Origin: Escherichia phage UPWr_E1
DNA length: 64,000 nucleotides
Reading direction: 5' to 3' (one strand)
Sequence record: PP418985.1
Part shown: piece by piece, positions 1 through 64,000 of the stretch
Position numbering within the stretch: position 1 is the first letter of the stretch
Layout of the letters: each line of letters opens with the position of its first letter
Notes under the pieces: model-generated
Database searches by the model: none
Told to the model about the DNA's origin: nothing
What the model saw: the letters and a program-made list of their open reading frames with translations, nothing else
Made by a program: the position numbers and the translations under genes

Positions 1-798
1 CTTTCAGAAGAATCACGCGAATCAATGATGGAACGTATGGATAATTACATCGAAACATATGGCATTGAGGGGATTAATGGTTACATGATCACTGAGATGA
101 TCAGCGATCAGATTAACTTTGATGATTATGTGAAGATTATCCGCTTCCTTGAGCGCGAGACACAAGATTATGGATTTGTCAAGAAAATCATTAATGTGAT
201 GTATGAAGTACACTCCGAAGATTTTGGAGATAATGTATTCAAATATTACAAACATAACAACATAACCCCCGCAGAATATAATGCAATCTGTGATTATGTG
301 TCTGAACAATACGAATGGGTAAATGGTGCTCTCTTAGGCGAGGAAGACATGACCGACGAGATATCAGAGATTGTCGATTTGATGGATTGTGTCATGGATA
401 AAACCGAAAAGTTAAACGGTACTCTTTATCGTGGTCAACATCTTGACATTCAAACAATAGAGCGTATTATTGAAGATAAGGAATTTACCTTTAAAAACTT
501 TGTGTCGACCAGCATGACACCGATCATTTTTGGAGGATGGCTTTCAAACAGCACTAGCCTTTATTGTGAGAATCGATATGAATCGATGACCGGAAAGATG
601 CAACATTCTTGTAATGTATCATGGGTAATTGACGTAAAAGATCATAAAGGTTTTGTTGTTGGGTCGATTGCATGGAATCCTTGCGAATGTGAAGTAATTT
701 TACCGCGCGGGACTTGCATAAAGGTAAACGACGTAGTAGAATCCTTCGGCGATGAGAATCGTAGACAATTTACAATTTTCGGTGAGGTGACTAAATGA
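1..798 (+). CDS. alt: ADP-ribosyltransferase, Alt-like; ORF is open to the window start so the 5' end is missing
   Basis: Frame 1 is open from base 1. R-S-E triad of ADP-ribosyltransferases read in order: LYRGQ (Arg), FVSTSM (Ser-Thr-Ser), ECEVIL (Glu-x-Glu). Sits next to gene 54 as alt does in T4. Confidence 0.5.
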   Translation, partial: LSEESRESMMERMDNYIETYGIEGINGYMITEMISDQINFDDYVKIIRFLERETQDYGFVKKIINVMYEVHSEDFGDNVFKYYKHNNITPAEYNAICDYVSEQYEWVNGALLGEEDMTDEISEIVDLMDCVMDKTEKLNGTLYRGQHLDIQTIERIIEDKEFTFKNFVSTSMTPIIFGGWLSNSTSLYCENRYESMTGKMQHSCNVSWVIDVKDHKGFVVGSIAWNPCECEVILPRGTCIKVNDVVESFGDENRRQFTIFGEVTK

Positions 799-1280
799 AA
801 ATGATTAAACTGATTGGTCTTGCGGCTGCATTCATGCTTACTGGTTGTGCTAACATGGAAGCTATGATGAATGCTAAATCAGATCCGGTTTTCTTGCTTC
901 GTGAATGTAAAGCAGCATATGCAAGCGATGATCAGATCGAATCGTGCTTTATTTCTAAAATGGAACGTCGAGACGTGGATCGCGTTAAAGTTGGTTTAGC
1001 ACCACAGACGCAGATGTTCAAGGATGCAATCAAAGAAGCGCGGGAAAAGAAAGCACGAGAAGAAAAGAAGCGTCAAGAAGAATTGCGCAAGCAGAAAGAA
1101 GAGTCTATACAACTTGAGAAGATGAAAGCACGCGATCGTTGTATTATCATGTCTGACATGCAGATAGAGCAAGAAGCAAGAAAGGCAGCATTAAACGGTG
1201 ATTATGACCGTTATGAAGAACTTAACAGCGCAGAATTTCAAGCTAAGGCACTAAAATATTGCAATGATTTAGCAAAATAA
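795..1280 (+). CDS. Putative lipoprotein with Lys/Glu-rich coiled-coil region (161 aa)
   Basis: N-terminal signal peptide with lipobox LTGC (MKMIKLIGLAAAFMLTGC); ATGA overlap with the upstream ART gene; charged KE-rich middle. Confidence 0.55.
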   Translation: MKMIKLIGLAAAFMLTGCANMEAMMNAKSDPVFLLRECKAAYASDDQIESCFISKMERRDVDRVKVGLAPQTQMFKDAIKEAREKKAREEKKRQEELRKQKEESIQLEKMKARDRCIIMSDMQIEQEARKAALNGDYDRYEELNSAEFQAKALKYCNDLAK

Positions 1281-1306
1281 AAAGGCGGGGATAATCCCCG
1301 CCTTTC
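1281..1306. terminator. Hairpin between convergent genes, likely bidirectional rho-independent terminator
   Basis: aaaggcgggg-ataa-tccccgccttt perfect stem flanked by A/T runs, between the plus-strand lipoprotein gene and minus-strand gene 54. Confidence 0.6.
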
Positions 1307-1311
1307 GCTTA

Positions 1312-2244
1312 TCAGAACCAGTTAGTGACAGTATTCACCACACGCCCACCAACGCCATTTAGACGCGATAAAGCATTACCAGCAGCAGATAACCCACTAT
1401 CAAGTAAATTGTTCCCGAAAGTGTTTGTTATTGCGTTTATGGCCTTATCCTCAATCCATTCCCGCGCGGCTTGCTCGCCTACTGCACCAGTTTGCATAGA
1501 ACGATATGCAAAAGTAACATCGAATGTTGTGATTTCGTTGTTATTTTCATAGGTTAATTCCGGTGCACTCACACCAACAGGAACACAACCACTAAACATC
1601 ATGATCGTGTGAGGAACACCCATCCTATTATGCAAATTGACCTGAATATCTGCTTCAACGTCAACAGGAAGCGCACGAAGCCCTGTAACGGGGTCTTCTA
1701 CTGAGTTAACCCAATCCTGCATTGCTCTATAGTTTGATGCGCTAGAGTCCATTCTAAAGCTCAATACAAGAGGATCAAAATCACGTCCGGTAATTCGAAT
1801 GTTTGGCGCATTGTGGTTACGGTCCATTTCATAACTCAATCTGTTTTCTGGAACCTTAACTGCATACACCAGAAGACCGCTTGTCTTATATGCCATATTG
1901 AACCAATCAAGAGCATATGTACCAACATCAAATTGCCCCAGAAGAGATTGAACTACGCGGGATGACATTGCACCCAAAAGATATTTTTTGACACCGGATG
2001 AATCAACCGCACGCCTAACGCCCTGTACAGCAAGATTAGTCAATGCGTCAGTATAATCACCACGAGTAATCCCGAAATAGTCATTTAATGCATTTGGTAT
2101 AATATCATATACCGCACCACCCATACTTTCTAGGATCGCTTGTGTCTTATTACTTGGTGTGGTGGCAAATGCCACGCTGAATAAGTTAGATCGCTGAAAG
2201 TCAAGGTTAGCGGCTTGTTCGTTAAAATCATTTAAATCAAACAT
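1312..2244 (-). CDS. 54: Baseplate tail tube initiator gp54
   Basis: 310 aa (T4 gp54 about 320 aa); last gene of the 51-27-28-29-48-54 order; T4-like context. Confidence 0.75.
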   Translation of the reverse strand: MFDLNDFNEQAANLDFQRSNLFSVAFATTPSNKTQAILESMGGAVYDIIPNALNDYFGITRGDYTDALTNLAVQGVRRAVDSSGVKKYLLGAMSSRVVQSLLGQFDVGTYALDWFNMAYKTSGLLVYAVKVPENRLSYEMDRNHNAPNIRITGRDFDPLVLSFRMDSSASNYRAMQDWVNSVEDPVTGLRALPVDVEADIQVNLHNRMGVPHTIMMFSGCVPVGVSAPELTYENNNEITTFDVTFAYRSMQTGAVGEQAAREWIEDKAINAITNTFGNNLLDSGLSAAGNALSRLNGVGGRVVNTVTNWF

Positions 2245-3302
2245 TATGCCGCACTCCCAAATATAGTACCACGGGAAAGTGTCAAGATCTCCCTAAATGA
2301 TACTTCCAGAACAAAGGTACTAGGCAAGTTAGGAGAAATAGCAAGGCCATTAAACTTACCATCAGGCGACTTGTCCAGACGTACACTTGAGATCTGAGCG
2401 GGACCAAATGCATCGCTACGCCCTTCAAATGATGTACGCTTACCGAAGTTAGAGATCATCCATATTGTCGGGTTAGATACAGTAATCACGTTGGATAGGA
2501 AATCAGTGATCCCCTCAAAAAGAGTATCATTTTTCTTTGCTTCGGCTGGCGTCGATTTGCTCAACAGCGTATTTTTATACCATGCATCAACTTCCGCTTT
2601 TAATTCTTTTGCGGTGCTGGAAATACCGCTAGAACCATAAGACAATTCTAAAAACGTTTCGTATATGATCAGAATATTGCGAAGGTCTTCAATACTACGT
2701 GGGGTTAGATGCCATACATAGTTTTTAGTTCGTGCGTCAGCACCAGCATACATGCTTCGAGCAGTATTATAAATCTGTTCACCGTGATCGGCAAGGTATC
2801 CACCAGTAATACTTTCTATACCACCAAAAACGGCAGTAGATGCCATATTTGATAGAGCGCCACCTAAAGTACCGCCACCACGAGAAATAACAGATTCGCC
2901 AACATCATTAAACTTATGGCTTGCGGCGTCAACGTCAGATTGACTACGAGGAAGAAGAATATTAGCAATTGCCTCGCGGTCAAATGCAGTATTTCTTCCG
3001 CCCAGATTTAAATCAAAACCAGCAATATTAACGCTACCACCAAAACCACTAGCAACATTTTTCTTTTTTCTGAAATCACGCAATGATCCAGTTGTGCGAG
3101 ATGTATAATCATATGCAGTGAATAACAGACCATTATTATATAAGTCGTTGATATAATAACCGCTAGCATCATTACCGCTAGCACGTTCAGCGGGGAATTG
3201 AGCGGTTAATGTTTTCCCTTTATTTTTTGAGGTAAAACCAGCGGAGGTTTTAACCCCCGCTTTAAAGCTATCAACGGCATCATTGATAACACTAATTTTC
3301 AT
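2244..3302 (-). CDS. 48: Baseplate tail tube cap gp48
   Basis: 352 aa (T4 gp48 about 364 aa); synteny between 29 and 54; start/stop overlap with neighbours. Confidence 0.75.
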   Translation of the reverse strand: MKISVINDAVDSFKAGVKTSAGFTSKNKGKTLTAQFPAERASGNDASGYYINDLYNNGLLFTAYDYTSRTTGSLRDFRKKKNVASGFGGSVNIAGFDLNLGGRNTAFDREAIANILLPRSQSDVDAASHKFNDVGESVISRGGGTLGGALSNMASTAVFGGIESITGGYLADHGEQIYNTARSMYAGADARTKNYVWHLTPRSIEDLRNILIIYETFLELSYGSSGISSTAKELKAEVDAWYKNTLLSKSTPAEAKKNDTLFEGITDFLSNVITVSNPTIWMISNFGKRTSFEGRSDAFGPAQISSVRLDKSPDGKFNGLAISPNLPSTFVLEVSFREILTLSRGTIFGSAA

Positions 3303-5035
3303 TAAAAGATCCCCATATTAATTGTACCGGGTGCATCAATTCGAGTTGTAGGCGCGCCCTGTTTAATAGTTCTATTGTTTGTTACAATTTGTGTATTATT
3401 TACATTTGCCGTCTGGTTTGTCGTTTGTTGCTGGATTGCAGCTTGTTTCTGCATTTGTTCAGTACGGTCCGCTTGTCTTGCTGTTTCCGTTTCAGTTGCA
3501 GGAACAGGTTTAGTTTGAATCACACCCTTAGTTTTATCAGCATACATCTCATCAAATTTTTCAATAAGACGCTCTAACTGAGAACGATCACTTTCAACTA
3601 ATGTAGGATCTTGAACTTGCTCACGGTAAACATCAATATCCTTTTTCAACTCTCCCATTTTTTCTTTGTCATAATCACCGCTCAAGTTCTCCATAACTTC
3701 ATTAATATTATTGATCGCACCCTCGCTTTTAATTCTAAGTTTACGACTAGCAGATCGTTGTTCAGCAGAAACAGACTCATATTCCCCGCGCTTTAATTCT
3801 TCTTGTCGCTTCTCTGCGTCAACATCCTTTTGATCTCGCCAACCCAGACTAACAAGTCCTTCATTAACTTTATCTTTAATGGAGTCACCGATAGCCTCAC
3901 CAATATCACGGGCTTTTCCGGTCCAACCAGTACGCTCTCCGTATTTGTCCTCTTCATGCTCGGATTCAACTTTATCCATCAATTCAAGTTCTCTTTCGGT
4001 TGGCGTATATCCCTGTGAAACAGCAGACTTCAAAGCACCATATTCTAACTGATCAGCATAATCACCCATACCAGGGATCATGCGAAGAATTTTAGCAATA
4101 CCGGTAGTGATAATTCGATCAAGTTGGATAAAGGTTTTATAGAATGCATCACCAATACCCATAACAAGAGATTTAATTAATTCTCCATATTCACCCTTAG
4201 ACCAATAATCTCGAACTTGACGAATAGTTGTTAAAATATCGCTAATAGGACCAGCCCATTCTCCGGCCTTATCCATAAATTCATCGAATTTTGTTTCGAA
4301 TAAATCACTCCAATATCTGAAATGAATCATCAGGGTATCAATGGCAAAAACAACACCCATCAAAATAGCACCCCATTTTGCGGCTTCTGCCATAGCGGTC
4401 AAGGTGATCTTAAATAACATCCCTAAGACCTTATTAGAGATACCTATGGTTTCTTTAAATCCTCCACGAACAACTTTAAGAAGATTTTCCATAGAATCCG
4501 CATTGCGCTTATCTGCGGCGTTCTTTTTCTTCCGTTCCTCAACATCTGGTTTTTTCTTTGGAAGACCTTGATAGTTGTCATTATTAGGCTGTTCCGGTAC
4601 AGTAGGCAAAACTGGCTGAGGTGATGGCATTGTTTGCGGTTGTTCCGGTTTTTTCAGTGCTTCTTCAATCGCACCAATACCGCTAGCCATTTTACTGACA
4701 ACACCAAATCTACGTTCCATCATAACACCAAAACCACGTAATTTCTCATTCATCTGAGAAGAGAAATTATTGAGTTTTTGCAATTCTTCATAAGTTTTTT
4801 GGGTATTGCCAGCGGTAGATTGTGTATTTTCTGCCGTCAATTCATTGGCTGCGGTGTTATCCTCTACCGCACCAACAACTTCATTAGATTTTTGTTCTAC
4901 TGTCTCCGCCACCAATTCGGTAGCGGCTTGCAAATTATCAATAGAATCAAGTTTATCTAATTTGTTAAGTTTATCAATCGGATTTTCTTCCGCTTCCTTG
5001 CGCATCCCGCGAAATGATGTTAATGCGTCATTCAT
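3302..5035 (-). CDS. 29: Baseplate hub / tail length determinator gp29
   Basis: 577 aa (T4 gp29 about 590 aa); synteny; coupled to 28 and 48. Confidence 0.75.
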   Translation of the reverse strand: MNDALTSFRGMRKEAEENPIDKLNKLDKLDSIDNLQAATELVAETVEQKSNEVVGAVEDNTAANELTAENTQSTAGNTQKTYEELQKLNNFSSQMNEKLRGFGVMMERRFGVVSKMASGIGAIEEALKKPEQPQTMPSPQPVLPTVPEQPNNDNYQGLPKKKPDVEERKKKNAADKRNADSMENLLKVVRGGFKETIGISNKVLGMLFKITLTAMAEAAKWGAILMGVVFAIDTLMIHFRYWSDLFETKFDEFMDKAGEWAGPISDILTTIRQVRDYWSKGEYGELIKSLVMGIGDAFYKTFIQLDRIITTGIAKILRMIPGMGDYADQLEYGALKSAVSQGYTPTERELELMDKVESEHEEDKYGERTGWTGKARDIGEAIGDSIKDKVNEGLVSLGWRDQKDVDAEKRQEELKRGEYESVSAEQRSASRKLRIKSEGAINNINEVMENLSGDYDKEKMGELKKDIDVYREQVQDPTLVESDRSQLERLIEKFDEMYADKTKGVIQTKPVPATETETARQADRTEQMQKQAAIQQQTTNQTANVNNTQIVTNNRTIKQGAPTTRIDAPGTINMGIF

Positions 5036-5550
5036 GATAGGCGATCCAATATGTTAATTCCACCATAGATAGTGCCTTCCGGCGTATCCAGCGCAATAGT
5101 TTTTCTTAATCCGGTAGCCCAATCCATAATAAAAGCTGGAAAATCATGGAAGTCTACGCTAGGATCGTGATAATGATGACTCAAGAAATCAGCGTCATCG
5201 ATAATGGGGTCAGAAGTGTACATTGGATTTTTAAATTTAAAGACTTTACCATTTAAAGTAAATTCCGTCTCTGTACAAATATACACATCACACAACTTAA
5301 GACCATCCTTTTCTTCCAGACATTTACCATTAAACGCACAAAGGTTAAGCATAACCAATTCAGACTCGGCAGCGTTTAACCCAGGACAGATTGAATCAAG
5401 AAGAATCTTTAATGTTTCATCACAGCTACGAACATCTTTTAATAATCGATGTTGCTTAATCCCCATTTTTGGGATCTTGATATGTTTCCCGTTTATCTCT
5501 AATTTTTTTACAGGAACAACAAATTTTAACATAGGTTTAGTTTCTGTCAT
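5032..5550 (-). CDS. 28: Baseplate hub distal subunit gp28
   Basis: 172 aa (T4 gp28 about 177 aa); synteny 27-28-29. Confidence 0.7.
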   Translation of the reverse strand: MTETKPMLKFVVPVKKLEINGKHIKIPKMGIKQHRLLKDVRSCDETLKILLDSICPGLNAAESELVMLNLCAFNGKCLEEKDGLKLCDVYICTETEFTLNGKVFKFKNPMYTSDPIIDDADFLSHHYHDPSVDFHDFPAFIMDWATGLRKTIALDTPEGTIYGGINILDRLS

Positions 5551-6659
5551 TATATCTTACCTTCAAATTTGACTTCCTGCAATTCTTCGCTGTTACCGAT
5601 CATATACAGGTGAGTTAATGATTGCTCTCGGCTAATTTCATGCACAACTTCGTCAACAATAAAATCATTGCGTGCTTGTTGCTTCTCATCAAAGAATCGA
5701 ATAACCATACCGGGGCGCAACGAAAAATTACCGTGACACACGGCGGTAGCATACGAATCATATTGTTCTATTGTGGCAAGTTTAGAACCTTCCAAAAACG
5801 CATTCTTATAAGTTAAATCGCCGTAAGCGCCACCATGAGCAAAGTGTGCAATATTATCCCCATTACCAACAACAATTTTATTATACTGCTTAGTAACAAA
5901 ATCAATAGCTGTGTATGTCACATTGCTAAATGAATTTTTAACTTTAGCATTGCTCTTAGTCTGCCACTCGAAATTAAAAACCATCAGATTAGGCGACATA
6001 TCAATAAATTGCCCCATGAGTCTAGGCTCACAGATTATAGCTGGTATTGGCTCATTTTTTAATATTGTATCGTGTCCAGCGATCGTTATACCATCAAAAT
6101 CTTCCCAGCAATACACGAAAGACTCGGTTTCTACGCTTTGCCCGTATGCCCTCACAAAATCCATATAGTCATTTATGGTACTAACCCACGGACAACGAGG
6201 AATAACAACGTTATCACCCTTTATACTAGGTTTCCATAAAGGAACTTCCTTATAGATGGCATCAATCATGCTAGTTACGTTATTAACAGCGTTATTTGTT
6301 AATGAGCGAGAAAATTTAAGGTTTAGTGTTTCGTGATAGCTCTTTAACTGGAATGTTAAAATGTTGTCGGATTTTTGGTCAATTGTTACATTACTATGAG
6401 AGATCCCATAGATTCGGTTAAACACTTCATCTGTATTAGCAGTGGATAGCGAAATCTGAATGATCTCTCTCCCGTTTAATTTTGTATGCATCGCCTTATT
6501 ATCATAGAATTGCAACAATCCTTCGTTCACCCCACGAATCGAATCACGCAGAGTCATTGTAACAAAGGTAGCACCCAATTCTATAAAGCGATGATTTAGA
6601 AATGCCTCATAATCCTGATAAAGTTTTATTGAGACATTAGGAAACCCCGTTCTTTGCAT
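5550..6659 (-). CDS. 27: Baseplate hub subunit gp27
   Basis: 369 aa (T4 gp27 about 391 aa); synteny 51-27-28. Confidence 0.75.
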   Translation of the reverse strand: MQRTGFPNVSIKLYQDYEAFLNHRFIELGATFVTMTLRDSIRGVNEGLLQFYDNKAMHTKLNGREIIQISLSTANTDEVFNRIYGISHSNVTIDQKSDNILTFQLKSYHETLNLKFSRSLTNNAVNNVTSMIDAIYKEVPLWKPSIKGDNVVIPRCPWVSTINDYMDFVRAYGQSVETESFVYCWEDFDGITIAGHDTILKNEPIPAIICEPRLMGQFIDMSPNLMVFNFEWQTKSNAKVKNSFSNVTYTAIDFVTKQYNKIVVGNGDNIAHFAHGGAYGDLTYKNAFLEGSKLATIEQYDSYATAVCHGNFSLRPGMVIRFFDEKQQARNDFIVDEVVHEISREQSLTHLYMIGNSEELQEVKFEGKI

Positions 6660-7407
6660 TGTTTGCCTCTTTTACGTCTTTCTCGACCAGTGTCAGTGCA
6701 ATGTTTCTCTCGACGGGTAACATATCCATAAGATCACTGATAGAATAATTTGATTTTGCCAATAGATGGTTTATTCGATAAAAGATGAATAACTCATCTG
6801 GATTCAACAACAATTTGAATAATGGAAGAAGACCTATGTATTTCAGGTCATGACTTTCACAACAAGATATCTTTTGTTCGATCTTGATCGTGTGCATCTG
6901 CTTAACAACTTCTTCAAATTCAGCAAATGAGATTGAATCGATAACCTGTTCTCTAACTTCTTCCGGTAATTCAGTCCATAGATAATCATTAATACCATCA
7001 GATACACGCTCTATCGCATCCAGAAACGTTTTTGCATAGTCGGTTGATGGTTTAACATACCGGAAAGTTATTTTAAGCCCTGCGGCCTCCAGAACGATTG
7101 GTTTTAGTGCTTCGACCTGTAAGTTGAGCAACATTTTTCTTTCTTTGTTGCAAGTCGGGCAAGTAAAGCAAAGCGGTATCTTAGTTTTACCAATTGAGCT
7201 AGTAAAAACGTTCAGGAAAATGTATTCACGAAATGCAGGGTCTACATCTGGATATATTTCTTCTAGTAGCTCATCCAGAATCGTTTGTTCTTCTTCTGGA
7301 TTCATCTTAATTTCAGTTGACACCAGAAGGAAATCTCTATAATCTTTTACCGTGAATGGTTTAAATCTCTGCACACCTTCCGGCAGTTTTATTCGGATAA
7401 TATTCAT
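6637..7407 (-). CDS. 51: Baseplate hub assembly catalyst gp51
   Basis: 256 aa (T4 gp51 about 249 aa); first gene of the hub operon, divergent from 26/25; late promoter upstream. Confidence 0.7.
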   Translation of the reverse strand: MNIIRIKLPEGVQRFKPFTVKDYRDFLLVSTEIKMNPEEEQTILDELLEEIYPDVDPAFREYIFLNVFTSSIGKTKIPLCFTCPTCNKERKMLLNLQVEALKPIVLEAAGLKITFRYVKPSTDYAKTFLDAIERVSDGINDYLWTELPEEVREQVIDSISFAEFEEVVKQMHTIKIEQKISCCESHDLKYIGLLPLFKLLLNPDELFIFYRINHLLAKSNYSISDLMDMLPVERNIALTLVEKDVKEANNAKNGVS

Positions 7408-7427
7408 GGTATAATCCCCCTTTCGGG

Positions 7428-7435
7428 TATTTATA
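7428..7435 (-). promoter_or_regulatory. T4-type late promoter (TATAAATA) for gene 51
   Basis: Plus-strand tatttata = TATAAATA on minus strand, about 21 nt upstream of the gene 51 ATG. Confidence 0.55.
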
Positions 7436-7477
7436 AAATACTAAATAATTCTATGTGTTTATAAAGGGTGTTTTATT

Positions 7478-8107
7478 ATGCAATACTTTTTCAAGATCCA
7501 ATTAGGCGAAAAGTTAATACACGCCCGTGCTTTCACCTTCGGCGAATTTCAAAAACTGGTAGCAGCAAAAGAGACTGGCAAGCTGTCAGATGTTGTTATC
7601 GAGATCATATACGAATGTACGGGGATCAATGCATTAGAGCTAGAGAAATGCGAAGCAGAATATATTTTTCTTCTCTTATGGTGTCACAGCCTCAATAAGA
7701 TGAAAATTGATGCTACTTGGGTATGTGGAGTATGCAATAAAGAGAAAGTATATTCTCTTGATGTTTCACGCACACAGATACCAGAAGTAGAACCGTATAT
7801 TCTGGACTTAGGCCAAATAAAAATCAAATTTCGTCAACCTAAGTTTACAGAAGATGTTGATATTATGCAGATGGTAATTGCATGTATCGAATATATCGTG
7901 ATCGGCGATCAACAATTCAATATAGACGACCTGAACGTACAGGACTTTGACCGCGTGCTGGATATGCTTACCACGGATAAAGTGGAAGAAGTGATCGACG
8001 AGCTAACAAGAAATCAAATCACGCTGGCAGTACCGATCAAGTGCGAATGCGGGGAATCTGGTGTATATTCATTATCAGGTCTATCCAGTTTCCTTAAAAT
8101 TCTTTGA
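7478..8107 (+). CDS. 26: Baseplate hub subunit gp26
   Basis: 209 aa (T4 gp26 208 aa); immediately upstream of and overlapping gene 25. Confidence 0.75.
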   Translation: MQYFFKIQLGEKLIHARAFTFGEFQKLVAAKETGKLSDVVIEIIYECTGINALELEKCEAEYIFLLLWCHSLNKMKIDATWVCGVCNKEKVYSLDVSRTQIPEVEPYILDLGQIKIKFRQPKFTEDVDIMQMVIACIEYIVIGDQQFNIDDLNVQDFDRVLDMLTTDKVEEVIDELTRNQITLAVPIKCECGESGVYSLSGLSSFLKIL

Positions 8108-8502
8108 GGTATAACATGGCAACTATTAATCAGATGTATACTGATTTGGATCTCAATATATCCAGATCGTGGAATAACGACGTTAAAAAGAACATAGGGA
8201 TTAAAGCGGTTAAGGATTCTATTCTACTGATCGTTACTACTCGCAAGGGATCTCGTCCATTTGATCCACTGTTTGGATGTGATCTCAATAAATCACTGTT
8301 TGAGAACATGAACCCACTGACAGTGGATACCTTATCAAAAAACATCAATGAGGCGATCCGAAACTATGAACCACGGGTCCGAAACCTGACAGTAGAAGTA
8401 ACCCCGCAGTACGACGATAATTCAATCATAGTATCAATCTACTTTTCGGTAATAGATAACCCAGATGATCTTGAACAACTACGCATAAGACTTGCAAAGT
8501 GA
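8104..8502 (+). CDS. 25: Baseplate wedge protein gp25 (GPW/gp25 lysozyme-like family)
   Basis: 132 aa, same as T4 gp25; strong match to remembered T4 gp25 (TRKGSRPFDP-FGCDL, LFENM-PLT, RNYEPR, FSVIDNPDD-EQ). Confidence 0.9.
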   Translation: MRYNMATINQMYTDLDLNISRSWNNDVKKNIGIKAVKDSILLIVTTRKGSRPFDPLFGCDLNKSLFENMNPLTVDTLSKNINEAIRNYEPRVRNLTVEVTPQYDDNSIIVSIYFSVIDNPDDLEQLRIRLAK

Positions 8503-8549
8503 TTTTGTGTGTGATATGATATAGGTCTTAGTGTGAATAAGGGGATATT

Positions 8550-8957
8550 ATGGACCTAAACGATTTGAAAGAACAATTAGAAGCTGACATGAAGATCGAT
8601 GCGACTAAATTGCAATGGGAGGCGCTGAATAATCCGGTAGTATACTCAAAGTGGTTAAGGATTTACAGCGAGGCGAAGCGAGAGACGATTGCTCTTGAGG
8701 CTAAAAAGAAAAAGGCTATGAAAAATCGTCTTGACTTTTACACTAACCGTAGTGATGACTGGTGTCGCGCTGAATATGAGAAATCAGAATTGAAAGTTGT
8801 TATGGCAGCAGACGACGAGATATTACCACTTGATACGAAAATTGCATATTACCAGATGGTAATGGATTTCGCTGGTCGCGCACTTGATATCGTTAAATCT
8901 CGTGGATTTGCGATCAAGAATGCTATAGAATTGCGTATGCTGGAATCTGGTCGCTAA
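8550..8957 (+). CDS. uvsY: Recombination mediator UvsY
   Basis: 135 aa; clear similarity to T4 UvsY along its length (DLKEQLE, TKLQWEA, YSKWL, KSRGFAIKN). Confidence 0.9.
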   Translation: MDLNDLKEQLEADMKIDATKLQWEALNNPVVYSKWLRIYSEAKRETIALEAKKKKAMKNRLDFYTNRSDDWCRAEYEKSELKVVMAADDEILPLDTKIAYYQMVMDFAGRALDIVKSRGFAIKNAIELRMLESGR

Positions 8958-8977
8958 ATACATGCAGGAGGAATTTT

Positions 8978-9154
8978 ATGAAAATCTGTATTTGTTGTAA
9001 ACAACCTGTCGAGGATGCGTTAGCCGTCCAGACAGAAAACGGCGTTGTTCACACTGGCTACTGCTTACAGCTAGTAACAGAACGTTCGATTAGTGAAAAT
9101 GCGAACGGCGAAGAACAAGAACAACTCGTAGAGCAAACAATGCTGTTAATGTAA
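8978..9154 (+). CDS. Small Cys-rich protein (58 aa), uvsY.-2-like position
   Basis: ATG with GGAG Shine-Dalgarno; MKICICCKQP...GYCLQ Cys cluster; not in the ORF track because under 60 aa; position matches T4 uvsY.-2. Confidence 0.5.
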   Translation: MKICICCKQPVEDALAVQTENGVVHTGYCLQLVTERSISENANGEEQEQLVEQTMLLM

Positions 9155-9186
9155 TTTGTTGATAACCGATTTTAATTGGTTTATTT

Positions 9187-9212
9187 TGCCCCATCATTGA
9201 TGGGGCTTTTTT
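9187..9212. terminator. Rho-independent terminator between uvsY.-2 (+) and uvsW.1 (-)
   Basis: gccccatcattgatggggc hairpin followed by tttttt. Confidence 0.6.
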
Positions 9213-9217
9213 ATATC

Positions 9218-9454
9218 TTAAAAATCCTCTTCTGGCTCTTCTTCTGGCTCGTTGTCCGCTTCCAATTGCTTACGGCGTCCAGCGATGGCGTCACGGATCG
9301 AAATATCATCAGCAGGTTTCAATTCTGTTTCTTTCTTGCGCTTCTCATAATATGCCTCAAGTTCATTTAATCCCTCGATAGTATTACAAGAATAAATCTT
9401 ACTCATGAAACCATCAATAGCGGCCTCAACCAAAAAACGTTTAAAGCTAATCAT
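9218..9454 (-). CDS. uvsW.1: UvsW.1-like small protein
   Basis: 78 aa immediately downstream of uvsW (T4 UvsW.1 about 76 aa); acidic C-terminus. Confidence 0.6.
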   Translation of the reverse strand: MISFKRFLVEAAIDGFMSKIYSCNTIEGLNELEAYYEKRKKETELKPADDISIRDAIAGRRKQLEADNEPEEEPEEDF

Positions 9455-9498
9455 TTTTTAATCTCCGTAGAATAAAGGGGCATTAAAGCCCCTATTTA

Positions 9499-11001
9499 TT
9501 AAATCTCGATTGTTTTCGTGGCATATTCGAATCGATCGGTGTTGTAAATTTTTATTCTTTCAAGCGCGTGTTTAAGAGCATAATTAAGGTGGCTAAACTG
9601 TTTCTTAGCATTCTTGCTCTTTGTCTTAACCGCCAAATGATCGATAAGATCCCAAACGGTAGCAATATCCTTAGAACCATGTTTACGCAATGCACGACCG
9701 ATACTCTGACGAACGATAGTTGATTCCTTCACTGGATGACCGAAAATAACATGATGCAAGTTCTTGATGGAAACACCAGTAGAGAACACACCATAAGACG
9801 CAACACAAATGATCCCTGTTTCCCCTTCCGCTAATTTCTTAAATTCATCACGTTCTTCTGTCTTAACTCCACCGTCAATATAATAAACCTTGTCGTGTAC
9901 CTTCTGCAACGCATCATACATAAGTTTTCCGTGCTTAGTATTGCGGAACATCAGGAATACGTTTTCGCCCTTCTTAGCGAGTTTTAGCGCCAAATTGCAA
10001 GCAAACTTATTTCGTCGTGGGTTAGACGTAATATACTTGATCTCTTCCGCATATTCTCTCCCCTTAACCGCGCTACATTCCTCATCGGTATAACGAAGGA
10101 AAAGACAGTTAATTTTCAGTTTTGTCACTTGGCCTTCTTCCATCAGGCGGTCAATACTCACGATCTTAGAAATATCACCGAAAAGCCCGACATACTGCAT
10201 CATGTTAGCTTTCCCGTCACGAGGGGAACCAGTCATGCCGATCTTAAATTGGCAATGATCCATATCAGTAACGATGTTTAGCAGGTTTTTAGCAGTGGCC
10301 TTGTGACATTCATCAACAATCACCATCCCGAATTGTTTAAACCATTCACGAGGTTGTTTACATGCTGATTGCCACGTACTAACAACGATCAGGCGATCTC
10401 CTACATTCTTAGTAGTACCACTCATGATAGTATGAATTGCCTCATAAGGAAACTGGCGATAATCAACAAAATCATCACGCATTTGCAGCACTAGCGACGT
10501 GGTAGGAACGATGATCAGCACTTTCCCTTCGTAGTTCTCTAAGTACCAGCGAGACAACATACAAGCAATCGCAGATTTACCAGCGGACGTAGGCAAAACT
10601 AACATACGGCGTTTATGATGAATACCTTCAAAGACAGCCTTTGATTGATACCAATGCGGGGTGATCCTGTTAGCACCGGAATATAATTCTAAGTCGTTAC
10701 ACCATTTTGTAATTTCTTCTTCTGTAACCTGTTCTTTCTCGAATAAGCGAGGGTCTACCCATACGCTATAGCCCATATTTTTAGCGAATATTCCCACGGT
10801 TTTAGTTAGGCCGATTGGCAACTTTCCATTGTAATCTAAAAGACGAATACGCCCATCCCATCCGCCGTATTTTACTCGTTTTTGAAACCGTGCACCTTCA
10901 ACTTCAAAGCTAAAATAATCCCTCATTTCTAATAAAATTGAATCGCTACATTCAATTTGAACATGGGAGTAGTTCAGAAAGTGAATTTTAATATCTTGCA
11001 T
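9499..11001 (-). CDS. uvsW: UvsW RNA-DNA and DNA-DNA helicase (SF2)
   Basis: Strong match to T4 UvsW (M-DIKIHF start, PTSAGKS Walker A, DECH box, VWDLIDH). ATG at 11001 chosen over the track's GTG at 11016 by alignment to T4. Confidence 0.9.
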   Translation of the reverse strand: MQDIKIHFLNYSHVQIECSDSILLEMRDYFSFEVEGARFQKRVKYGGWDGRIRLLDYNGKLPIGLTKTVGIFAKNMGYSVWVDPRLFEKEQVTEEEITKWCNDLELYSGANRITPHWYQSKAVFEGIHHKRRMLVLPTSAGKSAIACMLSRWYLENYEGKVLIIVPTTSLVLQMRDDFVDYRQFPYEAIHTIMSGTTKNVGDRLIVVSTWQSACKQPREWFKQFGMVIVDECHKATAKNLLNIVTDMDHCQFKIGMTGSPRDGKANMMQYVGLFGDISKIVSIDRLMEEGQVTKLKINCLFLRYTDEECSAVKGREYAEEIKYITSNPRRNKFACNLALKLAKKGENVFLMFRNTKHGKLMYDALQKVHDKVYYIDGGVKTEERDEFKKLAEGETGIICVASYGVFSTGVSIKNLHHVIFGHPVKESTIVRQSIGRALRKHGSKDIATVWDLIDHLAVKTKSKNAKKQFSHLNYALKHALERIKIYNTDRFEYATKTIEI

Positions 11002-11037
11002 AGCGAATAGCCTCACTCAATAAATACAGTATACAAA

Positions 11038-11045
11038 TATTTATA
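11038..11045 (-). promoter_or_regulatory. T4-type late promoter (TATAAATA) for uvsW
   Basis: tatttata on plus strand, 37 nt upstream of the uvsW ATG. Confidence 0.55.
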
Positions 11046-11071
11046 CAAACACCCCCAATCAGGAGAATAAC

Positions 11072-11797
11072 ATGTTTGATAAAGAATATTTCGAAGAACT
11101 CCGCGCTATTGCGGCGTCCGACGACAAAGAAGCACAGAAAACAGCTAAAACAGAATTAGCTGACTACGCAAAACAATTTGATATCAAGGTCAAAAAGACG
11201 TTATCACTAGAGAACATGATCGAGTTCGTAGAAACCGAATTAACTAAACTGGCTTCCGAAATGGAAGAAGAAACTCCGGCAGAAGGAACCAGTATTAACG
11301 ATCTTATTCTGGCAGCAGATACCGCAGATGATAAAGTGGTATTCGACGAAGTTGATCCGTCTCTGGTTGAAGCAATGAAAGAACCCGAGATCGTCATTGA
11401 AGAAACAAAAGAAGAATCTCCAGCAGTTGAACCAGTGGTCGAAGAAGTTAAGTCAGTTGTTGAAGAAGCGCCGGAAGTTAAAGTGGAATCTCCGGTAGCC
11501 AACATTTTCTCCGACGAAGCAGAGCATCGTTCCCCAGCACATGACACTGATTCATTTTGTGATCTTACTGGTTTCCGTCCGACCATTTGCTTGATCGGTG
11601 GCGGTCGTGGTTACTACTCCTGCCCGTGGTGGATTTTCGACTGGATTGTTAATACTCCAGATTGGAAGAAGTACCCAGAGCGTTTCCCGCACGCGTATGT
11701 ACACGACACCCTCAAGTCACTGATCTATTATATCAAACGCGATGGGTCTGTCAAGGTGCGAGAGACTAAACACAGCCAATTCCACACTCTTAAATAA
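11072..11797 (+). CDS. inh: Putative Inh (prohead protease inhibitor)-like acidic protein
   Basis: 241 aa (T4 Inh 226 aa) between uvsW and hoc as in T4; acidic E/V/P-rich middle; sequence identity to T4 Inh not verified. Confidence 0.4.
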   Translation: MFDKEYFEELRAIAASDDKEAQKTAKTELADYAKQFDIKVKKTLSLENMIEFVETELTKLASEMEEETPAEGTSINDLILAADTADDKVVFDEVDPSLVEAMKEPEIVIEETKEESPAVEPVVEEVKSVVEEAPEVKVESPVANIFSDEAEHRSPAHDTDSFCDLTGFRPTICLIGGGRGYYSCPWWIFDWIVNTPDWKKYPERFPHAYVHDTLKSLIYYIKRDGSVKVRETKHSQFHTLK

Positions 11798-11875
11798 TAA
11801 GAGTGTAAAAGTTGTGAAATATTTGTTATGTTTTTAATTGTAGTTCCGTTATGCAATTAAAAAAGAGGATATTAC

Positions 11876-14419
11876 ATGTCTAACAAAATCAATGTATTAC
11901 ATCAAACAGAAGGTCCGGTTTATGGTTCCGTTGGTCGTCCACTTCTGTTAAAGATTGTTGTCAGTACAGCAGATTTTAAAGATTTTATAGCAGAATGGAA
12001 GCTGAACGGTGTAAATGTGCCAGCAGAACAAATTTCCGACGCGGATCAGTCTCTGTATATTGAGGAAATGCGAGAAAATCAATTTGGTACATATACATGT
12101 CACATTAAACTGAAAGACGAACCACAGGTCGGTGTAGATATTAAGCCTATTCTTGTACAGCGTAGATTTTTTATTGCACCGCAAGATCAGTCTCCGACGT
12201 ATATTAAAAAACGAATCGGCGAAGAATTAACCCTATTCGCAACACCAGCAATTGAACTAGGTCAACACCCAGAGTTTCAATGGTATCGAAATCATATTCC
12301 GGTAGAACCAGAAAAAATCGAGGACAACCGAACCGTTCATATTGCCCGTGTTGGTCTTATTGATTTTGGCAATTATACGTGTCGTGTTACTGTCCGTGGT
12401 GAACCAGCATCACAATATTGGATTAATCCAATTATTGTAGAAAAGAATGATACCCCTCCTGTAGTGCATCTTAGCGAAGAATATCCTAGCTCTATTACAG
12501 TAGCAGAGGATTCAGCGGTACATCTCAATGTACTTGTTACATCAGATGATAAAGTATCGCCTATTGAGTATACGTGGATTCATAACGGTAGGATTGTTAT
12601 CGAAGAAAACGGAAACTCTTTGGCAATTCCGCATATTCGAAAAGATCAGGAAGGTATCTGGCGTCTTGAGGTAAAACAAGGTGACACTACGGTGTATTCT
12701 AAAGATTGTCATATTGAGGTTGATAGTCAACCATTCTTTAGGATCACACGTCAACCGCAAACTCTTAACGTGTCTGGCGGTGCTTTGGGTTTATTCAGCG
12801 TTGATTATAGAACAAACTATTCACCTGTAAAGATCCAGTGGTATCGTAAAAAGAATACAGAACAGGAGTTTACACCAATTGTAGGTGAGACTAATAAAGA
12901 TCTTCATATTACACCAGCTACTACTGAATTAAACCGAGCACGCTACAAAGCTCGTATCACGTATGGCACAGACCAATACAGAGATTCAGAAGAAGCTGAA
13001 TTGCTAGTAGGTGAAGCATTAACTATTAGAATCACCAAACAACCACAAGCTCTACAAAACGTCCGAGTTTCTTCCTCACAGACGATCACTTGTGAAGCTG
13101 AAACAAACTATGAACATTATCGCTTAGATTATCAGTGGTATAAAGATAACGAATTAATGCCAGGCAAAACATCTAATGTATTGCACTTCTCATCAATCAA
13201 AAAGACAGATGAGGGGCAATATAAGTGTATTGCATCAATGGGTATTTCTGGTCATCGAATTACCGCAGAATCATCACCAGCACAGGTGACAGTAGACAAT
13301 TCAAAGGCATCACTGACTATCACTAAACAGCCAACTGGTGCAACAATTCGCACTGGTGGGTCGTGGTCTATTTCGGTCGAAGCAACATCAAACGATGCAC
13401 TACCGATTCGCTATCGCTGGTTTAAAGACGGCGAAGATCTATTCCCACAAGGCGTTGAACAAAAAAACGTTTACGGTGAAGACCATGCTCAACCTGATTC
13501 GACTGGTGTATATACTTGTCGCGTTTCGGTTGGTTTTGGTGATCACCGAGCGTCTCAAATGTCACATCCAGCAAGGGTGCTAATTAGCGATAATGTGGAA
13601 ATTGTGCCGAATGACTTACAGGTCACCGCACATCCTCATGATAATGACGTTAAGTATAATCAGCGTGTTATCTTAACAGCAAGATCTCAAAATAGCATCG
13701 GGTTAAAACCACATATTCAATGGAAAAAGGATGGTGTTGCTATTCCGGGTGCAAATTCAGAGACTTTAGTCATTGAGCACGCGAAACCATTGGATGCAGG
13801 GGTTTACACCGCAGATATTACCGCAGCAGAAAAAACGGTAACAACCAATCCGGCTACAGTTACTGTAGCAGAGCACAGCAATATTAATATCTTAAAACAT
13901 CCAGTGGATGTGGTTGCAAAAGAAGGACAAACCACCGACATTGTATTGGAAGCTCATGCGGAACATTCTGACGGTGAAACCGAAGTTAGTTATCAGTGGC
14001 ATAAAATTAAAGATGGCGTAGACACTGAAATAAGAGATGCAACAAATAAAACTTTAGTTATCCCTCATGCACAGATCAGCAAGCAAGCTCATCAAGCGAC
14101 CTATTACGCCGAGATAAAAGAAGAGAATGGACACGTTAAACATAGCGAAAAAGTTCGAGTGGTGTTTACTACCGCGAAATTAAAACGCTATGTTCACCCG
14201 ATCCCGTGGCGACGTACATCCTTCCAGTATCAAGGCTATTGGGTTATGGATGAGATTGATCGCTGTAATCGTGAAGGGCTTAACTGGCTTGAGGACTTTA
14301 CGCACACCAAATATCCAGAAGAGATCGAAACTATTGCTGCATCATTGCATCATTATTCAAATACTCATGTATTAGAATCTCGTAATGGTTATCTGGTTGA
14401 TGGTACTCAACTATTTTAA
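11876..14419 (+). CDS. hoc: Hoc-like outer capsid protein with expanded Ig-like array (847 aa)
   Basis: C-terminal YVHPIPWRRTSF...WVMDEI...ESRNGY matches the T4 Hoc capsid-binding domain (YVHPLPHR...GWWVMDEI...ESRNGY); upstream repeated Ig-like modules of about 90-100 aa with YTC-x-V motifs. Confidence 0.85.
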   Translation: MSNKINVLHQTEGPVYGSVGRPLLLKIVVSTADFKDFIAEWKLNGVNVPAEQISDADQSLYIEEMRENQFGTYTCHIKLKDEPQVGVDIKPILVQRRFFIAPQDQSPTYIKKRIGEELTLFATPAIELGQHPEFQWYRNHIPVEPEKIEDNRTVHIARVGLIDFGNYTCRVTVRGEPASQYWINPIIVEKNDTPPVVHLSEEYPSSITVAEDSAVHLNVLVTSDDKVSPIEYTWIHNGRIVIEENGNSLAIPHIRKDQEGIWRLEVKQGDTTVYSKDCHIEVDSQPFFRITRQPQTLNVSGGALGLFSVDYRTNYSPVKIQWYRKKNTEQEFTPIVGETNKDLHITPATTELNRARYKARITYGTDQYRDSEEAELLVGEALTIRITKQPQALQNVRVSSSQTITCEAETNYEHYRLDYQWYKDNELMPGKTSNVLHFSSIKKTDEGQYKCIASMGISGHRITAESSPAQVTVDNSKASLTITKQPTGATIRTGGSWSISVEATSNDALPIRYRWFKDGEDLFPQGVEQKNVYGEDHAQPDSTGVYTCRVSVGFGDHRASQMSHPARVLISDNVEIVPNDLQVTAHPHDNDVKYNQRVILTARSQNSIGLKPHIQWKKDGVAIPGANSETLVIEHAKPLDAGVYTADITAAEKTVTTNPATVTVAEHSNINILKHPVDVVAKEGQTTDIVLEAHAEHSDGETEVSYQWHKIKDGVDTEIRDATNKTLVIPHAQISKQAHQATYYAEIKEENGHVKHSEKVRVVFTTAKLKRYVHPIPWRRTSFQYQGYWVMDEIDRCNREGLNWLEDFTHTKYPEEIETIAASLHHYSNTHVLESRNGYLVDGTQLF

Positions 14420-14463
14420 TATTATTGGTCGCCCTTCGGGGCGACCTTAACGGAGTTATTTTT

Positions 14464-15696
14464 ATGGCATTTACAGTAGCACTAAAATCAAATAAAAAAT
14501 GTTTCCTTGCTGGCGATACATTTAAATTAACGGCTACATTAGCTGGGGTGGAAGATGGTCCGGTCCCATCAAATGTTACCTATGCATGGACTAAAAATGA
14601 TCAGCCAATTGAAAATGAATCAAATGTATTAACGGTCTCTAACGCAACAGCCGAGAGCGCCGGAAAATATAAAGTATCCGTTACTGACACAGACACACAA
14701 GAAGTGGTAGAATCTGCGGTTGTGTCAATGGCAGAAGCAGAATTAGTAGTTAAAATTAATCATCCATCTAGCTACGTCGCATTCGATGAGGCGGTAGAAT
14801 TAACAACTACGGTTTCATATTCAACCGGATTTGCACCGTCTAGCAATTACCAGTTGCATTATAAATGGGAACAAGATCAAACAAATTTAAACCATAGCGA
14901 AAGCACATTATCGATCAGCAACTTCGTCGATGACAACAATGGCGTTTATAAGGTTACTGTATGGGGCGAGTCAGAAACATCAGCGGACAGCGCCAGTGTT
15001 AAACTTGCAGCAATCTCTATATCTGTAGTTGAAGATGTACCACTGGCAAAAACCGTCGCAATGGGTAAACCGATCACACTACCTTATCGCACGATGGGTG
15101 TTTCTATCGGTGACACGTCAGGTCTTCCGGCATTATCAACTAAACAGTCATGGTATTTGCAGCGAGAAGGACAACCGCGCCCGACACTGATCGGGAGTGA
15201 GGTTGGGGAGGCATTGGAAGGGTTTTCTATCATGCCTAACGGCTATTTGCACAAAGAAGCTGCAACAATGGACGACACCGCTAACTTTTGGTGTATCGTA
15301 GAGTTGCTTCAAGAAATTGACGGGCAGCCAGTACCAATCGAAGAAAAAGGTAGCTCTCATTGCGCACTGGAAGTTGTAGAATCACTTCATAAGATGTTCC
15401 GGTATGTGCACCCGATCCCGTGGCGCAAAACTTCGTTTATCTATATTGGATGGTGGGTATTCGACGAGATCGTTAAATTCAATGAGGCAGGGTTAGAATG
15501 GAGAAACCGTGAAGTTTACGAGGATAGCAAATATGCAAGCGACATCGAGACGATCGCGGCAGCGGAAGAAAAATATAGTGATTGCACTTGCATGGAATCT
15601 CGCAATGGTTTCATGTATCAGTCCAAAGAGTTCCATAAACTGGACCGAGAGACATTAGAGCGTGTCCTGCGCATTCGTGAAACGCCTCCTGCTTAA
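14464..15696 (+). CDS. Second Hoc-like paralog (about 410 aa)
   Basis: C-terminus FRYVHPIPWRKTSF...GWWVFDEI...ESRNGF is homologous to the Hoc capsid-binding domain; Ig-like N-terminal modules. ATG 14464 preferred because the track start at 14425 lies inside a hairpin. Confidence 0.8.
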   Translation: MAFTVALKSNKKCFLAGDTFKLTATLAGVEDGPVPSNVTYAWTKNDQPIENESNVLTVSNATAESAGKYKVSVTDTDTQEVVESAVVSMAEAELVVKINHPSSYVAFDEAVELTTTVSYSTGFAPSSNYQLHYKWEQDQTNLNHSESTLSISNFVDDNNGVYKVTVWGESETSADSASVKLAAISISVVEDVPLAKTVAMGKPITLPYRTMGVSIGDTSGLPALSTKQSWYLQREGQPRPTLIGSEVGEALEGFSIMPNGYLHKEAATMDDTANFWCIVELLQEIDGQPVPIEEKGSSHCALEVVESLHKMFRYVHPIPWRKTSFIYIGWWVFDEIVKFNEAGLEWRNREVYEDSKYASDIETIAAAEEKYSDCTCMESRNGFMYQSKEFHKLDRETLERVLRIRETPPA

Positions 15697-15707
15697 TGAA
15701 ATCTATC

Positions 15708-15736
15708 AGCCATCCTTCGGGGTGGCTTTTTTGTTT
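15708..15736 (+). terminator. Rho-independent terminator after the hoc paralogs
   Basis: agccatcc-ttcg-gggtggct hairpin followed by a T-run. Confidence 0.65.
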
Positions 15737-15743
15737 TTAGTGC

Positions 15744-15771
15744 TTGACAGTGTGATTTAGTGGCTTATAAT
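15744..15771 (+). promoter_or_regulatory. Sigma70-like promoter
   Basis: TTGACA, 16-nt spacer, TATAAT. Confidence 0.6.
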
Positions 15772-15891
15772 GACACACATCAACAGGGCGTTACCCTATG
15801 AGGAAAATATTATGAATATGGGGTTGAAAATGGCTTTAATAACTGTTACTGTCCTATTCGTTGTTGTGTTTATGAATGTATGAGGTGAAGT

Positions 15892-16089
15892 ATGAATGAG
15901 ATTGTACGATTGATCAAAGAAACACCAATCGAGATGTATTTTCTGGCTTTGGTTGCAACAATGGTCTATCAGCTAGTCGCATGTCATGTATGGAAATCAG
16001 AAAATGCGTTTATCCGGTTTTTTGGTACTGTCATGATCCAGTTTCCGGTACTGATCACTATCCTGTTAATCGTCAATGAGGCGAAGTAA
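15892..16089 (+). CDS. Small hydrophobic protein (65 aa)
   Basis: ORF with hydrophobic segments; overlaps the next ORF at its stop/start. Confidence 0.45.
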   Translation: MNEIVRLIKETPIEMYFLALVATMVYQLVACHVWKSENAFIRFFGTVMIQFPVLITILLIVNEAK

Positions 16090-16364
16090 TGGACAAGAAA
16101 ACAGCGTTAATGGTTTACATGCTACGCGAAGACCACGGTCTTAATTTTGTTGATATTGCTAAAAAGATTGGCGGGTTCAGCGGACAAGATGCGGCTAAGG
16201 CATGGTTGATGGTAAAAGATGCACGAGAGGCTTACGCCAACCGTGAAAAGGTTGTTTATCGTAAACACCACATCAACAAAAAATTTAAAAATAAAGTTCA
16301 AAAACGTGTTGACAAGCCAAATAACACTGTTATAATGGACGCATTCAAACGGGCAATGTCCTGA
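16089..16364 (+). CDS. Hypothetical basic protein (91 aa), possible DNA-binding
   Basis: Translationally coupled ORF; basic C-terminus (KKFKNKVQKR); function not established. Confidence 0.45.
   Translation: MDKKTALMVYMLREDHGLNFVDIAKKIGGFSGQDAAKAWLMVKDAREAYANREKVVYRKHHINKKFKNKVQKRVDKPNNTVIMDAFKRAMS
16309..16336 (+). promoter_or_regulatory. Sigma70-like promoter inside the 3' end of the 91-aa ORF
   Basis: TTGACA, 16-nt spacer, TATAAT; upstream of the ORF at 16411. Confidence 0.55.
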
Positions 16365-16410
16365 TTTGTAATTAATATTCTGAATAACTAATCAATAGAG
16401 GTGACTAATT

Positions 16411-16848
16411 ATGAAATTCCGCAAAAACCACGTAGCAATGAAAAAAGCAATGTTTGAAGCATTCAAAGCAGTTGATCAGGGCGGTGTTACTCTGATTGAG
16501 CAAATTAATGTTGATGTTTGGCAGTCTCCGGCGATCACTTGCTCACGTCTGGCGACGGCTGGTCTTCTGAATGTTCACAGCTCTACAGCATACGACGAAG
16601 CATTGCAAGTTATTAAGGCTTTCGCTGGCGACGTTACCAGCAAGTGGGTCTATGAGAATAAAGGTGAAATTGCGGTTGCTCACGTAGGCAACAATATCCA
16701 GATGGAAATCAAGATTAAGGAAGGGTCTAAACGCAATCAGATGCTTGTTCGCTTCCAGCCATACAAAACTAACGTAGTGCCGGATGATCTGGTCATCTCT
16801 AAGAGTAATGTTACCATTCGCCGAAATCAGATCGTTATCAACAAATAA
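16411..16848 (+). CDS. Hypothetical protein (145 aa)
   Basis: ORF with GAGG Shine-Dalgarno; terminator immediately downstream. Confidence 0.55.
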   Translation: MKFRKNHVAMKKAMFEAFKAVDQGGVTLIEQINVDVWQSPAITCSRLATAGLLNVHSSTAYDEALQVIKAFAGDVTSKWVYENKGEIAVAHVGNNIQMEIKIKEGSKRNQMLVRFQPYKTNVVPDDLVISKSNVTIRRNQIVINK

Positions 16849-16857
16849 TTAACATTA

Positions 16858-16882
16858 GCCGTCCTTCGGGGCGGCTTTTTTG
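16858..16882 (+). terminator. Rho-independent terminator
   Basis: agccgtcc-ttcg-gggcggct hairpin followed by ttttttg. Confidence 0.65.
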
Positions 16883-16935
16883 TATATATCATTAACATAA
16901 TTTTAGTTTACATATGCACATTATTAATACAGTTT

Positions 16936-17007
16936 GATTAAATTATGATCAAAACGAAGAAAGATCTTTAGAACATAGAAAATGTATCTTTGATTAATTA
17001 TTAATCA
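16936..17007. repeat. Intergenic 72-bp repeat, copy A
   Basis: gattaaattatgatcaaaacgaagaaagatctttagaa...attaatca; first 25 nt identical to copy B; contains palindrome aaagatcttt. Confidence 0.7.
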
Positions 17008-17084
17008 CCACATATTGTAACGCAAATGTTATACTCCGTAGGAGTTCGCGAAGCGATATCCTTTTGTGTAGTTTTTACATATAT

Positions 17085-17156
17085 GATTAAATTATGATCA
17101 AAACGAAGACTTATCTTATAGAATAATAAAAATTTGTTTCGAACATTTATTAATCA
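17085..17156. repeat. Intergenic 72-bp repeat, copy B
   Basis: gattaaattatgatcaaaacgaagacttatcttatagaataataaaaatttgtttcg...attaatca; 149 bp downstream of copy A. Confidence 0.7.
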
Positions 17157-17265
17157 ATTACTAGAAGTGTTTTATTGCTCGCTGTGCTCGCTTCCGCTAC
17201 GCGGATACTTGTATTTGTTATTAACTTGTAGTATGATATTGCTTTCTATGGAGGAAAATATTATG

Positions 17266-17850
17266 TTTGACCAGTTACAAGATCTATTTGGAGTAAAACC
17301 ACTTCGTAGATGTGCTTTAATCGGCTCTAGAAAAGCGCCTAGCGACATTTTGATAATGGCTAGTACCATTGGGAGGGTATTGTCAGAAAATCGCGTTGTA
17401 GCGCATTCTGGAGGGGCTTACGGTATGGACAATGCTTTCATGAAGTATTACGATCCAGATTATAGAAAAATTTTCATTCCAAATTGGAAGTTTTATGACC
17501 ACAAGCATAACGGTCATGATGTGATTGCATGGCAAACCTTAGAACAAAAGAATCTGGCGATGGATGAATTAGAACACGTTTATGATAATCCTCGTTCTAT
17601 ACCGTTATACATGCAAAATTTATTTTCTAGAAATGTTGCTCAAGTCTTAGGTGAGACACTTGATGATCCTGTAGATTGTGTGTTATTCTGGGCGAAAGAA
17701 GTTAATGGAATCGTTTCGGGAGGAACTCGAATTGCTGTTTATGTTGCCCGTAGACATGGGATACCATGTTTTAACTTATATCATCAAGAAAATAGATCCG
17801 CCGTCGAAAAAATCTTGGGCGGATCTGATTTGTCTTGGTTAGATATTTAG
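17266..17850 (+). CDS. DprA/SLOG-like Rossmann-fold protein (about 195 aa)
   Basis: ATG at 17266 with GGAGG Shine-Dalgarno (the track's longer ORF from 17134 runs through the repeat). Motifs IGSRKAP and HSGGAYGMD resemble the DprA/Smf and LOG-like Rossmann core; assignment is by motif only. Confidence 0.4.
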   Translation, partial: FDQLQDLFGVKPLRRCALIGSRKAPSDILIMASTIGRVLSENRVVAHSGGAYGMDNAFMKYYDPDYRKIFIPNWKFYDHKHNGHDVIAWQTLEQKNLAMDELEHVYDNPRSIPLYMQNLFSRNVAQVLGETLDDPVDCVLFWAKEVNGIVSGGTRIAVYVARRHGIPCFNLYHQENRSAVEKILGGSDLSWLDI

Positions 17851-19092
17851 TTAAGCGTTGTCAATCTCAAGTGGTGGCAGTTCGATTCCTAAAATGTAGG
17901 ACATTTCAGAGCGTCCAGCCATTTTACCCCAATCGTCACCCTTGATGATCTGGTGTTCTTCCTGATCAACTTTTGATGTATATGGGTTGACAGAGAGTGA
18001 ATAACGATTCATAATAGCTACATGATGCTGGAAGCTATTAGGATCAATTACGCTCTTATACGCGCCAGCGCCATCGGCTTCTGTGTATGGGGAGTAGAAC
18101 AGCGAACCTACGCTCTCCATATCACCGATCATGTGCTTACAGCCAACTAGCATATAATCGAACGGCGTTACCGTGTCTGCGTACACTTCCAGACCGCAAC
18201 GTAGACGTCCTTCGCTTAGAGCGTTGTCGGTTTCTTCCATCCATCCGGTAGACTGCAACAGACCAACTACGCGAGAAGATGCTAAAACGTATGTGCCAGC
18301 AAAGGAGGAAGTACGCAACATTTGATTGCTCATTTCGCAAGCATAGCGGTAAAGTTCACGAGCTTGTTTTGGTGCATCCTGAACGCCAACGAGAGAAAGT
18401 ACACCATCAGTGGTGATTCCTTTAATTTTATAGCGAGTTGATACAGTGATCAACTTCTGCATAATATCTTTGTTGATCTCTTCGGAAGCGACAGTAGCCA
18501 GAAGGTCGATCACAGAATTTTCAGAATTGATTTGGCTTGCCTCAAGATCCTGCATTAATTCAGTGGTGAACGAGGTTTTCAGTTTACGAGAACCTACATT
18601 AACTTGCCACTTGTCAAACTGCATAGAGGTAGACGCAATTTCGGTGTTTTTATCTTCAAAGTATTCTACCGATGCACAATCGCTATAGAAACGAATTTTG
18701 TTTGTCATTACGCCTTTAAAGATCGCAGCTTCTGGAGTTGCGGAATCTTCGCTAACTCGACCAGCAACAACAGCTTGATAAACTACGTCGCCAGATTTAA
18801 ACAGATCACCGATCTTGTATTCTTTTTCCTGTGAAAATTCTTCGATCTCTGTACGATCACCAGCCGCGCCACCGTAGGTTGCAGCAGTTCGGAAAGTCAT
18901 CTGACCATCACGATTAAGATAACGTAGGCCGTACAATGCAGATACTGGTTGATCCGTTGGCTGGATTGCTACCAGATCAGAGAAAATCAGGTTGTTTACC
19001 GCGCGAGTTAATGATAATAGTTGCGGTCGCGCTGTCTGGTTAGCTACTGAGGAAGTAGATTCCCGCAACAGTTCAGTAAAAATATGAGTCAT
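17851..19092 (-). CDS. 24: Capsid vertex protein gp24
   Basis: Matches remembered T4 gp24 N-terminus (ELLRESTxx..RP.L..LTRA...LI.SD.VA.Q.T.QPV.A.YG..YLN); about 413 aa from ATG 19092 (T4 gp24 427 aa); late promoter upstream. Confidence 0.85.
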   Translation of the reverse strand: MTHIFTELLRESTSSVANQTARPQLLSLTRAVNNLIFSDLVAIQPTDQPVSALYGLRYLNRDGQMTFRTAATYGGAAGDRTEIEEFSQEKEYKIGDLFKSGDVVYQAVVAGRVSEDSATPEAAIFKGVMTNKIRFYSDCASVEYFEDKNTEIASTSMQFDKWQVNVGSRKLKTSFTTELMQDLEASQINSENSVIDLLATVASEEINKDIMQKLITVSTRYKIKGITTDGVLSLVGVQDAPKQARELYRYACEMSNQMLRTSSFAGTYVLASSRVVGLLQSTGWMEETDNALSEGRLRCGLEVYADTVTPFDYMLVGCKHMIGDMESVGSLFYSPYTEADGAGAYKSVIDPNSFQHHVAIMNRYSLSVNPYTSKVDQEEHQIIKGDDWGKMAGRSEMSYILGIELPPLEIDNA

Positions 19093-19129
19093 GTTTATGA
19101 ATCCTGTATTTGCCTTAATGGATATATCA

Positions 19130-19137
19130 TATTTATA
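19130..19137 (-). promoter_or_regulatory. T4-type late promoter (TATAAATA) for gene 24
   Basis: tatttata on plus strand, 38 nt upstream of the gene 24 ATG. Confidence 0.55.
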
Positions 19138-19145
19138 CAAAAAGA

Positions 19146-19169
19146 AAAGGGAATCCCGAAGGATTCCCA
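19146..19169 (-). terminator. Rho-independent terminator ending the inserted cassette
   Basis: Minus-strand gggaatcc-ttcg-ggattccc hairpin followed by a U-run. Confidence 0.6.
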
Positions 19170-19176
19170 AATAAAA

Positions 19177-19329
19177 TTACTTCTTCCTAGAAACATTATC
19201 AACGCTACGGTTAACTTTGTTTACAAGATTAATTGCATGATCAGAACGAATAATTGCATAAGCTAATGCTAACATCAATTCGTCGTATTCCTTACGAGTC
19301 ATAACATAGCTGTTTTCTTTCTTACTCAT
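19177..19329 (-). CDS. Small protein (50 aa), last gene of the 23/24 insert
   Basis: ATG preceded by GGAGG; MSKKENSYVMTRKEYDELMLALAYAIIRSDHAINLVNKVNRSVDNVSRKK; under 60 aa so absent from the ORF track. Confidence 0.5.
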   Translation of the reverse strand: MSKKENSYVMTRKEYDELMLALAYAIIRSDHAINLVNKVNRSVDNVSRKK

Positions 19330-19339
19330 GCATTCCTCC

Positions 19340-20272
19340 TTATGGAGAATTTGGGGTTAATTCAGGGAACAGCGTGCCAAAACCAAAATTACCGCTAGCG
19401 TCACGCTGGAATGTCATAACAAGGTCGACATAAACCGGATCTGTAAATCTATCAAATCTATCCGACCCAATATCAACCATGAACGCTAATTTAATCTCAT
19501 TAGAATTTGAGATCGCAGCGTCAGCACATGCACCAAAAATTACCTGAGTATCTTTTGCCGTATATGCATTGACCTGTATGTTGGTTGGTTTCATTACATC
19601 GTTAGACAAACCAGATAGTTCTACTCGTCCATTAAATGACGCCAGACTTTGACCACCGCCTAGATAATGAATATGACCACCTTGTGAAGATTGTGTCCAG
19701 TCCATTAGCATAACCTTAAATCTAGCCTCAAAACGCCCTTCCACGTAATATCGACCAGTTTCAAAGTTTTGTCTAATTGGTGTCCATGTGATGTGTGGTT
19801 TTCCGCTTACAGGATCGACAAGAGTCACACCTACGGCTGGCTTAATACTGACACTATCAAATGAACGTGATAGCCAATTCCATGTTTGATTGTCTAGGTT
19901 TGGCAATTGTGGAATATTCAATCCATCTAATCGGCTGTGTGCTCGTGCTGCTTCCGATTCTGCGGTAGTCGCTTTAGTCAGTGCATCAGTTGCTTTGCTC
20001 ATGGATTGCCCTGCCGTTCGATCGGCAACATCAGCAGTTGATTTTGCAATCTCTGCCGTTCGATGTGCTGAACTTGCTGTTTCTGTTATTACGTCATCGC
20101 ACGCAATAACAAAATCAATTACAGGATCGATCAATTGAGTGTTGATTGAGTTGGAAATTCGTTCAACATCACTTTCCATTAGAGCATTAGATTCATTTCC
20201 TGTGAAATGAGTAATTTCACCTTGAACAAAATCATTTTGCAACTTGCTGATCTTTGCTTTAATATCGGTCAT
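19340..20272 (-). CDS. Hypothetical late protein (310 aa), putative fibre-associated
   Basis: Ala/Thr/Ser-rich helical N-terminal half (KATDALTKATTAESEAARAHSRL), beta-rich C-terminal half; inside the late-promoter-driven cassette between 23 and 24. Confidence 0.6.
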   Translation of the reverse strand: MTDIKAKISKLQNDFVQGEITHFTGNESNALMESDVERISNSINTQLIDPVIDFVIACDDVITETASSAHRTAEIAKSTADVADRTAGQSMSKATDALTKATTAESEAARAHSRLDGLNIPQLPNLDNQTWNWLSRSFDSVSIKPAVGVTLVDPVSGKPHITWTPIRQNFETGRYYVEGRFEARFKVMLMDWTQSSQGGHIHYLGGGQSLASFNGRVELSGLSNDVMKPTNIQVNAYTAKDTQVIFGACADAAISNSNEIKLAFMVDIGSDRFDRFTDPVYVDLVMTFQRDASGNFGFGTLFPELTPNSP

Positions 20273-20287
20273 GAATCACCCCGCTAA

Positions 20288-22006
20288 TTATTGTGCTTGC
20301 TCTGGAAGTGCTTGTATATTTTCTATAGTAGCACCCCATTTAACGGCATTTAAACGAGCTTTGTGCATATCGTCTTCTCCGACTATTGCCGCAAAACCCT
20401 TTTTAGCGTGGAAATTCGCCCATGTGTTATATGCTAGTGCACCTACGCGTTTTGCTGTGTCGTGTTCAACTTCATCAACCATCAGCATTGTGCGGAAAGG
20501 TGCAAATGCTACATCTGGGTTATCGTCTTGTGTCCATGAACCACCATTAAACGACACCTGCCACCTGAACATCTCACCAGACGGAATTTGATTAATTCTC
20601 AACTTTAGAGATCTTGTTTTCTGGTTTTTCTGAGTTACGTCTAGTGGAACCTGATATCTAGCCGCTTGTCGTTCTCTACCATCATTCATCCTATGCCATG
20701 CGGTAACAACAAGCATAACCGGAATTGTGTTTGATGTTTTAATAAAACTAACATCAACTAAAAGTTCCATATCATAGCTACCAGATTTAGGCGCAACCCA
20801 CCAATGGTCGGCATCAGCTTGTCGATCTGGCTCTTTAATCTGTGGTGTGCATCCATAGTTATCATGAATGACATACTTCCACGGAATGTAAAAAGCACCA
20901 CCGCCAGTTCCTGGATTTGTAACTTCGAGTAGATTTTGTGCAGTGGTAAACACGCTTGACACGCGAGGGAAAGCATAAATGGTAGCACCACCAGTGTGAT
21001 CGCTGATCTGTAACCATTCGGTCCATCGATCAGTTCTCTTTGTATAGGAACGGTGATACATTACGCCATCAATGCTTGTTGCGATCTGCAATACATGATC
21101 TTTACATGCATGAACATCTACAGAACCATGTGTTTGTGTTCCATTTGGACGGTTTGCCGACCCCTCAAAGTAACAGAAACGGCCTTGTTTAGTCAAGGTG
21201 TTTAGGTCTAGCGTTTCTGGCGAAATTTCCGGTAGACGTTTACCCAGACTGGTTAACATCGCCTCCTGATCACCATTTAAACCACCGCCACCACTTCCTT
21301 CCCCGCTTTGAGAGTTCCACTCACGCCATGCACCATTGTGTCGGATGCGAGAGTAAACACCACCATCAATAGAACGGACCACTTGAAGAATGCTACCATC
21401 GACGACATATACATCTGCGGACCCCTTATTCGCCATCATTGGAGGTTTGCCATAGGTTGCATCACCTACCGGATAGCGTCCGGGTGATGTGGTTACATCC
21501 AGATTGTTAATTGGATTCGTCGTAGTCCATTTTACCTCAATTGCAGATAGACGCTGCGCAACGTTCGCTAATACTTCTGGTACTGGAAATACAAGAGATT
21601 CCTGTGTTCCGTCTGAGTACGTGACTTCTAGAGTCCAGTTGCGATCGTCCTCGGACAAATTCGCTTCGATTCTAGCAATGCCACGACCATTTTCGCCCTT
21701 CTCACCAGGAATACCCTGTTCACCCTGAATAACCCAGGTCATATCGACCCATTTTGATTTATCGTAGGGAGATTGTGCTGTTTTACCAGTCCATAATTGG
21801 AGTTTTTCGCCACAAACAATAATTGTTTTTAGTCTTTCCAATTCTGGAAAATGTTCGGTAAAATATTCATCCCTAGCTTCTTCATTTTCGAAACGGTGAG
21901 TATTTTTAATTCCGCTAGGTACGTTAGTTCCGATCTGAATACCACCACCAGAACAACCACCACTCACGGAACCAGCATTAATGATAGCTTGTGGATTTAG
22001 CTTCAT
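20288..22006 (-). CDS. Fibre-like late protein (about 572 aa) with Gly-rich and knob-like repeat modules
   Basis: ATG 22006 with GGGGG Shine-Dalgarno right after the upstream stop. Features: GSVSGGCSGGG, collagen-like GIPGEKGENG, GEGSGGGG linker, two repeated modules (VDGSILQVVRSIDGGVYSRIRHNGAWREW and KDHVLQIATSIDGVMYHRSYTKRTDRWTEW). Confidence 0.6.
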   Translation of the reverse strand: MKLNPQAIINAGSVSGGCSGGGIQIGTNVPSGIKNTHRFENEEARDEYFTEHFPELERLKTIIVCGEKLQLWTGKTAQSPYDKSKWVDMTWVIQGEQGIPGEKGENGRGIARIEANLSEDDRNWTLEVTYSDGTQESLVFPVPEVLANVAQRLSAIEVKWTTTNPINNLDVTTSPGRYPVGDATYGKPPMMANKGSADVYVVDGSILQVVRSIDGGVYSRIRHNGAWREWNSQSGEGSGGGGLNGDQEAMLTSLGKRLPEISPETLDLNTLTKQGRFCYFEGSANRPNGTQTHGSVDVHACKDHVLQIATSIDGVMYHRSYTKRTDRWTEWLQISDHTGGATIYAFPRVSSVFTTAQNLLEVTNPGTGGGAFYIPWKYVIHDNYGCTPQIKEPDRQADADHWWVAPKSGSYDMELLVDVSFIKTSNTIPVMLVVTAWHRMNDGRERQAARYQVPLDVTQKNQKTRSLKLRINQIPSGEMFRWQVSFNGGSWTQDDNPDVAFAPFRTMLMVDEVEHDTAKRVGALAYNTWANFHAKKGFAAIVGEDDMHKARLNAVKWGATIENIQALPEQAQ

Positions 22007-22013
22007 ATAATAA

Positions 22014-22322
22014 TTACCCCCGTTTAGCAAGATACACGGTTACAGTAGAATCATTGGAAACAGATTTTACTTTTGCCCTAATAAATGACCATAATGTTTC
22101 AAACGCTCCACCATCAGTTGCATATTCATTACCATCAGCTTTCAATTCTGAAATAGTGAACCAACCTTTGCCATCTAAGGAACCTTCTAACGAGGCTTCC
22201 GCAATGACTTTTTGCCCTTCCCGTGCACCCTCTACGGTCATCTGTACTGTCATGTGCGTACTATGAACGCAGTTTACCGACGCGGAAACGGCTGGAGTTT
22301 TGGTCTTTATAAGTGTGTGCAT
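22014..22322 (-). CDS. Hypothetical small late protein (102 aa)
   Basis: First gene of the insert; GGGGAG Shine-Dalgarno; late promoter 39 nt upstream. Confidence 0.55.
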   Translation of the reverse strand: MHTLIKTKTPAVSASVNCVHSTHMTVQMTVEGAREGQKVIAEASLEGSLDGKGWFTISELKADGNEYATDGGAFETLWSFIRAKVKSVSNDSTVTVYLAKRG

Positions 22323-22360
22323 CTAATTTTCGCTCCCCTTAGAATATAGGCTTGCAACCT

Positions 22361-22368
22361 TATTTATA
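22361..22368 (-). promoter_or_regulatory. T4-type late promoter (TATAAATA) driving the insert between 23 and 24
   Basis: tatttata on plus strand, 39 nt upstream of the 102-aa ORF ATG. Confidence 0.55.
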
Positions 22369-22385
22369 ACGGGATATAATACGCA

Positions 22386-22416
22386 AAAAGGGAAGACCCT
22401 TTCGAGTCTTCCCTTT
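22386..22416 (-). terminator. Rho-independent terminator downstream of gene 23
   Basis: Minus-strand gggaagac-tcgaaagg-gtcttccc hairpin followed by uuuuu. Confidence 0.65.
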
Positions 22417-22483
22417 GGAATTAACACTTTACACTGTCATAAGGTTTATGATAAGTCGGGCATTGCACCCGACCGGAGTTTAA

Positions 22484-24082
22484 TTAGCAACCTTTAACCC
22501 ATACACGGCGGAAGTATGCGTTTTTACCTACGCTGTCTTTGCTCAACATACCGGAGGTGATGCGAGCGGACGGTGCCTGGGTTTTGCTGTCTGCAAACGG
22601 GTTAATACCGATGCCGTAGCGAGTCTTGAAGCCCAGAACCGGGTGGAAAGACTGCGGATCGGTTGCACGCAGCGGAGTCAGAGCAACATACGGCGCATAG
22701 TAGATACCAGCATCCATTTCGTTGTCGCCTTTGTAGCCTACGGTGAAGTAGTCCTGACGAGCATACTGGTCGATGAATACTTTGTACTTACCAGCCAGAA
22801 CACCAGCGAAAACAGCTTTAGTGGTGTCGGTATTCAGACCTTTTGCAGCACCCTGCATAGCAACACTGATACCCTGATCAGCAGAAGCCAGAATGTTTAC
22901 AACGTTACGGGAAGCGATAACAAAGTTACCAGCACCGCGACCAGTCTGACGAGCGATTTCAGCAGCTTCTTTGTCGATCTGGTAGATCAGAGATTTGAAG
23001 GATTCACCAGCCCAACGAGCACCGCGAGTATCGATCGGGTCTTGCAGGTCAAATACACCAGCTTTAGAACCAACGGTCTGAGTCATACCAGTCTTACCAA
23101 CCTGTGCGGTAAAGTTGATAACGTCAACGATTTCACGGTTGATTTCCAGCAGAACTTCGTTAGCCAGGATAGCATTCAGTTCAGCGTCAGCATCCATACC
23201 GTGTACAGCACGCAGATCCTGCGCAACTTCGATAGAATAACGAGCTTTCAGTTGGCGAGATTTCGCTTCAACAACCTGTTTGTCAATACGCATCGACATT
23301 TCAGCCCACGGGTTATTGCTGGAACCGTTAAAGCCTTCCTGAATTTCGGCAATGGAAGTAGCCATACCGAAAGCGATTTCAGCCAGTTTACCTTCTTCCA
23401 TCAGCTTCATGACCACTTCATCTTCGGATTCATCACCTGATTTCTGCGGAGTTACTGCGCTAGAAGTTACGTTTTGCAGATATGCAATACCAGTGTCTGC
23501 AAACGTGTGATGTACAATGTCTCCCGGTTGGATCTGGGTAGATAATGCCAGTTTAGCGAATGCAGTACCAGTAGGAGAACCAGTCGTTGCATTTTTTGCT
23601 GCCAGAGAGCTATGGAACACATCTGGCGCATACATCGGGTGGAATGCTTCACGAACATTTTTAGGATTACCACCAGCCAGCGGGTCTGGACCGTATACAG
23701 AACGGATTGCAAAGATCTGGCTAGTCGGGGTGCTCATAGGCTGAACGCCACAAATATCAAATGCAATCAGGTTAGGAATAGCACGGCGAACCATACCGAT
23801 AACAGCCGGACCTACGTTAGTGATTGCACCGCTAGTCTGACCTGCCGCAATCTGGGATGCGTCGTAACCGTGGTCGCCAGCAACTTCGGCTTCGGCGATA
23901 AAACCACCGAATGCTTCAACAACTTTTTCATCCTTATAGATCGGATCTACAGCAAAATCCGCTTCCTGAGATTCCAGAATTTTAGCAACCAGTTTCTGCT
24001 TAGACGCAGTTGCGATTTCCGGCAGTTTTTCGTTCTCCAGCAGCGGGGACCATTTTTCCATCAGTTCTTTGGTAGTTTTCAT
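22484..24082 (-). CDS. 23: Major capsid protein gp23
   Basis: 532 aa; extensive identity to remembered T4 gp23 (LPEIA, GQTSGA, GPAV-GMVRRAIPNLIAFDICGVQPM, KSRQLKA-YSIE-AQDLRAVHGMDADAEL, YIDQYA-QDYFTVGYKG-NEMDAGIYYAPYVALTPLR). Confidence 0.97.
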   Translation of the reverse strand: MKTTKELMEKWSPLLENEKLPEIATASKQKLVAKILESQEADFAVDPIYKDEKVVEAFGGFIAEAEVAGDHGYDASQIAAGQTSGAITNVGPAVIGMVRRAIPNLIAFDICGVQPMSTPTSQIFAIRSVYGPDPLAGGNPKNVREAFHPMYAPDVFHSSLAAKNATTGSPTGTAFAKLALSTQIQPGDIVHHTFADTGIAYLQNVTSSAVTPQKSGDESEDEVVMKLMEEGKLAEIAFGMATSIAEIQEGFNGSSNNPWAEMSMRIDKQVVEAKSRQLKARYSIEVAQDLRAVHGMDADAELNAILANEVLLEINREIVDVINFTAQVGKTGMTQTVGSKAGVFDLQDPIDTRGARWAGESFKSLIYQIDKEAAEIARQTGRGAGNFVIASRNVVNILASADQGISVAMQGAAKGLNTDTTKAVFAGVLAGKYKVFIDQYARQDYFTVGYKGDNEMDAGIYYAPYVALTPLRATDPQSFHPVLGFKTRYGIGINPFADSKTQAPSARITSGMLSKDSVGKNAYFRRVWVKGC

Positions 24083-24115
24083 GTTCTTTAAACCTTGTTT
24101 GTTGTTAACCTAAAG

Positions 24116-24123
24116 TATTTATA
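24116..24123 (-). promoter_or_regulatory. T4-type late promoter (TATAAATA) for gene 23
   Basis: tatttata on plus strand, 34 nt upstream of the gene 23 ATG. Confidence 0.55.
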
Positions 24124-24141
24124 AAGTAGATTTGAATTACA

Positions 24142-24936
24142 TTAGATGAAATTCAGGTAGCGGGATACGCCGGAATCTACAGTTGCCTTTTTCTCTGATT
24201 CTTCGACAGCTTCTGCAATAACATTCAGCTTGTCGGCATCAGTATTTAGTGATTCTTCAATCTTCGCTGGTTTGTCTTCTTTCTTAGCAACCATTTCGAC
24301 AATTGCAGTTAATTTCTTATCGAAAGTTTCGCTATATTCCAGACCTTCAATCAGCGCGGTTACTTTTTCTTTCTGAGTATCGGAAAGATCACGAGTGCTT
24401 TCATTGATCGCTTGTTCGCGCTTCATACCACGAATTTCGCTTTCAAGTTGCAGTTTGGCATCAAAGAGTTCAGAGGTTTTTTCTTTTTCTTCTTTGAGTG
24501 CTTCGTCAAGTTCAGCAACAACGTCTACAGATTCTTCCGGTACTACAACATTGTGAGTAACGAAAACATCTTTCAGAGAACCAATCAGGGATTCGCACAG
24601 ATCCGCTTTAATATTACGGGTAACGGCTTCTTTATTTTCTGCCAGCCATTTAGCGCCTAAGTGATTCAGGAATTTATCCGCATCTTCGTACAGTTTGGTT
24701 TCAATCTCGGTGCGTGCTTCTTCGACCTTTGATTCTACCAGTTCATCGGCTTTAGCGGCGATTTTTTCAATGTGGCTTTCTGCCAGAGCAACAGCATTAG
24801 CTTTCACCGCTTGAGCGTAGATAGTACCAAAATTTTCTTTTACTTCCGGCGACAGTTCGACGGATTCAAACAGGTCATCGAGAGCAACGTCTACGGTGAT
24901 CTGTTTTGCTTCTTCGAGCAGCATTTCTTTAAGCAT
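24142..24936 (-). CDS. 22: Prohead core scaffold protein gp22
   Basis: 264 aa acidic helical protein (T4 gp22 269 aa) directly upstream of gene 23. Confidence 0.8.
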   Translation of the reverse strand: MLKEMLLEEAKQITVDVALDDLFESVELSPEVKENFGTIYAQAVKANAVALAESHIEKIAAKADELVESKVEEARTEIETKLYEDADKFLNHLGAKWLAENKEAVTRNIKADLCESLIGSLKDVFVTHNVVVPEESVDVVAELDEALKEEKEKTSELFDAKLQLESEIRGMKREQAINESTRDLSDTQKEKVTALIEGLEYSETFDKKLTAIVEMVAKKEDKPAKIEESLNTDADKLNVIAEAVEESEKKATVDSGVSRYLNFI

Positions 24937-24967
24937 GGTTATAACCTTCTTGTTGATAACGACGTTA

Positions 24968-25663
24968 TTATTTATAGCGTTTAGATAACGCTTCTGCGAG
25001 CGCCATAAACGCGCTATTATTCGATTCTACGATGTTTTGTTGTGAGGCTGTAGGGTTAGTCACTTTTTCGGTTTTATCGCTTTCTGGTGCGTCTGACGCG
25101 CTAGAATCGCTATCCGTTGACTCAACCACCGGAGTTACCCACGCATCTGGTGCGCTCGGACCCCATACAACATCAACACCAACCGTCAACACAAAACCTT
25201 CCTGTACAATATTGTATCCGCGACCTGAGTCTTTTAAACGACCCAACCCACGGGATGAAACGCCAGGAATCCAGCCAGCGCGAATCAGTGCAGCAAGTTT
25301 ATCACCTGCGCCTTTATCCCCTTCAATAACACGGGCTTTACCCATCACGTTATTACCTTCCCACCACAATTTTTCAATTATGATGCAAGCGTTAGATGGA
25401 TCTGGCATTGCTCTTGCTGGGTGATTAAGTTCGCCTAGAGCTTGATGTGTCTCAACTTGTTCATGTATGTATTTAGTAACCGCATTTTCTAGAACGCTGC
25501 GAGGATACCAGCGTTTATTACGGTTTACTGTTTCGGCTTGCAGGAAAATCCCTTGAATATAGAGATTTCCTGTAGCCTTATCATCAAATGATTCAAGCAA
25601 TGACGAACTACCGCGAGCACAAGGAACGCCCCATTGTTCGATCAGTAATTCGTTCTTTTCCAT
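24968..25663 (-). CDS. 21: Prohead core protease gp21
   Basis: 231 aa (T4 gp21 212 aa); synteny 68-21-22. Confidence 0.8.
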   Translation of the reverse strand: MEKNELLIEQWGVPCARGSSSLLESFDDKATGNLYIQGIFLQAETVNRNKRWYPRSVLENAVTKYIHEQVETHQALGELNHPARAMPDPSNACIIIEKLWWEGNNVMGKARVIEGDKGAGDKLAALIRAGWIPGVSSRGLGRLKDSGRGYNIVQEGFVLTVGVDVVWGPSAPDAWVTPVVESTDSDSSASDAPESDKTEKVTNPTASQQNIVESNNSAFMALAEALSKRYK

Positions 25664-25674
25664 GTTGTTTCCTG

Positions 25675-26082
25675 TTATAATCCTAACGCCTTACGTTTAC
25701 GCATTGCTTTTTTGCGCTTACGTTCCGCATGACGTTCGATAGATGGATTTGCACGTTTGGTTTTTGCAGCACGACGGGCAATTTGACGGCGTTTAGCTTT
25801 GCTTAGGCCAGTAGTCATGTAAGCATTACGCTCACGGGTTTTGCGATCTTTCTTACGTGCAACTTCCCCGCGTGCGTTTACATGTTTAACCATTGCTTCG
25901 TTTACAGTAATTCCGTCGATAATAGACAGCATTGCTACCGCCAATTCCGGCTCATCCTCGGAGATACCTTCAACGATTTTCAATAGTTCTTCTGACTCAA
26001 ACATAGCCAACATGTCCAATTTTTCCTGTGCTTCCGGCAGAAAAGTTTCCAAGTCAGCTTTAGGAGTAAAATCTTTAATCAT
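25675..26082 (-). CDS. 68: Prohead core protein gp68
   Basis: 135 aa (T4 gp68 141 aa), basic C-terminus; synteny. Confidence 0.7.
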   Translation of the reverse strand: MIKDFTPKADLETFLPEAQEKLDMLAMFESEELLKIVEGISEDEPELAVAMLSIIDGITVNEAMVKHVNARGEVARKKDRKTRERNAYMTTGLSKAKRRQIARRAAKTKRANPSIERHAERKRKKAMRKRKALGL

Positions 26083-26094
26083 GTTGGCTTCCTA

Positions 26095-26319
26095 TTATTC
26101 GTCGTCTTCTTTGTCTTTTTTATCGTCTTTGCGATCTTCGTCTTCGTCGTCCTCATCATCGCGGTCTTTTTCTTCTTCACCTTCGATCATGACACTGGAT
26201 GCGATTTCGACACGCTGGGATTCGATGATCTGGGCTTTTTTAGCCTCCATGATCTTATCAAATTCTTTTTCGATCAGCGTTAGATCGCGAGTTTTAATTG
26301 CTTCGATAAATTGTTTCAT
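26095..26319 (-). CDS. 67: Prohead core protein gp67
   Basis: 74 aa (T4 gp67 80 aa), highly acidic C-terminus (DDEDDEDED); synteny. Confidence 0.7.
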   Translation of the reverse strand: MKQFIEAIKTRDLTLIEKEFDKIMEAKKAQIIESQRVEIASSVMIEGEEEKDRDDEDDEDEDRKDDKKDKEDDE

Positions 26320-27885
26320 TTAAAAATCCTCTATTTCATCGGGAGTTTGTTTAAAGCGCGGATCGTTCGCTTCTTCTTCGATCTGTTTCTTCTCGGTGTC
26401 CATCTGGTCATCGGTATATTTCAGAATGTCACGCATCACTGTCTGGTTAGAGAAATACTTACCAATGTAAGGGGCGATACGTTCGATTAGACCGATTCGA
26501 CGTTCTAAAATTTCCGCGTCTTTAACTTCTGTATAATAAGAGTCCCGATGGAAAACCACCTTGATATTATTTATTTCACGATCCCAATCGTCTTCCGTAA
26601 TTACATTTTTGAGAATCAGATTATATTTAAGCGGATCGCGCAATACTTCCGAAAACTGTGATTGCAGAGTTCTAATGAATTTCGAAAATTCCAACTCATC
26701 GCGAGTAATTTCTGAACCGTCACCGCCAATAACCATATTAGCATCGGAGAGATTGCTACGTGACAATGGCACACGCAACGCTTCATACAATTTACGGTTA
26801 AAGTAGCGAATATCATCGATATCACTCATACCAGATGCACCAGGTAAAGTAGTAACATCGGTGATTGCTTTACCATCTCGACGCTGTAACCAGTAGTCCT
26901 CTGTCATTGATAGGTTTGCTTGCTGGTTTTTAAGTTTACCAGTCGATGCATCATAAACAACGCGGTTTTTAAAAGACTGTGCCACTGAGTTCATGTGCTG
27001 TGCAGCCTTGCGGTTGTTCATGTTTCCGGTATCAATAAAGAATACTCGACGTTCCGGTGCACGCGTGATACGATAAACGACCATTGCGTCTTCAAGCAAT
27101 TTAAGCTGGTTTGCTGGCTTAACCGCCCGATGCAAATAACCAATGATATATTTATCATCGCAATCCATCAAGCCGCTGTGAGCGTATGTAATAGCACTAC
27201 GCGGGATTTTAACGCGACTATTGGGAGAGAATACTTGACCACCCGCGCAATAAGAACTATTGCCTACGGTGTAAATGAAATATTCTTTCGTTGCTTTATA
27301 AATTTTACCTTCCGGTGTGTCTTCTGTAATGATCTCGCGAACATATTCAAGATTTCGTGGATCAAGCTGGCGTAATTCTACGATACCATCTTTTGGATTT
27401 TTACCGATGATTTTATGGAAGAAAATACGCGAATCGACATACCAGCGACGGAACATATCCTGACCGCGCTTATCAAACTGGATAGTGTTTAAAAGATCTT
27501 TAAATTCTTCATGAATGCGCTCTTTCACAGATTCACTAAAACCAGTCGCCTCAAGATTTAATGAAACAACGTCATGACCTTCTTCAAATACAATCGCATC
27601 GTTAACGATATTCTGTACAGCGTTTTCGACTTCATGGTTATTCATCAAACCGCGATATGTGTTAACCAATTGCTTAGTTGTACTGATTTTCTGGTCGGTG
27701 CTGTAAAATTGCTGGGTAAGAGAGTTCCACGCGCTAGCCGGAGAGTTATCATTAATTTCTACTTCCGTAGCACCATCATTGTTTTTAGGTGCGGCGATAG
27801 ACTCTGCTTTATCTTTAATTTGTTCTTCGTATTTGTCGTTGTCAAAATCAGCCCAACGCGCAAGCATTTTTAATCTACTAAACAT
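26320..27885 (-). CDS. 20: Portal vertex protein gp20
   Basis: 521 aa (T4 gp20 524 aa); between gene 19 and the core genes. Confidence 0.85.
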   Translation of the reverse strand: MFSRLKMLARWADFDNDKYEEQIKDKAESIAAPKNNDGATEVEINDNSPASAWNSLTQQFYSTDQKISTTKQLVNTYRGLMNNHEVENAVQNIVNDAIVFEEGHDVVSLNLEATGFSESVKERIHEEFKDLLNTIQFDKRGQDMFRRWYVDSRIFFHKIIGKNPKDGIVELRQLDPRNLEYVREIITEDTPEGKIYKATKEYFIYTVGNSSYCAGGQVFSPNSRVKIPRSAITYAHSGLMDCDDKYIIGYLHRAVKPANQLKLLEDAMVVYRITRAPERRVFFIDTGNMNNRKAAQHMNSVAQSFKNRVVYDASTGKLKNQQANLSMTEDYWLQRRDGKAITDVTTLPGASGMSDIDDIRYFNRKLYEALRVPLSRSNLSDANMVIGGDGSEITRDELEFSKFIRTLQSQFSEVLRDPLKYNLILKNVITEDDWDREINNIKVVFHRDSYYTEVKDAEILERRIGLIERIAPYIGKYFSNQTVMRDILKYTDDQMDTEKKQIEEEANDPRFKQTPDEIEDF

Positions 27886-27943
27886 TATTCACCTCGAATT
27901 GGGAGAAATTAAGCGGGGAACTTCTCCCCGCATGATAATATAT

Positions 27944-28438
27944 TTATTCTACCCAATCGATAGCAAAAGTAACTTCAAACGTTTCAACTTCGTTGTTTTG
28001 TTCCCAATCGAGGGTTACTTCACCAACGTTGGTCGGGAAAATACCGTACAATGTTTTTTCGCTAGTTGATTCGGTGTTACGGTTAAGTTGACGAACAATA
28101 GCTTGTTTCTTATATTGTGCAGGAGTTGCACCAGTGATCGCCGATCCAGTACCATGTGTTTGATCGCTCCACGCAACGATAGCATCACGGATCTTGTGTG
28201 CGTCATCGTTGAATACAGTGATGGTCCAGTCGTCATATACACGGTCGCCAGCGATGTTAATTTTACGGTTTTGATAACCTACAGAGATTTTTTCTACGGT
28301 TGCAGCCGGGACAGTTGCCGCTTTACACATCAGCTTAAAGTTTTGCCCCAGATAAGGGATCTCAACTTCAAACAGGTTAGGACGAGCAAAATCGCCAGAC
28401 TCGAAACCGCGTGTAATATCATTCAAATCGAGTGCCAT
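27944..28438 (-). CDS. 19: Tail tube protein gp19
   Basis: 164 aa (T4 gp19 163 aa); downstream of gene 18. Confidence 0.85.
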   Translation of the reverse strand: MALDLNDITRGFESGDFARPNLFEVEIPYLGQNFKLMCKAATVPAATVEKISVGYQNRKINIAGDRVYDDWTITVFNDDAHKIRDAIVAWSDQTHGTGSAITGATPAQYKKQAIVRQLNRNTESTSEKTLYGIFPTNVGEVTLDWEQNNEVETFEVTFAIDWVE

Positions 28439-28680
28439 AATTGATATTCCTTAATAGAGCGGGGATTTTATCCCCGCTTGATTTAACTTTTAATCTATGC
28501 TAATTTACTGATTATGCCTGGTTAGCTGGACCGATAATTTCGTCAAAATCAGCACCAGTTGCAACAGCAGTGAAATTGAGCATGATATAGTTGATCGATT
28601 TTGCTGGTTTGATGAACATACTAGCAACAAATTCGTTACGATCAATTACATCCGGCGTGTTGTTCGTGGTGTCGCATTGT
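28408..28680. repeat. Tandem duplication copy 1 (273 bp): true gene 19 start, intergenic hairpin, pseudo 3' end of gene 18
   Basis: Identical to 28681..28953 at every position compared by eye. Confidence 0.85.
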
Positions 28681-28953
28681 CGCGTGTAATATCATTCAAA
28701 TCGAGTGCCATAATTGATATTCCTTAATAGAGCGGGGATTTTATCCCCGCTTGATTTAACTTTTAATCTATGCTAATTTACTGATTATGCCTGGTTAGCT
28801 GGACCGATAATTTCGTCAAAATCAGCACCAGTTGCAACAGCAGTGAAATTGAGCATGATATAGTTGATCGATTTTGCTGGTTTGATGAACATACTAGCAA
28901 CAAATTCGTTACGATCAATTACATCCGGCGTGTTGTTCGTGGTGTCGCATTGT
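28681..28953. repeat. Tandem duplication copy 2 (273 bp): pseudo gene 19 start (first 10 codons), intergenic hairpin, true 3' end of gene 18
   Basis: Perfect direct repeat of 28408..28680; the copied gene 19 start reads MALDLNDITR then runs out of frame into the gene 18 fragment. Confidence 0.85.
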
Positions 28954-30791
28954 ACTCGGAAGTCATAAATGCCACCCAGAGAGCGAATCGTGCTGAGATA
29001 TTGCGAAACCTCCATACGGAAGGAAGCGCGAGTAAAGTTATCGTTGTTTTCAAACAGTTTGTATTTGCTTGAATCGCCGATATTCTTTTTCAGCATGTTA
29101 AACAGACGACGAACGTTAATGCGGTCAAACGGGCTAGGAACAGTAGTAGCGGTTTTATCACCCATCAGGATAAACCCTTCACCACCAGCACCAATTACCG
29201 GGTTAATTGCAGCCTGATACAGACGATCACGGTGTGCCTTGCGAGGCTCAATAGCCAGTTTAACTACGTTCATGATCTGACCACGGTTATAACCTGCCGG
29301 ACTCATCCACGGTTGAGATACCGCATCAGTGCGAGCACACAAACCAGCAATATCAGCAGCCAACGGAACCCAGCGGTTTACATCGTTGTATTTGTCATAC
29401 TGATATTTGTAGTTACCATCAATAACCGCGTAAGTGGTATTAATGTTCATGTTGTTGTCTGAATAATTGCTCTTTCCTTCTCGCCATGCGATCAGGTTAT
29501 CAATTGCGGTAGTGACCGGAATATTAACAACAGTGCTACGCGGCGGAGAAACCATCACTAAGCAATCCTGACGCTCATCACCGATGGAAACAGCATGTTT
29601 CTGTACGGTGGAGAATGCATCACCTTCACCCGCACACGCACCAGCAATCAGCAGGTTTACATGAATAGACTCACGTTCAGCAAACAGATCCCAGCCTTTC
29701 ATCATTGCGCCAATAAACGGATCAGCACCAACACCAACACCCGCAGTTGCGGATTCGTTAGCAGAAACACCACCAACCAAAGAGATGATACCACTGAAAC
29801 CATCTACCCAGCCCTGAGCGGTTGCATAGATGTACTGACTAGCACCACGAGCAAAGAAGTCGTCCATATAGATAGAATTGCCGTAAACGTCTTTATCCCC
29901 TTTCAGAGTAGACAGTACATAGGATTCTACCACAACACCATCTCGACGAACAATAAACGCATATTGATTATCATTCTGCGGTGCATATGGAATCAGGTTG
30001 CGTGCTGCGGCACGAGTTCCACCGAACGGATACAGTGTCAATTCAGGTGCTGCCGCTCCGCTAAACGCGCTACGTGCCAGAATCTCAACTTCCAGAGAGT
30101 TACCAATCTCACCAGCATAGATTGCACTTACCGCTGGCATATCATACTTTTTGAGCTTAGTCAAAAATTCTTGATTGGTGATATTGGCGCGGGAAGTCTC
30201 CAGATCCGTTAAGAGAAGACCGGAATCGGTAACAATTTTAGAAATGGTGATCGCCGCATTTGAGTTACCAGTGCCGGAAGTGATTTCTACGGTAAACCCA
30301 TCCAGATTAGGATACACGCCAACGGATTTAGCCAGAGCAATGATTTTCCCGGTTGGGATGAAAATACCTTTAATTTTACCTTCTGTATCTACTTTGGTTA
30401 CTTTACCAGCGGTTTCAACTTCCTGACGATTGTATTTTACTTTAATTGAATCGCCTACTTTGTAGTTAGAACCTTCGTTGGTAATATTAAATTCTACGTT
30501 ACCCGCGAGAGTGGTGGAGTTTTTCGCTTTTTCTGTATTCAGTACACGAACAACACGCAGGTCGTTACCATACTGGAGGAAGTTAGCCCCGCTCATGAAA
30601 TAGTCTGCGGTGTTATTATCCGGCTGACCAAATTTATTAACTAATTCAACTTCATTAGTTACTTGAATAATCTGGAAAGCTGGACCCCATTGAAATTTAC
30701 CTACCAGCGCCGCGCGACCAGTCGCAGATTGTACAATGGTAGTGGAGAGAGTAGTTTCTTTCGTTTCGAAACCCGGTGATAATAGAGTCAT
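28785..30791 (-). CDS. 18: Tail sheath protein gp18
   Basis: 668 aa (T4 gp18 659 aa); synteny 17-18-19. Confidence 0.9.
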   Translation of the reverse strand: MTLLSPGFETKETTLSTTIVQSATGRAALVGKFQWGPAFQIIQVTNEVELVNKFGQPDNNTADYFMSGANFLQYGNDLRVVRVLNTEKAKNSTTLAGNVEFNITNEGSNYKVGDSIKVKYNRQEVETAGKVTKVDTEGKIKGIFIPTGKIIALAKSVGVYPNLDGFTVEITSGTGNSNAAITISKIVTDSGLLLTDLETSRANITNQEFLTKLKKYDMPAVSAIYAGEIGNSLEVEILARSAFSGAAAPELTLYPFGGTRAAARNLIPYAPQNDNQYAFIVRRDGVVVESYVLSTLKGDKDVYGNSIYMDDFFARGASQYIYATAQGWVDGFSGIISLVGGVSANESATAGVGVGADPFIGAMMKGWDLFAERESIHVNLLIAGACAGEGDAFSTVQKHAVSIGDERQDCLVMVSPPRSTVVNIPVTTAIDNLIAWREGKSNYSDNNMNINTTYAVIDGNYKYQYDKYNDVNRWVPLAADIAGLCARTDAVSQPWMSPAGYNRGQIMNVVKLAIEPRKAHRDRLYQAAINPVIGAGGEGFILMGDKTATTVPSPFDRINVRRLFNMLKKNIGDSSKYKLFENNDNFTRASFRMEVSQYLSTIRSLGGIYDFRVQCDTTNNTPDVIDRNEFVASMFIKPAKSINYIMLNFTAVATGADFDEIIGPANQA

Positions 30792-30822
30792 TAGAATTTC
30801 CTCATCTTTTTATGCATTATCG

Positions 30823-33149
<2,327 letters not shown>

Positions 33150-33162
33150 AATAAATTACCTC

Positions 33163-34026
33163 TTAAAATTCTCTTACAATACGTGGACCCGGTGGAGTCG
33201 GCGCAACTGGTACAGGAATATCACTAGAATATGATTCTTTGATTGTTCCGTCCCATTCTTCTTGTTCAACGTCACGTTTAACGACTTCATGATCCACAGA
33301 TTCAAAATTGCCACTAGGATTTAATTCACGAGAATTAGCATGAAAATCAAGATAAATCGTCCTAATCTCTCCTTTAACGTCGGTAGCGGGAGGATAGATA
33401 AACCCGATGAACTCAAACATAATGGTCCACTCAAGACGGCGACGAGAAAACTTATCTTCGCCTACCTGTTCATCTGGGGTAATAGAACTAATTGTGACCT
33501 GAATATCTCGATCAATCCATACATCATTACCGTGTAGTTCTTTAATCTTACAGTTAAAATGAGGCTGGAAGTAAGGAAGAATCTGTTCAATTATCTGAAA
33601 CATATCATCTTCGTTACGCGTATAAATCCCCAACTCGAAAGTAAACTTATATGGTACAGGGTTATATTGTGTCACACTCCTGATTCCATCAGCCGTATAT
33701 TTTGGTACTGTCTTATTTGCGATATTGGTTTTAAAGTTCTGGGCGTATGTCATATCAATCAAAGAAAGACACATACGCGGTAAAATAGTTTCTACCTTTG
33801 CTACGTCTTCCTCACTTGAGATATTGTTATATTTGTCCAGACTCATCATGAATTTTTCTTTCTTTGCGTAGGTGATAGGAACTTTAATAAAACGCTCACC
33901 GTCACTACGCACCCTTTTAATTTGTACACCGGAAAATAAATTACCCAGCAATACAATATACCGTCTAATTGACGAATTATAGTGCCAACCGAACATTTGA
34001 CCCCCTTGTTTATGAGTATTTATCAA
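33163..34026 (-). CDS. 15: Tail sheath stabilizer / tail completion protein gp15
   Basis: 287 aa (T4 gp15 272 aa); synteny 13-14-15-16. Confidence 0.75.
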
Positions 34027-34763
34027 AAATCGGCGAAAGGTGAACCCTTGCCATTAATAGGATCAAATGGGTCAATAAAATCTTGTCCTTCGCTTCTGAA
34101 TTGCTTATCTTCTTTGTACTGGTCTAAGTTGATATCTGTTAACCCGTCCAGATTAGTGATCGGTGCAAGATCCAGATCTGCGAACTCATCAACATTAATT
34201 CCCTCATTACGCTGTAATTCTGGTCGCAATTCCTCGCCGCTATACACGAATTTCTCTGCAATAATTTTACGCATGGCATTTTTGCCAGCCTGAAAAAACG
34301 GCTGATATGGCTCGACGTAATTGATTTCAAAGAGATCATTACTCATTGGAATATAAATCAAGTCACCTGATTTTGGCTCTTGATCATCTACTTGATGCTT
34401 GAATAGGTTGGGGTTAACCGTAAAAGTTAGTTCATCATTGGCTTGATAACCGAAACTAGAGAAGAAATTACCAGCACCTTCATAACCATCAAACGAGTTA
34501 ATATAAGCCGCAAATTTCCATGCTTTAGTGAATTTGCTTTGAACATCTTCACCAAAGATCATATCTGGCTTGACAAATTCGCGAGGGATGTAATATAATT
34601 CTACACCTCGCATCTGAATAGCTTCTGCGACCATAACGTCGGCTAACGTCTGAGTATTTGTATATTTGTGAAAGTTCACATAAGGATTAAGAATCTCTGT
34701 TTGTCGTGTATTCTCATAATCCTTTTGCGATTCAAGGCGAGCAAAAAGAGTGTTGTTAAACAT
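34023..34763 (-). CDS. 14: Neck protein gp14
   Basis: 246 aa (T4 gp14 256 aa); synteny. Confidence 0.75.
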
Positions 34764-34799
34764 ATGTTACTCCAAATGGGGGAATACTCCCCCAATAAA

Positions 34800-35732
34800 T
34801 CAAATCATGAGGATGCCGAACGGAGGATCTAATAATTCTAGTTCTTGTCGTAATTTCTCAATGTCGGCGCGTGCTTCTTCAATTATTCGGATACCATCAA
34901 CCGTTACGCCGCCAGGCAATTGTAGACCTTGATGTTTAGCCATTATCGACCCCCAAACCTCCTTAGTGAAGGCTGTAGCCATATCTTTTACCCAACGGTT
35001 ATTATATGCACCTTGCTTGTTTTCTCTAATTGGTCCCATTCCTGCCGAAATCCCGCTCAATCCTGCGGTTGGGTTATCATAAACAGCACTAATTCCGCCA
35101 GCGGTAGAGCATCCTCCAGCATGAGCATAGCCAGCGACCGCTCCCATCATATCAGGAACGTCTACATAGCTTTTAACATACAATTCAACTACAATGAGAT
35201 CGCCTTCTCGAAAATTACCAGTGATCTTAAGTTGTCCGTTTGCGCTGTTATACCAGTAATCGGGAAGAGGATTAAGCATGTTTTGCATAGTTGCGCGATA
35301 GCTCATCAACTGAGCAAAGTAGCCTAAGTCACCGCCCATTGCATTTGGACCGTAGAACTTACTACAGCCGGAACCTAAACCACCATTTACACCAGCCAGA
35401 CCTAACAGAAAGTCAGTAAACCACGGATAAACGGCAGTACCATCCATTGTAGCCGCGCTACCTACGTTTGTTCGAATTATTTTAGTTACTGCGAATACTC
35501 CAGAGTCGCTTAAATCAAATACCCCGTGTTGCGCTTGATCTGCACTAACACGAAATACTTTATAACCTTTATTCACACCATCGAAATGATATTCCCCATA
35601 GAGTTCTAGTGCTCTCTGAATACAATCGTAAATCTGGTCTTCTGTGACTTCTACGTTAATTACCGGTGCGCCTAAGCGACGCAGAATAGCGTCTTTTAAT
35701 TCTCTTGGGTTATTGGTTACATATCCTGACAT
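34800..35732 (-). CDS. 13: Neck protein gp13
   Basis: 310 aa (T4 gp13 309 aa); synteny. Confidence 0.75.
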
Positions 35733-35778
35733 AATATCACCTATAAACGGAAAAGGGGCTTAACGCCCCTTTAATTTC

Positions 35779-37548
35779 TTATACCGGAGAAATTCCAAAG
35801 AGGAACTCTTTAATTTGTAGCGGTTGCGCTAATGCTTCTACAGATACACCCTTAATACGAATATCGATCCGGTCGCCCTTTTCAATATTTAGGAAAGCAC
35901 TGGTAGAATAACTGATTAATTCATCAGTTCCATAATGACCATTTCGTACCTCATGTACAATCTGACCATTTTTAGCAATACCAACTACTAAAGTAGCGTT
36001 ATGTGCCGCATGTACCGAACAACGGAAAACACAACGGAATAAGCCTTTGTCGTTAACCGTGACAAGAGATTCGCTCTTAACCATTCCACGCACAGGAACT
36101 TCTGCGGTCATATCGTTTAACGGGATTCCTTTGTATTGATCTTGCCCGTCGAGAGTAACATCAATCTGAGCGGTGTTTTTAAATGCACCAGCCGCCCATG
36201 CGACCTGAACCCATTCCCCGTGCTTACGTAGATAATGGAAACCATCATCAGGAACGTCTGTTACCTTGCTTGCATTTGATGTGCTCAATGCCTTAACAGT
36301 TTTCACGATCCCATCTTGTTCAAGCTGCGTGCTTCCTTCTGGATTGCCGTACATGTCGCTTGACAGCTTAATAACCCCAGCGGTTAGACCGGAATCGCGA
36401 TCGCCGATCATTTGCTCGATATCCTGCACGCTTGCTTCTAAACGCCCCTGCGTGTTTTCTACGATTTTCAGGCGACCAGCGATTGTGTGACGCTCGCTAT
36501 CCGTACCCACTGTATTTGTTATACGTGCAACTTCACCGCGTAGGCCATCTGCGCCGCTAACACCGACAATAGATTTGAGGTCCACAAATTCCCGTTCTTG
36601 ATTAGTCAATCGATAATCAATACTTCCAGCGGCTTGAGGATTGCCAATCTTATTTTCCAAAAGAGTTAACCGAGGACGAATACCAGCATCAACTCCATTG
36701 ACTTCATCATTAAGCTGAGTATAATCAGACTGCAATTTAGTTACTTTAGTACCGATATCAGGAATTGATTCAAACAGAATTGCTTTCTTTACTTCCTGAA
36801 CTTCGTTTGATATACTAGCAATATTTCGAGTGTTTGTGCGAAGACGAAGATAAACATTGTCTTGTGTTGCTAGTGATGTGTCGCCTAGCTCACTGCGCAT
36901 TTTGTTAACTTGTTTTGTTAGCTCTCCAACGTCAGAATCTTGCCAGTCGTTTTCCAATTGGCGGATTCTCTGACCGTGGTTGCTTAATGCTTCCGTATTC
37001 TGAATTACTCGATATTTGATCCCTGAACCGGAACTACCCGGTTCAGGAGAACCGTTGATATTGAAGTTAGGGAAAGCGCCTAATTCTTGTTTGATGAAAG
37101 AAATATCATCATAGATTGTTCGTGTGCTCGGATCTGCTGCCGGACGAACACCAATTTTCTTTCCGGTTTCTGCCAGTTCATCTACTGTGGTTTGTAATGT
37201 CCTTGAAGTTTCTCCTAAATTTTCTTCTACAGACTCAACCTTTGCAATAGTCTGATTGACAATATCAATAATACTACCATCAGCAACCGCGCCTAAAGTA
37301 GTTTTAATATCATTAACTGCTGTAACAACTTCGTTAACTTTTGTTACCGTTGTCTTAGAATTTTCATCCAGACGAACAATATTTTCTTGAATAGCATGAG
37401 GGGCGCGGTTAAGCGTCCCCTCATGTCCGGTTTCTGTAGTTGCTGCGCTTAGACATTCACCATTTTTAATCCAGCTAATAGAATGTTGTCCCTCTCCAGG
37501 GACACCATCGACGTTAGGGATCTTTCGAATGTTTAATTGTTCGATCAT
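35779..37548 (-). CDS. wac: Fibritin (whisker) with foldon plus an extra C-terminal domain of about 140 aa
   Basis: Coiled-coil body; foldon-like DDGFHYLRKHGEWVQV (T4: DGQAYVRKDGEWVLL); 589 aa versus 487 in T4. Confidence 0.8.
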   Translation of the reverse strand: MIEQLNIRKIPNVDGVPGEGQHSISWIKNGECLSAATTETGHEGTLNRAPHAIQENIVRLDENSKTTVTKVNEVVTAVNDIKTTLGAVADGSIIDIVNQTIAKVESVEENLGETSRTLQTTVDELAETGKKIGVRPAADPSTRTIYDDISFIKQELGAFPNFNINGSPEPGSSGSGIKYRVIQNTEALSNHGQRIRQLENDWQDSDVGELTKQVNKMRSELGDTSLATQDNVYLRLRTNTRNIASISNEVQEVKKAILFESIPDIGTKVTKLQSDYTQLNDEVNGVDAGIRPRLTLLENKIGNPQAAGSIDYRLTNQEREFVDLKSIVGVSGADGLRGEVARITNTVGTDSERHTIAGRLKIVENTQGRLEASVQDIEQMIGDRDSGLTAGVIKLSSDMYGNPEGSTQLEQDGIVKTVKALSTSNASKVTDVPDDGFHYLRKHGEWVQVAWAAGAFKNTAQIDVTLDGQDQYKGIPLNDMTAEVPVRGMVKSESLVTVNDKGLFRCVFRCSVHAAHNATLVVGIAKNGQIVHEVRNGHYGTDELISYSTSAFLNIEKGDRIDIRIKGVSVEALAQPLQIKEFLFGISPV

Positions 37549-38951
37549 TATTGTACCCTTATAACGTAGTTTAATGCAAGGCTTTTAACGCGAGTTTCGC
37601 CAGACGTTCTAACCTGTCTTGCGCTGTCAAAGTCTACTATAGCACCCCAATCATCGCCCTTACCGTTTTTATAGTTGGTGTTCCATTGACCACCAATGAG
37701 ACTAAATGCGCCATTAGCCCATCCACGATAGCGGTTAGCTACAGGGAATTGACCATTTATCCTTTGCATGGTATCATCTTGATACGTACCAAATCCGCGA
37801 CCTGGATCTAAGCCTCGACCCCAATCACATCCACGAGCAACAAGACCGCGCATATCTGGAACAGCGAAATGATCTCCACCATCACCGCCGTATGTAAATC
37901 CAATGCGAGAAAACAATACTGGATATTGGTGTTTATTCAACCATTGCCCGTTACAGATTTTGAATGCACCGTGATCATTGCTATTGAATGCAGTTAGAAT
38001 AATTGCACCAATTGGCATACACCATGCATCCATTTCGTTTTTAGTGGTAAACTGGTTTCCGTCGCCATGTCCATGACGATATACATCACCCGTAACTACA
38101 CCACCGCTTAGAGACAACACACGAGCATTTGCAGATAGCGCCGAGTTAGGCTCACCAGAACCGGGATTGTCTGTTAGTTTAACAACGCCAAATTGTCCAG
38201 TTGTTGCTTTAGTGTTTGCAAATTTTTGTGCTGATACTACTACAGTGTTATCATTACCATCAATCATTTGCTGGGATGATGCAATTTTTACAGTACCCGC
38301 CTGATTCTCATTTGCTCGTGCATTAGCAAATGCATAAGGGCTAACAGCAAATCCTTCTCGAATAGTCCCGGCAAGCGTTTGTTGGCTTGTCGCGAGTCGT
38401 ACTAAACCCTCGCGGGATTCTGACGCTGTGTTTTGCTCTGGAATCAATCCAGGAACAATCTGAGCAATAGCAGCGTGCATCTTTTTAGGCGTAACTGCCA
38501 TAGTGTCATCGCTACCGATTTTTGCCGCATCCATAGAACAGATTTTAATTGTACCCTGTACGGTTTCAGTTGCTTTCTTCTTCGCGAAGACATGAGTTAA
38601 TGTATCTGGACCAATTGCGATGTTTGGCGTATCTCCCATAGCTTCATCATTGTTAGCATAACGAGTGATACCCTTAACAAATTTTGTTGCGTCCGGTCTT
38701 GACAGTTTAACAGCTAATGTTTTTGGGGTAACAATTTTAGTTCCATCCAATCCGTCATCTACTTCTTTTTGCGTAGCAATTTCAGCAATACCCGCTGTTT
38801 CTTCGGTTGCCGTTGGAAGACCTGCAATAGCAAACCCCTGAATAGCGGCTAATGCCGCTTGTACGTTTTTTATATTGCTAGGCCAATTTCCGGTAGGGTC
38901 AAACTTAACATACTGTGCATCGTCTTTTACGTGATTAATAGTGTTATTCAT
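37548..38951 (-). CDS. 12: Short tail fibre gp12
   Basis: 467 aa; N-terminus similar to T4 gp12; C-terminal tail-collar motif (KICNGQWLNKHQYPVLFSRIGFTYGGDGG..FAVPDMRG). Confidence 0.85.
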   Translation of the reverse strand: MNNTINHVKDDAQYVKFDPTGNWPSNIKNVQAALAAIQGFAIAGLPTATEETAGIAEIATQKEVDDGLDGTKIVTPKTLAVKLSRPDATKFVKGITRYANNDEAMGDTPNIAIGPDTLTHVFAKKKATETVQGTIKICSMDAAKIGSDDTMAVTPKKMHAAIAQIVPGLIPEQNTASESREGLVRLATSQQTLAGTIREGFAVSPYAFANARANENQAGTVKIASSQQMIDGNDNTVVVSAQKFANTKATTGQFGVVKLTDNPGSGEPNSALSANARVLSLSGGVVTGDVYRHGHGDGNQFTTKNEMDAWCMPIGAIILTAFNSNDHGAFKICNGQWLNKHQYPVLFSRIGFTYGGDGGDHFAVPDMRGLVARGCDWGRGLDPGRGFGTYQDDTMQRINGQFPVANRYRGWANGAFSLIGGQWNTNYKNGKGDDWGAIVDFDSARQVRTSGETRVKSLALNYVIRVQ

Positions 38952-38961
38952 AATTTACACC

Positions 38962-39606
38962 TTACGCAATACGCTTGAAATAAAATAGTGTTGAACCAAA
39001 TTTTTCTTCCGTTCCCATTCTGGACCATGCACCATAACCATAACGAGCAGGGGAATTTATTTCCCCACGAACGCTAATACCATATTTTTCTACGACCGTT
39101 GCTTCGTGTGCGTTTGAATCAATATACTGAATCTCTATTTTATCATTACCAGTACCTTTCCGTTCAACTTTAGAAAATAAGATACTTTTGTCTTTCAATT
39201 CAGTAAATTTTGCTGCAACTGTCTCGCACAATGCAACATTCGACGTTCCAACATTAACAACAAATGGATAACCCAAAACTTCAATTACAACTTTTTTCGC
39301 GGCTGGATCGTGTTTATTTGTTACCGTTCCAGTGAAGGACAGAGTTTCTATTTGTCCTGCCGCTTCCGGCGGTGTTGAATTTGTAGTTACCAATACATCA
39401 CCAACATTAAGCATAGAAATGCTATACAAGTCATCAATTGCCGATTGTACGTTGTTAATAAAAGAACCTTTGCGAGATTGGTCTACGTTTAATCCACCGA
39501 TTGGGCGAATGTCGCCAATAATGGGGTCTTTCGACCCCGGATCGTATGAAATGAATGCTGCGTCGCTAGAAAATACACTTGCCTTAGAACGTGTTTTAGA
39601 AATCAT
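38962..39606 (-). CDS. 11: Baseplate wedge / short tail fibre attachment protein gp11
   Basis: 214 aa (T4 gp11 219 aa); synteny 10-11-12. Confidence 0.75.
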   Translation of the reverse strand: MISKTRSKASVFSSDAAFISYDPGSKDPIIGDIRPIGGLNVDQSRKGSFINNVQSAIDDLYSISMLNVGDVLVTTNSTPPEAAGQIETLSFTGTVTNKHDPAAKKVVIEVLGYPFVVNVGTSNVALCETVAAKFTELKDKSILFSKVERKGTGNDKIEIQYIDSNAHEATVVEKYGISVRGEINSPARYGYGAWSRMGTEEKFGSTLFYFKRIA

Positions 39607-39609
39607 ATA

Positions 39610-41412
39610 TTAACCTACCCTTAACCAACGATGAACGGTGCGATATGGAGGAAGAATACCCATCATTGATGGGTCGGCATTCCCAGCATTAACTTTTACG
39701 ATATCTTCACGGTATTTTGTGAATGCTGGACCCGCTGCGTCTGGGTCAACTTGACAACCACCGATGATGATTGATCCGCTATCATCCTTCACCAAAACAC
39801 GATCAGTTGATTGTAATTCAGGAATCATATCTTTCTTGATTTGATATGCAACTTCACCACCATTACCGCCAGCAGTATGTGTTGGTTGCCCGTGAATATC
39901 AAGATCGTTATTGTTTAATGCAAAATTCTGATCGCTTGCGTCAGAAGACCAACCAGCTAAAAACTCACCTTCTGCATACCGAACCCAGATGCCAAACCCC
40001 ATATAGGTCGCTGGATTAGCTGGGTTATGTGCGTTTTCATATATCGTGCCGATCGGATGGAAAATATCAAACAGTGAATATATATCCATAATTCGACCTG
40101 AATACTCTTCTGCCGGACGAGTGTTTTTCTGGCTAGGATTCTGGAAGTCTGTATATTCAATCTGTTTTGTTAAATTAACTTCGTCTTCGTTATTGAGATA
40201 AATCTTGTCTGCTTTTTCTTTAATTCCGCCGACACCATCCCATTCTAATAGAGTTCCGATATCGTTATTAAACCAACGAATTGTTATAGTATCTCTATTG
40301 TCCAACGCTTTAGCTAATTTAATCCCTGTTACAATGCTATTCTCATCAAATACCAGTGAATAATCTTCTCCAGACTGTACCCACTGACCGCCAGCAAGTG
40401 CGCAACTCTCTTCGGTTTCTCCGTCAGCACCTTCACAGACAAACGAAGGAAGATCAGCATCACCAGCTTTAATCATTTGAGTACCATTTATTAATAACTC
40501 AAATGAATTTGGGTTAATTATATCACGTTTACTAACGCCCAAATCAGCGTTGGTAAATTCTTTTTTCTTCGATAAATCACCTACCCACACTTCACCAGGA
40601 ATAGTTTCGAGTGCTGTCATTCCGGTATCATACACTCTAATTGTGTGTGTGATATAACTAGATCGGAATGATGCAATTCCGTCCATATATGTAATAATTT
40701 GAACGGTGTCCCCAGCCGAACAAGGAAAACGAAGTTTTATGCTTTTGCCATCAAGTTCAACAAGTGATCCATCCTCACCAATTGAACCGTAGTTAGAGTC
40801 ATTACTAAAAGACTTGCCATAATATAAAAGGTTTCCTCGATAATATACTTCGACATTTCGAGTGTTATATGTGTTGGAACCAAATACATTAGGGAAATCT
40901 GTTTGCCCTTCTGTGGCAATATAAACTTCCTTAGCTACTGTGCTTAGATCAGACGTAGTAATAGTGTCAACACGCTTGTTTTCGATATATTCCCAGCGTC
41001 CAGGCGCACAATAAACCAATTCAACATCCATGAAATCTTTATACAATTCTCGGTCGATTGGTGATCCTTTAATTGTATCGCCTTGTGCTGGCTTAAGTGT
41101 TACGTTATGAGACGCCCACGAGCGCCAAACATCACGAAGTTTAATTGTCTTGTTATAATCACCAACTCCACCTTTAGGAAGCTCTACCGACACCGAGTTG
41201 TTTGTTGTATTGATAGCCCACGCATCACCAAAATTAGGCTTTAATAATGGCGCTGTATGCGTTTTCCATGCACCGGACGCGTGGGGGGTATCACCATCCC
41301 CCAGCTTAGTATAAAGTTCAGAAAAGTTGGCGTTGATCTTTTGACCGCCCTTTCTTAGATAATCACCCGTACCGTCATCTACAACGTTACCGATATTAAT
41401 TAATTGTTTCAT
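39610..41412 (-). CDS. 10: Baseplate wedge protein gp10
   Basis: 600 aa (T4 gp10 602 aa); synteny. Confidence 0.8.
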   Translation of the reverse strand: MKQLINIGNVVDDGTGDYLRKGGQKINANFSELYTKLGDGDTPHASGAWKTHTAPLLKPNFGDAWAINTTNNSVSVELPKGGVGDYNKTIKLRDVWRSWASHNVTLKPAQGDTIKGSPIDRELYKDFMDVELVYCAPGRWEYIENKRVDTITTSDLSTVAKEVYIATEGQTDFPNVFGSNTYNTRNVEVYYRGNLLYYGKSFSNDSNYGSIGEDGSLVELDGKSIKLRFPCSAGDTVQIITYMDGIASFRSSYITHTIRVYDTGMTALETIPGEVWVGDLSKKKEFTNADLGVSKRDIINPNSFELLINGTQMIKAGDADLPSFVCEGADGETEESCALAGGQWVQSGEDYSLVFDENSIVTGIKLAKALDNRDTITIRWFNNDIGTLLEWDGVGGIKEKADKIYLNNEDEVNLTKQIEYTDFQNPSQKNTRPAEEYSGRIMDIYSLFDIFHPIGTIYENAHNPANPATYMGFGIWVRYAEGEFLAGWSSDASDQNFALNNNDLDIHGQPTHTAGGNGGEVAYQIKKDMIPELQSTDRVLVKDDSGSIIIGGCQVDPDAAGPAFTKYREDIVKVNAGNADPSMMGILPPYRTVHRWLRVG

Positions 41413-42263
41413 GTAGCAACCCCGATTTTAATAGTGTCTGTGGCTTTAACTGCTAAACGAATATTTTCGCCAGTAGCCTTATACTCTGCATATACTTTAT
41501 CGCCGGAACCAATGAAATAACGAACCGTGTATAATTCGTCTTCTGTTTTCTGTAAAACCGCATATTCTGTCGCGTAAACTTTTCCGGCTCTGGCATCAAT
41601 CATCAATAGAGTTTCGCTTGAGCGCATTTTTGACCCCGCCGTATTGCTAGCGGTTGTTAATAGTTTAATTGATACATATTCTGTTTTTGCTGCAATAGCA
41701 ACGTTGGTTGCAACTCCAGTTACATTAACTGTCCTATCTAATGGTGTGGTTGTGTCGGTAAACATACTTTCTATACCCAGCCGCCAGGTAACTCTATTAC
41801 CTTCAACGGCAGTGCACCAGACGGTGACTTTTGAGAAAGGTTGTGTTATTGCTGCGTCACCGGAATACCCGCTAATAGAATCTCCTGCTTGAGTTCTAAT
41901 GTTTAGTGGTGTTGTTGCCGAAAAGCTACCGTTACTATTTATGAACACAACACCCTCACCAACTTTAGCTTTAGGAAGGATTGCTATTAATGCGCCTTGA
42001 GTTGTGTCAATATCATGCAGACTACCAATCTCTACCGCCGTTCCTACATAATTTTGTCGTGGGTGTTTCTGATAGTATCCAGTGGCATGAATAACCATTC
42101 GACCAGCACCATGATCAATCTCTTTTAGACGTTGGTCCGCAAATGCGTCATAGATCGAATCAAAGTTATCATTAATTTTAACGCCACCGTCATATAAGAT
42201 ATCACCAGTCGATGGATTGCCGACTGTACCTGTGTCTATTCTTTTCTTTGGAACTTGTGCCAT
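41409..42263 (-). CDS. 9: Baseplate wedge / long tail fibre socket protein gp9
   Basis: 284 aa (T4 gp9 288 aa); synteny; late promoter upstream. Confidence 0.75.
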   Translation of the reverse strand: MAQVPKKRIDTGTVGNPSTGDILYDGGVKINDNFDSIYDAFADQRLKEIDHGAGRMVIHATGYYQKHPRQNYVGTAVEIGSLHDIDTTQGALIAILPKAKVGEGVVFINSNGSFSATTPLNIRTQAGDSISGYSGDAAITQPFSKVTVWCTAVEGNRVTWRLGIESMFTDTTTPLDRTVNVTGVATNVAIAAKTEYVSIKLLTTASNTAGSKMRSSETLLMIDARAGKVYATEYAVLQKTEDELYTVRYFIGSGDKVYAEYKATGENIRLAVKATDTIKIGVAT

Positions 42264-42290
42264 TGTTTAATTCCTCATGTTATGATGTAT

Positions 42291-42298
42291 TATTTATA
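42291..42298 (-). promoter_or_regulatory. T4-type late promoter (TATAAATA) for gene 9
   Basis: tatttata on plus strand, 28 nt upstream of the gene 9 ATG. Confidence 0.55.
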
Positions 42299-42307
42299 AA
42301 ATACATA

Positions 42308-42333
42308 CAAAAAAGCCGCCCACGAGGACGGCT
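42308..42333 (-). terminator. Rho-independent terminator closing the methyltransferase cassette
   Basis: Minus-strand GCCGUCC-UCGUG-GGGCGGC hairpin followed by UUUUUU, just after the methyltransferase stop codon. Confidence 0.6.
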
Positions 42334-42338
42334 TATAA

Positions 42339-43178
42339 TTAAATGTCAAACAAGTCTGAGAGCGTCCCAGACGCTGTTTCATGTTCCGGTAAGGTAATCT
42401 CCTTACTTTCTTCTATTTGTTCGTTAGGACGCGATTTAGGAGCTTCTGTGGCTTCTTTCTCGTAATACCGAACCTCAACCACTTCTGTTAAAACGTTGGT
42501 GCTGTGCCATTCATCGCGATAGATTGATGTATCGATACCACATCCGGCATAAGTCACTAAACCAGTTTGTTTGCTCCATTTTAGATATTTATTAGACTTC
42601 ACGGTCCCGTCATAATAAGGTCTGCCGGAATAGGCAAAACCAGCGGAACCCGAAGGAACAATAAAATAGCCAACATCGGCAAACTTCTGGCCTAATGTCA
42701 TAACCTTAAATTCAAACTCACCACCAGTATATTCAAATACATCCTTTGTGTCGGTAGTATTGATTTTCCCGAAAGGTGGATTGCTAATTACAACATCGAA
42801 TTTTTCGTTTGACTCAAATTCGAATACATCGCTTGTGATCCATTCTGCTTCCGGTAATAGTCGTTTACCGATCCGCGCAAATTCTGGATTGAGTTCGACG
42901 CATACGATCTTTTCTGGCTTACAACGATGTAACATACAAAAAGATAAACGACCGATCCCAGCACAAAGATCCAATACTTTTCCGGTACAGTGTGCATCAA
43001 TGGTAAAATCCCAGGCAAGACCTTCTGGTGTAAAGAATGCACCTGAACCGCCTAGACCATCGCCCTGATAGTTGTTATAGCAAAATTCTTTTTCTTCATA
43101 TGTCAATGGACGATCTGAATTAATCAACTCCATTGCTCGGTCGTGTAATTTTTGTTCTTGTTTAGAAAGTCGTGCCAT
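42339..43178 (-). CDS. SAM-dependent methyltransferase, probable N6-adenine (or N4-cytosine) DNA methyltransferase
   Basis: Motif I VLDLCAGIGRLSF and motif IV NPPFGK (the (D/N)PP(F/Y) amino-methyltransferase signature); 279 aa; no counterpart between genes 8 and 9 in T4. Confidence 0.7.
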   Translation of the reverse strand: MARLSKQEQKLHDRAMELINSDRPLTYEEKEFCYNNYQGDGLGGSGAFFTPEGLAWDFTIDAHCTGKVLDLCAGIGRLSFCMLHRCKPEKIVCVELNPEFARIGKRLLPEAEWITSDVFEFESNEKFDVVISNPPFGKINTTDTKDVFEYTGGEFEFKVMTLGQKFADVGYFIVPSGSAGFAYSGRPYYDGTVKSNKYLKWSKQTGLVTYAGCGIDTSIYRDEWHSTNVLTEVVEVRYYEKEATEAPKSRPNEQIEESKEITLPEHETASGTLSDLFDI

Positions 43179-43507
43179 TATTTAACCTTTGCAGTGACGG
43201 TAACGCTATGCCCCAAATAAACATGAGACATAAAGAACACAAAGTTTTTAAATTGCGGATTCTTTCGAATAAACCGTTTCAATTTTCGAATACAAGTAAT
43301 GTTATGGTCATAATTAGAGTAATTAAATTTGATACCCTGTTCCATCATCGCATTAACTTCATCTTGAGAATGCCACTTCTTATCATGGTCACAAAACCAA
43401 TAGTTATCATGCCATTTTTCTTGAAGATGCAAGCCCCAAAACACTTTATGCATTGGATGTTTTGGTTTACCCATTGTGTAATGCAGTTTAATATTTACGC
43501 GTGCCAT
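43178..43507 (-). CDS. Hypothetical His/Trp-rich protein (109 aa)
   Basis: Translationally coupled (overlapping start/stop) within the methyltransferase cassette. Confidence 0.5.
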   Translation of the reverse strand: MARVNIKLHYTMGKPKHPMHKVFWGLHLQEKWHDNYWFCDHDKKWHSQDEVNAMMEQGIKFNYSNYDHNITCIRKLKRFIRKNPQFKNFVFFMSHVYLGHSVTVTAKVK

Positions 43508-43752
43508 TTTCTATCACTCCACATACCGAAAGTTGGATTATACACAAAATGTATAGCTTCATCAATAGTCTTGAATCGTTTGGTTACGTTAGCGCAATTA
43601 ATACCCTCCCATAGTTCATCGGTGTAATCGGATAGTGATGAATGAGTATGATCGATGATCTCTCCGATCTTTTCACCGTTCGCGATCACATCCCAACCGC
43701 AAGGGGATACCTGAATTGCTTCACAATTATCTGTAAATTTACGACGTGCCAT
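43495..43752 (-). CDS. Hypothetical protein (85 aa), first gene of the methyltransferase cassette
   Basis: ATG with GGAGG Shine-Dalgarno, directly downstream of a consensus sigma70 promoter. Confidence 0.5.
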   Translation of the reverse strand: MARRKFTDNCEAIQVSPCGWDVIANGEKIGEIIDHTHSSLSDYTDELWEGINCANVTKRFKTIDEAIHFVYNPTFGMWSDRKWHA

Positions 43753-43781
43753 AATTTATCCTCCGTTGTTTAGATGTGAGC

Positions 43782-43809
43782 ATTATACCTTACCTGACAA
43801 GATTGTCAA
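43782..43809 (-). promoter_or_regulatory. Consensus sigma70-type promoter driving the methyltransferase cassette
   Basis: Minus-strand TTGACA, 16-nt spacer, TATAAT; about 30 nt upstream of the 85-aa ORF. Confidence 0.7.
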
Positions 43810-43821
43810 CACCCAAAATGT

Positions 43822-43848
43822 AAAAAGCCAACTCTCTCGAATTGGCTT
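43822..43848 (-). terminator. Rho-independent terminator downstream of gene 8
   Basis: Minus-strand AAGCCAA-loop-TTGGCTT hairpin followed by a U-run. Confidence 0.6.
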
Positions 43849-43862
43849 TTAAAATCATACAC

Positions 43863-44858
43863 TTAGAACTCAAACAATACAGAAACAAGTTCTGTTTGAT
43901 CTAATGACCGAACGATAGGTTGTCGGTTTTCCATATAGATCATTTCGCCTGAGTGCGGCTCTAAGTCTTGCGGACGGTACTTATCTTTAACCGCTTTAAC
44001 GTCTGGATCGCTAGGGCGTGCTTTCTTTTCCAATGGGTTAAGGATAATGCTTAACTGACGGAAACCAGTATTACCCACTAACGCGGAAGTTGGGAATTGC
44101 GCAGAGTCCATATAAGCCTGAAAACGCAAAGTTACTACTTTCAGCCGATAAAGCAGATTATAGTCATTATACCAGGTGATCACATTGTCATAGCCCCAAC
44201 GCGCCGGATCTTGTCTCAATTCATCCGGGAATGGAACAACAATATGTTCATTGGTGCAACGGTTGATCGCCGCATCAGGCGGAATTGTGTACAGGTATTC
44301 CCAACGATATCCATCACCCATATCAATAGAATCGCCCTTTCCTACAGGTGGCGCAATTGATTCATGGGTAGGTGTCCACTTTCCTCCCAACTTCAAACAC
44401 TCTACTTTAGCGTCAATGCTTGAAATAGAGCAGTAACCGCGATCAGGAACATCTGTTACACGGTAAACCATCCAGCCGCTACCAACATCTGTACGGTTAT
44501 ATGGTGCTGAGTTTACGACAACAATGTCATTGATAAAGAACGTGCGCGGGTTATCCTGTCCGGTATCACCCCAATCTTTACGAGGGATAACCGCATCAAG
44601 AAGTGATTTGTTAATCTTAACCGCCCCCATCATATGGGTCCACATGTCAACAACACCAGCCGTTGAATCGGTCGGATAAGGTGGGGCAAAGCCCACCTCT
44701 TTTTCGTTTTCTGACCACGGCTCCGAACGTCCAAACGTTCCATAAATTGTAATTTGATTTGCTCCATCGCCTACAGAATTATAGAAGTTCAGAAGTTTTT
44801 CTGTTCTGAATTTGCTAGTAATGATTGAGCGATAGATCACACTATTTTCATTAGCCAT
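43863..44858 (-). CDS. 8: Baseplate wedge protein gp8
   Basis: 331 aa (T4 gp8 334 aa); synteny 7-8. Confidence 0.75.
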   Translation of the reverse strand: MANENSVIYRSIITSKFRTEKLLNFYNSVGDGANQITIYGTFGRSEPWSENEKEVGFAPPYPTDSTAGVVDMWTHMMGAVKINKSLLDAVIPRKDWGDTGQDNPRTFFINDIVVVNSAPYNRTDVGSGWMVYRVTDVPDRGYCSISSIDAKVECLKLGGKWTPTHESIAPPVGKGDSIDMGDGYRWEYLYTIPPDAAINRCTNEHIVVPFPDELRQDPARWGYDNVITWYNDYNLLYRLKVVTLRFQAYMDSAQFPTSALVGNTGFRQLSIILNPLEKKARPSDPDVKAVKDKYRPQDLEPHSGEMIYMENRQPIVRSLDQTELVSVLFEF

Positions 44859-47800
44859 TAATTTTCCTCTGTGTCGGATTCTTCGGATCTCGTGGATTTC
44901 CTATATTATCCTTCAACCGTTTATCCACGAGTTCACGGAACATAGAGAACGTTACCGCTGATTGGTCAAACAATGGACTCATATCAAACCGACGTTCGCT
45001 TGCTTTCAGACCGTGGAATAGTTCGCTATTTTCCTGATCGTAATCAGGCGGTACAGGGAACTCTTCGCCAATTGTCGGTGACGTTAAGTATAATGGTTTC
45101 CCTGTTAGCGGGTCAATCTTAATATTTCCATCAACATCAAGGTCAGCAACACGATCAGGATACACTCTAGGTAATCCGCTGTCAAACTTATAGTTTTTAA
45201 GAGTTCTGATTATAGTTTCTACGTGTCTCATACTTAACCCGCTATTAATAAACATTGTAAGAAGAGTAACACCTATGAAACCAAAACCCACAGGATGAAC
45301 AAATCTCATAACGTCATTTGCATATCTGGAAGTAGGTAAAGCACTCTTAATCTTCATGGTGTATTGGCTGCGTGAGCGGTTGATATAGTCGATTGAACTA
45401 CTTAACAACTCTTTACCACGTACACCAACAAGGATCATCCCCTCGAATGCAGTTTTCTCTGACTTGATCAATTGACCTTCTTCGAACCTTCCGATCAGGT
45501 TATGAATGGTTATTCGCCAGCGTAGGCGACCTCCTTCATATTCCCTTTCAAGATACGTCACGTTAGCCCGTCCGGTTGGAGTATAGATCGTGCGTCCTAC
45601 GATATCCTCATCAATATTCGTTGAACTAACAACAATATCATACTCTAGTCCGGCTTGTGATTCAACCTCAATTTCTACATCTTCGTTATAAAGCAACTTA
45701 AACAGGAACTTATAAGAAGCCTCCACACCCTTAGTGGAATAAAAATCTGATTTACGGGATTCAAAGAATCTTACTACCGCATCTCGCTTGTTTTTGTCTG
45801 CATAGATATTTCGTTTGTTCATCTCTGACCAAAGATACTCATATGCATCTTGTTCTCGTGGATATTTGTTTTTAATCAGATTTTTTAGTTTGTTATAGTA
45901 TGTTCCTGAACCATCACTTAAGAATTGCAGATAATATTCAGAAAATTTTCTGAAATTTTCATTCTCCAGCAAGAAACTGTCTGGTGTCATCTTATTCAAT
46001 AAAGGCCGTAAATCTGGATCTTGTTCTCTGTCATAGTGAACTGGAACCCAGGGCACTTCACGAACCTGATTCTGTAATTCTGCAACAAGTGCTACATTTG
46101 TAGGTTTCCAATATACACCGACCTGATCGCGAACACGATAATTAAATTGATAAAATCCTATGATCTCCCCTGTGTTTTTATGGAACATCACACCAGATGC
46201 ATATTGTTTGAATCCTTCAAATTTAACGTTGTTCAGATAACAGGTTACGGTCCCTTTATCATATACTTCACGGTTAATTCTGTTTTTATCAAGAATGCCG
46301 GAAGTATCAACTTCCTGAGTATAGACAACTTCTGGATAAACAACCAACGGGCGATTATCATTTGTGATCCATACACGAACACCGTTTCGACGCATCCATG
46401 TATAATCAGCCTCATTATAATACGCTTGCGGTCCTAATTCCCAAATACGCAAATCATCATAACTTGCTCTGAAAGTAGTTTGATGTATTTTCTTATCAGT
46501 TAGATAAGTTGGCTCCTGAGAATATTTTACTGCCTCGCTTAATTCATATTTCGCGGCAGTTTCTGGATCAGGTAAAATGCTTTCGAAATGATGATTATAA
46601 TGGCTTATGAATGCCTCATCACCATTGGTTGACATATTACTGAACCCATGCTGAATATATTCCCTTTCTTGCGGAGTGTTGCCAAATACTCGCTGAAAAG
46701 ATAATCCATCGCTCCCAATCAAGTATACCCCCGCATCGTCTGACGGGACAACGTTTCCAGGTTTAGTCGGATCTTGATAACGCTGTTTAACTTCACCTGT
46801 AACAAATACCAGTAATTTTCCGTCAACAACATCCATTTTCTGAATAACAGCTTTGTCATTTCCTGTTACCCGGATAATATCAGGGTCAAATATCTTTTCC
46901 CCAAATGTAGGCGAACCCTGAACGGTATCAACCGGAGTATTCTTAAGGCGAATCCGGCGAATAACATCCTTAGCACCAACCCACAAATAGTCATCACTAC
47001 ACGCCATAGCTTCGGCGTATTTTGTAGTGTCTCCTGTCAGTCTAGCAAGTACACCAAATACTTCAACATCAAACCCTAAATCGTTTTCGTCACCAACTTT
47101 TGCGAATGTGATAGTATCATCACTAAAGCGAACATCGTCGGCACTCCATCGGGTATCGCTGGCTTGTCGTCCGTAAAAGATACGGTCATATCCTAAAACG
47201 TAAGTAGTAATCTTAGACTGATAAACGCATGTACGGGAAACCGGATTGCCTACACGGTCGTTAAACGCTTTATATGCTTTCCATGATTGGCCTTTATCGT
47301 TCGACACCTTCACAATTGGCTGGAATCGCTCAAAAAGATATAGCACACCGTTCATTTCCGCTAACATGGTGCGGTTTATGTCAGTACAGACTTTTTCTAT
47401 ATGATCTTGGATCTCGTGAAAGTTTTCATCAACAATAATTTTGTTAGAAATATTTGTGATGTTTGCATATTCAGGACTGAAAACAAAATCTTCCTGCATC
47501 AATGATGCTTGAATTAAATCAGTATTGAATTTAATATAATCACGATTATCATATGTAAACTTTTGCTTAACAAATTCATTCGCCAGATTAAATTCTCGCA
47601 TCGTTGAAAAGTTGTAAGCATTGGTCTTGAATGTCTGAAACTCTTCGGTTTCAATCCATTTACTTTGTTCAAATCCTTCTGCGGCTACTGCTACACGAAA
47701 CTTGTAATAATATTCTGGAAAAAGGTTTTTATCTTCAAACCAGTTTTGATCGGCAGTATATCCCAGGTTTACCCAGCTTAACTCATCGACGGGGATGATC

Positions 47801-47937
47801 TCCCCGTCTCGCGTTCTGGTTTCGGCTAACTCCACAAAATAAAAGAAGTTTTCGCCTACGTCATCCCATGTGATATACGCCTGATTAGCAGACAATTTTT
47901 CTATTGTCAAGCTAGTTACACTAGGCGCTTTAATCAT
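44851..47937 (-). CDS. 7: Baseplate wedge protein gp7
   Basis: 1028 aa (T4 gp7 1032 aa); synteny 6-7-8. Confidence 0.85.
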   Translation of the reverse strand: MIKAPSVTSLTIEKLSANQAYITWDDVGENFFYFVELAETRTRDGEIIPVDELSWVNLGYTADQNWFEDKNLFPEYYYKFRVAVAAEGFEQSKWIETEEFQTFKTNAYNFSTMREFNLANEFVKQKFTYDNRDYIKFNTDLIQASLMQEDFVFSPEYANITNISNKIIVDENFHEIQDHIEKVCTDINRTMLAEMNGVLYLFERFQPIVKVSNDKGQSWKAYKAFNDRVGNPVSRTCVYQSKITTYVLGYDRIFYGRQASDTRWSADDVRFSDDTITFAKVGDENDLGFDVEVFGVLARLTGDTTKYAEAMACSDDYLWVGAKDVIRRIRLKNTPVDTVQGSPTFGEKIFDPDIIRVTGNDKAVIQKMDVVDGKLLVFVTGEVKQRYQDPTKPGNVVPSDDAGVYLIGSDGLSFQRVFGNTPQEREYIQHGFSNMSTNGDEAFISHYNHHFESILPDPETAAKYELSEAVKYSQEPTYLTDKKIHQTTFRASYDDLRIWELGPQAYYNEADYTWMRRNGVRVWITNDNRPLVVYPEVVYTQEVDTSGILDKNRINREVYDKGTVTCYLNNVKFEGFKQYASGVMFHKNTGEIIGFYQFNYRVRDQVGVYWKPTNVALVAELQNQVREVPWVPVHYDREQDPDLRPLLNKMTPDSFLLENENFRKFSEYYLQFLSDGSGTYYNKLKNLIKNKYPREQDAYEYLWSEMNKRNIYADKNKRDAVVRFFESRKSDFYSTKGVEASYKFLFKLLYNEDVEIEVESQAGLEYDIVVSSTNIDEDIVGRTIYTPTGRANVTYLEREYEGGRLRWRITIHNLIGRFEEGQLIKSEKTAFEGMILVGVRGKELLSSSIDYINRSRSQYTMKIKSALPTSRYANDVMRFVHPVGFGFIGVTLLTMFINSGLSMRHVETIIRTLKNYKFDSGLPRVYPDRVADLDVDGNIKIDPLTGKPLYLTSPTIGEEFPVPPDYDQENSELFHGLKASERRFDMSPLFDQSAVTFSMFRELVDKRLKDNIGNPRDPKNPTQRKING

Positions 47938-49838
47938 TGAGCAATTGCCTCCAGACTAATAGTTGTATACTGAGGACGGAGATCGTTTTCAAACACGATC
48001 AAAGAACCGTCTTTAGTAAAGATGTTATCAGCAATCGGTTTAGCTGTCAACTCAATATATGAACCAGTAAAGCGATCGCTATTGATATTCAGTTTACCCA
48101 GATCCCATGAAATAAGGTCTTCATAATGCTGAACCTCTCCAACCTCAAAGTATAGGTCCGCACCGTCGATAATCTCTTTATCAAAATCAGTGCCGGAATA
48201 GTGCGGTAAAGCGATTGTAGAACCAACAGGGAAAGGTCCAACCAGCAATTTAGCTAAACCGGATTCTTTGTTCATTTCTGTACTTACATAATGGATCGGA
48301 TATTGCTTGTCGTCCTTTTCGAAGTTGAATGAACTAGACTTAATTCCGCTCTTATACTGGTTTAAAAACTTGATTCCAGCCATAGGTGCTTTATAGAAGT
48401 TGTCGATCTCTCGCACCATCTCGATTTCTGCACTAGAACCTATCACAGACACGTCAGCTTTGTCAATACGAGCAAGCATTTTAGACTTACTAAATGTCTG
48501 GTTAAAAATTTCCACTTCGTCGGTATAATATGCATCAATCTGATCAATAACCGCACCGCGCAACCACTGCTCTGATTCTGACAAGTCGTTGATTGAATAG
48601 GAAACTTTAATATTCTGTTTAATATACAGATAGTTAGGGTCAATTATGCTCGGCGTGATAGGGGCAAGATTATATTTTGCCAGATAATCCCGCATATCTT
48701 CTTTTTGAACAGTTGTCAAACGCAAGCCAGATTTAGGCTTAACAGCAACAAAAGCATAACCCGGTTTTTCTCGGTCGGTGAAACATTGTACAGCCTGAAC
48801 AATACTACCAAAACGGCTAGACACAAAAGCCTCATAGTCGGAAGCAGTTACACAACGACGCTGAGATTCACGCATTACCGGAGCAAGTTCACGAATACGT
48901 TCGATTGATTCAGGATCACCACCACCATCTGCACCGACATAATCACGATCATTTGTCGGATTCTCAATAATTTTAACAATAGAAATTGATGCCAATGTAT
49001 CCGCATATGTAAAATTAACTGAACCGTTTGCTTCCGCGCCCTTAGTGCTGATATATTCAATAACAATATTAGCACCAGTTGACGGCTTAAGTCCACCAAT
49101 ATAATTTGCTTCCAGTGCACCGCCAGCAGCAGATAAAGTTGATTCACCTTCACCAAAGAAGATTTCTGTATGTCCGTCTACGGTTTCACGCATATAGAAA
49201 ATATTACTAGCGCCAGTTGCATTAACAATACTTTCTCGCGTCCAGTCTTTCCATTCAGCACCGTCTACCCACAACTTAACCTGAGCGCGGTCAATATCAG
49301 GGTCACGGATCAGAATTTGTTTCTTCGGATCAAATAACATTTCTGTACGAACAATACGACCTTGTGCGACTTTAAGCATAGGCGTATATAAACCATTTGA
49401 ACCTAAAACGCTCACAACGTCTTCTGTAGTCACAAACGGATAAGACGTCTGGCGATCCACACTTGCAATAAATTTAGTTCCTCGTGGGATTCGAATACTT
49501 GCCGGATTTCGCGGATGTGATACATGCAACATAATTGTAGTTGATGCACTAGTTTTACTTGCTGGCAAATATCCTAAATCTTGCGCGGCTTGAACCACTG
49601 AACTACGTTTAATTGCAGTTCTGATAAAAGATTCATATAGAGCGGCGTTAGCGAATTGCTGAATATACAGAGTGTTATATGCGAGCAAGTCCATCAATAC
49701 GTTAATACCAGCACCATTAAAATCAAAATCTTTAAATTCTTCCTGGTTTCTCATCCAGTCTGTTAATGCGCTTTTAATTTCATCGAATGTAGCAGCATTA
49801 AAAATATCAGGAATTTGTGTAATCTTTTGCTTTGTCAT
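47934..49838 (-). CDS. 6: Baseplate wedge protein gp6
   Basis: 634 aa (T4 gp6 660 aa); synteny. Confidence 0.8.
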
Positions 49839-50128
49839 TTTATGAATACCTTCGGTGATGCCATAGCGACGGTATCGCCACAGCTAATACGATCTGCCAT
49901 TTGAATTGCTTTCTTTCCGGTAACAAATACTTTCGGGGTACTGGCGACCGTAGTTCCCCCGTGTGTATCATAAGGCTTTGTTGTTTTTGTGTGTGGTGTA
50001 ATTGGGTCTCCTTCGACTAATACAGGGATACCCTCAACAAATACCTTAGATTGAGTTGCATTAATTACCGTAGGTGGGTAGTTTCCGTGCCCTGTAGTTT
50101 TAGCTTTATCGTAGGATAATCCAGCCAT
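49835..50128 (-). CDS. 5.4: PAAR-repeat spike-tip protein gp5.4
   Basis: 97 aa, same length as T4 gp5.4; small Gly/Pro/Val-rich PAAR-like beta protein; downstream of gene 5. Confidence 0.75.
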
Positions 50129-50694
50129 TAAACACCCCTATGTACATAATCTCTTAGTTGCTGCGCCCACACATCCCAATTTCCAAAAACGGTTTGAGTA
50201 TAAACTTTCTCTATTGTGTGCTCGGTTACTACCGGAGGCGGATTAGTTTCACCAGCACCCTCTCGGCTATTGGAACCACCACTATTTCCTTCACCGGAAC
50301 CACCAGAAGACTCTGAAACAGATTGGATATAGGTTAGGGTTACTTTATAAGTATAAACCTCCTGTAGACGTGTAGGAGCGTTAAAATAATATAGATCTGC
50401 GGTAGTTGGATCTGGTAAATCATCAAAACTTCCGGCAGATTTTTTAATTCGATCTTTCGTTATATATTTAAGAGAATCCGCGCCAAGCGAAAAACTATCC
50501 CGATACTCACCAGATATTTTAGTTTCTTCAACGGTAACGCCCTTATTAGGGCGATACTCGCTGATCTTAAACTCTTTAATCGTGTATGTGGTATTTGCAT
50601 CCGGTGGCGTTGCTTTATAAGAGAACACCACCTCAAAGATTTCTCGCTCGCTGATATCCTCCAATTTTGAACTCATCGGAAGAATTTCAACCAT
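50128..50694 (-). CDS. 5.1: gp5.1-like protein
   Basis: 188 aa between genes 5 and 5.4; position only. Confidence 0.5.
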
Positions 50695-50702
50695 TAGTTA
50701 CC

Positions 50703-52502
50703 TCACCCAAGATCAATACGGCTACCATCAATTTTAACTGTACCAGATGCAATATCTTTAACGCTTGCACCACAATTACGGGACCAGTCACCATTAACCT
50801 GATCGGATTTAGTGCCGTTGACGGTCATATTAAAATTACCCTCAACGGTTAAATCATAGTTACCTTTAATTGTCTCGGTAGTGTTACCCTCGATCATTAA
50901 TTCAGCATTACCCTTGACATTAGCCGTCAAATTAGCGTCAAGCTGTGCGATAACATCACCGACAACATGCATATTAGCTGTACCTTCAACGGTCTGATTA
51001 ACATTACCACGAATAAATTCAGTGACGTTACCATCAACGGTTTGCATCACATTACCCATATAATAAACTTGCGCGTCACCTTCAACAACAACTTGCAAAT
51101 TACCCTTAACGTTTACTTTCCGGCCTTGTTTAACGATCAGATAATCATCGCCTTCAATCTTTTCTACCCTCGTTCCGTCCGGTCTGGTTTCTTCAAATGT
51201 ACCAGAAGGATGTTTGCGATGATATCGCTCATGAGAAGGAGTATCATCAATCTCGATAATATGACCGCTCTCCGACTCGTACACATGGTTATAAGGATAC
51301 CTTGCAGAATACGAACTCTTAGGCTCTTTAAACATGATTCGTGTGTCTTGTGGGGTAAACGGTGCTTCTGGGTCTTCTTCTGCTCTCTGCGTCTTATAGG
51401 CAGCAATACGGGCATTTCTCAAACGTGCTCGCGGATCATCAGAAATTGATTCCTCTTTCTTTGGAGCAATTACGCCATATGATTCTAAGTTACCAGTAAG
51501 AATAATTTTAGAAACACGGCTTGACCGTCCTGGAGTTTGGTTAGCCCATACCGATTGACGTAATCCATCATAGGCTTGTTTCCATTCTTCCGCCAGCATT
51601 GCAGCAAGACTATTCTTAAATTTACCCAATCCACCAACACCCATTTGAAACGCCATATTTTCTAATGCCATACGACGAGAAGCATTACACTTATTATAGA
51701 CAGGTGCAATTCGTGGATGTTTGCGCATATCACGACGAGTCTTTTCTATATCGTCAGCAAATACTTTACTAACTTCTTCGGCGGTAAGTCTTCCGTTTGT
51801 AACTTCACGCCCTACCAGCTTAGAAAGTTCATTATTGATAATACCAAGATCACTGGTTTTCTTATAAATGATCAAATGCCCGATGCCTATTGTCGGATAT
51901 CCTTCTGAATCAAGATACCATTTCTCGCGATATCCCTCATCGCCCCGCAGCATTTTTTCTATTGTATATTCTGGGTTATCATCAACCGGAATTTGGTCTA
52001 ATGGCTCGTCGTCTGGATTTACTGCAACTCCAGTGTTTTCATCTCGAATATAGACACTATCAGGTTTTGTTGTTTGTCCGGTTTCTGGGTTAATACCGCC
52101 ACGAGCAAGAATATTAACATCATTACCAATATAACGAGGATATGCACCAGAAGGGTCGCAAAACCCTTCTGTAGTGAGTGGTTTCTCTGTATATTGTCCG
52201 GCAATAGTGCCAAGAATAACGCAGTTTAAATAACGTTCATCTAAAGCCAAACCAAACACCATTGAACCTTCAACAATACCAGTAGGGCTTTGACCTATAC
52301 CGGAGATCGCCGCGCTTGTAATATCTTGCACTGGCGTAATCCATAATAGATCTTCGGTTGGAAGACCTTGAATGTCACCGTGTGCGGATAGCGAAGGATG
52401 TATACCATGAATCCTAACCTGAACTCGGCCTAACATTAATGGGTCTTCCCTGTTTTCTACAATTCCGGTAAACCATTTAACGGAGTTATTAAACATTAGC
52501 AT
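50703..52502 (-). CDS. 5: Baseplate hub + tail lysozyme (cell-puncturing device) gp5
   Basis: 599 aa (T4 gp5 575 aa); T4-lysozyme-like segment (YLDSEGYPTIGIGHLI), C-terminal VxGxxxxx repeats typical of the gp5 beta-helix. Confidence 0.9.
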   Translation of the reverse strand: MLMFNNSVKWFTGIVENREDPLMLGRVQVRIHGIHPSLSAHGDIQGLPTEDLLWITPVQDITSAAISGIGQSPTGIVEGSMVFGLALDERYLNCVILGTIAGQYTEKPLTTEGFCDPSGAYPRYIGNDVNILARGGINPETGQTTKPDSVYIRDENTGVAVNPDDEPLDQIPVDDNPEYTIEKMLRGDEGYREKWYLDSEGYPTIGIGHLIIYKKTSDLGIINNELSKLVGREVTNGRLTAEEVSKVFADDIEKTRRDMRKHPRIAPVYNKCNASRRMALENMAFQMGVGGLGKFKNSLAAMLAEEWKQAYDGLRQSVWANQTPGRSSRVSKIILTGNLESYGVIAPKKEESISDDPRARLRNARIAAYKTQRAEEDPEAPFTPQDTRIMFKEPKSSYSARYPYNHVYESESGHIIEIDDTPSHERYHRKHPSGTFEETRPDGTRVEKIEGDDYLIVKQGRKVNVKGNLQVVVEGDAQVYYMGNVMQTVDGNVTEFIRGNVNQTVEGTANMHVVGDVIAQLDANLTANVKGNAELMIEGNTTETIKGNYDLTVEGNFNMTVNGTKSDQVNGDWSRNCGASVKDIASGTVKIDGSRIDLG

Positions 52503-52513
52503 AATTAATCACC

Positions 52514-53068
52514 TTACACATCAGCCTTTTCCATTTCTCGAATGAATGCGTTAATAAATTGTTTAATTTGTGTAGGATCTATGATCTTGATCTTGCGTCG
52601 TTCCTCATTGCGGAGAATCGCATCTTCCAGTGTGTCTACTGCCGATAATGCACCATGAAACTGCAAATGACGATGATGAATATCTCCTTTATCATACCAA
52701 TTGCTTGATCCTTTCGGATATTCTGTAAGATTCCAATACTTGTTTCCGTCAATATCAACGTGGTATAATACTTGATTTCCTCCTACATTTGCATATCGCT
52801 GTTCGGCTGACTCATATGCTGTCTCTTGATCGGTGATCCAGTCATGGAACGGATCGTATACGTCATTAAGCATCAGCAAGATCCAGTAAAGTTGTTGGTT
52901 TCCGTATACTTCATATGCAACTTGTTCCGGTCGTGGACTACCTTGAATGTAATATGTTTGTATGTTATAATCAGAAATTATTGCGTTGAAATATGCGCGG
53001 TAATTGCGCACAATGTCAGTAATCATCTTGCCGTTGTATTCAATGGCAGGGAAGAAAGAAAAGAGCAT
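52514..53068 (-). CDS. 53: Baseplate wedge protein gp53
   Basis: 184 aa (T4 gp53 196 aa); upstream of gene 5; late promoter upstream. Confidence 0.7.
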   Translation of the reverse strand: MLFSFFPAIEYNGKMITDIVRNYRAYFNAIISDYNIQTYYIQGSPRPEQVAYEVYGNQQLYWILLMLNDVYDPFHDWITDQETAYESAEQRYANVGGNQVLYHVDIDGNKYWNLTEYPKGSSNWYDKGDIHHRHLQFHGALSAVDTLEDAILRNEERRKIKIIDPTQIKQFINAFIREMEKADV

Positions 53069-53100
53069 TTTAGCACCCTCAATTGATAAATAGTATTATG

Positions 53101-53108
53101 TATTTATA
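53101..53108 (-). promoter_or_regulatory. T4-type late promoter (TATAAATA) for gene 53
   Basis: tatttata on plus strand, 33 nt upstream of the gene 53 ATG. Confidence 0.55.
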
Positions 53109-53123
53109 ATAAAGGGTGCTAAA

Positions 53124-53597
53124 ATGGGAGGATCTAACACTTATAAGGGCAAGTATGTTCCTGAGAATAAGGAAAAGTATAAAGGGGATATACGTAAAAT
53201 CACATACCGTTCAAGCTGGGAAAGATGGATCATGCAGTGGCTAGACCGCAATCCTAGAGTTGCAAAATGGGGATCTGAGACCGTAGTAATTCCTTATGAG
53301 TCATCAACAGACGGAAAAAGACACAGATACTTTATGGACTTTTACGTTAAGTTTGATGATGGCAAGGAGCATTTATGGGAAGTTAAACCAGCTAAAGAGA
53401 CAAGGCCACCTGAAAAGCCAAAAAGAATGACCGCGAAGACAAAGCAACGGTATATGCATGAAGTATGGACGTACACAAAAAATACTGAAAAATGGTTAGC
53501 TGCCGTGAAATTATGCCAAAAGCATAACATGGAGTTTAAGATCATCACCGAACATGCATTAAAGAAAGTATTTGGCTTTAAAGGGCTTAACAAATAG
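53124..53597 (+). CDS. 4: Head completion protein gp4
   Basis: 157 aa (T4 gp4 150 aa); position next to gene 53 as in T4 (57-1-3-2-4-53). Confidence 0.55.
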   Translation: MGGSNTYKGKYVPENKEKYKGDIRKITYRSSWERWIMQWLDRNPRVAKWGSETVVIPYESSTDGKRHRYFMDFYVKFDDGKEHLWEVKPAKETRPPEKPKRMTAKTKQRYMHEVWTYTKNTEKWLAAVKLCQKHNMEFKIITEHALKKVFGFKGLNK

Positions 53598-53608
53598 AGG
53601 ATAATATT

Positions 53609-54430
53609 ATGAGCGTATTTGAAATAATCACAGAAGACGAAAAGCCGTCTCCCCAAAAACGAAAGTCTAAACAGTGGGTCGAATTGGGTGTAGAATTTGC
53701 GAAAGCAAAAGCCAAAGGCATGACAGCTAAAGCATTTGCAGATTCTAAGGGAATAGCCTATGCGACTTTCACTAAAAGTATGTCTCGTTATGCCAGCGAA
53801 ATTAAAACAGCTATAGAAGTTGAAAAACTAAAAGGGAAAGGTGCAAAGGGTCTCAATAAGCAGCAACGCGCAATGATGATGATTAATGATTTTCGTGCGT
53901 CTATGCGTGCTGTATCAAAGAGTCGTCCTAAAGAAAAATCACAGGAGTGGTTTACTAAAACAATAAAAGCGGGAATAAAGGGACACCAGATTGTAAAACC
54001 GCAAGTAGGGCGAATCTATACCTTTATGTATGATGCGAAGTATAAAGACACTTTGCCATATTGGGATGTTTTCCCGCTGATCATTTGTCTGGGTGATTCT
54101 AAGACAAAGGCGGGTAATACTGTAATGCTAGGTCTTAACTTACACTATGTAACGCCTAAAGCCCGTCAGCAGTTTCTGGAAGCACTTTTAAAGCAATATG
54201 CATCTACTCCTACCTTGAGCAATAAAACACGCTTAAAAATCAAATGGAGCGATGTAAAAGGTATGCGTGGAAGTGATCACATGATCAAAGCATATCTACC
54301 AGGACACATTAAAACAAAACTTGTTGAGATTAGCCCGAAAGACTGGAGCAATATTATCTATATGCCTACATATCAGTTTATGTCAAAAGGCAAGAAATAC
54401 GACGCAAGGAAAGTTTGGAAGGATGCATAA
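53609..54430 (+). CDS. 2: DNA end protector protein gp2
   Basis: 273 aa (T4 gp2 274 aa); position between genes 4 and 3. Confidence 0.55.
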   Translation: MSVFEIITEDEKPSPQKRKSKQWVELGVEFAKAKAKGMTAKAFADSKGIAYATFTKSMSRYASEIKTAIEVEKLKGKGAKGLNKQQRAMMMINDFRASMRAVSKSRPKEKSQEWFTKTIKAGIKGHQIVKPQVGRIYTFMYDAKYKDTLPYWDVFPLIICLGDSKTKAGNTVMLGLNLHYVTPKARQQFLEALLKQYASTPTLSNKTRLKIKWSDVKGMRGSDHMIKAYLPGHIKTKLVEISPKDWSNIIYMPTYQFMSKGKKYDARKVWKDA

Positions 54431-54434
54431 GATT

Positions 54435-54458
54435 AAGCCCGTCAATGACGGGCTTTTT
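54435..54458 (+). terminator. Rho-independent terminator after gene 2
   Basis: aagcccgtc-aatg-acgggctt hairpin followed by ttttt. Confidence 0.65.
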
Positions 54459-54460
54459 TA

Positions 54461-54715
54461 TTATAGATCGATAGCATGAGCATAACCATGTAAGAAGTCT
54501 TTTAATTCTTCCTTATTGGTAACACGCTGTAAAATCTCTAATGCCTTGTCGCGATCACGTAATGCACCTGAAAGGGATTTTATTTGGTCATCCCTTTCTG
54601 CAATCTGCTTAAGCAGATCTGTATTGCATTTAGACAAATAGAGAACTTCACCCCGCAATGTTGCCAATTCGTTGTCCAAACGATCATAGAGTTTTAACAA
54701 AATGTCTTCTGTCAT
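54461..54715 (-). CDS. Hypothetical coiled-coil protein (84 aa)
   Basis: ORF antisense to the gene 2/3 cluster; heptad-like pattern; no T4 counterpart recalled at this position. Confidence 0.4.
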   Translation of the reverse strand: MTEDILLKLYDRLDNELATLRGEVLYLSKCNTDLLKQIAERDDQIKSLSGALRDRDKALEILQRVTNKEELKDFLHGYAHAIDL

Positions 54716-54784
54716 AAGAAGTCCTCGTATAGTACCCGTTTTATTTATTACTGTATAAAAATATAGTTATTGGTTAAAACATAA

Positions 54785-54827
54785 CCAAAACGAAGAAAGA
54801 TCTTTAGAATAATAAAAATTTGTTTCG
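54785..54827. repeat. Third copy of the intergenic repeat (core 43 bp)
   Basis: ccaaaacgaagaaagatctttagaataataaaaatttgtttcg, near-identical to the core of copies A and B at 16936..17156. Confidence 0.7.
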
Positions 54828-54904
54828 GTTAAAAAGTAGTCAGTGCCTACGGCACGTCGCAAAGCGACAATTGTTAATAAATATTTTCATTTGAGGAATC
54901 AGTA

Positions 54905-55495
54905 ATGTCTAATCTCTTTAACTATGCTAACCCTAGCAACTGGCAGATCAATATTCCAGATGGACAACTAACAAAAGGCTTTACTTTAAATGCTCAAGGT
55001 GTTACACTTCCTGCTATAACCATTCCACCGACTAAGCAAGTTGCTGGTCAATATGGTTTGGCGGTCGCTGATTATCCGTCTAGTCATGTAGAGTTTGACC
55101 CGTTGGTAGTCCGGTTTATTGTCGATGAGCATTTGGAAAGCTATCTAAACCTTTACACATGGATGCTTTCTATAGTAGACTACAATAACGGTAACTCCAC
55201 TGCGTGGAAGGATTCAATGCCGGAAGCCGTTCAAGTTCACATGATGGACAATGAACGCCGTAACATTGTATGCACCTTTAACTTTTATGGTTGTTGGTGT
55301 TCACAATTGGGGGAACTTGAGTTAACATACACCGATGATATGCATGAATCTCTGGTATGTACTGCAATTCTTCCATTTAAAACAATGAGCATTGAACGTG
55401 ATGGTCAACTGATCGTTCCTCGCCCTGCAATTCAGGCGGCGGATCGTCAGCGAGTGGAAGGTATTAAAGCTATGCACCCTGCTTTTAGAAAGTAA
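54905..55495 (+). CDS. 3: Tail completion / sheath stabilizer protein gp3
   Basis: 196 aa (T4 gp3 176 aa); position between genes 2 and 1. Confidence 0.55.
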   Translation: MSNLFNYANPSNWQINIPDGQLTKGFTLNAQGVTLPAITIPPTKQVAGQYGLAVADYPSSHVEFDPLVVRFIVDEHLESYLNLYTWMLSIVDYNNGNSTAWKDSMPEAVQVHMMDNERRNIVCTFNFYGCWCSQLGELELTYTDDMHESLVCTAILPFKTMSIERDGQLIVPRPAIQAADRQRVEGIKAMHPAFRK

Positions 55496-55510
55496 TAAGA
55501 GGCTTATATA

Positions 55511-56167
55511 ATGAAATTGATTGCACTTTGTGGTAAAAAGCGAGTAGGAAAAGACACTGCCGCGTTAATCATTGATGGACATAGTTATCAACTGGCAGCA
55601 CCGATCAAAGAAATCTTATGCGAATGTCAACCGGAATTAGGACTGACTTATCTTGACTTTGACGGGTTGGGGCGTGACAGAGAAGCCGATCTAGGTATTG
55701 ATACATATACCGCGCATAAGTGGTTTATTCAGTGTCTGCTTATGCTAGATTCTAAGTATGGCGGTAGTTCCTTTACTTGTGATCGTCTGGCTGAGATTTA
55801 CAAGGTCGTTAATGAGATCGGCGAAAAACATAATAACGTCTGGTCTATTCGTCTCATGTTAACCACTCTCGGTACTGATATAATGGTTAACTTGATCAAT
55901 CCGCTTTATTGGTGTAATCTCTTCGTGAATGAGTTTATGAAGCGCAAAAATGAAGAAGGGTATTTTGTAGTGGTTGATGTGCGTCAGCCTATTGAAATTG
56001 CTCTCATGCGTTCTATGGGTGCTAAGGTGTTGCATATTCAGCGTGATACTGGTATTGTATCGACTCACTCAACCGAAAAAGGAATTGTGCCTATTGACGG
56101 TGAAACCATTATCATAAATAATGGTACATTAGAAGAATTTGAAAGCGCGGTTCTAGCGAACATTTAA
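55511..56167 (+). CDS. 1: Deoxynucleoside monophosphate kinase gp1
   Basis: Matches T4 gp1 (MKLI-L-G-KR-GKDT P-loop, QLA-PIK, SIR-LM--LGTD); 218 aa. Confidence 0.85.
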   Translation: MKLIALCGKKRVGKDTAALIIDGHSYQLAAPIKEILCECQPELGLTYLDFDGLGRDREADLGIDTYTAHKWFIQCLLMLDSKYGGSSFTCDRLAEIYKVVNEIGEKHNNVWSIRLMLTTLGTDIMVNLINPLYWCNLFVNEFMKRKNEEGYFVVVDVRQPIEIALMRSMGAKVLHIQRDTGIVSTHSTEKGIVPIDGETIIINNGTLEEFESAVLANI

Positions 56168-56199
56168 TAAAAAGTTATCAACAAGTAGGAGATGTGAAT

Positions 56200-56451
56200 A
56201 TGTCCAATCAGCATGAGCAAATGATTAATGTCCTGAAAGTACGTCTGTTTGACACTCAAGAAAAGGCCGCATTCTTAGAAGGCCAACTGAAAGATCGTGA
56301 GCGTGTATTGATGGAACTGGTACGCATTCTTGGTATTCAGCCAGATGAAAATGGCACTGTTTCCCTTGATGCTATCGTCGAAGAAGTAAAAGCACTTCTC
56401 CCTAAAGACGAAGACGCAGAAGAGGAAGTAGAACTGATCACGGAGGCTTGA
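56200..56451 (+). CDS. 57A: Tail fibre assembly chaperone gp57A-like
   Basis: 83 aa coiled-coil protein (T4 gp57A 79 aa) downstream of gene 1; AGGAG Shine-Dalgarno. Confidence 0.55.
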   Translation: MSNQHEQMINVLKVRLFDTQEKAAFLEGQLKDRERVLMELVRILGIQPDENGTVSLDAIVEEVKALLPKDEDAEEEVELITEA

Positions 56452-56918
56452 TTATGACCCCGTTTCGAGAATCCGTTAAAGGTACATATGCGGCGGTTAA
56501 ATTCACTGAGGATACACTAGACCGCATTGAAAAATTGCAGGAGTTCTACGACCTGCCTAATGCCGTTCCTCGTGATAAACTGCATAGTACTATCTTATAT
56601 TCTCGTGTTTATGTTCCGTTTATCCCAGAAGAAGGGGAGAAGTTCTTAGGCTCTCTATGCCATCTGAAAGTGTTTGAAACTCAATCCGGTACTAATGCGC
56701 TTGTGCTGGCATTTGAAAGCGACTACATGCAATTCAGACACGATATCGGCACTGCTTTAGGTGCGACGTGGGATTATCCTGAATATGTACCGCATATCAC
56801 GCTTTCTTATGATGTTGGTGCGCGTAAATTTGGCACTGACCTAGAGTTCGATTTAGAGATTGTCCGATCTCATGAGTATGTCGAAGATCTAGATCTGGAG
56901 TGGACGACCAAACTGTAA
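56448..56918 (+). CDS. 57B: 57B-like 2H phosphoesterase (LigT-like) protein
   Basis: 156 aa (T4 57B 152 aa); two H-x-T/S-x motifs (HSTILY and HITLSY) typical of the 2H phosphoesterase fold. Confidence 0.6.
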   Translation: MIMTPFRESVKGTYAAVKFTEDTLDRIEKLQEFYDLPNAVPRDKLHSTILYSRVYVPFIPEEGEKFLGSLCHLKVFETQSGTNALVLAFESDYMQFRHDIGTALGATWDYPEYVPHITLSYDVGARKFGTDLEFDLEIVRSHEYVEDLDLEWTTKL

Positions 56919-56925
56919 TTCTATA

Positions 56926-56956
56926 CCCCGAAAATTTTTCGGGGTTTTTTGTTTTT
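56926..56956 (+). terminator. Rho-independent terminator after 57B
   Basis: ccccgaaaatttttcgggg hairpin followed by a T-run. Confidence 0.7.
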
Positions 56957-56961
56957 ATGTG

Positions 56962-56990
56962 TTGACAACCATAAACGACTATAGCATAAT
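56962..56990 (+). promoter_or_regulatory. Early sigma70-like promoter P1 with conserved leader
   Basis: TTGACA, 17 nt, CATAAT, then leader catcgaaacgaaacacac...GGAGAATCAAAATG. Confidence 0.65.
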
Positions 56991-57027
56991 GCACATATCG
57001 AAACGAAACACACTTAGGAGAATCAAA

Positions 57028-57405
57028 ATGATGATGATGTTTAAAGATAAATTCGAATGTCACTACACCCGTAACTTTGACTTAGTATCCCGCTACTACA
57101 TTCATAAAGAAACTGGAACGCAAGTAGTTCTTGAATCTCACAGCGAAGTAGGATTCGATTCAACAAAAGTAGCAATTAGTGCTCGCTTCTGGGATAACGG
57201 CAAATTTGCTTATATCGCTTGGAACGACGACGAAAATGTAATTACAGTAGCTTTCGGTGATGACTACTACACTAAAAAGACTTTCGATAGTAAGCCATCA
57301 AATGAATACCTGAAAGCGTATGTGCAGCACATGTTCCAACGTGTTCTGACCGGAATGGAAATCAATGTCATGAAAGACATTGTAGACGAAGTAAAATATT
57401 CTTAA
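57028..57405 (+). CDS. Hypothetical early protein (125 aa)
   Basis: ATG run (MMMMFKDKF) preceded by AGGAG; the track ORF starts earlier at 56959 inside the promoter. Confidence 0.55.
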   Translation: MMMMFKDKFECHYTRNFDLVSRYYIHKETGTQVVLESHSEVGFDSTKVAISARFWDNGKFAYIAWNDDENVITVAFGDDYYTKKTFDSKPSNEYLKAYVQHMFQRVLTGMEINVMKDIVDEVKYS

Positions 57406-57411
57406 AAATAG

Positions 57412-57440
57412 TTGACAACATGAAACGGGGGTAGTAAGAT
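57412..57440 (+). promoter_or_regulatory. Early sigma70-like promoter P2
   Basis: TTGACA, 17 nt, TAAGAT; leader ...aacgaaaGGAGAATCAAAATG. Confidence 0.55.
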
Positions 57441-57471
57441 ACCCCCACAAACAAACGAAAGGAGAATCAAA

Positions 57472-57630
57472 ATGAAATTTATCGGTAAAACTTTTATGTT
57501 CGTAGCTGGTACTCTGTTTACTGCAACTCTGTTAGCTGGTGGCTTAGATATCTTTACTGCCTTTGAAACTTTCGGGTATACTGTAGCATCGGGTGCTCTC
57601 TTCGGATTGGGTTTAGCGATTAGCAAATAA
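57472..57630 (+). CDS. Small membrane peptide (52 aa)
   Basis: GGAGAAT Shine-Dalgarno; hydrophobic Gly/Ala/Thr/Leu-rich sequence. Confidence 0.5.
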   Translation: MKFIGKTFMFVAGTLFTATLLAGGLDIFTAFETFGYTVASGALFGLGLAISK

Positions 57631-57639
57631 GGTGATAAT

Positions 57640-57843
57640 ATGGAATTGGATATGGTTAAAGCAAAATTTATGGGTAAGGATAAGAGCGGTAAAACATTTG
57701 TTATTAATAGAACATTGTTTCGCTCTGACCTTAAGTGGGTAACACAACAATTTGCGGAAGTCAACGAGGCAGTTGTGACATGCTTTGTTGATGATAAAAA
57801 AGTTTTTGAAATTGATCGTCGTGGGGTGTCTAATGATCACTAA
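57640..57843 (+). CDS. Hypothetical small protein (67 aa)
   Basis: ORF in the early operon; soluble. Confidence 0.45.
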   Translation: MELDMVKAKFMGKDKSGKTFVINRTLFRSDLKWVTQQFAEVNEAVVTCFVDDKKVFEIDRRGVSNDH

Positions 57844-58030
57844 ACTGTTTAGCAATACTTTGTTTATGATTGCATTTGTTTTCTTTCTGTGTCTGATGAT
57901 CGGTGTTGTTACAGTAGGTAGCTATTCCGGTGTTACCTTAGATGATTTTTGCAAACTTGTTTTGATCTCGTTTATACCTAGTATTCTGCTCGCTTTATGT
58001 GGTGCTTTTAAATGGCTTTGTACGCTATGA
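57833..58030 (+). CDS. Small membrane protein (65 aa)
   Basis: ATG at 57833 overlapping the upstream stop; two hydrophobic segments. Confidence 0.45.
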   Translation: MITKLFSNTLFMIAFVFFLCLMIGVVTVGSYSGVTLDDFCKLVLISFIPSILLALCGAFKWLCTL

Positions 58031-58133
58031 ACGAAATAGAACGAATGATGTTGATAGGTGGACCTGAGTTCACTAAATTTGATGCAATTCTTATTGCGTT
58101 TGGTTTTCTTATGATCTTTTGTATGGTGGCGCT

Positions 58134-58358
58134 ATGAGTAGTATAAAATATTTCGCTTTCTTGTGCTTTATGATGTTCTTTACATTCTTAGCATGTGTTT
58201 TCTTTACCTGGCTTGCTCATGTTGATAATGCAACCGGACCGTTTTACTTCTTCTGTGTATTGTCTGTGTTGACTGGTGCTTTTGTTACGTGGATGATTCG
58301 AGATTGTTACGGAATGTATAAGTTTGAAAAGACTCGACCGAAATGGGGCAAACGATGA
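58134..58358 (+). CDS. Small membrane protein (74 aa)
   Basis: ATG 58134; two predicted transmembrane segments. Confidence 0.45.
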   Translation: MSSIKYFAFLCFMMFFTFLACVFFTWLAHVDNATGPFYFFCVLSVLTGAFVTWMIRDCYGMYKFEKTRPKWGKR

Positions 58359-58537
58359 AATTATTTGCGTGGCTAATTATTTTAAATGTAATTGTTAAGA
58401 CCTTTCTCGCTGGTCTGATGATGGCGCATAGCACCGAACCAGAAGAAGCATTAACGTATTTTGTTGCTTATGTGTTGGGATTCTTGCTTACTGCGTGGAT
58501 GTGTGATGAATATCGAAGAATTGAGGTAAAACCATGA
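58355..58537 (+). CDS. Small membrane protein (60 aa)
   Basis: ATGA-coupled to the upstream ORF; hydrophobic. Confidence 0.45.
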   Translation: MKLFAWLIILNVIVKTFLAGLMMAHSTEPEEALTYFVAYVLGFLLTAWMCDEYRRIEVKP

Positions 58538-58752
58538 AAATGACTTTTTATATCTTAGCAAGTATCATGCTTGTGATCTCTTCTGCACTATTTGCATTTC
58601 TTACCGTCTGGGGGATCTGTACTGATGCGAAGCCGTGGGATATCGTAGAAAATGCGGTTATGTTCCTGATTAGTATCATGTGTCTTTTTGATGCCTTTGA
58701 CTCTATAAAAGAAGAAGATCAAAAACGTCGCGAGAGAAAGCGATATAAATAA
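58534..58752 (+). CDS. Small membrane protein (72 aa)
   Basis: ATGA-coupled; hydrophobic N-terminal half, basic tail. Confidence 0.45.
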   Translation: MKMTFYILASIMLVISSALFAFLTVWGICTDAKPWDIVENAVMFLISIMCLFDAFDSIKEEDQKRRERKRYK

Positions 58753-58902
58753 TAGTGAACTAAAGACAGCGCGGTTAGAATGATTTGGACGTCACCTAGC
58801 CGCATTTATTACAGCGTATGGGATTGATCCGGTATGCTAAAGCATTCACTTGCTAGGCCGCTAGCAGGTTGGAGACAAGGAAGATTCGCTACCTTCCCTA
58901 TA

Positions 58903-58928
58903 AGCCACTCTTCGGAGTGGCTTTTTTA
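58903..58928 (+). terminator. Rho-independent terminator
   Basis: agccactc-ttcg-gagtggct hairpin followed by ttttt. Confidence 0.65.
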
Positions 58929-58954
58929 TTGCCTAAAATTTTTTAAAAAAGTTG

Positions 58955-58983
58955 TTGACTCCAGGTCCAGCCTATAGCATAAT
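58955..58983 (+). promoter_or_regulatory. Early sigma70-like promoter P3 with conserved leader
   Basis: TTGACT, 17 nt, CATAAT; leader catcgaaacgaaacacac...GGAGAATCAAAttATG. Confidence 0.6.
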
Positions 58984-59029
58984 ACACACATCGAAACGAA
59001 ACACACTTTCTTAAACGGAGAATCAAATT

Positions 59030-59215
59030 ATGGCACGTCGCATCACTAAAGCACTGAAAGCAGTAAGCAAAGAAAACGTAGTAGCTATTCTGGTAATCTG
59101 GGGTTATAACGAAGAATCCGCTAAACAGAAAGTTGAAGCAGGGTTTGAGATGGCAGTAAAAGCAATGCCGAATGATGACTCTGTAGGGCTGGCAAATTAT
59201 ATCGCATATTTCTGA
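59030..59215 (+). CDS. Hypothetical small protein (61 aa)
   Basis: ORF behind P3 and its leader. Confidence 0.5.
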   Translation: MARRITKALKAVSKENVVAILVIWGYNEESAKQKVEAGFEMAVKAMPNDDSVGLANYIAYF

Positions 59216-59224
59216 TAAAAAGTG

Positions 59225-59254
59225 TTGACAGGGGAGGATAAACTCCCCTACAAT
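59225..59254 (+). promoter_or_regulatory. Early sigma70-like promoter P4
   Basis: TTGACA, 18 nt, TACAAT; leader ...caacgaaacGGGAGAATCAAAATG. Confidence 0.55.
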
Positions 59255-59283
59255 ACAACCATCAACGAAACGGGAGAATCAAA

Positions 59284-59505
59284 ATGATTAACTTTAAAGA
59301 CGCAGCAAAAGAAATTATCGACTTTGAGCGCGAACTGTTTGAAATGGAACCTAATATGAGTAAACTGGAACTGGCTAACCAGATCTGGTGCTCTAAAATG
59401 AATCCAGCAGACCGCTTAGAAGTTGTGAACATCGTAGGTGAAGTGAAAGGTAGTGCATTAATGAAACTCCGCGCTTGTCACGCTTACATTGCTGATCAAC
59501 TGTGA
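59284..59505 (+). CDS. Hypothetical small protein (73 aa)
   Basis: ORF behind P4. Confidence 0.5.
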   Translation: MINFKDAAKEIIDFERELFEMEPNMSKLELANQIWCSKMNPADRLEVVNIVGEVKGSALMKLRACHAYIADQL

Positions 59506-59515
59506 GGGATATATC

Positions 59516-59710
59516 ATGGGAGATAAACCATTAGTACAACTAAGAGTACGCTATAACCAGATTTTAGCATTACTTAAAGCTGAGGGTGTAGATCCATCGG
59601 ACCGCGAGGCTGTAAAAGCGTGTCTATCTGATACGGTACAACCAAAGCATAATTTTGCTTGTTATATGTACTTTTACAGTAGGTTGAATAGACCGTTTGA
59701 GTTTGAATAA
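59516..59710 (+). CDS. Hypothetical small protein (64 aa)
   Basis: ATG at 59516 with GAGGGA Shine-Dalgarno. Confidence 0.45.
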   Translation: MGDKPLVQLRVRYNQILALLKAEGVDPSDREAVKACLSDTVQPKHNFACYMYFYSRLNRPFEFE

Positions 59711-59732
59711 CGTTAAGTGTTGAGGTGATACT

Positions 59733-59933
59733 ATGGATATTAAAGAGCAACTTGTATTAGTTCGAGAATCGGCTAAAGACCACGGCATGAGCGAAGAATT
59801 TGTTGAATGGTTTATTGATAACAAATTCAATCCAAGCCCAAATTCGACTTTTAACTATTTGGCTATGTCCATTATGTGGGAAGGTTGGAAAGGCGCGGTA
59901 GAAACTGCCTTAAAAATTATGAAAAAAGACTAA
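59733..59933 (+). CDS. Hypothetical small protein (66 aa)
   Basis: ORF with GAGGTGA Shine-Dalgarno. Confidence 0.45.
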   Translation: MDIKEQLVLVRESAKDHGMSEEFVEWFIDNKFNPSPNSTFNYLAMSIMWEGWKGAVETALKIMKKD

Positions 59934-59940
59934 AAAGTTG

Positions 59941-59969
59941 TTGACACGCGAGAGGGTGTATAGCATAAT
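59941..59969 (+). promoter_or_regulatory. Early sigma70-like promoter P5 with conserved leader
   Basis: TTGACA, 17 nt, CATAAT; leader catcgaaacgaaacacac..AGGAGtATCAAAAATG. Confidence 0.6.
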
Positions 59970-60007
59970 ACACCCATCGAAACGAAACACACTAAGGAGT
60001 ATCAAAA

Positions 60008-60334
60008 ATGAAACCAGTATCTGTTAAAGTTATCTTCTCTGAATCTTCTGTATTCGCTAACGCAAACGAAGTATTCCACTTCGAAGACTTCGAGCGTAAA
60101 GCACAGGACGCGGCAGCAAAAGCCTATGAAAGCGAATATGACAAAACTCAAATCGAGGTTACTTTCGAAAACGGCACTACTTACGCTTGCCGCCTTGACC
60201 TGGGTGATCGTCTGTCTGGCTTCCGTCACCATGTAGAGAAGACAATCGCTTTCTCTAAAACCGAAAAAGGAAAACACTACTTTTCTGTATTCGGTACTGA
60301 AAATCTGGATTTCTTGAAAACTGTTTCTTTCTAA
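60008..60334 (+). CDS. Hypothetical protein (108 aa)
   Basis: ORF behind P5. Confidence 0.5.
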   Translation: MKPVSVKVIFSESSVFANANEVFHFEDFERKAQDAAAKAYESEYDKTQIEVTFENGTTYACRLDLGDRLSGFRHHVEKTIAFSKTEKGKHYFSVFGTENLDFLKTVSF

Positions 60335-60342
60335 GGTACAAT

Positions 60343-60525
60343 ATGAAAAAGATTAATTGGTTAGCGAACATAGGCGCGGTATGCGCCTTTAACATCCTCG
60401 GATGGATAATGTTACATTTTGATGAGCGAGTTTCAAAATGTGACGGTGCATTAATTCTCGGATCGGCTAGCATATTCATTATGCTGTATGCAATTGCTGT
60501 TGACTTAAGCCGCGAGGATTGTTAA
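60343..60525 (+). CDS. Small membrane protein (60 aa)
   Basis: Hydrophobic ORF. Confidence 0.4.
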   Translation: MKKINWLANIGAVCAFNILGWIMLHFDERVSKCDGALILGSASIFIMLYAIAVDLSREDC

Positions 60526-60526
60526 T

Positions 60527-60724
60527 ATGACGATCAAGAATATGTTTTTCAACTTCGTAGGTGCTTCCATTCTTTCAATGCTATATCTTGTGATTGTATG
60601 GATGGGCGACTATGAATTAACTAACGATGAAAATCTGACAGTGTTTACTGTCTTGACGATGATCATTTACACTGTCTTTCTTGTCTTGGATTTTATTGTG
60701 TTTCTTTACAAAACGGTGACTTGA
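60527..60724 (+). CDS. Small membrane protein (65 aa)
   Basis: Hydrophobic ORF; two predicted transmembrane segments. Confidence 0.4.
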   Translation: MTIKNMFFNFVGASILSMLYLVIVWMGDYELTNDENLTVFTVLTMIIYTVFLVLDFIVFLYKTVT

Positions 60725-60921
60725 TGACGATTAGGAAAAATGATATTGGTTTTGTTGCGGGTATCGCTAGCGTCTTTACTGTTGTTATTTTGCTAATGCT
60801 TTTACCCGGTGTATTCTCTGACCAGATTGAATTGTATATAGCTTTTATCTGTTGCATTTATACTTGGTTTGCAATGTTTGTGATTAGTCTAATTATGCAA
60901 TTCGTAGTTAACAAATTTTAA
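60721..60921 (+). CDS. Small membrane protein (66 aa)
   Basis: Hydrophobic ORF; ATGA coupling to the upstream ORF. Confidence 0.4.
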   Translation: MMTIRKNDIGFVAGIASVFTVVILLMLLPGVFSDQIELYIAFICCIYTWFAMFVISLIMQFVVNKF

Positions 60922-60942
60922 ATTTAATGTGAGGATTATATT

Positions 60943-61263
60943 ATGAGCAAACTGTTTGAAACTCCGCGTGAAATTCTGATTGACAAGCTGAAAGAACGTG
61001 GTTTTAAAATTAAAGATGCAACAAAATACAGCCGAATTGATGAAATTAAGTTGCATTCTCTTGATGAACTGGTAGAATATGTTGCGGCAGTTGCTGATCC
61101 GCAGTTTGATGTGATTGTAGGTGACGTTGAATATCTCGATAATGTATATTCATTCTTCACTTATGGTAAAATTGTGTCTGTGAAAATTTCATTCTGTGAA
61201 AATGTGGAGGTGCTTGCTAGTGAACCAGAAGAACCAACTGACAACGGTCCTACGGCAGCGTAA
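60943..61263 (+). CDS. Hypothetical protein (106 aa)
   Basis: ORF with GAGGA Shine-Dalgarno. Confidence 0.5.
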   Translation: MSKLFETPREILIDKLKERGFKIKDATKYSRIDEIKLHSLDELVEYVAAVADPQFDVIVGDVEYLDNVYSFFTYGKIVSVKISFCENVEVLASEPEEPTDNGPTAA

Positions 61264-61534
61264 CAAGGAAGACCGCCTGATTTATTCGCTGGCGGTTATC
61301 CTTGAAAAAGAATTGCCGGATCTTGAGGTAGTTTTTACTGACCGACCAGTCGGCCAACGTTACGGAGGATATGACAGCCTAGTTTATCCTTCATATAGCC
61401 TTGAAATGTGGTTAGAAGATTTTAAAAATCTGGCTGATACATCTAAACCGCTTTATTTGTGGGATGTTGAGTATAATTGCGATCCTAACTGGCCTGGTAT
61501 TAATGTTTATGCGTCTATGACTTTAAAGGTGTGA
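61202..61534 (+). CDS. Hypothetical protein; start ambiguous (ATG 61202 or GTG near 61220)
   Basis: ORF overlapping the 3' end of the previous gene in another frame. Confidence 0.35.
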   Translation: MWRCLLVNQKNQLTTVLRQRNKEDRLIYSLAVILEKELPDLEVVFTDRPVGQRYGGYDSLVYPSYSLEMWLEDFKNLADTSKPLYLWDVEYNCDPNWPGINVYASMTLKV

Positions 61535-61536
61535 TA

Positions 61537-61695
61537 ATGGTTGAACAAATGTTAACTTCAATGGTAATGGCTTTCTGTATGGTTGTTGTTATGATTGCAA
61601 TGATCCCTAAAGAGAGAATGAATCTGCTTGTCGCTGTCTGTATGGGCGTTGTTTGTGGATGGTTTGGGATCGCGCTAGAACAAGCTCTGCGTTGA
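61537..61695 (+). CDS. Small membrane peptide (52 aa)
   Basis: ATG with upstream GGTG; hydrophobic; under 60 aa so absent from the ORF track. Confidence 0.4.
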   Translation: MVEQMLTSMVMAFCMVVVMIAMIPKERMNLLVAVCMGVVCGWFGIALEQALR

Positions 61696-61756
61696 TTAAC
61701 AATGCGGGTAGTACATTCCACTACCCGCACTAATTTATCTCACTGGAGGATTTTCT

Positions 61757-61945
61757 ATGGCGTTTTATCTATGGTTGCTTATAGTATGCTTTGTAATGGG
61801 TTTATGCTTCTATACTGGCGTATTCTGTTTTGTCGCCTGGATAGACGGCGGATTCTCTAATATCATTTTGCTTGCCGGATCAATTGCCTCGTTTCTGTTG
61901 ATATGGCTTTTTTCTTATTTGTTTGGTGAATGGGGTTTATTATGA
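61757..61945 (+). CDS. Small membrane protein (62 aa)
   Basis: Two hydrophobic segments. Confidence 0.45.
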   Translation: MAFYLWLLIVCFVMGLCFYTGVFCFVAWIDGGFSNIILLAGSIASFLLIWLFSYLFGEWGLL

Positions 61946-62121
61946 ACAAATATATGTTTTGGGCGACCCTTGCCTATGTTGTGATTGCGGTAGTCTGGGG
62001 ATTCTGTGTTATTGTCGCTTCTCTGATCTGGTGGGAATCACTTGGCGCGGGTTGTCTTATTAGCGGCGCATCATGTCTTATCACTGGCGTGATTGTTGGT
62101 TTTCTTATTTGGGAGGATTGA
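61942..62121 (+). CDS. Small membrane protein (about 60 aa)
   Basis: ATG 61942; ATGA coupling; hydrophobic. Confidence 0.45.
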   Translation: MNKYMFWATLAYVVIAVVWGFCVIVASLIWWESLGAGCLISGASCLITGVIVGFLIWED

Positions 62122-62123
62122 CA

Positions 62124-62339
62124 ATGGTTTTCTTCGGTCTTATTATAATGGTGCTTAATGTCATTTGTGGCGTTGCTATGTTAGCTATGGCCTTTACTGT
62201 TCCTATGTCTGTTGACAGCGCCGCATCCGTAGGTGTGTTGGGAATTGTAAACCTGTTTACTGCCCTAGCATGTTGGATCACCGGACGCGATGAGGTAATG
62301 TATTACTTTTATAAACGTAAACAGAGAAAAGGAAAATAA
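62124..62339 (+). CDS. Small membrane protein (about 71 aa)
   Basis: ATG 62124 with GGGAGGA Shine-Dalgarno; hydrophobic, basic C-terminus. Confidence 0.45.
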   Translation: MVFFGLIIMVLNVICGVAMLAMAFTVPMSVDSAASVGVLGIVNLFTALACWITGRDEVMYYFYKRKQRKGK

Positions 62340-62340
62340 T

Positions 62341-62532
62341 ATGAGATTTGCATTTGGTTTTACCGTGATGTTGATTATTGCTCTGAGTATGTGTACCGGA
62401 ATGCTTGTATTTGGTCTTGCAAACGGGTTTAGCATTTATAATAATCAGTGGGTTGATTGGGGAATGGTTGTCGTTAATGCGATCCTGATTGGTGCTAATA
62501 CAAGAACTCTATGCAGGATCGCCGGAATCTAA
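62341..62532 (+). CDS. Small membrane protein (63 aa)
   Basis: Hydrophobic ORF directly upstream of the peptidase gene. Confidence 0.45.
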   Translation: MRFAFGFTVMLIIALSMCTGMLVFGLANGFSIYNNQWVDWGMVVVNAILIGANTRTLCRIAGI

Positions 62533-62560
62533 ATATTATCACTCACAAAGGGGGTGAATA

Positions 62561-62950
62561 ATGTTTAAATTATCTCAAAGAAGCAAAGATCGGCTTGTTG
62601 GTGTGCATCCTGATCTGGTAAAAGTCGTTCATCGTGCATTAGAACTGACTCCGGTCGATTTTGGTATTACAGAAGGTGTACGTAGTCTCGCAACGCAAAA
62701 GAAATATGTTGCGGAAGGTAAATCTAAGACTATGAAATCTCGTCATCTTCACGGTTTCGCGGTTGATGTTGTAGCGTATCCGAAAGATAAAGATACATGG
62801 AACATGAAATATTACCGCATGATCGCTGATGCATTTAAACAAGCTGGTCGAGAATTGGGTGTTCCTGTTGAGTGGGGCGGGGATTGGACTAGTTTTAAAG
62901 ATGGTCCTCATCTACAATTGCCACACAGCAAATACCCAGATCCAAAATAA
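62561..62950 (+). CDS. Peptidase M15-family (VanY / L-alanyl-D-glutamate peptidase-like) cell-wall hydrolase, putative endolysin
   Basis: Zn-ligand-type motifs SRHLHGFAVDV and GGDW...DGPHLQ typical of M15 peptidoglycan peptidases; 129 aa; GGGGG Shine-Dalgarno. Confidence 0.7.
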   Translation: MFKLSQRSKDRLVGVHPDLVKVVHRALELTPVDFGITEGVRSLATQKKYVAEGKSKTMKSRHLHGFAVDVVAYPKDKDTWNMKYYRMIADAFKQAGRELGVPVEWGGDWTSFKDGPHLQLPHSKYPDPK

Positions 62951-63006
62951 AATATTAACCATCAACGGGGAGACAATCTAAGGATCTCTCCCCGTTCACT
63001 GGAGAC

Positions 63007-63498
63007 TTGACAATGAATATTGATGTAAAATTAGAAAGTAAAGATTTGATTTATGCTGCATGTGTTTCTGCCGTAGATGGCATCATAGAACGCCGTAAGC
63101 GACGCAATTTTGCTGATGACCTAGATTCCATCGTCTCAATCAATTTAGGGCGTCAAACAGGGCATACAGACGCTACAATCAAGTTATATGACCATTATAC
63201 GCGAAAAGGATACAGTGTCTTTATCGTTTCGACAACGCGGGAACATGTCAAAACGATCCGAGATCGCGGTCGCGGTGAAAATGTAAATATTTCAAATGTA
63301 GATTGTACGTCGATCCGAACTTTCCTGAATCCTATTACATGGCGAGGTCGTCGGCTTGACAAAACAATCTTTATCCTAGATACTACCATGCGCGGATTTA
63401 CTGACAGCGTATTGCAGTTTTTAGAATTAAATCGACTTAGTGTTGGAAGGGGTAGTGTAGAAGACCAACCTATTTTCATTGGCTTAGGCATCAACTAA
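63007..63498 (+). CDS. Hypothetical protein (163 aa)
   Basis: ORF after a hairpin; basic, Arg-rich. Confidence 0.45.
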   Translation: MTMNIDVKLESKDLIYAACVSAVDGIIERRKRRNFADDLDSIVSINLGRQTGHTDATIKLYDHYTRKGYSVFIVSTTREHVKTIRDRGRGENVNISNVDCTSIRTFLNPITWRGRRLDKTIFILDTTMRGFTDSVLQFLELNRLSVGRGSVEDQPIFIGLGIN

Positions 63499-63633
63499 TG
63501 AAAAATAAAGATAGCGTAGCTCGTCGATTCCGTGCTACAATCAATAAGAATCGTAAAGTCCAACCTGATAAACTCTATGGGGTTTTGGTTGGAAAAGTTA
63601 ATGACGAACGTCCTGATCTATAAGAGGTGAATT

Positions 63634-64000
63634 ATGGAATTTAAAGCAATTCAAATCATGAAAGGTGAGCATAAAGGTACTATTATTGGTGGACATTTCG
63701 CGCCTATGATTCTGGTATCAGAACCGAAAGCACTGATCGGCGCTAAAGTAATTGTTAGTAAAACTTTCGCAGAAGACCATGTGATCACCGCAGAAGACGT
63801 AGATTCGCTGGCACTGCACACAACTAGCTTCCGTCCGGTGATTGTAGATAATGGTGCTCCTGTTGTCGAAGGTGGTCAGCACCTAAATGTTAACGTATTG
63901 TTACGAGAAATGTTACTTGACGCGGTTGAACATCCTGAGAAGTACCCGCAGCTTACAATTCGCGTTTCTGGTTACGCAGTGCGCTTCAATAGTCTGACTC
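63634..64000 (+). CDS. grcA: Autonomous glycyl-radical cofactor GrcA/YfiD-like protein (3' end beyond window)
   Basis: [12 protein letters not shown]...[23 protein letters not shown] is near-identical to the remembered C-terminus of E. coli GrcA, including the RVSGY glycyl-radical motif. Confidence 0.85.

What the first reader, a model, noticed from the sequence alone, without database searches (positions are those of the whole stretch)
17266..17850. DprA/SLOG-like Rossmann protein adjacent to gene 24
The about 195-aa protein has IGSRKAP and HSGGAYGMD motifs reminiscent of DprA/Smf and LOG-like nucleotide-binding Rossmann folds. It occupies the position where T4 has rnlB and the small 24.x ORFs, and sits just downstream of two 72-bp repeats. 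Such domains appear in nucleotide-processing and DNA-modification contexts.
Basis: inference. Interest (0 to 1): 0.5.

Follow-up and report, generated by a model that had tools for sequence, protein, structure and literature searches.

The report
Phage stand-alone DprA-like SLOG protein
This is a real, well-conserved gene of an RB49-like coliphage that encodes a small nucleotide/DNA-binding domain related to the bacterial DNA-uptake protein DprA; public databases already label it that way, but nobody has shown what it does.

The parts
17263..17850 (+). Coding sequence of the 195-aa stand-alone DprA-clade SLOG domain protein, orthologue of Phi1 ORF164. Motifs: GSR aa 21-23 (nt 17323-17331), SGGAxGxD aa 49-56 (nt 17407-17430), RNxxQ aa 123-127 (nt 17629-17643), GGT aa 153-155 (nt 17719-17727).
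17250..17254 (+). Shine-Dalgarno GGAGG, 8 nt upstream of the ATG.
   Evidence: conserved in Phi1, L013 and L014
17209..17237 (+). Sigma-70-like promoter candidate TTGTAT-N17-TATGAT. The -35 is weak (3/6) and the -10 is 5/6. The -10 and the spacing are conserved in the divergent relative L014. No T4-type late promoter TATAAATA occurs in 16000-17900.
   Evidence: This is inference; the consensus scan did not list the site.
17193..17205 (+). Small hairpin TCCGC-TAC-GCGGA immediately upstream of the promoter candidate. L014 carries TCGGC-GTA-GCCGA, a compensatory C:G to G:C change. The stem-loop plus promoter resembles a PeSL module.
   Evidence: PeSL concept from PMC2839356
16935..17007 (+). Direct repeat, copy 1 (73 nt).
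17084..17156 (+). Direct repeat, copy 2 (73% identical to copy 1; first 25 nt identical).
16857..16876 (+). Intrinsic terminator of the upstream gene (ORF165 homologue). It marks the start of the 386-nt intergenic region.
17794..17826 (.). 9-bp GC-rich hairpin (AGATCCGCC / GGCGGATCT, 15-nt loop) embedded in the 3' end of the ORF. On the minus strand it is followed by TATTTTCTT, so it is a likely terminator for convergent gene 24. The arms are identical in L014 despite dS 0.79.

Best explanation
The gene encodes a minimal, stand-alone SLOG domain of the DprA clade. It keeps the DprA-type phosphate-binding pocket: the GSR loop with R23, SGGAxGxD with D56, RN with R123/N124, and the GGT loop with T155. 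It has lost everything that makes DprA a RecA loader. I infer that it is a non-essential accessory protein, probably made early from a sigma-70-type promoter in a hyperplastic region. I infer that it works by binding a nucleotide unit, most likely in single-stranded nucleic acid or in an ADP-ribose/AMP-bearing nucleotide attached to it. In that role it would support or target enzymes that reverse host-inflicted damage to phage nucleic acids: the NADAR/AdfN-type DNA de-ADP-ribosylase, ligases and nucleases. It is not a recombination mediator and not a LOG-type phosphoribohydrolase. What is shown: the fold, family membership, which residues are conserved or lost, purifying selection, and the recurrent fusions and neighbours. 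What is inferred: the ligand, the timing, and the counter-defence or repair role.
For: 2. Binding residues. The arginines needed for ssDNA binding are HpDprA R52/R143, equivalent to ShosA R139/R234 (PMC12961424). They map to R23 and R123, which are invariant in 33 family members.
3. Not LOG-like. The Glu of the PGGxGTxxE motif corresponds to an invariant A158.
4. Two-domain fusions of bona fide family members. NADAR-SLOG occurs in three separate 50%-identity clusters, and the NADAR part also hits the gp30.3 family. DUF4326-SLOG occurs twice. RecJ(DHH/DHHA1/OB)-SLOG occurs once. Polyvalent proteins combine NADAR with other SLOG paralogues.
5. NADAR function. gp30.3/AdfN is an experimentally shown anti-DarTG1 DNA de-ADP-ribosylase of T-even phages (PMC11825919).
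6. Neighbours. rnlB lies immediately upstream in 3 of 32 family clusters. NamPT lies within 6 kb in 4 of 32. NADAR or DUF4326 neighbours occur in 4 more loci.
7. The recombination role is already covered. Krischvirus has its own mediator set: uvsX, uvsY, 32 and 59.
8. Setting. The gene sits among terminator-plus-promoter (PeSL-like) modules typical of facultative genes.
Against: There are no biochemical or genetic data for this family. Family pI ranges from 5.0 to 9.5, and the window protein has pI 6.4 and net charge -2, which is unlike a generic ssDNA coat protein. The R123-equivalent arginine is reported as a ligand-binding residue in at least the LOG enzyme Cg1261 and in YAcAr ORF83. Its conservation therefore does not separate a DNA ligand from a small-molecule ligand. 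DprA and ShosA need dimerisation for function, and that interface could not be assessed here. The RecJ fusion is a metagenomic singleton, and the AlkB-like hit in a polyvalent protein is below the Pfam cut-off. Domains in polyvalent proteins may act independently. The NAD-salvage neighbours (NamPT, Nudix, RyR, NMNAT-like) fit a soluble ADP-ribose ligand at least as well. Early timing rests only on promoter-like sequence.
Confidence: 0.4

Rival explanations
1. A binder or hydrolase of a soluble NAD+-derived nucleotide. On this view the SLOG domain sequesters or cleaves ADP-ribose-type immune signals or toxic metabolites (cADPR isomers, ADPR derivatives). It would work together with NADAR, DUF4326, Nudix and NAD+-reconstitution enzymes. 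This is the published prediction for viral SLOG domains.
Against: The nearest relatives by sequence and structure are ssDNA binders (DprA, ShosA), not ThsA or LOG. The LOG catalytic Glu is replaced by an invariant Ala. Krischvirus has no NamPT. NADAR is now known to act on ADP-ribosylated DNA, so the NADAR fusion no longer points specifically to soluble ligands. Only about a quarter of the family clusters show any NAD/ADPr-linked neighbour.
Confidence: 0.3
2. An accessory factor of RNA ligase 2 in RNA (or nick) repair. The SLOG protein would bind or prepare RNA ends or adenylated intermediates for Rnl2.
For: The homologue lies directly downstream of rnlB, overlapping or abutting it, in Gelderlandvirus, Jiaodavirus-like and Slopekvirus-like phages, with an HNH insertion between them in Lychee. 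Some records even name it 'RNA ligase'.
Against: All rnlB-linked cases are T4-like phages that share one syntenic block, so this is probably a single historical event. Only 3 of 32 clusters show it. T4 has rnlB without this gene (general knowledge). Krischvirus has this gene without rnlB. Most family members in other phage groups have no ligase nearby.
Confidence: 0.1
3. A true DprA-like recombination mediator, as the database label says. It would bind ssDNA and load a recombinase (UvsX or host RecA).
For: The PHROG and RefSeq name. Conserved ssDNA-binding arginines. ShosA, another DprA-like protein, binds RecA.
Against: The protein scores below the Pfam gathering threshold and far below TIGR00732 (14 against 191 bits). 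It lacks the SAM domain, the C-terminal part of the DprA Rossmann domain (the alignment stops at HpDprA residue 179 and the protein ends about 20 residues later) and the DML1 domain. The phage already encodes UvsY, the dedicated UvsX mediator. For the more distant SLOG protein ORF83, others found no RecA-interaction residues.
Confidence: 0.07
4. An antitoxin mimic. The phage domain would substitute for the DprA-like antitoxins ShosA or PsyrA and keep the ShosTA or PsyrTA abortive-infection toxins silent.
Against: The PADLOC matches cover only aa 15-60, the same generic motif region that matches every DprA. ShosA requires its SAM domain, its dimer interface and helix alpha14, all of which are absent here. 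The family is far more widespread than would be expected for a specific mimic.
Confidence: 0.05

Closest known systems
DprA/Smf (Pfam PF02481, TIGR00732), e.g. H. pylori DprA 4LJK/4LJR, R. palustris 3MAJ, S. pneumoniae 3UQZ
   Different: About 20% identity. Below the family cut-offs. No SAM domain, no C-terminal DprA segment and no DML1 domain. A family-specific insertion of about 40 residues between strand 3 and the RN helix. Encoded by a lytic phage that has UvsY.
ShosA / PsyrA, the DprA-like antitoxins of the ShosTA and PsyrTA defence systems (8ZVA, 9VZO)
   Same: DprA-type SLOG core with the same arginines. Linked to phage-host conflict.
   Different: ShosA has a SAM domain, a dimerising helix alpha14 and a partner PRTase toxin. 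None of these is present here.
PHROG 768 and the viral SLOG domains surveyed by Iyer, Burroughs, Anantharaman and Aravind 2022 (PMC9503650)
   Same: This protein is a full-length member of PHROG 768. It shares the reported fusions to NADAR and DUF4326.
   Different: That survey describes viral SLOGs as mostly YpsA-like. This family is nearest to DprA (29 of 33 members hit PF02481). No experiment exists for either.
DruSM1 ORF83, whose knockout sensitises the phage to AVAST type III
   Same: SLOG superfamily. Same order of motifs: GGRD, HGDAxGxD, RN and PGGxGT. It is the only phage SLOG protein with a defence-related phenotype that my literature searches turned up.
   Different: I located it as PP596835 NGRRMQZB_95, 130 aa. 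It is Pfam YAcAr/DUF2493 (E 1.6e-18). hhalign does not detect it with this family's profile (probability 0.6%). It is a different SLOG family, so its phenotype cannot be transferred.
LOG cytokinin riboside 5'-monophosphate phosphoribohydrolases (5WQ3, 9US2)
   Different: The catalytic Glu of PGGxGTxxE is an invariant Ala here. There is no Pfam LOG hit.

Membership tests
SLOG superfamily (SMF/DprA-LOG Rossmannoid domains) | Three-layer alpha/beta Rossmannoid fold shared with DprA, LOG, YpsA, the MoCo carrier protein and the ThsA C-terminal domain | tested here: met
SLOG superfamily (SMF/DprA-LOG Rossmannoid domains) | Gly-rich or polar loop after strand 1, plus conserved motifs after the later strands that contact the nucleotide phosphate | tested here: met
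   GSR, SGGAxGxD, RN and GGT are invariant in 33 sequences.
PHROG 768 (phage 'DprA-like DNA recombination-mediator protein') | Full-length profile match | tested here: met
   E 2e-60, 204.6 bits, aa 15-187 against profile positions 4-181 of 191.
DprA/Smf (PF02481 / TIGR00732) | Score above the curated family cut-off | tested here: not met
   PF02481 22.3 bits against 29.6, covering aa 15-60 only. TIGR00732 14.4 bits against 191.15.
DprA/Smf (PF02481 / TIGR00732) | Rossmann core with the two ssDNA-binding arginines (HpDprA R52, R143) | tested here: met
   R23 and R123 are invariant. The mapping comes from hhalign and from the verified 4LJK sequence.
DprA/Smf (PF02481 / TIGR00732) | C-terminal part of the DprA domain beyond the last core strand, and the flanking SAM and DML1/winged-helix domains found in most DprA proteins | tested here: not met
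   The protein starts 14 aa before strand 1 and ends about 20 aa after the last aligned strand. hhalign covers HpDprA residues 40-179 only.
DprA/Smf (PF02481 / TIGR00732) | ssDNA binding, dimerisation and loading of RecA | not testable with these tools
   Needs EMSA, AUC and recombinase assays.
LOG phosphoribohydrolases (PF03641) | PGGxGTxxE motif with the catalytic Glu | tested here: not met
   The motif reads SGGTRIA. The Glu position is A158, invariant in the family. There is no Pfam LOG hit.
YAcAr/DUF2493 SLOG family (includes DruSM1 ORF83) | Profile match to PF10686 or to ORF83 | tested here: not met
   No PF10686 hit in 33 members. hhalign of A2 against ORF83 gives probability 0.6%.
ShosA/PsyrA antitoxins | SAM plus DprA-like architecture and an adjacent PRTase-type toxin gene | tested here: not met
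   The PADLOC matches are partial, aa 15-61. No SAM domain is present. The neighbours are ORF165 and gene 24.

The most novel reading that the evidence does not exclude
The stand-alone DprA-like SLOG domain may be a reader, or even an N-glycosidic eraser, of ADP-ribosylated or otherwise base-damaged single-stranded phage DNA. It would work beside gp30.3/AdfN (NADAR) against DarT-type DNA ADP-ribosyltransferases and related DNA-targeting defences. That would explain why the same domain is fused to NADAR, DUF4326 and RecJ, and why it sits next to ligases.
Probability: 0.15. Interest if true: 0.65.

Novelty: already known. Interest (0 to 1): 0.3.

Why it matters
The family is among the more widespread phage accessory domains with no tested function. 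It has over 4,300 clusters at 50% identity and occurs in 1,342 phage genome records, including therapeutic coliphage, Klebsiella and Pseudomonas lineages. Its database name, 'recombination mediator', is probably misleading. If it proves to be a counter-defence or DNA-damage-reversal module, it would add a component to the phage toolkit against ADP-ribosylation and NAD+-based immunity. It would also matter for predicting the host range of T4-like therapeutic phages. As a discovery from this window, however, it only re-finds an annotated gene.

Tried and rejected
1. I tried to link this protein to the anti-AVAST III gene ORF83 of phage DruSM1. I looked in 9g and CAjan and found no family member. 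I then found Dru_SM1 itself and identified ORF83 by its published residues R89/N90/T112/D114. It is a YAcAr/DUF2493 protein that this family's profile does not detect. The link is rejected.
2. Rfam scan of the 386-nt upstream region gave only a sub-threshold TarB hit over the upstream terminator (22 against 80 bits). No known RNA is there.
3. I tested whether the 73-nt repeat is a dispersed element. There are only two copies in the 64 kb window.
4. The BFVD fold search returned only uncharacterised phage proteins and DprA-like labels, with no functional lead.
5. The cluster look-up of the fusion proteins returned unnamed metagenomic singletons.
6. A paper on structural modelling of viral signal-sequestering proteins does not mention SLOG or DprA. 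The RyR/RyDEP paper does not either.
7. The word-index homology search reached only 6 and then 32 relatives. The exhaustive HMMER search was needed to see the real size of the family.
8. The LOG-like hydrolase idea is rejected because the catalytic Glu is missing.

Full report
**What is there.**
Window 17263-17850 (+) is an ORF of 195 codons plus a TAG stop. GGAGG lies 8 nt upstream of the ATG. The finding's start coordinate (17266) is off by one codon. Everything else it describes is present: IGSRKAP at aa 20-26, HSGGAYGMD at aa 48-56, and a convergent gp24-like capsid-vertex gene at 17851-19170 whose stop codon directly abuts this gene's stop. Two 73-nt direct repeats (73% identical) lie at 16935-17007 and 17084-17156 in a 386-nt intergenic region. 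The first 25 nt of the repeats are identical, and that 25-mer occurs nowhere else in the window.

**Which phage.**
The region is 95-96% identical in DNA to RB49-like coliphages of the genus Krischvirus (Phi1, GEC-3S, JSE, ECD7 and others). The protein is 100% identical to one in Krischvirus LF73P4 and 99.5% identical to one in JSE. In Phi1 it is ORF164, and RefSeq already names it 'DprA-like DNA recombination-mediator protein'.

**It is a real gene.**
Against four Krischvirus-type orthologues, dN/dS is 0.04-0.11, including one orthologue at dS 0.79.

**What the protein is.**
- PHROG 768 matches over the full length (E 2e-60).
- Pfam DNA_processg_A is the only Pfam hit. It covers aa 15-60 only and is below the gathering score (22.3 against 29.6 bits). 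TIGR00732 dprA scores 14 against 191 bits.
- 29 of 33 family members give the same sub-threshold DprA hit and only 2 hit LDcluster4, so DprA is the nearest curated family.
- An AlphaFold2 model built on a 33-sequence alignment is confident (pLDDT 94.1).
- hhalign of the family profile against the H. pylori DprA sequence gives 91.5% probability over 140 columns, aa 15-173 against DprA 40-179. I checked that sequence against PDB 4LJK first.

The protein is therefore a SLOG-superfamily domain of the DprA clade.

**What it keeps and what it lacks.**
Invariant positions in 33 diverse members are G21 S22 R23, S49 G50 A52 G54 D56, R123 N124 Q127 and G153 G154 T155 A158. A recent structural study of ShosA names HpDprA R52, R143 and R170 as the ssDNA-binding arginines, equivalent to ShosA R139, R234 and R261. 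The first two are essential for ssDNA binding and antitoxin function (PMC12961424). With the +4 offset between the 4LJK sequence index and the paper's numbering, these are the Arg of GTR and the Arg of ARN. They align with R23 and R123. The third corresponds to a non-conserved position.

The protein consists of the Rossmann core only. It has no SAM domain, no C-terminal continuation of the DprA domain and no DML1 domain. It carries a family-specific insertion between strand 3 and the RN helix. The LOG catalytic Glu (PGGxGTxxE) corresponds to the invariant A158, so a LOG-type phosphoribohydrolase mechanism is unlikely. Family pI varies from 5.0 to 9.5, and this protein has pI 6.4.

**Size and distribution of the family.**
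An exhaustive HMMER search of 1.84 billion representatives found 4,315 clusters at E up to 1e-3, nearly all stand-alone proteins of about 160-200 aa. tblastn found the family in 1,342 phage records, including Klebsiella, Pseudomonas, Escherichia, Aeromonas, Vibrio and Acinetobacter phages.

**Fusions.**
Among the multi-domain hits:
- Three separate clusters are NADAR-SLOG two-domain proteins, and their NADAR part also hits the T4 gp30.3 family.
- Two proteins are DUF4326-SLOG.
- One is RecJ (DHH, DHHA1, OB)-SLOG.
- Two proteins of about 1,480 aa combine this domain with YAcAr, LDcluster4 and NADAR.
- Another polyvalent protein has a sub-threshold AlkB-like hit.

The fusion proteins are unnamed metagenomic sequences, and the RecJ fusion is a singleton.

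**Neighbourhoods.**
I fetched 80 IMG/VR loci and clustered their family proteins into 32 groups at 55% identity. I then scanned three genes on each side against Pfam.
- Upstream, the commonest families are RNA ligase 2 (all in T4-like phages), NamPT, DUF4326, NADAR, NUDIX, DUF1937 and a cytidylyltransferase-like protein.
- Downstream, the commonest is the gp23/gp24 fold, which reflects T4-like synteny.
- Local tblastn and HMM searches put rnlB immediately upstream in 3 of 32 clusters and NamPT within 6 kb in 4 of 32. NADAR or DUF4326 are neighbours in four further loci.
- In Pakpunavirus PaoP5 the gene lies about 1 kb downstream of a prs-like gene and NamPT. In Slopekvirus-like Lychee it lies between rnlB-HNH and NamPT.

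The complete Phi1 genome has uvsX, uvsY, 32, 59, rnlA, pseT, 30.3, alt, modB and a further ADP-ribosyltransferase, but no rnlB and no NamPT. The two genes are separable, however, and their adjacency is probably one inherited arrangement.

**Literature.**
- Iyer et al. 2022 surveyed viral SLOG domains. They noted the fusions to Macro, NADAR and DUF4326 and predicted action on ADP-ribose derivatives (PMC9503650).
- T4 gp30.3 has since been shown to be AdfN, a NADAR that counters DarTG1 (PMC11825919).
- Phage RyR-domain proteins next to NARP1 degrade cADPR signals.
- The only defence-linked phenotype for a phage 'DprA/Smf' protein that my searches found is DruSM1 ORF83. Its deletion sensitises the phage to AVAST type III, and EVADES modelled it as an AMP binder. 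I located ORF83 in PP596835 by its published residues. It is a YAcAr/DUF2493 protein (PF10686, E 1.6e-18) that this family's profile does not detect. Its phenotype cannot be transferred.

**Mechanism.**
The fold, the retained pocket, the lost DprA-specific parts, the missing LOG Glu, the purifying selection and the recurrent associations are shown. The rest is inferred. My preferred reading (confidence about 0.4) is a non-catalytic, or at least non-LOG-type, binder of a nucleotide unit. The ligand is most likely in single-stranded nucleic acid, or is an ADP-ribose/AMP-bearing nucleotide attached to it. The protein would act as an accessory module alongside enzymes that reverse damage to phage nucleic acids.

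The reasons are these. Its nearest relatives bind ssDNA with exactly the arginines conserved here. Its simplest fusions are to enzymes that act on ssDNA or on DNA adducts (NADAR/AdfN-like, RecJ). The phage already has UvsY for recombinase loading.

The main rival (0.3) is the published prediction of a soluble ADP-ribose-type ligand. The NAD-salvage neighbours and the variable pI favour it. An Rnl2 accessory role (0.1), a true recombination mediator (0.07) and a ShosA/PsyrA antitoxin mimic (0.05) are less likely, for the reasons given in their entries.

**Expression.**
The gene is on the strand opposite to late genes 23 and 24. It lies downstream of an intrinsic terminator (16857-16876). It is preceded by a small hairpin (17193-17205) with a compensatory change in a divergent relative, and by a TTGTAT-N17-TATGAT promoter-like site (17209-17237) whose -10 is conserved. 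No TATAAATA late promoter lies within 16000-17900. Stem-loop plus sigma-70 promoter units (PeSLs) are the known hallmark of the hyperplastic regions of RB49 and Phi1 (PMC2839356). Early expression is plausible but untested.

**Verdict.**
The finding is a correct reading of a real gene. The same gene already carries the same label in RefSeq, belongs to a named PHROG, and falls within a class of viral domains already discussed in the literature. It is therefore already known as a feature, and its function is experimentally open. Interest is 0.3.

Noticed in passing
window 11876-14419 and 14425-15696 (+): Two tandem Hoc-like ORFs with Ig-like repeats, 847 aa and 423 aa. They share a C-terminal domain of about 90 aa (RYVHPIPWR..TSF.Y.G.WV.DEI ... 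IETIAA ... ESRNG). Phi1 has a single hoc of 404 aa at this place, so this phage appears to carry an extra, much longer head-decoration paralogue.
   Followed up: no
window 17794-17826 (inside the 3' end of the SLOG ORF): A 9-bp GC-rich hairpin, AGATCCGCC / GGCGGATCT, with a 15-nt loop. On the minus strand it is followed by TATTTTCTT. It is a likely intrinsic terminator for convergent gene 24, possibly bidirectional, and it is embedded in coding sequence. The arms are identical in relative L014 although synonymous divergence is 0.79. The two convergent genes have adjacent stop codons with no spacer.
   Followed up: partly
window 17041-17066 and 17178-17205: Two short GC-rich blocks in the otherwise AT-rich 386-nt intergenic region are conserved even in the divergent relative L014. 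The hairpin TCCGC-TAC-GCGGA shows a compensatory C:G to G:C change there. The first repeat copy (16935-17007) is not in the L014 stretch I aligned. The function is unknown; a regulatory stem-loop or PeSL-like element is possible.
   Followed up: partly
window 15708-15771 and 16309-16336: A perfect-consensus sigma-70 promoter (TTGACA-16-TATAAT) at 15744-15771 lies directly after a GC-rich terminator at 15708-15727. A second perfect promoter with an extended -10 lies at 16309-16336, inside the end of the 24.3-like ORF. Both look like the PeSL cassettes described for RB49 and Phi1.
   Followed up: no
L095 (Escherichia phage Dru_SM1, PP596835) 18641-19033: The published anti-AVAST III gene 'ORF83', described as DprA/Smf-like, is NGRRMQZB_95. 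It has 130 aa and is annotated 'GTP-binding domain' (PHROG 289). It is a YAcAr/DUF2493 SLOG protein. CAjan gp82 carries the same 'GTP-binding domain' annotation at the corresponding position and is probably its counterpart. The 'GTP-binding' label looks wrong.
   Followed up: yes
L090 3643-7983, L046 3319-7128, L052 55-8631 (IMG/VR contigs): Very large (1,269-2,858 aa) phage proteins contain one copy of this SLOG domain. Pfam recognises almost nothing else in them, apart from a sub-threshold AlkB-like 2OG-Fe(II) oxygenase hit in L090. They may be polyvalent proteins with undescribed domains.
   Followed up: partly
L006 2969-3487 (Klebsiella phage Lychee): An HNH endonuclease gene is inserted exactly between rnlB and the SLOG gene. 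The two are otherwise contiguous in related phages, which suggests a homing-endonuclease insertion at this junction.
   Followed up: no

What the first reader, a model, noticed from the sequence alone, without database searches (positions are those of the whole stretch)
19146..22416. Late-promoter-driven four-gene cassette inserted between major capsid gene 23 and vertex gene 24
In T4 genes 23 and 24 are adjacent. Here about 3.1 kb sits between them, bounded by a terminator after gene 23 (22386..22416), its own TATAAATA late promoter (22361..22368), and a terminator plus a fresh late promoter before gene 24 (19146..19169, 19130..19137). It encodes a 102-aa protein, a 572-aa protein, a 310-aa protein with a helical Ala/Thr-rich N-terminus, and a 50-aa protein. 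The 572-aa protein has Gly-rich tracts (GSVSGGCSGGG, GEGSGGGG), a short collagen-like GIPGEKGENG, and two repeated modules resembling tail-fibre knob domains. Late expression implies virion or assembly proteins, so this may be an accessory capsid or neck fibre/adhesin module.
Basis: partly seen in the sequence, partly recalled or inferred. Interest (0 to 1): 0.85.

Follow-up and report, generated by a model that had tools for sequence, protein, structure and literature searches.

The report
Accessory fibre operon between capsid genes
Between the two capsid genes of this RB49-like (T4-type) coliphage sits a late-expressed operon for two fibre-shaped, receptor-binding-like proteins plus two small proteins; classic lab relatives such as RB49 keep only its decayed remnants, so some of these phages probably carry an extra, unstudied set of adhesive fibres.

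Summary
On the minus strand, gp23 is followed by a strong terminator, a TATAAATA late promoter, four tightly packed ORFs (102, 572, 310 and 50 aa), a second terminator and a new late promoter for gp24.

The phage is a Krischvirus (RB49-like). The full cassette occurs in only 5 of about 57 sequenced Krischvirus genomes. All the others share the same deletion breakpoints and keep frameshifted remnants, so the cassette is ancestral, not inserted.

All four ORFs are under purifying selection (dN/dS about 0.1).

ORF572 is fibre-like. It has a widespread N-terminal module, five conserved Gly-X-Y triplets, two pyocin-type knob domains and a TNF/C1q-like jelly-roll head.

ORF310 has a conserved N-terminal anchor, an Lpp-like alanine-zipper coiled coil and a head resembling phage receptor-binding proteins. 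Paralogues in relatives share the anchor but differ in shaft and head.

The pair "ORF102 homologue plus N-module fibre" recurs between gp23 and gp24 in at least four other T4-like lineages. The N-module fibre also sits in the head/neck gene blocks of unrelated Vibrio phages.

Best reading: accessory virion fibres acting as adhesins, probably attached to head or neck. The attachment site and the ligand are inferred, not shown. No publication describing it was found.

The parts
22484..24082 (-). gp23 major capsid protein (upstream flank)
   Evidence: Pfam Gp23 E 1e-117, phrog_138
22448..22474 (-). hairpin directly after the gp23 stop codon, without a U-tract
   Evidence: -12.9 kcal/mol, z -2.8
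22386..22416 (-). intrinsic terminator closing the gp23 transcript
   Evidence: 13-bp stem, -20.9 kcal/mol, z -4.65, followed by UUUUU; conserved in Phi1 and, in analogous form, in L016
22361..22368 (-). T4-type late promoter TATAAATA for the cassette
   Evidence: 39 nt upstream of the ORF102 ATG; same spacing class as the copies before gp22, gp23 and gp24; also present before the ORF102 homologues in L014 and L016
22014..22322 (-). ORF102: small beta-rich protein, the conserved partner of the fibre gene
   Evidence: phrog_16217 E 2e-21. Homologues sit directly after gp23 in Aeromonas phage 44RR2.8t, L004, L014 and L016. It occurs as the N-terminal domain of a GDSL-esterase protein in Pseudomonas phage Orisa03. 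dN/dS 0.08-0.11
20288..22006 (-). ORF572: multi-domain fibre protein
21725..21934 (-). ORF572 N-module (aa about 25-94), a widespread N-terminal module of phage fibres that precedes collagen-like repeats
   Evidence: profile search of 1.84 billion proteins; phmmer E 1e-9 to 1e-18 to fibres in T4-like, crAss-like and Vibrio phages
21680..21724 (-). short collagen-like stretch (aa 95-109, Gly at every third position)
   Evidence: G95, G98, G101 and G107 invariant, G104 at least 90% conserved in 19 sequences; relatives carry long Pfam Collagen repeats at the same place
21308..21523 (-). knob domain 1 (aa 162-233)
21002..21223 (-). knob domain 2 (aa 262-335)
   Evidence: as for knob 1
20312..20974 (-). 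C-terminal TNF/C1q-like jelly-roll head (aa about 345-565)
19340..20272 (-). ORF310: coiled-coil fibre protein
   Evidence: 17 homologues; AF2 pLDDT 76; dN/dS about 0.10
20087..20245 (-). ORF310 N-terminal anchor motif (aa about 10-62)
   Evidence: shared with JK32 614-aa, L004 454-aa and 982-aa, and L007 94-aa proteins, E 1e-17 to 1e-20
19925..20089 (-). alanine-zipper coiled coil (aa 62-116, inside the modelled helix 33-117)
   Evidence: Pfam Alanine_zipper E 9e-5; Lpp-56 (1jcc) E 0.0046; AF2 helix
19373..19870 (-). ORF310 C-terminal beta-sandwich head (aa about 135-300)
19177..19329 (-). ORF50: small helical protein, last gene of the operon
   Evidence: phrog_16600 E 8e-38; retained in all Krischvirus including the deletion alleles
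19149..19168 (-). intrinsic terminator closing the cassette
   Evidence: 8-bp stem with UUCG loop, -14.2 kcal/mol, U-run
19130..19137 (-). late promoter TATAAATA for gp24
   Evidence: 38 nt upstream of the gp24 ATG
17851..19092 (-). gp24 vertex protein (downstream flank)
   Evidence: Pfam Gp23 family E 2e-87; annotated capsid vertex protein in Brandy
19501..22314 (.). segment missing from RB49/Phi1/JSE-type genomes (shared deletion breakpoints); 20682-20823 survives in some of them as a roughly 74%-identical frameshifted remnant
   Evidence: blastn against Phi1, JSE, RB49, kaaroe and phiS; Phi1 sequence read directly; 52 of 57 records hold only the last 48 aa or so of ORF310

Best explanation
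This is a late-transcribed operon that equips the virion with an accessory set of fibres.

ORF572 is most likely a trimer. From N to C it has an N-terminal module, a short collagen-like triple helix, a small beta domain, two pyocin-type knob domains and a distal TNF/C1q-like head.

ORF310 is most likely a trimeric alanine-zipper coiled-coil stalk. It carries a conserved N-terminal anchor and a distal lectin-like head of the kind found on phage receptor-binding proteins.

ORF102 is the conserved small partner of the ORF572-type fibre. I read it as an adaptor or docking subunit.

ORF50 is co-transcribed but independent of the fibres.

I think the fibres are most likely mounted on the head or neck rather than the baseplate. 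There they would act as auxiliary adhesins, binding reversibly to surface glycans or proteins before the long tail fibres engage. Like Hoc, they would be dispensable in the laboratory. This fits the natural presence/absence polymorphism: the cassette is ancestral in Krischvirus, and the RB49/Phi1/JSE allele is a deletion derivative.

Shown: the operon anatomy, purifying selection, fibre-like folds, modular paralogy, ancestral status and recurrence of the locus.

Inferred: trimer state, virion incorporation, attachment site and ligand.

Rough sub-confidences: virion fibre or adhesin proteins 0.8; head or neck rather than tail attachment 0.55; auxiliary adhesion as the function 0.5.
For: Anatomy: terminator, late promoter, four packed ORFs, terminator, new promoter.

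Functional genes: dN/dS 0.08-0.12 for all four ORFs, comparable to gp23 and gp24.

ORF572 folds:
- The best-ranked named BFVD matches are tail-fibre-type proteins.
- Gly-X-Y triplets are conserved.

ORF310: Lpp-like alanine zipper, an 85-residue modelled helix, and a head resembling the pyocin fibre foot and RBP heads.

Modularity typical of interchangeable fibres: the same roughly 60-aa anchor precedes shafts of 80 to about 700 aa with different heads, in JK32 (614 aa), L004 (454 and 982 aa) and L007.

Ancestral status: all deletion alleles share the breakpoints 22314 and 19501. They keep a frameshifted ORF572 fragment and the last 48 aa or so of ORF310.

Synteny pointing to head or neck:
- ORF102 homologue plus N-module fibre lies between gp23 and gp24 in L004, L014, L016 and Aeromonas phage 44RR2.8t. 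In 44RR2.8t the fibre carries Phage_fiber_rpt and an Sf6-type knob, E 4e-27.
- An N-module fibre lies next to hoc and inh in L017.
- An N-module fibre lies between the major capsid gene and the head-completion adaptor in Vibrio phage 2.095.A, and between the head-tail adaptor and tail completion in 489E54-1.

No paralogue exists elsewhere in the five carrier genomes or in the window.

Circumstantial phenotype: cassette-bearing Brandy49 has the broadest host range and an unexplained way past O antigen (PMC9569957). Cassette-bearing JK32 depends on wzzB (O-chain length) and Tsx, whereas RB49 uses OmpA (bioRxiv 10.64898/2026.07.23.740414).
Against: - No proteomic, microscopic or genetic evidence shows that any of the four proteins is in the virion.
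- The ORF572 model is only moderate (mean pLDDT 60.8). Its N-terminal 106 residues, the putative attachment part, are not modelled.
- The fold resemblances are to tail fibres, so a baseplate or tail location is not excluded.
- In a crAss-like contig the N-module fibre lies among tail-side genes. In L021 and Orisa03, related modules lie beside tailspike-like genes.
- The small ORFs that precede N-module fibres outside T4-like phages are not detectably homologous to ORF102.
- In Brandy, ORF572 is split by a 1-nt deletion, so Brandy49's host range cannot be credited to ORF572.
- The host-range papers attribute the phenotypes to gp38.
Confidence: 0.55

Rival explanations
1. The proteins are extra tail or baseplate fibres (side fibres) that happen to be encoded in the head-gene cluster. 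They would extend or alter receptor recognition directly at the baseplate, as in phages with several receptor-binding proteins.
For: All named fold matches are tail-fibre or receptor-binding proteins: pyocin fibre, AP22 gp53, lactococcal and Listeria RBPs, phi812 RBP. N-module fibres sit in tail-side regions in a crAss-like contig and next to tailspike-like genes in L021. The ORF102-like domain is fused to an esterase beside a tailspike gene in Orisa03.
Against: There is no sequence similarity to any baseplate, short-fibre, long-fibre or wac protein of the same phage. The locus is fixed between gp23 and gp24 in five T4-like lineages, whereas T4-type baseplate accessories cluster with genes 9-12. 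In Vibrio phages the module lies in head/neck gene blocks, upstream of tail completion.
Confidence: 0.22
2. The proteins are neck or collar fibres of the fibritin type. Their main role would be to sense the environment or to help long-tail-fibre assembly and retraction, rather than to bind the host.
For: ORF310-type proteins have the fibritin plan of N-terminal anchor, segmented coiled coil and C-terminal domain, and their shaft length varies freely. In Vibrio phage 489E54-1 the module follows the head-tail adaptor genes.
Against: The phage already has a wac gene with a Fibritin_C domain (35779-37548). ORF310 has no Fibritin_C domain and no similarity to the wac N-terminus. The distal domains look like receptor-binding heads.
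Confidence: 0.13
3. The proteins are late but non-virion. Examples would be released decoys or adhesins, cell-surface modifiers, or anti-defence factors that merely share beta-sandwich and coiled-coil folds.
For: No direct evidence of virion incorporation. All four proteins are annotated as hypothetical. ORF50 persists without the fibres.
Against: The combination of collagen-like triplets, knob domains, a TNF-like head and a conserved anchor with swappable shafts and heads is the hallmark of structural fibres. There are no enzyme, toxin or defence-related matches in Pfam, NCBIfam or PADLOC. Expression comes from a late promoter inside the head-gene cluster.
Confidence: 0.07
4. The cassette is a mobile element or homing-endonuclease insertion, like segD at the T4 23/24 junction.
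For: It occupies the same junction as T4 segD (PMC2988022) and shows a presence/absence polymorphism.
Against: There are no GIY-YIG, HNH or transposase matches. The polymorphism is explained by deletions with remnants. The genes are co-oriented with their neighbours, driven by a late promoter and under purifying selection.
Confidence: 0.01

Closest known systems
PRD1 vertex spike protein P5
   Different: ORF572 has two pyocin-type knob domains inserted in the shaft. There is no sequence homology. Attachment to the gp24 pentamer is untested. PRD1 is a membrane-containing tectivirus.
R-type pyocin / myophage tail fibre PA0620 (knob 1, knob 2, foot)
   Different: The sequence match is not significant (E 0.37). 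The distal domain of ORF572 is TNF-like rather than a pyocin foot. The genes lie in the head-gene cluster, and no baseplate-binding N-terminus is recognisable.
phi29 head fibre gp8.5 and other head fibres or decoration proteins (T4 Hoc, SPP1 gp12)
   Same: The gene lies next to the major capsid gene. Expression is late. The function is dispensable, given the natural deletion alleles. The shape is an elongated trimeric or coiled-coil fibre. Hoc-like auxiliary adhesion is the proposed role.
   Different: There is no sequence or fold match to gp8.5, Hoc or gp12. Capsid binding has not been shown. This phage already encodes two Hoc-like Ig proteins.
T4 fibritin (wac)
   Same: ORF310-type proteins share the layout of N-terminal anchor, trimeric coiled-coil shaft of evolvable length and C-terminal domain.
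   Different: There is no Fibritin_C/foldon domain and no similarity to the wac N-terminus. The C-terminus is a 170-aa beta-sandwich head. wac is present separately in the window.
Aeromonas phage 44RR2.8t ORF162w/ORF163w (uncharacterised)
   Same: This is a true positional and partly sequence homologue. gp23 is followed by an ORF102 homologue (35% identity, E 8e-11), then a fibre that starts MILNPKAVLNN (compare MKLNPQAIINA) and ends in a trimeric jelly-roll knob (Pfam Phage_tail_NK), then gp24.
   Different: The fibre is shorter (288 aa). It has no knob repeats, no ORF310-type gene and no ORF50. Its function is equally unknown.
C1q/TNF superfamily, Bacillus BclA
   Different: Only five Gly-X-Y triplets are present. 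The resemblance is at fold level only, with 5-15% identity.

Membership tests
T4-type late transcription unit | TATAAATA -10 element a short distance upstream of the first gene, on the coding strand | tested here: met
   22361-22368, 39 nt before the ORF102 ATG. The same spacing class (33-39 nt) is seen before gp22, gp23 and gp24.
T4-type late transcription unit | Transcript start and gp55/gp33 dependence shown experimentally | not testable with these tools
   Needs late-infection RNA-seq or primer extension.
Collagen-stalk / TNF-C1q-head trimeric proteins (C1q, BclA, PRD1 P5) | Gly-X-Y repeats | tested here: met
   Gly at positions 95, 98, 101, 104 and 107, invariant or at least 90% conserved in 19 homologues. 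The run is short, five triplets.
Collagen-stalk / TNF-C1q-head trimeric proteins (C1q, BclA, PRD1 P5) | TNF-like jelly-roll C-terminal domain | tested here: met
Collagen-stalk / TNF-C1q-head trimeric proteins (C1q, BclA, PRD1 P5) | Homotrimeric assembly | not testable with these tools
   Only monomer prediction was available.
Pyocin/phage tail-fibre knob domain | Knob fold and sequence signature | tested here: inconclusive
Pyocin/phage tail-fibre knob domain | Attachment to a contractile-tail baseplate | not tested
   No recognisable baseplate-binding N-terminus. Localisation is unknown.
Head fibre / capsid decoration protein | Physical binding to the capsid lattice | not testable with these tools
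   Needs cryo-EM, virion mass spectrometry or co-folding with gp23 and gp24.
Head fibre / capsid decoration protein | Encoded in the head-morphogenesis gene block and non-essential | tested here: met
   The cassette lies between gp23 and gp24 in five T4-like lineages. The N-module fibre lies beside hoc and inh, and beside the capsid and adaptor genes of Vibrio phages. Viable natural deletion alleles exist.
Fibritin (wac) | Fibritin_C / foldon and wac N-terminal domain | tested here: not met
   ORF310 has no Fibritin_C domain. It has no similarity to the window's wac, which does carry Fibritin_C.
Homing endonuclease insertion (segD-like) | GIY-YIG or HNH nuclease domain | tested here: not met
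   No such match in Pfam, PHROGs or NCBIfam for any of the four ORFs.
Anti-phage defence or counter-defence gene | Match to known defence-system models | tested here: not met
   PADLOC gives only coiled-coil noise: JetC E 5e-4 over the alanine zipper, Cas6 E 0.009.

The most novel reading that the evidence does not exclude
The cassette builds capsid-mounted fibres on a T4-type head. An ORF102 adaptor would dock trimeric ORF572 and ORF310 fibres at or near the gp24 pentameric vertices, a trimer-on-pentamer mismatch like that of PRD1 P5 or the adenovirus fibre. T4-like phages would then have a head-first, two-stage adsorption mode. This could account for the unexplained O-antigen-independent breadth of Brandy49-type phages and the O-chain-length dependence of JK32. 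It would also mean that the reference Krischvirus strains (RB49, Phi1, JSE) are natural 'bald' deletion mutants.
Probability: 0.15. Interest if true: 0.8.

Novelty: new variant of a known kind. Interest (0 to 1): 0.56.

Why it matters
T4-like phages are the best-studied virions. Their known surface appendages are long and short tail fibres, whiskers, Hoc and Soc.

A conserved but variable fibre operon inside the head-gene cluster would add another appendage class to this model group. It is present in several Straboviridae lineages and reduced to pseudogene scraps in the reference strains RB49, Phi1 and JSE.

It also has practical weight. Krischvirus phages are used in therapeutic cocktails. 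The cassette-bearing isolates (Brandy49, SSG23, SFHK24, JK32, G2248) include phages with unusually broad or O-antigen-related host-range behaviour that has so far been attributed to gp38 alone.

The natural presence/absence alleles give a ready-made experiment: near-isogenic phages with and without the fibres.

Tried and rejected
- Sequence family searches on the four ORFs (Pfam, PHROGs, NCBIfam, PADLOC) gave only unknown-function PHROGs, an alanine zipper and coiled-coil noise.
- PF27308, precomputed on three ORF572 homologues, is not in the local Pfam copy and could not be identified.
- PDB sequence searches gave nothing significant for ORF572 (pyocin knob E 0.37) or for the ORF102 family, and Lpp only for ORF310.
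- A search for paralogues of the cassette proteins among the window's own ORFs found none.
- A profile of the ORF310 anchor against the 5.8-billion-protein set returned only one new protein, a split second fibre gene in L007.
- The search for related loci with the ORF102 alignment failed because no stretch was conserved enough.
- I tested whether the small ORFs preceding N-module fibres in crAss-like, Vibrio and other phages are ORF102 homologues. They are not detectably so (E at least 0.05). The 'conserved adaptor' claim is therefore limited to T4-like phages plus the Orisa fusion.
- A weak phmmer hit between a gp24 and an ORF102 homologue (E 7e-5 in a set of about 10 sequences) was dismissed as a chance match on an LDGxGW motif. 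ORF102 does not match the window's gp24.
- The 4-aa insertion in the window's gp23 is not correlated with the cassette.
- Literature searches for a description of this locus (Krischvirus, Brandy/Cognac/Whisky, JK32, G2248, SSG23, 23/24 junction, head fibres) found none.
- The homing-endonuclease and mobile-element reading was rejected (see rivals).
- Attributing Brandy49's host range to ORF572 was rejected because that gene is frameshifted in the Brandy record.

Full report
**1. What is in the sequence**

On the minus strand the order is as follows:
- gp21 (24968-25663)
- gp22 (24142-24936)
- gp23 (22484-24082)
- a 102-aa ORF (22014-22322)
- a 572-aa ORF (20288-22006)
- a 310-aa ORF (19340-20272)
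- a 50-aa ORF (19177-19329)
- gp24 (17851-19092)

gp23 and gp24 are identified by Pfam Gp23 (E 1e-117 and 2e-87) and phrog_138.

The four ORFs are separated by 7, 15 and 10 nt. Each has its own Shine-Dalgarno sequence.

After gp23 there is a hairpin without a U-run. It is followed by a 13-bp-stem terminator at 22416-22386 (-20.9 kcal/mol, z -4.65).

After the 50-aa ORF there is an 8-bp UUCG-loop terminator at 19168-19149 (-14.2 kcal/mol). Both terminators are followed by U-runs.

TATAAATA occurs at 22361-22368 and 19130-19137.

The total count in the window (10, against 5.7 expected) is not significant on its own. However, 9 of the 10 copies lie on the late-gene strand. Four of them sit 33-39 nt before the starts of gp22, gp23, ORF102 and gp24.

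The Gly-rich tracts, the GIPGEKGENG stretch and the two repeated modules (30% identity, E 7e-12) are all present.

**2. Which phage, and how common the cassette is**

Megablast places the window in Krischvirus, the RB49-like Straboviridae.

Of 58 matching phage records, only five cover the cassette:
- SSG23 and SFHK24 (93% identity)
- Brandy (92.7%)
- G2248 (83.6%)
- JK32 (75.6%)

tblastn with ORF572 finds the same five records among 50,697 phage genomes, at one place each.

The remaining records, about 52, match only the flanks.

Direct comparison shows that Phi1, RB49, kaaroe, JSE and phiS all lose homology at window position 22314, eight bases into ORF102. Homology resumes at 19501 (19472 in phiS).

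RB49, Phi1 and kaaroe also keep 100-144 bp that match window 20682-20823 at about 74% identity.

Read in frame, the Phi1 fragment spells FDAGFIKTQQTISPIFVVTAWQRTNE. This corresponds to residues of about 420-450 of the ORF572 family and is broken by stops.

The annotated 45-aa 'ORF161.1' (phrog_20809) is the frameshifted C-terminus of ORF310.

The late promoter, both terminators and the 50-aa gene are retained in these genomes.

The cassette is therefore ancestral in the genus. The RB49-type arrangement is a widespread deletion allele: it is found in isolates from several countries and decades, so it is not a laboratory artefact.

**3. The genes are functional**

Against JK32 and a metagenomic relative (L007), dN/dS is:
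- ORF102: 0.08-0.11
- ORF572: 0.10-0.12
- ORF310: 0.10
- ORF50: 0.12

The values for gp23 are 0.08-0.15 and for gp24 0.06.

**4. What the proteins look like**

*ORF572.*
- The family is narrow: 22 clusters at 38-92% identity, and only four full-length representatives among 1.84 billion proteins.
- The AlphaFold model is moderate overall (mean pLDDT 60.8). It is usable for residues 107-233 and 262-335, and good for 396-527.
- A profile search of PDB sequences picks the pyocin knob first, but not significantly (E 0.37).
- In the Foldseek search of viral models, the best-ranked matches that carry a name are mostly tail-fibre-type or tail proteins.
- Glycines at positions 95, 98, 101, 104 and 107 are conserved in all or nearly all homologues. 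In more distant relatives the same position carries long Pfam Collagen repeats.

*ORF310.*
- The model has mean pLDDT 76. It shows a single helix spanning residues 33-117 and a beta-sandwich spanning 135-300.
- The helix matches the Lpp/OprI alanine zipper, a trimeric coiled coil (Pfam E 9e-5; PDB 1jcc E 0.0046).

*ORF102* is beta-rich with no significant family match. *ORF50* is helical. Both belong only to PHROGs of unknown function.

**5. Modularity**

The first 60 residues or so of ORF310 carry the motif F.QGE...TG....LME.D...IS..IN..LI.PVID.

The same motif recurs at the N-terminus of:
- JK32's extra 614-aa 'tropomyosin-like' protein
- the 454-aa and 982-aa proteins in a distant relative (L004)
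- a split second gene in L007

The phmmer E-values are 1e-17 to 1e-20. In each case the shaft that follows has a very different length and the head is different.

One anchor with interchangeable shafts and heads, present in one to three copies per genome, is the standard design of fibres that share a docking site.

**6. The locus recurs beyond Krischvirus**

ORF102 homologues sit immediately after gp23 in Aeromonas phages of the genus Biquartavirus (44RR2.8t, 31 and others; 35% identity, E 8e-11).

There the next gene (ORF163w, 288 aa) begins MILNPKAVLNN, compared with MKLNPQAIINA in ORF572. It carries Pfam Phage_fiber_rpt and the Sf6-type knob (E 4e-27), and is followed directly by gp24.

Three further T4-like contigs show the same layout of gp23, terminator, TATAAATA, ORF102 homologue, N-module fibre, further large proteins, then gp24:
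- L004
- L014
- L016

In another T4-like contig (L017) an N-module fibre lies next to inh and two Hoc-like genes.

The N-module itself (residues of about 25-108) is widespread at the N-termini of phage fibres.

In 45-kb Vibrio phages it heads a 941-1015-aa protein. That gene lies between the major capsid gene and the head-completion adaptor in phage 2.095.A. In 489E54-1 it lies between the head-tail adaptor and tail completion.

In Pseudomonas phage Orisa03 the ORF102-like domain is fused to the N-terminus of a GDSL-esterase protein. That protein is encoded beside a collagen-like protein and a pectate-lyase-type tailspike. This links the domain to host-surface-directed virion proteins.

Counter-examples exist. 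In a crAss-like contig the module lies among tail-side genes, and in L021 it lies beside tailspike-like genes.

The small ORFs that precede N-module fibres outside T4-like phages are not detectably related to ORF102.

**7. Interpretation**

Shown:
- a late operon
- four genes under purifying selection
- two proteins with fibre and receptor-binding architecture
- anchor-sharing paralogues
- ancestral status, with loss in most sequenced isolates
- a recurrent 23/24-junction fibre locus in Straboviridae

Inferred:
- The proteins are trimeric virion fibres. Collagen triplets, the alanine zipper and the TNF-like head all occur in trimers.
- ORF102 is a docking partner.
- The attachment site is the head or neck, judged from synteny only.
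- The fibres act as auxiliary adhesins. No enzymatic domain was found.

Circumstantial phenotypes fit but do not prove this.
- Brandy49 carries the cassette. It has the broadest host range of four RB49-like phages and passes O antigen by an 'elusive' mechanism (PMC9569957).
- In the Brandy record, however, ORF572 is split by a 1-nt deletion.
- JK32 depends on Tsx and on wzzB, whereas RB49 depends on OmpA (bioRxiv 10.64898/2026.07.23.740414).

Rival readings:
- tail or baseplate side fibres: not excluded
- fibritin-like neck fibres: possible
- non-virion late proteins: unlikely
- a mobile element: rejected

**8. Novelty**

None of the papers on the carrier phages mentions the locus, and all its genes are annotated as hypothetical.

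The kind of thing, accessory phage fibres, is familiar. The particular family, its fixed place in the head-gene cluster of T4-like phages, and the fact that the reference Krischvirus strains are deletion derivatives appear to be undescribed.

I rate it a new variant of a known kind, of moderate to good interest. The attachment site is the key open point.

Noticed in passing
window 11876-14419 (+) and 14425-15696 (+): Two adjacent Hoc-like genes rich in immunoglobulin domains. One is 847 aa (Ig_3 E 2e-43, many Ig repeats) and one is 423 aa. Brandy has the same pair (846 and 408 aa, both annotated hypothetical). A T4-like contig (L017) likewise has two Hoc-like genes flanking inh. A doubled, extra-long Hoc is unusual compared with T4.
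   Followed up: partly
L001 (Brandy, MZ504876.1) locus 3790-5519; corresponds to window about 21279: In the Brandy record the ORF572 homologue is split into 250-aa and 327-aa ORFs. The cause is a 1-nt deletion in TTTAAA just after the Gly-rich linker. It may be a real inactivation or a sequencing error. It matters for any attempt to link Brandy49's host range to this gene.
   Followed up: partly
L009 (Pseudomonas phage Orisa03) 6974-12019: A 594-aa protein has an ORF102-like N-terminal domain fused to a GDSL/SGNH esterase. It is followed by a collagen-repeat protein and a pectate-lyase-type tailspike. This looks like an accessory host-surface-modifying gene cluster placed after the lysis genes.
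   Followed up: partly
L022 6702-12728 and L023 5668-11953 (Vibrio phages 2.095.A and 489E54-1): The same six-gene block sits on different sides of the head-tail adaptor genes in the two related phages. The block is a small ORF, an N-module fibre of 941 or 1015 aa, and four further genes of 96, 182, 398 and 237 aa. It behaves as a movable head/neck module.
   Followed up: partly
window 35779-37548 (-): The wac (fibritin) homologue is 589 aa. Its Fibritin_C match lies at residues 368-450, so about 140 residues extend beyond the usual C-terminal foldon region.
   Followed up: no
window about 23659-23670 (-), gp23 residues about 138-141: The window's gp23 is 532 aa, against 528 aa in Brandy, Phi1, JK32 and L007. 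The difference is a 4-aa insertion (GNPK) in a variable surface stretch. It is not correlated with the presence of the cassette.
   Followed up: yes
window 17263-17850 (+): A 195-aa ORF with a weak DprA-like match (DNA_processg_A, E 8e-5) converges on gp24 and ends exactly where the gp24 stop codon lies. Homologues in relatives are annotated hypothetical.
   Followed up: no
L004 7913-9061: A 382-aa protein lacks the ORF310-type anchor but matches the C-terminal third of the neighbouring 982-aa fibre (E 1e-8 to 1e-10). This suggests a partial duplication or a split fibre gene in that lineage.
   Followed up: no
window 22448-22474 (-): A conserved hairpin without a U-run lies immediately after the gp23 stop codon, upstream of the true terminator. 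It is also present in Phi1. It may be an RNA-stability or processing element for the very abundant gp23 message.
   Followed up: no

What the first reader, a model, noticed from the sequence alone, without database searches (positions are those of the whole stretch)
28408..28953. Perfect 273-bp tandem duplication spanning the gene 18/gene 19 junction
28408..28680 and 28681..28953 are identical. Each copy holds the last ~169 nt of gene 18, the intergenic hairpin and the first 31 nt of gene 19. The result is a pseudo gene 19 initiation region (RBS plus ATG at 28711, first 10 codons MALDLNDITR, then out of frame into a gene 18 fragment, about 21 codons) upstream of the real gene 19, and two copies of the hairpin. 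Perfect identity means a very recent duplication or an assembly/circularisation artefact. If real, it doubles the attenuator between sheath and tube genes and adds a decoy ribosome-loading site.
Basis: seen in the sequence. Interest (0 to 1): 0.6.

Follow-up and report, generated by a model that had tools for sequence, protein, structure and literature searches.

The report
Untrimmed assembly overlap, not biology
The perfect 273-bp tandem repeat at the sheath/tube gene junction of this T4-like phage (Escherichia phage UPWr_E1) is really in the sequence, but it is almost certainly a leftover overlap from assembling a circularly permuted genome and not a feature of the phage, so it is ordinary.

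Summary
Window 28408-28680 and 28681-28953 are identical (273 bp x 2.0), and this is the only tandem repeat in the 64 kb. The anatomy is as described: 31 nt of gene 19, a 73-nt spacer with a hairpin, 169 nt of the gene 18 3' end, and a 21-codon decoy ORF.

The source is Escherichia phage UPWr_E1 (Krischvirus). Every relative examined has one copy: 40 listed GenBank records and 15 fetched loci. Deleting one copy restores gapless colinearity. The novel junction occurs nowhere in three public collections. The breakpoints share no microhomology, and the event is unrelated to T4 Hp17 amplifications or PeSL cassettes.

All five other phage genomes deposited earlier by the same laboratory end with an exact copy of their own start (141, 141, 251, 253, 308 bp), at different genome positions. 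Their pipeline therefore leaves contig-end overlaps untrimmed, and 273 bp falls in that range.

The GenBank record even annotates the duplicated gene 18 tail as a 35-aa 'tail sheath protein'.

Best explanation: an assembly or circularisation artefact (about 0.88). A genuine, private, very recent duplication is not excluded (about 0.09). Reads or PCR would settle it. Interest is low.

The parts
28408..28680 (.). Copy 1 of the 273-bp unit. On the - strand it reads: gene 18 3' fragment (169 nt), 73-nt spacer with hairpin, then the first 31 nt of the real gene 19.
   Evidence: Identical to copy 2.
28681..28953 (.). Copy 2 of the 273-bp unit. It holds the true 3' end of the full-length gene 18, the spacer with hairpin, and a pseudo gene 19 start.
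   Evidence: ORFs.
28669..28692 (.). The novel D|D junction (28680|28681), GTGTCGCATTGT|CGCGTGTAATAT. This is the only sequence that does not exist in a single-copy genome.
   Evidence: Absent from viral contigs, metagenome contigs and genome contigs. Alignments to 15 relatives break exactly here.
27944..28438 (-). Gene 19, tail tube protein (164 aa), intact.
   Evidence: ORF; WWT36741.1 'tail tube protein [Escherichia phage UPWr_E1]'; Pfam Phage_T4_gp19 on the identical product.
28785..30791 (-). Gene 18, tail sheath protein (668 aa), intact.
   Evidence: ORF; WWT36654.1 'tail sheath [Escherichia phage UPWr_E1]'.
28646..28711 (-). 21-codon decoy ORF: gene 19 RBS and first 10 codons, then out of frame into the gene 18 fragment.
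   Evidence: Not annotated in the GenBank record.
28512..28619 (-). 35-aa ORF equal to the C-terminal 35 residues of gp18, made by the extra copy. Annotated in GenBank as a separate 'tail sheath protein'.
   Evidence: Exact look-up returns WWT36920.1 [Escherichia phage UPWr_E1].
28457..28479 (-). Intergenic GC-rich hairpin, copy 1 (9-10 bp stem, 3-nt loop).
   Evidence: The homologous site is annotated 'putative transcriptional terminator' in phage G2248.
28730..28752 (-). Intergenic GC-rich hairpin, copy 2.
30823..30830 (-). T4-type late promoter box TATAAATA upstream of gene 18. There is none between genes 18 and 19.

Best explanation
The second 273-bp copy is an assembly artefact. T4-type phage DNA is circularly permuted, so short reads assemble into a circle that the assembler breaks at an arbitrary point. 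This leaves the same stretch at both ends of the contig, and the overlap was never trimmed.

The two copies now sit head to tail for one of three reasons: the contig was rotated before deposition, two overlapping contig ends were butt-joined during scaffolding or gap-filling, or the 64-kb window was cut across the joined end and start of the record.

The phage itself most likely has one gene 18-hairpin-gene 19 junction, like all its relatives. Its genome would then be 167,670 bp, not 167,943 bp. The 35-aa 'tail sheath protein' CDS (WWT36920.1) and the decoy gene 19 start would be by-products.

Shown: the repeat, its exact limits, its absence from relatives, the blunt junction, and the laboratory's habit of leaving such overlaps. 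Inferred: that the same thing happened in this record.
For: (1) The copies are 100% identical and the array is exactly 2.0 units, with zero bases of shared sequence at the breakpoints. The in-register run is 0/0, and the longest common word within +/-60 nt is 7 nt, reached or exceeded by 48% of shuffles. An arbitrary contig break predicts exactly this.

(2) It is private to this record. All 40 listed Krischvirus records span 1,328 bp for the 1,601-bp query, which is 273 bp less. Each of 15 fetched loci, 12 of them independent metagenome or SRA assemblies, has exactly one copy of the unit. With one copy deleted, the window aligns in a single HSP to all 15. With both copies, the alignment breaks exactly at 28680|28681 and the two pieces share 273 bp of subject.

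(3) The junction 24- and 30-mers have no match in IMG/VR, JGI metagenome contigs or GTDB genomes.

(4) The source is Escherichia phage UPWr_E1. All five earlier phage genomes from the same laboratory (MT588083, MT632017-20) have an exact prefix = suffix of 251, 141, 253, 141 and 308 bp. These sit at different genome positions even among near-identical phages, so they are assembly overlaps and not real termini. 273 bp lies within this range.

(5) That laboratory's published pipeline was MiSeq 2x250, Shovill, and an assembly-improvement pipeline, with no trimming or circularisation step mentioned in the passages retrieved (PMC8425127).

(6) It is established that assemblers leave a repeat at both ends of contigs from circular or concatemer-replicated genomes (CheckV, PMC8116208; PhageTerm, PMC5557969, which also finds no fixed termini for T4).

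(7) The record's annotation treats the duplicated gene 18 tail as a separate 35-aa CDS, so the repeat was not curated out or remarked on.
Against: No reads are available, so nothing here shows directly that the phage DNA has one copy. The methods of the UPWr_E1 paper (Sliwka et al. 2025, Vet Microbiol 301:110363) are not in the library, so the assembly pipeline for this particular genome is inferred from the laboratory's 2021 paper.

In the five sister records the overlap sits at the record termini, whereas in the window the copies are adjacent. An extra step is therefore needed (rotation, scaffold join, or a window that wraps the record ends), and I could not establish which. Protein accession numbers are ordered by length, not position.

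A tandem duplication leaves both genes intact, so a real duplication would be viable.
Confidence: 0.88

Rival explanations
1. A genuine, very recent tandem duplication in the UPWr_E1 stock, formed by illegitimate (homology-independent) joining or replication slippage and fixed by a plaque-purification bottleneck. The late transcript from the gene 18 promoter would then cross two hairpins, a decoy gene 19 ribosome-binding site with a 21-codon ORF, and an untranslated gene 18 tail before reaching gene 19. This would probably lower tube-protein output slightly.
For: The sequence as deposited contains it. Both genes stay intact. Gene 19 has no late promoter of its own, so a second hairpin could in principle affect it. 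Tandem duplications do occur in T4-type phages, for example the Hp17 amplifications of the gene 16-19 region (PMC10893049).
Against: Known T4 duplications form at short homologies (title of Wu, Wu & Black 1991, cited), and there is none here. None of the relatives examined and no public contig carries it. No selective benefit is apparent: sheath and tube are needed in equal numbers (established T4 knowledge). From my own knowledge of T4 recombination rates, a 273-bp perfect repeat should be lost at roughly a percent per growth cycle. The same laboratory's five other records show the artefact that would produce exactly this pattern.
Confidence: 0.09
2. A true physical direct terminal repeat of the virion DNA (fixed ends, as in T7- or T5-type packaging), captured by the assembler.
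For: Formally, a repeat at both ends of a contig can reflect real terminal repeats.
Against: Krischvirus is a T4-type headful packager. PhageTerm finds no termini for T4. The repeat would start inside codon 11 of gene 19 and end inside gene 18. Whole-genome contigs of close relatives run straight through this site.
Confidence: 0.01
3. An Hp17-type or PeSL-mediated rearrangement, the two known recombination routes that reshape this kind of genome.
For: The location is next to the region amplified in T4 Hp17 mutants. PeSL cassettes exist in this genome.
Against: The unit does not contain gene 17 or reach gene 16. There is no gene 16/gene 19 homology beyond chance 7-8-mers. No PeSL-type promoter and stem-loop motif lies at either breakpoint; the motif occurs only at 56.9-60 kb.
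Confidence: 0.01

Closest known systems
Untrimmed contig-end overlap ('assembly DTR') of circular or circularly permuted phage genomes
   Same: Two exactly identical copies, arbitrary blunt limits that ignore gene boundaries, and length near one read length. The overlap is absent from relatives and removing it restores the ancestral order. The same laboratory's five other records show it, at 141-308 bp. The general phenomenon is described in CheckV and PhageTerm.
   Different: Here the copies are adjacent in the window and not at the two ends of a record, so a rotation, a scaffold join or a wrapped window has to be assumed.
T4 Hp17 tandem amplifications of the gene 16-19 region (Wu, Wu & Black 1991, as summarised in PMC10893049)
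   Same: A tandem repeat in a T4-type genome with one end point in gene 19.
   Different: Hp17 units span genes 17-18, arise between a short homology in the gene 16 pac site and gene 19, and are selected for more TerL. This unit is 273 bp, contains no complete gene, and has no homology at its ends.
PeSL (promoter-early stem-loop) cassette-mediated shuffling in RB49/phi1-type phages (PMC2839356)
   Same: Same phage genus, and a stem-loop lies inside the unit.
   Different: The hairpin lies in a late operon, carries no early promoter, and is in the middle of the unit, not at its ends. PeSL-like motifs are found elsewhere in the window.

Membership tests
Assembly end-overlap artefact | Copies are exactly identical | tested here: met
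   273/273 identical.
Assembly end-overlap artefact | Exactly two units with arbitrary, blunt limits (no microhomology, no filler) | tested here: met
   2.0 copies; in-register homology 0/0; longest common word at chance level.
Assembly end-overlap artefact | Absent from relatives; removing one copy restores colinearity | tested here: met
   40 listed records and 15 loci are single copy. The collapsed window aligns in one HSP to all 15 loci, and without any gap to RB49 and JSE across the breakpoints.
Assembly end-overlap artefact | Genome type assembles as a circle (circularly permuted, headful packaging) | not testable with these tools
   Inferred from taxonomy (Krischvirus, Straboviridae) and from T4 behaviour in PhageTerm. 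The ends of UPWr_E1 DNA were not examined.
Assembly end-overlap artefact | The producing pipeline is known to leave overlaps | tested here: met
   5 of 5 sister records have prefix = suffix of 141-308 bp at differing positions. Pipeline described in PMC8425127. The pipeline for UPWr_E1 itself is not documented in the library.
Assembly end-overlap artefact | No reads span the copy|copy junction; depth over the unit equals the flanks | not testable with these tools
   No raw reads available. The exact gp18 is in NCBI only, with no Logan or SRA assembly.
Genuine T4-type tandem duplication (Hp17 / short-homology type) | Short homology at the two end points | tested here: not met
Genuine T4-type tandem duplication (Hp17 / short-homology type) | Unit spans gene 17, with ends in the gene 16 pac site and gene 19 | tested here: not met
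   The unit is 28408-28680. Gene 17 is 30826-32652 and gene 16 is 32649-33149. No gene 16/gene 19 homology.
Genuine T4-type tandem duplication (Hp17 / short-homology type) | Junction present in phage DNA | not testable with these tools
   Needs reads or PCR.
PeSL-mediated shuffling | PeSL motif (early promoter plus stem-loop) at the boundaries of the rearranged module | tested here: not met
   The early-promoter motif is found only at 56959, 58952 and 59938. The sigma-70 scan of 27800-31000 is below shuffle expectation.
True direct terminal repeat of virion DNA | Conserved terminus position in related phages | tested here: not met
   Relatives' whole-genome contigs run through the site with a single copy.

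The most novel reading that the evidence does not exclude
The duplication is real in the UPWr_E1 stock: a homology-independent 273-bp tandem duplication that places a second hairpin and a decoy gene 19 translation start between the sheath and tube genes. This would give a natural experiment on how the gp18:gp19 expression ratio is set in a T4-type late operon.
Probability: 0.09. Interest if true: 0.3.

Novelty: not a real feature. Interest (0 to 1): 0.07.

Why it matters
As biology it matters little. As data hygiene it matters somewhat. If the artefact reading is right, the deposited UPWr_E1 genome is 273 bp too long and carries a spurious 35-aa 'tail sheath protein' CDS. Five other records from the same laboratory carry 141-308 bp of duplicated ends. 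Such leftovers inflate genome lengths, create fragment genes, and can be mistaken for recent duplications, terminal repeats or regulatory novelties by automated scans. If the duplication were real, it would be a small, probably unstable, private variant. It would be of modest interest for late-operon expression and for homology-independent duplication in a phage with very active recombination.

Tried and rejected
(1) Locating the record's start from GenBank protein accession numbers. The numbers turned out to be ordered by descending protein length (1028 aa = WWT36646 ... 35 aa = WWT36920), not by position, so I cannot say whether the junction is internal to the record or is the record's end joined to its start.

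(2) Finding the source record or its reads. It is not in the 'phages' collection (best hit 97.8% over 1.6 kb and 93.3% over 20 kb). The exact gp18 is not in the assembly index. The primary paper is not held, and other citing papers give no accession or methods.

(3) Dating the event from the lack of differences between the copies. This is weak, because four relatives are 100% identical to the unit over its 273 bp.

(4) Hp17-type origin: rejected.

(5) PeSL-mediated origin: rejected.

(6) Known RNA family in the spacer: none. The only hit is a sub-threshold chance match elsewhere.

(7) Annotated ORFs crossing the junction, which would have proved it internal to the record: none are on record.

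(8) I could not find the sister E. coli phages UPWr_E2, E3 and E4, which share a project with UPWr_E1 and would be the best comparators, because no accession numbers were available.

Full report
**1. The observation.** The repeat is real in the sequence and is exactly as described. Window 28408-28680 equals 28681-28953 base for base. TRF gives period 273, 2.0 copies, 100% matches, no indels. It is the only tandem array in the 64-kb window and the only long perfect direct repeat.

All genes here are on the - strand: portal gene 20 (26320-27885), tube gene 19 (27944-28438, 164 aa), sheath gene 18 (28785-30791, 668 aa), and large terminase gene 17 (30826-32652). Each unit holds:
- the first 31 nt of gene 19;
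- a 73-nt spacer with a 9-10-bp GC-rich hairpin (28457-28479 and 28730-28752);
- the last 169 nt of gene 18.

Both full genes stay intact. The by-products are a 21-codon decoy ORF that starts with the gene 19 RBS and first 10 codons (28646-28711), and a stranded gene 18 tail containing a 35-aa ORF (28512-28619).

**2. What the genome is.** The region matches Krischvirus (RB49/JSE-type, Straboviridae) phages at 97-98%, and 93% at best over 20 kb. Exact protein look-ups identify the source as Escherichia phage UPWr_E1, a 167,943-bp record. It is one of the APEC-targeting phages of the Wroclaw UPWr group, assigned to Krischvirus (PMC12427302). The record itself is not in the searchable phage collection.

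**3. Is the repeat shared?** No.
- All 40 listed relatives span 1,328 bp for the 1,601-bp query, exactly 273 bp less.
- I fetched 15 loci: RB49, JSE, G2248, and 12 independent metagenome or SRA contigs that encode an identical gp19 or portal protein. Each has exactly one copy of the unit.
- With one copy deleted, the window aligns to every locus in a single HSP, and without any gap to RB49 and JSE across the breakpoints.
- With both copies, the alignment breaks exactly at 28680|28681, and the two pieces share 273 bp of subject.
- The only truly new sequence, the copy|copy junction, has no exact match in IMG/VR, JGI metagenome contigs or the GTDB genome set.

Four relatives are 100% identical to the unit. 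The region is therefore conserved, and the absence of differences between the two copies dates the event only weakly.

**4. The breakpoints.** The array is exactly 2.0 units. The base before copy 1 differs from the last base of the unit, and the base after copy 2 differs from the first base of the unit. In-register identity at the breakpoints is 0/0, and the longest word shared within +/-60 nt is 7 nt, reached or exceeded by 48% of shuffles. The limits ignore all features: one falls inside codon 11 of gene 19 and the other inside gene 18.

Known real duplications in T4 arise at short homologies. One example is the Hp17 amplifications between the gene 16 pac site and a homologous sequence in gene 19, selected for more TerL (PMC10893049, citing Wu, Wu & Black 1991). 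This unit contains neither gene 17 nor gene 16. Gene 16 and gene 19 share only chance 7-8-mers. PeSL cassettes, the other known shuffling device of RB49-type phages (PMC2839356), are present in the window but only at 56.9-60 kb, not at the breakpoints.

**5. The decisive circumstantial evidence.** The same laboratory's earlier genome paper describes MiSeq 2x250 reads, Shovill, an 'assembly improvement pipeline' and Prokka. It states that each phage assembled into one contig, and the passages retrieved mention no circularisation or trimming step (PMC8425127).

I fetched all five records from that paper whole. Every one ends with an exact copy of its own start:

| Record | Phage | Prefix = suffix |
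|---|---|---|
| MT588083 | UPWr_S1 | 251 bp |
| MT632017 | UPWr_S2 | 141 bp |
| MT632018 | UPWr_S3 | 253 bp |
| MT632019 | UPWr_S4 | 141 bp |
| MT632020 | UPWr_S5 | 308 bp |

The break points lie at different places in the genome. The ends of S1 map to about 15.4 kb and those of S5 to about 26.2 kb in S2 coordinates, and S3 starts 170 bp before S2 although the paper describes the two as more than 99.9% identical. These are therefore untrimmed overlaps from circular assemblies, not physical termini.

CheckV and PhageTerm describe the same behaviour of assemblers on circular or concatemer-replicated genomes. PhageTerm also finds no fixed ends for T4. A 273-bp overlap fits squarely in the laboratory's 141-308 bp range, about one MiSeq read length.

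**6. State of the deposited record.** The 35-aa ORF in the stranded gene 18 tail is annotated in GenBank as 'tail sheath protein' WWT36920.1, next to the full 668-aa sheath WWT36654.1. So the extra copy is in the record and was not noticed.

I could not determine whether the two copies are adjacent inside the record (after rotation, or after a scaffold or gap-fill join of overlapping ends) or sit at its two termini, with the window cut across the joined ends. Protein accessions are ordered by length, not position, and no annotated ORF crosses the junction. Either way the artefact is of the same kind.

**7. If it were real.** A T4-type late promoter box (TATAAATA) lies at 30823-30830, just upstream of gene 18, and there is none between genes 18 and 19. 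Gene 19 is therefore probably read from the gene 18 transcript through the hairpin.

On the coding strand the hairpin is followed by CUCUAUUAAGG, not a U-run. The terminator scan flags it only on the opposite strand, although the homologous site is annotated as a putative terminator in G2248. Rfam has nothing here.

A real duplication would add a second hairpin, a decoy start with a 21-codon ORF, and about 170 nt of untranslated gene 18 tail ahead of gene 19. A mild drop in tube protein is the most one would expect, with no evident advantage. From my own knowledge of T4 recombination frequencies (about 1% per 100 bp in standard crosses), a 273-bp perfect repeat should also be shed at roughly a percent per cycle unless selected.

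**8. Verdict.** I put about 0.88 on an untrimmed assembly overlap, about 0.09 on a genuine private and very recent duplication, and about 0.01 each on a true terminal repeat and on an Hp17/PeSL-type event. Reads, a 378-bp versus 651-bp PCR product, or simply inspecting the record's termini would settle it. Interest is low, and the novelty class is 'not a real feature'.

Noticed in passing
L016-L020 (GenBank MT588083, MT632017, MT632018, MT632019, MT632020), both ends of each record: All five Salmonella Jerseyvirus records of the same laboratory carry exact prefix = suffix overlaps of 251, 141, 253, 141 and 308 bp, at different genome positions. The genome lengths are therefore overstated. The 'fragment' genes reported for UPWr_S1 and S5 in PMC8425127 are probably genes cut by the arbitrary contig break. 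UPWr_S2 and S4 ends also contain a 58-bp tandem repeat (2.4 copies).
   Followed up: yes
window 56959-57028, 58952-59021, 59938-60007 (+): Three copies of a roughly 69-nt cassette: TTGAC, a 16-nt spacer, TATAGCATAAT, then the conserved leader ATCGAAACGAAACACAC and a Shine-Dalgarno sequence. These look like the early-promoter (PeSL-type) regulatory cassettes described for RB49/phi1 phages (PMC2839356). There are 3 matches against 0.05 expected by chance.
   Followed up: partly
window 16935-17007, 17084-17156, 54771-54843 (+): A second family of 73-nt repeats (66-73% identity). In two of the three copies it is bounded by the inverted ends TGATTAA...TTAATCA; in the third (54771-54843) the ends are degenerate (TGGTTAA...GTAGTCAG). 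There are two copies 149 bp apart and one 37.7 kb away. It may be another intergenic regulatory or stem-loop cassette.
   Followed up: no
L007 and L010 (1-2345), L011 and L014 (1-2345), relatives of window gene 17 (30826-32652): In some close relatives the large terminase gene is altered. In L007 and L010 the product is 938 aa with a faint LAGLIDADG hit. In L011 and L014 it is split, with an extra ORF carrying Tn7 TnsA-like / endonuclease-I-like domains. These look like homing-endonuclease or intein-type insertions. The window's gene 17 is uninterrupted (608 aa).
   Followed up: no
window 27913-27931 (-): A second GC-rich hairpin, GCGGGGAGAAGTTCCCCGC, lies just after gene 19. It has the same stem core (GCGGGGA/TCCCCGC) as the gene 18/19 spacer hairpin and does have a T-rich tail on the coding strand. 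It is annotated as a putative terminator in phage G2248. Late structural genes here seem to be punctuated by one hairpin type.
   Followed up: partly
window 28785-30791 versus L001-L015: Identity to relatives changes sharply around the junction. The gene 16-18 side is 91-96% identical, while gene 19 onward is 96-98% and the 273-bp unit is up to 100% identical. This suggests mosaic exchange or a fast-evolving exposed sheath domain.
   Followed up: no
GenBank record of UPWr_E1 (protein accessions WWT36646-WWT36920): Protein accession numbers run in order of decreasing protein length and not genome position. This is unusual and defeats positional inference from accessions.
   Followed up: yes

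What the first reader, a model, noticed from the sequence alone, without database searches (positions are those of the whole stretch)
42291..43850. Self-contained methyltransferase cassette with its own sigma70 promoter and terminators inside the baseplate operon (between genes 8 and 9)
Three coupled genes (85 aa, 109 aa His/Trp-rich, 279-aa methyltransferase with VLDLCAGIGRLSF and NPPFGK motifs) sit between genes 8 and 9, which are adjacent in T4. The unit is insulated: terminator after gene 8, near-consensus TTGACA-16-TATAAT promoter, terminator right after the methyltransferase stop, then a new late promoter for gene 9. This is the architecture of an acquired early-expressed cassette; a DNA amino-methyltransferase here would plausibly act in anti-restriction, and the two small proteins are uncharacterised partners.
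Basis: partly seen in the sequence, partly recalled or inferred. Interest (0 to 1): 0.8.

Follow-up and report, generated by a model that had tools for sequence, protein, structure and literature searches.

The report
Clamp-tethered phage DNA methyltransferase cassette
Between two baseplate genes of an RB49-like coliphage sits an already-annotated early gene cassette whose methyltransferase ends in the same short tail that the phage's DNA polymerase uses to hold the sliding clamp, so it probably methylates phage DNA as it is replicated.

Summary
The window is a Krischvirus (RB49-like) genome. On the minus strand, between gene 8 and gene 9, lie a terminator, a perfect TTGACA-16-TATAAT promoter, three coupled ORFs (85, 109 and 279 aa), a second terminator and a late promoter TATAAATA. 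This cassette is already annotated in GEC-3S and RB49 and is present in all 58 Krischvirus records, so it is not new.

What appears new is the enzyme's anatomy. A gamma-class N6-amino-methyltransferase core (GAFFTP, CAGIG, NPPF) is followed by a disordered linker and the C-terminus TLSDLFDI. The phage's own DNA polymerase gp43 ends in SLTDLFDI, the tail type shown in T4 and RB69 to bind the gp45 sliding clamp. Plasmid homologues instead end in the bacterial beta-clamp motif: 51 of 120 have strict QL.LF and 38 more have Q-variants, against 0 of 1203 control ORFs. Enterobacterial chromosomal copies have no tail.

I conclude it is an early-expressed, clamp-tethered, replication-coupled DNA adenine methyltransferase. 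An anti-restriction role is plausible but untested, and its target motif is unknown.

The two small ORFs are a separate module. They also occur as a pair in Vequintavirus without the methyltransferase, and they are absent or replaced in related metagenomic phages. I found no paper describing the clamp tail.

The parts
43863..44858 (-). gene 8 (baseplate wedge subunit), upstream late gene
   Evidence: ORF of 331 aa. Annotated gp8 in RB49 and GEC-3S.
43823..43850 (-). intrinsic terminator T1 after gene 8
   Evidence: 12-bp stem followed by a T run. Folding energy -15.1 kcal/mol. Annotated as a terminator in GEC-3S and G2248.
43782..43809 (-). sigma70-type early promoter, TTGACA-16-TATAAT
   Evidence: 12/12 consensus match. 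Annotated as a promoter in GEC-3S. An equivalent TTGACA promoter sits in the same place in metagenomic relatives L015 and L018.
43495..43752 (-). 85-aa ORF (phrog_16603), function unknown; first gene of the cassette, SD GGAGG at 43760-43764
   Evidence: Found only in Krischvirus and some Vequintavirus.
43178..43507 (-). 109-aa His/Trp-rich ORF (phrog_12630), function unknown; overlaps the 85-aa ORF by 13 nt
   Evidence: Only 5 clusters among 5.8 billion proteins. Two alleles exist within Krischvirus, and the ORF is paired with the 85-aa ORF in Vequintavirus FV3. The AF2 model is unusable, pLDDT 52.6.
42444..43178 (-). methyltransferase catalytic core (aa 1-245): motif X GAFFTP 43026-43043, motif I 42939-42977, motif IV NPPFGK 42765-42782
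42366..42443 (-). disordered acidic/Pro-rich linker (aa 246-271)
   Evidence: pLDDT below 50. The sequence cannot be aligned between homologues, whereas the terminal motif is conserved.
42342..42365 (-). C-terminal motif TLSDLFDI, predicted gp45 sliding-clamp-binding tail
   Evidence: Krischvirus gp43 ends in SLTDLFDI in RB49, SSG23 and Makalu_003. The strict pattern occurs only in gp43 and this protein across about 146 kb of six-frame ORFs. The last 18 nt are 17/18 identical to the 3' end of gene 43.
42313..42334 (-). intrinsic terminator T2, directly after the methyltransferase stop codon
   Evidence: Folding energy -15.4 kcal/mol. Annotated in GEC-3S and G2248.
42291..42298 (-). T4-type late promoter TATAAATA that restarts late transcription for gene 9
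   Evidence: The only occurrence on this strand in 38-48 kb. Conserved in L015 and L018.
41409..42263 (-). gene 9 (baseplate wedge tail fibre connector), downstream late gene

Best explanation
The cassette is an early transcription unit embedded in the late baseplate operon. The host sigma70 RNA polymerase reads it from the TTGACA-16-TATAAT promoter before replication starts. Terminators on both sides insulate it, and a late promoter restarts gene 9.

Its conserved gene encodes a SAM-dependent, gamma-class amino-methyltransferase, most likely making N6-methyladenine in DNA. The enzyme has three parts: a catalytic core, a flexible linker, and a C-terminal peptide (TLSDLFDI) that copies the clamp-binding tail of the phage's own DNA polymerase (SLTDLFDI).

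Proposed mechanism: the tail docks into the hydrophobic pocket of gp45 clamps loaded on replicating phage DNA. The enzyme then rides on, or is concentrated at, newly made duplex and methylates it as fast as it is produced. The likely benefit is marking or protecting progeny DNA of a phage that has ordinary cytosine, for example against restriction in the next host.

Shown here: the anatomy, its conservation, the identity of the tail to the gp43 tail, and the family-wide switch of tail type with clamp type.
Inferred: physical binding to gp45, DNA adenine as the substrate, and early timing.
Speculative: anti-restriction as the selective benefit, and the target sequence, which is unknown.

The 85-aa and 109-aa ORFs are co-transcribed passengers of unknown function, not obligate partners.
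For: 1. Tail identity. gp43 ends in ...KVASLTDLFDI in RB49, SSG23 and Makalu_003, and the methyltransferase ends in ...SGTLSDLFDI in the window, GEC-3S, RB49 and G2248. The strict pattern is found only in these two proteins in about 146 kb of Krischvirus six-frame ORFs.

2. Published basis for the tail's role. The T4 gp43 C-terminus EKASLDFLFG and the RB69 polymerase C-terminal peptide bind gp45. The hydrophobic-acidic C-termini of gp43, gp55 and gp33 are interchangeable and sit on flexible linkers (PMC2988020). The gp45-binding loop of T4 ligase was discovered precisely through its similarity to the polymerase tail and then confirmed by ITC and a crystal structure (PMC6212786).

3. The behaviour of a short linear motif. 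AF2 gives pLDDT below 50 for aa 246-279. Homologues only 62-70% identical keep TLTDLFDI, SLSMFDI or TLDFVDFSEI while their linkers cannot be aligned.

4. Tail type follows clamp type. Plasmid homologues end in QLSLFDAA, QLDLFAMAA or QQLALF. Of the 120 best non-enteric cluster representatives, 51 have strict QL.LF in the last 12 aa and 38 more have Q-variants. The control gives 0 of 1203 other ORFs. QL(S/D)LF is the beta-clamp motif (PMC9690074).

6. Early, insulated architecture. It is conserved in GEC-3S and in metagenomic relatives.
Against: - No binding or methylation experiment exists, and I could not model the gp45-peptide complex.
- In RB43 and KP15 the methyltransferase tail (LFTFTIE) resembles the local polymerase tail (SLNDLFGDW) only loosely.
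- Aeromonas phage 65 and the enterobacterial chromosomal copies work without any tail.
- RB49 already has a dam gene, so a second adenine methyltransferase is not obviously needed.
- The promoter is a consensus match only. No transcript data were found.
Confidence: 0.66

Rival explanations
1. It is an RNA or protein methyltransferase (RsmC, PrmC or METTL5-like) that modifies the host translation machinery, as several GenBank records annotate it ('release factor glutamine methyltransferase', 'similar to rRNA guanine-N2-methyltransferase').
Against: The NCBIfam scores are far below the cut-offs: 37.5 against 199 for PrmC and 29 against 295 for RsmC. DNA MTase profiles score higher, with mad2 at 58.8 bits. 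A sliding-clamp tail of the replicon's own type has no role for an RNA or protein enzyme. One homologue is fused to a DNA-methylase domain, and in RB43 and KP15 the gene sits in the replication cluster.
Confidence: 0.1
2. It is a freely diffusing orphan DNA methyltransferase like T4 Dam. The resemblance of its C-terminus to the gp43 tail is a by-product of local recombination and has no function.
For: The last 18 nt are 17/18 identical to the 3' end of gene 43, with divergence upstream, which suggests a copied segment. Tail-less homologues exist.
Against: The tail motif persists in homologues only 62-70% identical while their linkers diverge completely. Independent lineages on plasmids carry the beta-clamp motif at the same position, against 0 of 1203 control ORFs. 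A neutral by-product would not track the clamp type.
Confidence: 0.13
3. The tail binds the host beta clamp (DnaN) rather than phage gp45, either to methylate host DNA or to interfere with host replication.
For: TLSDLFD resembles the plasmid tails QLSLFD. The family's ancestral tail appears to be the beta-clamp type.
Against: The motif lacks the Q and has an extra residue relative to QL[SD]LF. It matches the phage polymerase tail in 6 of 8 positions, with the other two S/T swaps, and that polymerase works with gp45.
Confidence: 0.07
4. The main role of the protein is regulatory occupancy of gp45, competing with polymerase or with gp33/gp55 to time replication or late transcription. Methylation would then be secondary or lost.
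For: gp45 sites are shared by gp43, gp33, gp55 and ligase.
Against: All catalytic motifs are invariant across the family: FFTP, CAGIG and N-P-x-F-G. The same architecture on plasmids, whose replication depends on the host clamp, argues for productive tethering rather than inhibition.
Confidence: 0.04

Closest known systems
T4 DNA ligase gp30 / gp43 / gp33 / gp55 as gp45 clamp clients
   Same: A short hydrophobic-acidic peptide, similar to the polymerase C-terminus and carried on a flexible segment, tethers an enzyme to the gp45 clamp (PMC6212786; PMC2988020).
   Different: No methyltransferase is among the gp45 clients described in the papers read here. Binding has not been shown for this protein. 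The ligase motif is internal, whereas this one is C-terminal as in gp43.
Eukaryotic DNMT1-PCNA
   Same: A DNA methyltransferase carries a clamp-binding motif, so that methylation follows the replication fork (PMC9690074).
   Different: DNMT1 is an m5C maintenance enzyme with a PIP box and a different fold class. This one is a small gamma-class amino-methyltransferase of mobile elements, and the two are not homologous.
T4 Dam and other phage orphan adenine methyltransferases
   Same: A phage-encoded DNA methyltransferase with no restriction partner, present in a T4-like phage.
   Different: RB49 carries a separate dam gene. The Pfam scan of this protein listed no Dam-type family. Its specificity is unknown, and no clamp tail on Dam is mentioned in the papers read here.
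M.EcoGIX / M.BceJIII plasmid replication-associated methyltransferases
   Same: Orphan adenine methyltransferases of mobile elements whose activity is linked to replication mode and to anti-defence (PMC7736820).
   Different: Those are beta-class DPPY enzymes acting on single strands, from the leading regions of IncI and IncF plasmids. No enterobacterial plasmid matched the protein here, and no clamp motif is mentioned for them.
MAD2 methyltransferase of the MADS defence system and gamma-class type II/I DNA MTases (TaqI, HsdM, MmeI, BseCI)
   Same: The best profile and structural neighbours. They share the motif order X-I-IV, with FxTP and NPP[FY].
   Different: Only about 95 residues align to mad2. 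This protein has no large target-recognition domain, no specificity subunit and no nuclease partner.

Membership tests
Gamma-class N6-adenine (amino) DNA methyltransferases | Motif order X (FxTP), then I (FxGxG-like), then IV ((D/N/S)PP(Y/F/W)), on a Rossmann fold | tested here: met
Gamma-class N6-adenine (amino) DNA methyltransferases | Demonstrated transfer of methyl to adenine N6 in DNA at a defined sequence | not testable with these tools
   No methylome or biochemical data were found.
Gamma-class N6-adenine (amino) DNA methyltransferases | A target-recognition domain following the catalytic domain | tested here: inconclusive
   Only a small conserved C-terminal subdomain is present (aa ~150-245; invariant Y150, G152, E156, K158, S184, K197, D216, W224). 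It has no detectable similarity to known recognition domains.
Pfam MTS / RsmC-PrmC-type RNA or protein methyltransferases | Score above the curated family or equivalog cut-off over the full domain | tested here: not met
   MTS passes its domain cut-off (38.6 against 23) but only over aa 60-143. The NCBIfam equivalogs fail by a wide margin: PrmC 37.5 against 199.1, RsmC 29.2 against 295.
gp45 sliding-clamp clients of T4-like phages | A terminal hydrophobic-acidic peptide like that of the phage's own gp43 | tested here: met
   TLSDLFDI against gp43 SLTDLFDI in three Krischvirus genomes. The pattern is unique to these two proteins.
gp45 sliding-clamp clients of T4-like phages | The motif is carried on a flexible, poorly conserved linker | tested here: met
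   pLDDT below 50 for aa 246-279. The linkers cannot be aligned between homologues.
gp45 sliding-clamp clients of T4-like phages | Physical binding to gp45 | not testable with these tools
Bacterial beta-clamp-binding proteins (QL[SD]LF) | The pentapeptide QL[SD]LF or a close variant at a terminus | tested here: not met
   The window protein has TLSDLF, with no Q and one extra residue. The feature is met in plasmid homologues instead: 51 of 120 strict and 38 of 120 variants, against 0 of 1203 controls.
Restriction-modification systems | An adjacent cognate restriction endonuclease or specificity subunit | tested here: not met
   The gene is flanked by baseplate genes 8 and 9 and by two small ORFs that have no PADLOC, Pfam or NCBIfam hit.
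Dam-type methyltransferases | Match to the Dam family, or orthology with the phage dam gene | tested here: not met
   No Dam-family hit appears in Pfam. RB49 has a separate dam gene at 39922-40734. tblastn finds only one place per Krischvirus genome.

The most novel reading that the evidence does not exclude
This protein belongs to a large, previously unrecognised family of mobile-element DNA methyltransferases that are physically tethered to the sliding clamp of whichever replisome copies the element: gp45 in T4-like phages and the beta clamp on plasmids. That would make it a prokaryotic and viral counterpart of DNMT1-PCNA. In cytosine-containing T4-like phages such as Krischvirus, replication-coupled methylation could be the mark that protects progeny DNA, or distinguishes it from host DNA, in place of hydroxymethylcytosine.
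Probability: 0.55. Interest if true: 0.8.

Novelty: new variant of a known kind. Interest (0 to 1): 0.62.

Why it matters
Phage and plasmid orphan methyltransferases are common, but it is rarely considered how they keep pace with very fast replication. A clamp-binding tail that switches between the gp45 type and the beta-clamp type according to the replicon gives a concrete mechanism that can be tested directly. It adds a methyltransferase to the clamp 'tool-belt' of bacteria and phages. It corrects misleading database names for this protein, such as PrmC and rRNA methylase. It also flags a family of at least several hundred proteins (807 at E<=1e-10) on clinically relevant Pseudomonas megaplasmids and on therapeutic-candidate coliphages. 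For phage therapy and phage engineering, the tail and the enzyme are candidate determinants of host range on restriction-proficient strains.

Tried and rejected
- **Exhaustive representative search.** I used a profile search with the search for homologous proteins instead.
- **afdb50 fold library.** It was not installed. The BFVD search added only the Dickeya homologue and generic DNA methylases.
- **PDB sequence and profile searches.** These gave only weak, non-discriminating hits, and Foldseek against PDB was generic.
- **109-aa protein.** The AF2 model had pLDDT 52.6, so I ran no fold search on it.
- **Citrobacter freundii chromosomal homologue.** Its context is an island of unknown ORFs plus an HNH gene and IS elements. 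It gave no evidence of an RM partner.
- **M.EcoGIX family membership.** Considered and rejected: that family is beta-class DPPY, and no enterobacterial plasmids matched.
- **Cytosine modifications in Krischvirus SAP.** I considered a link to the unexplained modifications reported for this phage (PMC13390438). Nothing connects them: that paper's text never mentions adenine or methyladenine.
- **Compositional evidence for recent acquisition.** None was found.
- **Literature searches.** I found no paper on this enzyme's specificity or on clamp-binding methyltransferases in phages or plasmids.
Full report
**What the window is**

The region matches 58 Krischvirus (RB49-like, Straboviridae) genomes at 92-96% nucleotide identity over its full length. 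All the genes concerned lie on the minus strand: gp7, gp8, three extra ORFs, gp9 and gp10. In T4, genes 8 and 9 are adjacent with a 63-nt gap, so the three ORFs are an insertion relative to T4.

**Checking the observation**

- After the gp8 stop codon comes a 12-bp-stem terminator at 43823-43850 (-15.1 kcal/mol).
- Next is TTGACA-16-TATAAT at 43782-43809, the only 12/12 match in 41-45.5 kb, followed by SD GGAGG.
- The ORFs follow: 85 aa at 43495-43752; 109 aa at 43178-43507, overlapping the first by 13 nt; and 279 aa at 42339-43178, whose ATG overlaps the upstream TAA.
- Directly after the last stop codon is a second terminator at 42313-42334 (-15.4 kcal/mol).
- TATAAATA lies at 42291-42298, the only such late promoter on that strand in 38-48 kb, and gp9 follows.

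This is not a discovery in itself. GEC-3S annotates the same promoter and both terminators, and RB49 lists the ORFs as ORF140w-143w.

The architecture is evolutionarily stable. Two metagenomic relatives (gp8 81-88% identical, methyltransferase only 62-63% identical) have the same order: terminator, TTGACA promoter, methyltransferase, terminator, TATAAATA, gp9. The GC content of the cassette (39.2%) matches the window (40.8%), so nothing points to a recent acquisition.

**The two small ORFs are a separate module**

- The 85-aa and 109-aa proteins match no Pfam, NCBIfam or PADLOC model. They hit only PHROG families of unknown function.
- They occur together, at about 69% identity, among early genes of Vequintavirus phages such as FV3. 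FV3 has no methyltransferase beside them, and no Vequintavirus appeared among the listed methyltransferase matches.
- In the metagenomic relatives the methyltransferase is preceded by nothing (L015) or by an unrelated 154-aa ORF (L018).
- The 109-aa gene has two alleles within Krischvirus (95% or more, and 72.7%) and only five clusters in 5.8 billion proteins.
- Its AF2 model was too poor to use.

They are therefore co-transcribed passengers, not dedicated partners of the enzyme.

**The methyltransferase core**

The protein carries GAFFTP (motif X), CAGIG (motif I) and NPPF (motif IV), in the order typical of gamma-class amino-methyltransferases. These residues are invariant in two alignments that span phages, chromosomes and plasmids.

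General libraries are ambiguous.
- Pfam gives MTS at 1e-9 and Eco57I at 2e-6.
- The NCBIfam hits to PrmC and RsmC fall far below their cut-offs.
- PDB sequence hits are weak.

Three further results point to DNA as the substrate.
- Against defence-system models, the best hit is the MAD2 DNA methyltransferase (1.1e-16, aa 44-139), followed by several type II DNA MTase models.
- The Dickeya phage JA13 homologue is fused to an N6_N4_Mtase DNA-methylase fragment and sits next to another adenine methylase.
- In RB43 and KP15 the gene lies in the replication cluster, between helicase 41 and primase 61.

**The tail**

Phage copies extend beyond the roughly 238-aa core by a linker and a conserved terminus that the enterobacterial chromosomal homologues lack. 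In the window the protein ends in ...ETASGTLSDLFDI.

- RB49 DNA polymerase gp43 ends in ...EKVASLTDLFDI. SSG23, among the closest relatives of the window, and Makalu_003, the most divergent, have the same gp43 ending.
- A strict pattern for this tail occurs in only these two proteins across about 146 kb of Krischvirus six-frame ORFs.
- The last 18 nt of the two genes are 17/18 identical and diverge upstream. This hints that the tail was captured from gene 43.
- AF2 predicts residues 246-279 to be disordered.
- Homologues 62-70% identical keep TLTDLFDI, SLSMFDI or TLDFVDFSEI, while their linkers cannot be aligned.

The published background gives this meaning. The T4 gp43 C-terminus EKASLDFLFG and the RB69 polymerase C-terminal peptide bind the gp45 clamp. 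The hydrophobic-acidic C-termini of gp43, gp55 and gp33 are interchangeable and sit on flexible linkers (PMC2988020). The gp45-binding loop of T4 ligase was found by exactly this kind of similarity and then confirmed by ITC and a crystal structure (PMC6212786).

**Tail type follows clamp type across the family**

The family also occurs on 187 plasmids.
- Pseudomonas megaplasmid copies have a long Ala/Pro-rich linker and end in ...FAQLSLFDAA.
- A Paraburkholderia plasmid copy ends in QLDLFAMAA.
- An Agrobacterium plasmid copy ends in QQLALF.

QL(S/D)LF is the bacterial beta-clamp-binding motif (PMC9690074; Hda).

A profile search from eight plasmid members returned 807 proteins at E<=1e-10. I examined the 120 best cluster representatives.
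- 51 have strict QL.LF within the last 12 residues.
- 38 have Q-variants such as EQLALL, QPSLFGDAA and QMDLF.
- Many of the remaining 31 have Streptomyces-type QL[AST]FD or TLFDLL endings.

As a control, I checked all 1207 ORFs of at least 80 aa in every locus held. Four carry QL.LF near the C-terminus, and all four are members of this family.

So a C-terminal clamp-binding motif is a family trait, and T4-like phages have exchanged it for the motif of their own clamp. The RB43 and KP15 tails (LFTFTIE) are hydrophobic but resemble the local polymerase tail (SLNDLFGDW) only loosely. Aeromonas phage 65 has no tail. The inference is therefore strongest for Krischvirus and for the plasmids.

**Proposed mechanism**

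Host RNA polymerase transcribes the cassette early. The enzyme accumulates before replication begins. Its tail then docks on gp45 clamps loaded on replicating DNA, or left behind on it. This concentrates methylation on nascent phage DNA.

Krischvirus DNA is cut by enzymes sensitive to cytosine modification, which is consistent with unmodified cytosine (PMC4041780). Base methylation could therefore protect or mark progeny DNA. RB49 also carries dam and a third gene annotated as a methyltransferase. The target sequence and the selective benefit remain unknown.

**Novelty**

The cassette and its regulatory signals are already annotated. I found no paper describing the clamp tail of this enzyme, or of any phage or plasmid methyltransferase. 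M.EcoGIX-type replication-associated methyltransferases belong to a different, beta-class family. The closest functional analogue is eukaryotic DNMT1-PCNA.

I rate this a new variant of a known kind. Confidence that the enzyme acts on DNA is good, and confidence that it binds the clamp is moderate to good. No experiment supports either yet.

Noticed in passing
window 42339-42356 compared with L008 794-811 (RB49 gene 43 3' end): The last 18 nt of the methyltransferase gene and of gene 43 are 17/18 identical (GACTTGTTTGACATTTAA against GACCTGTTTGACATTTAA), while the sequence upstream diverges. This suggests the clamp tail was copied between the two genes by short-patch recombination.
   Followed up: partly
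L014 1791-2507 (RB49 115890-116606) and L008 24923-25735 (RB49 dam): RB49 carries two further genes annotated as DNA methyltransferases. One is dam. The other is RB49p189 (238 aa), which has no Pfam hit and is not a detectable paralogue of the cassette enzyme.
   Followed up: partly
L014 10027-11523 (RB49 gene 30 ligase), residues ~184-202: RB49 DNA ligase has an internal GLDDLFAV segment. It resembles both the Krischvirus gp43 tail and the gp45-binding loop EPEGLDFLFD of T4 ligase, so it may be the equivalent clamp-binding site.
   Followed up: no
L004-L007 (Citrobacter freundii chromosome), gene at 10001-10717: A tail-less homologue (54% identical, seen on 887 contigs) sits at the edge of a roughly 10-kb island of unknown small ORFs, an HNH nuclease and IS elements, next to bssR/yliI/gstB/dacC. 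The function of the island is unknown.
   Followed up: partly
L013 1501-2670 (Dickeya phage JA13): This homologue is 389 aa. The core is fused to a degenerate N6_N4_Mtase (beta-class DNA methylase) fragment, and another putative DNA adenine methylase gene follows two genes downstream.
   Followed up: partly
window 43178-43507: The 109-aa gene exists as two alleles within Krischvirus (95% or more, and 72.7% identical). The window's allele is about as close to the Vequintavirus copies (~70%) as to the other Krischvirus allele. This indicates mosaic exchange within the cassette. It also has the lowest GC of the cassette genes (34.2%).
   Followed up: partly
literature: PMC13390438 (Krischvirus SAP versus TB34): Two Krischvirus phages 99.96% identical differ completely in cytosine modification, and no pathway genes have been identified. 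Nothing found here links this to the cassette, which both phages carry.
   Followed up: no
L009 and L011 (RB43, KP15): In RB43 and KP15 the methyltransferase tail is LFTFTIE or FTFRIE, unlike the local gp43 (SLNDLFGDW), gp33 (TLDGFM) and gp55 (TLEDFL) tails. Whether this variant binds gp45 at the same site is open.
   Followed up: partly
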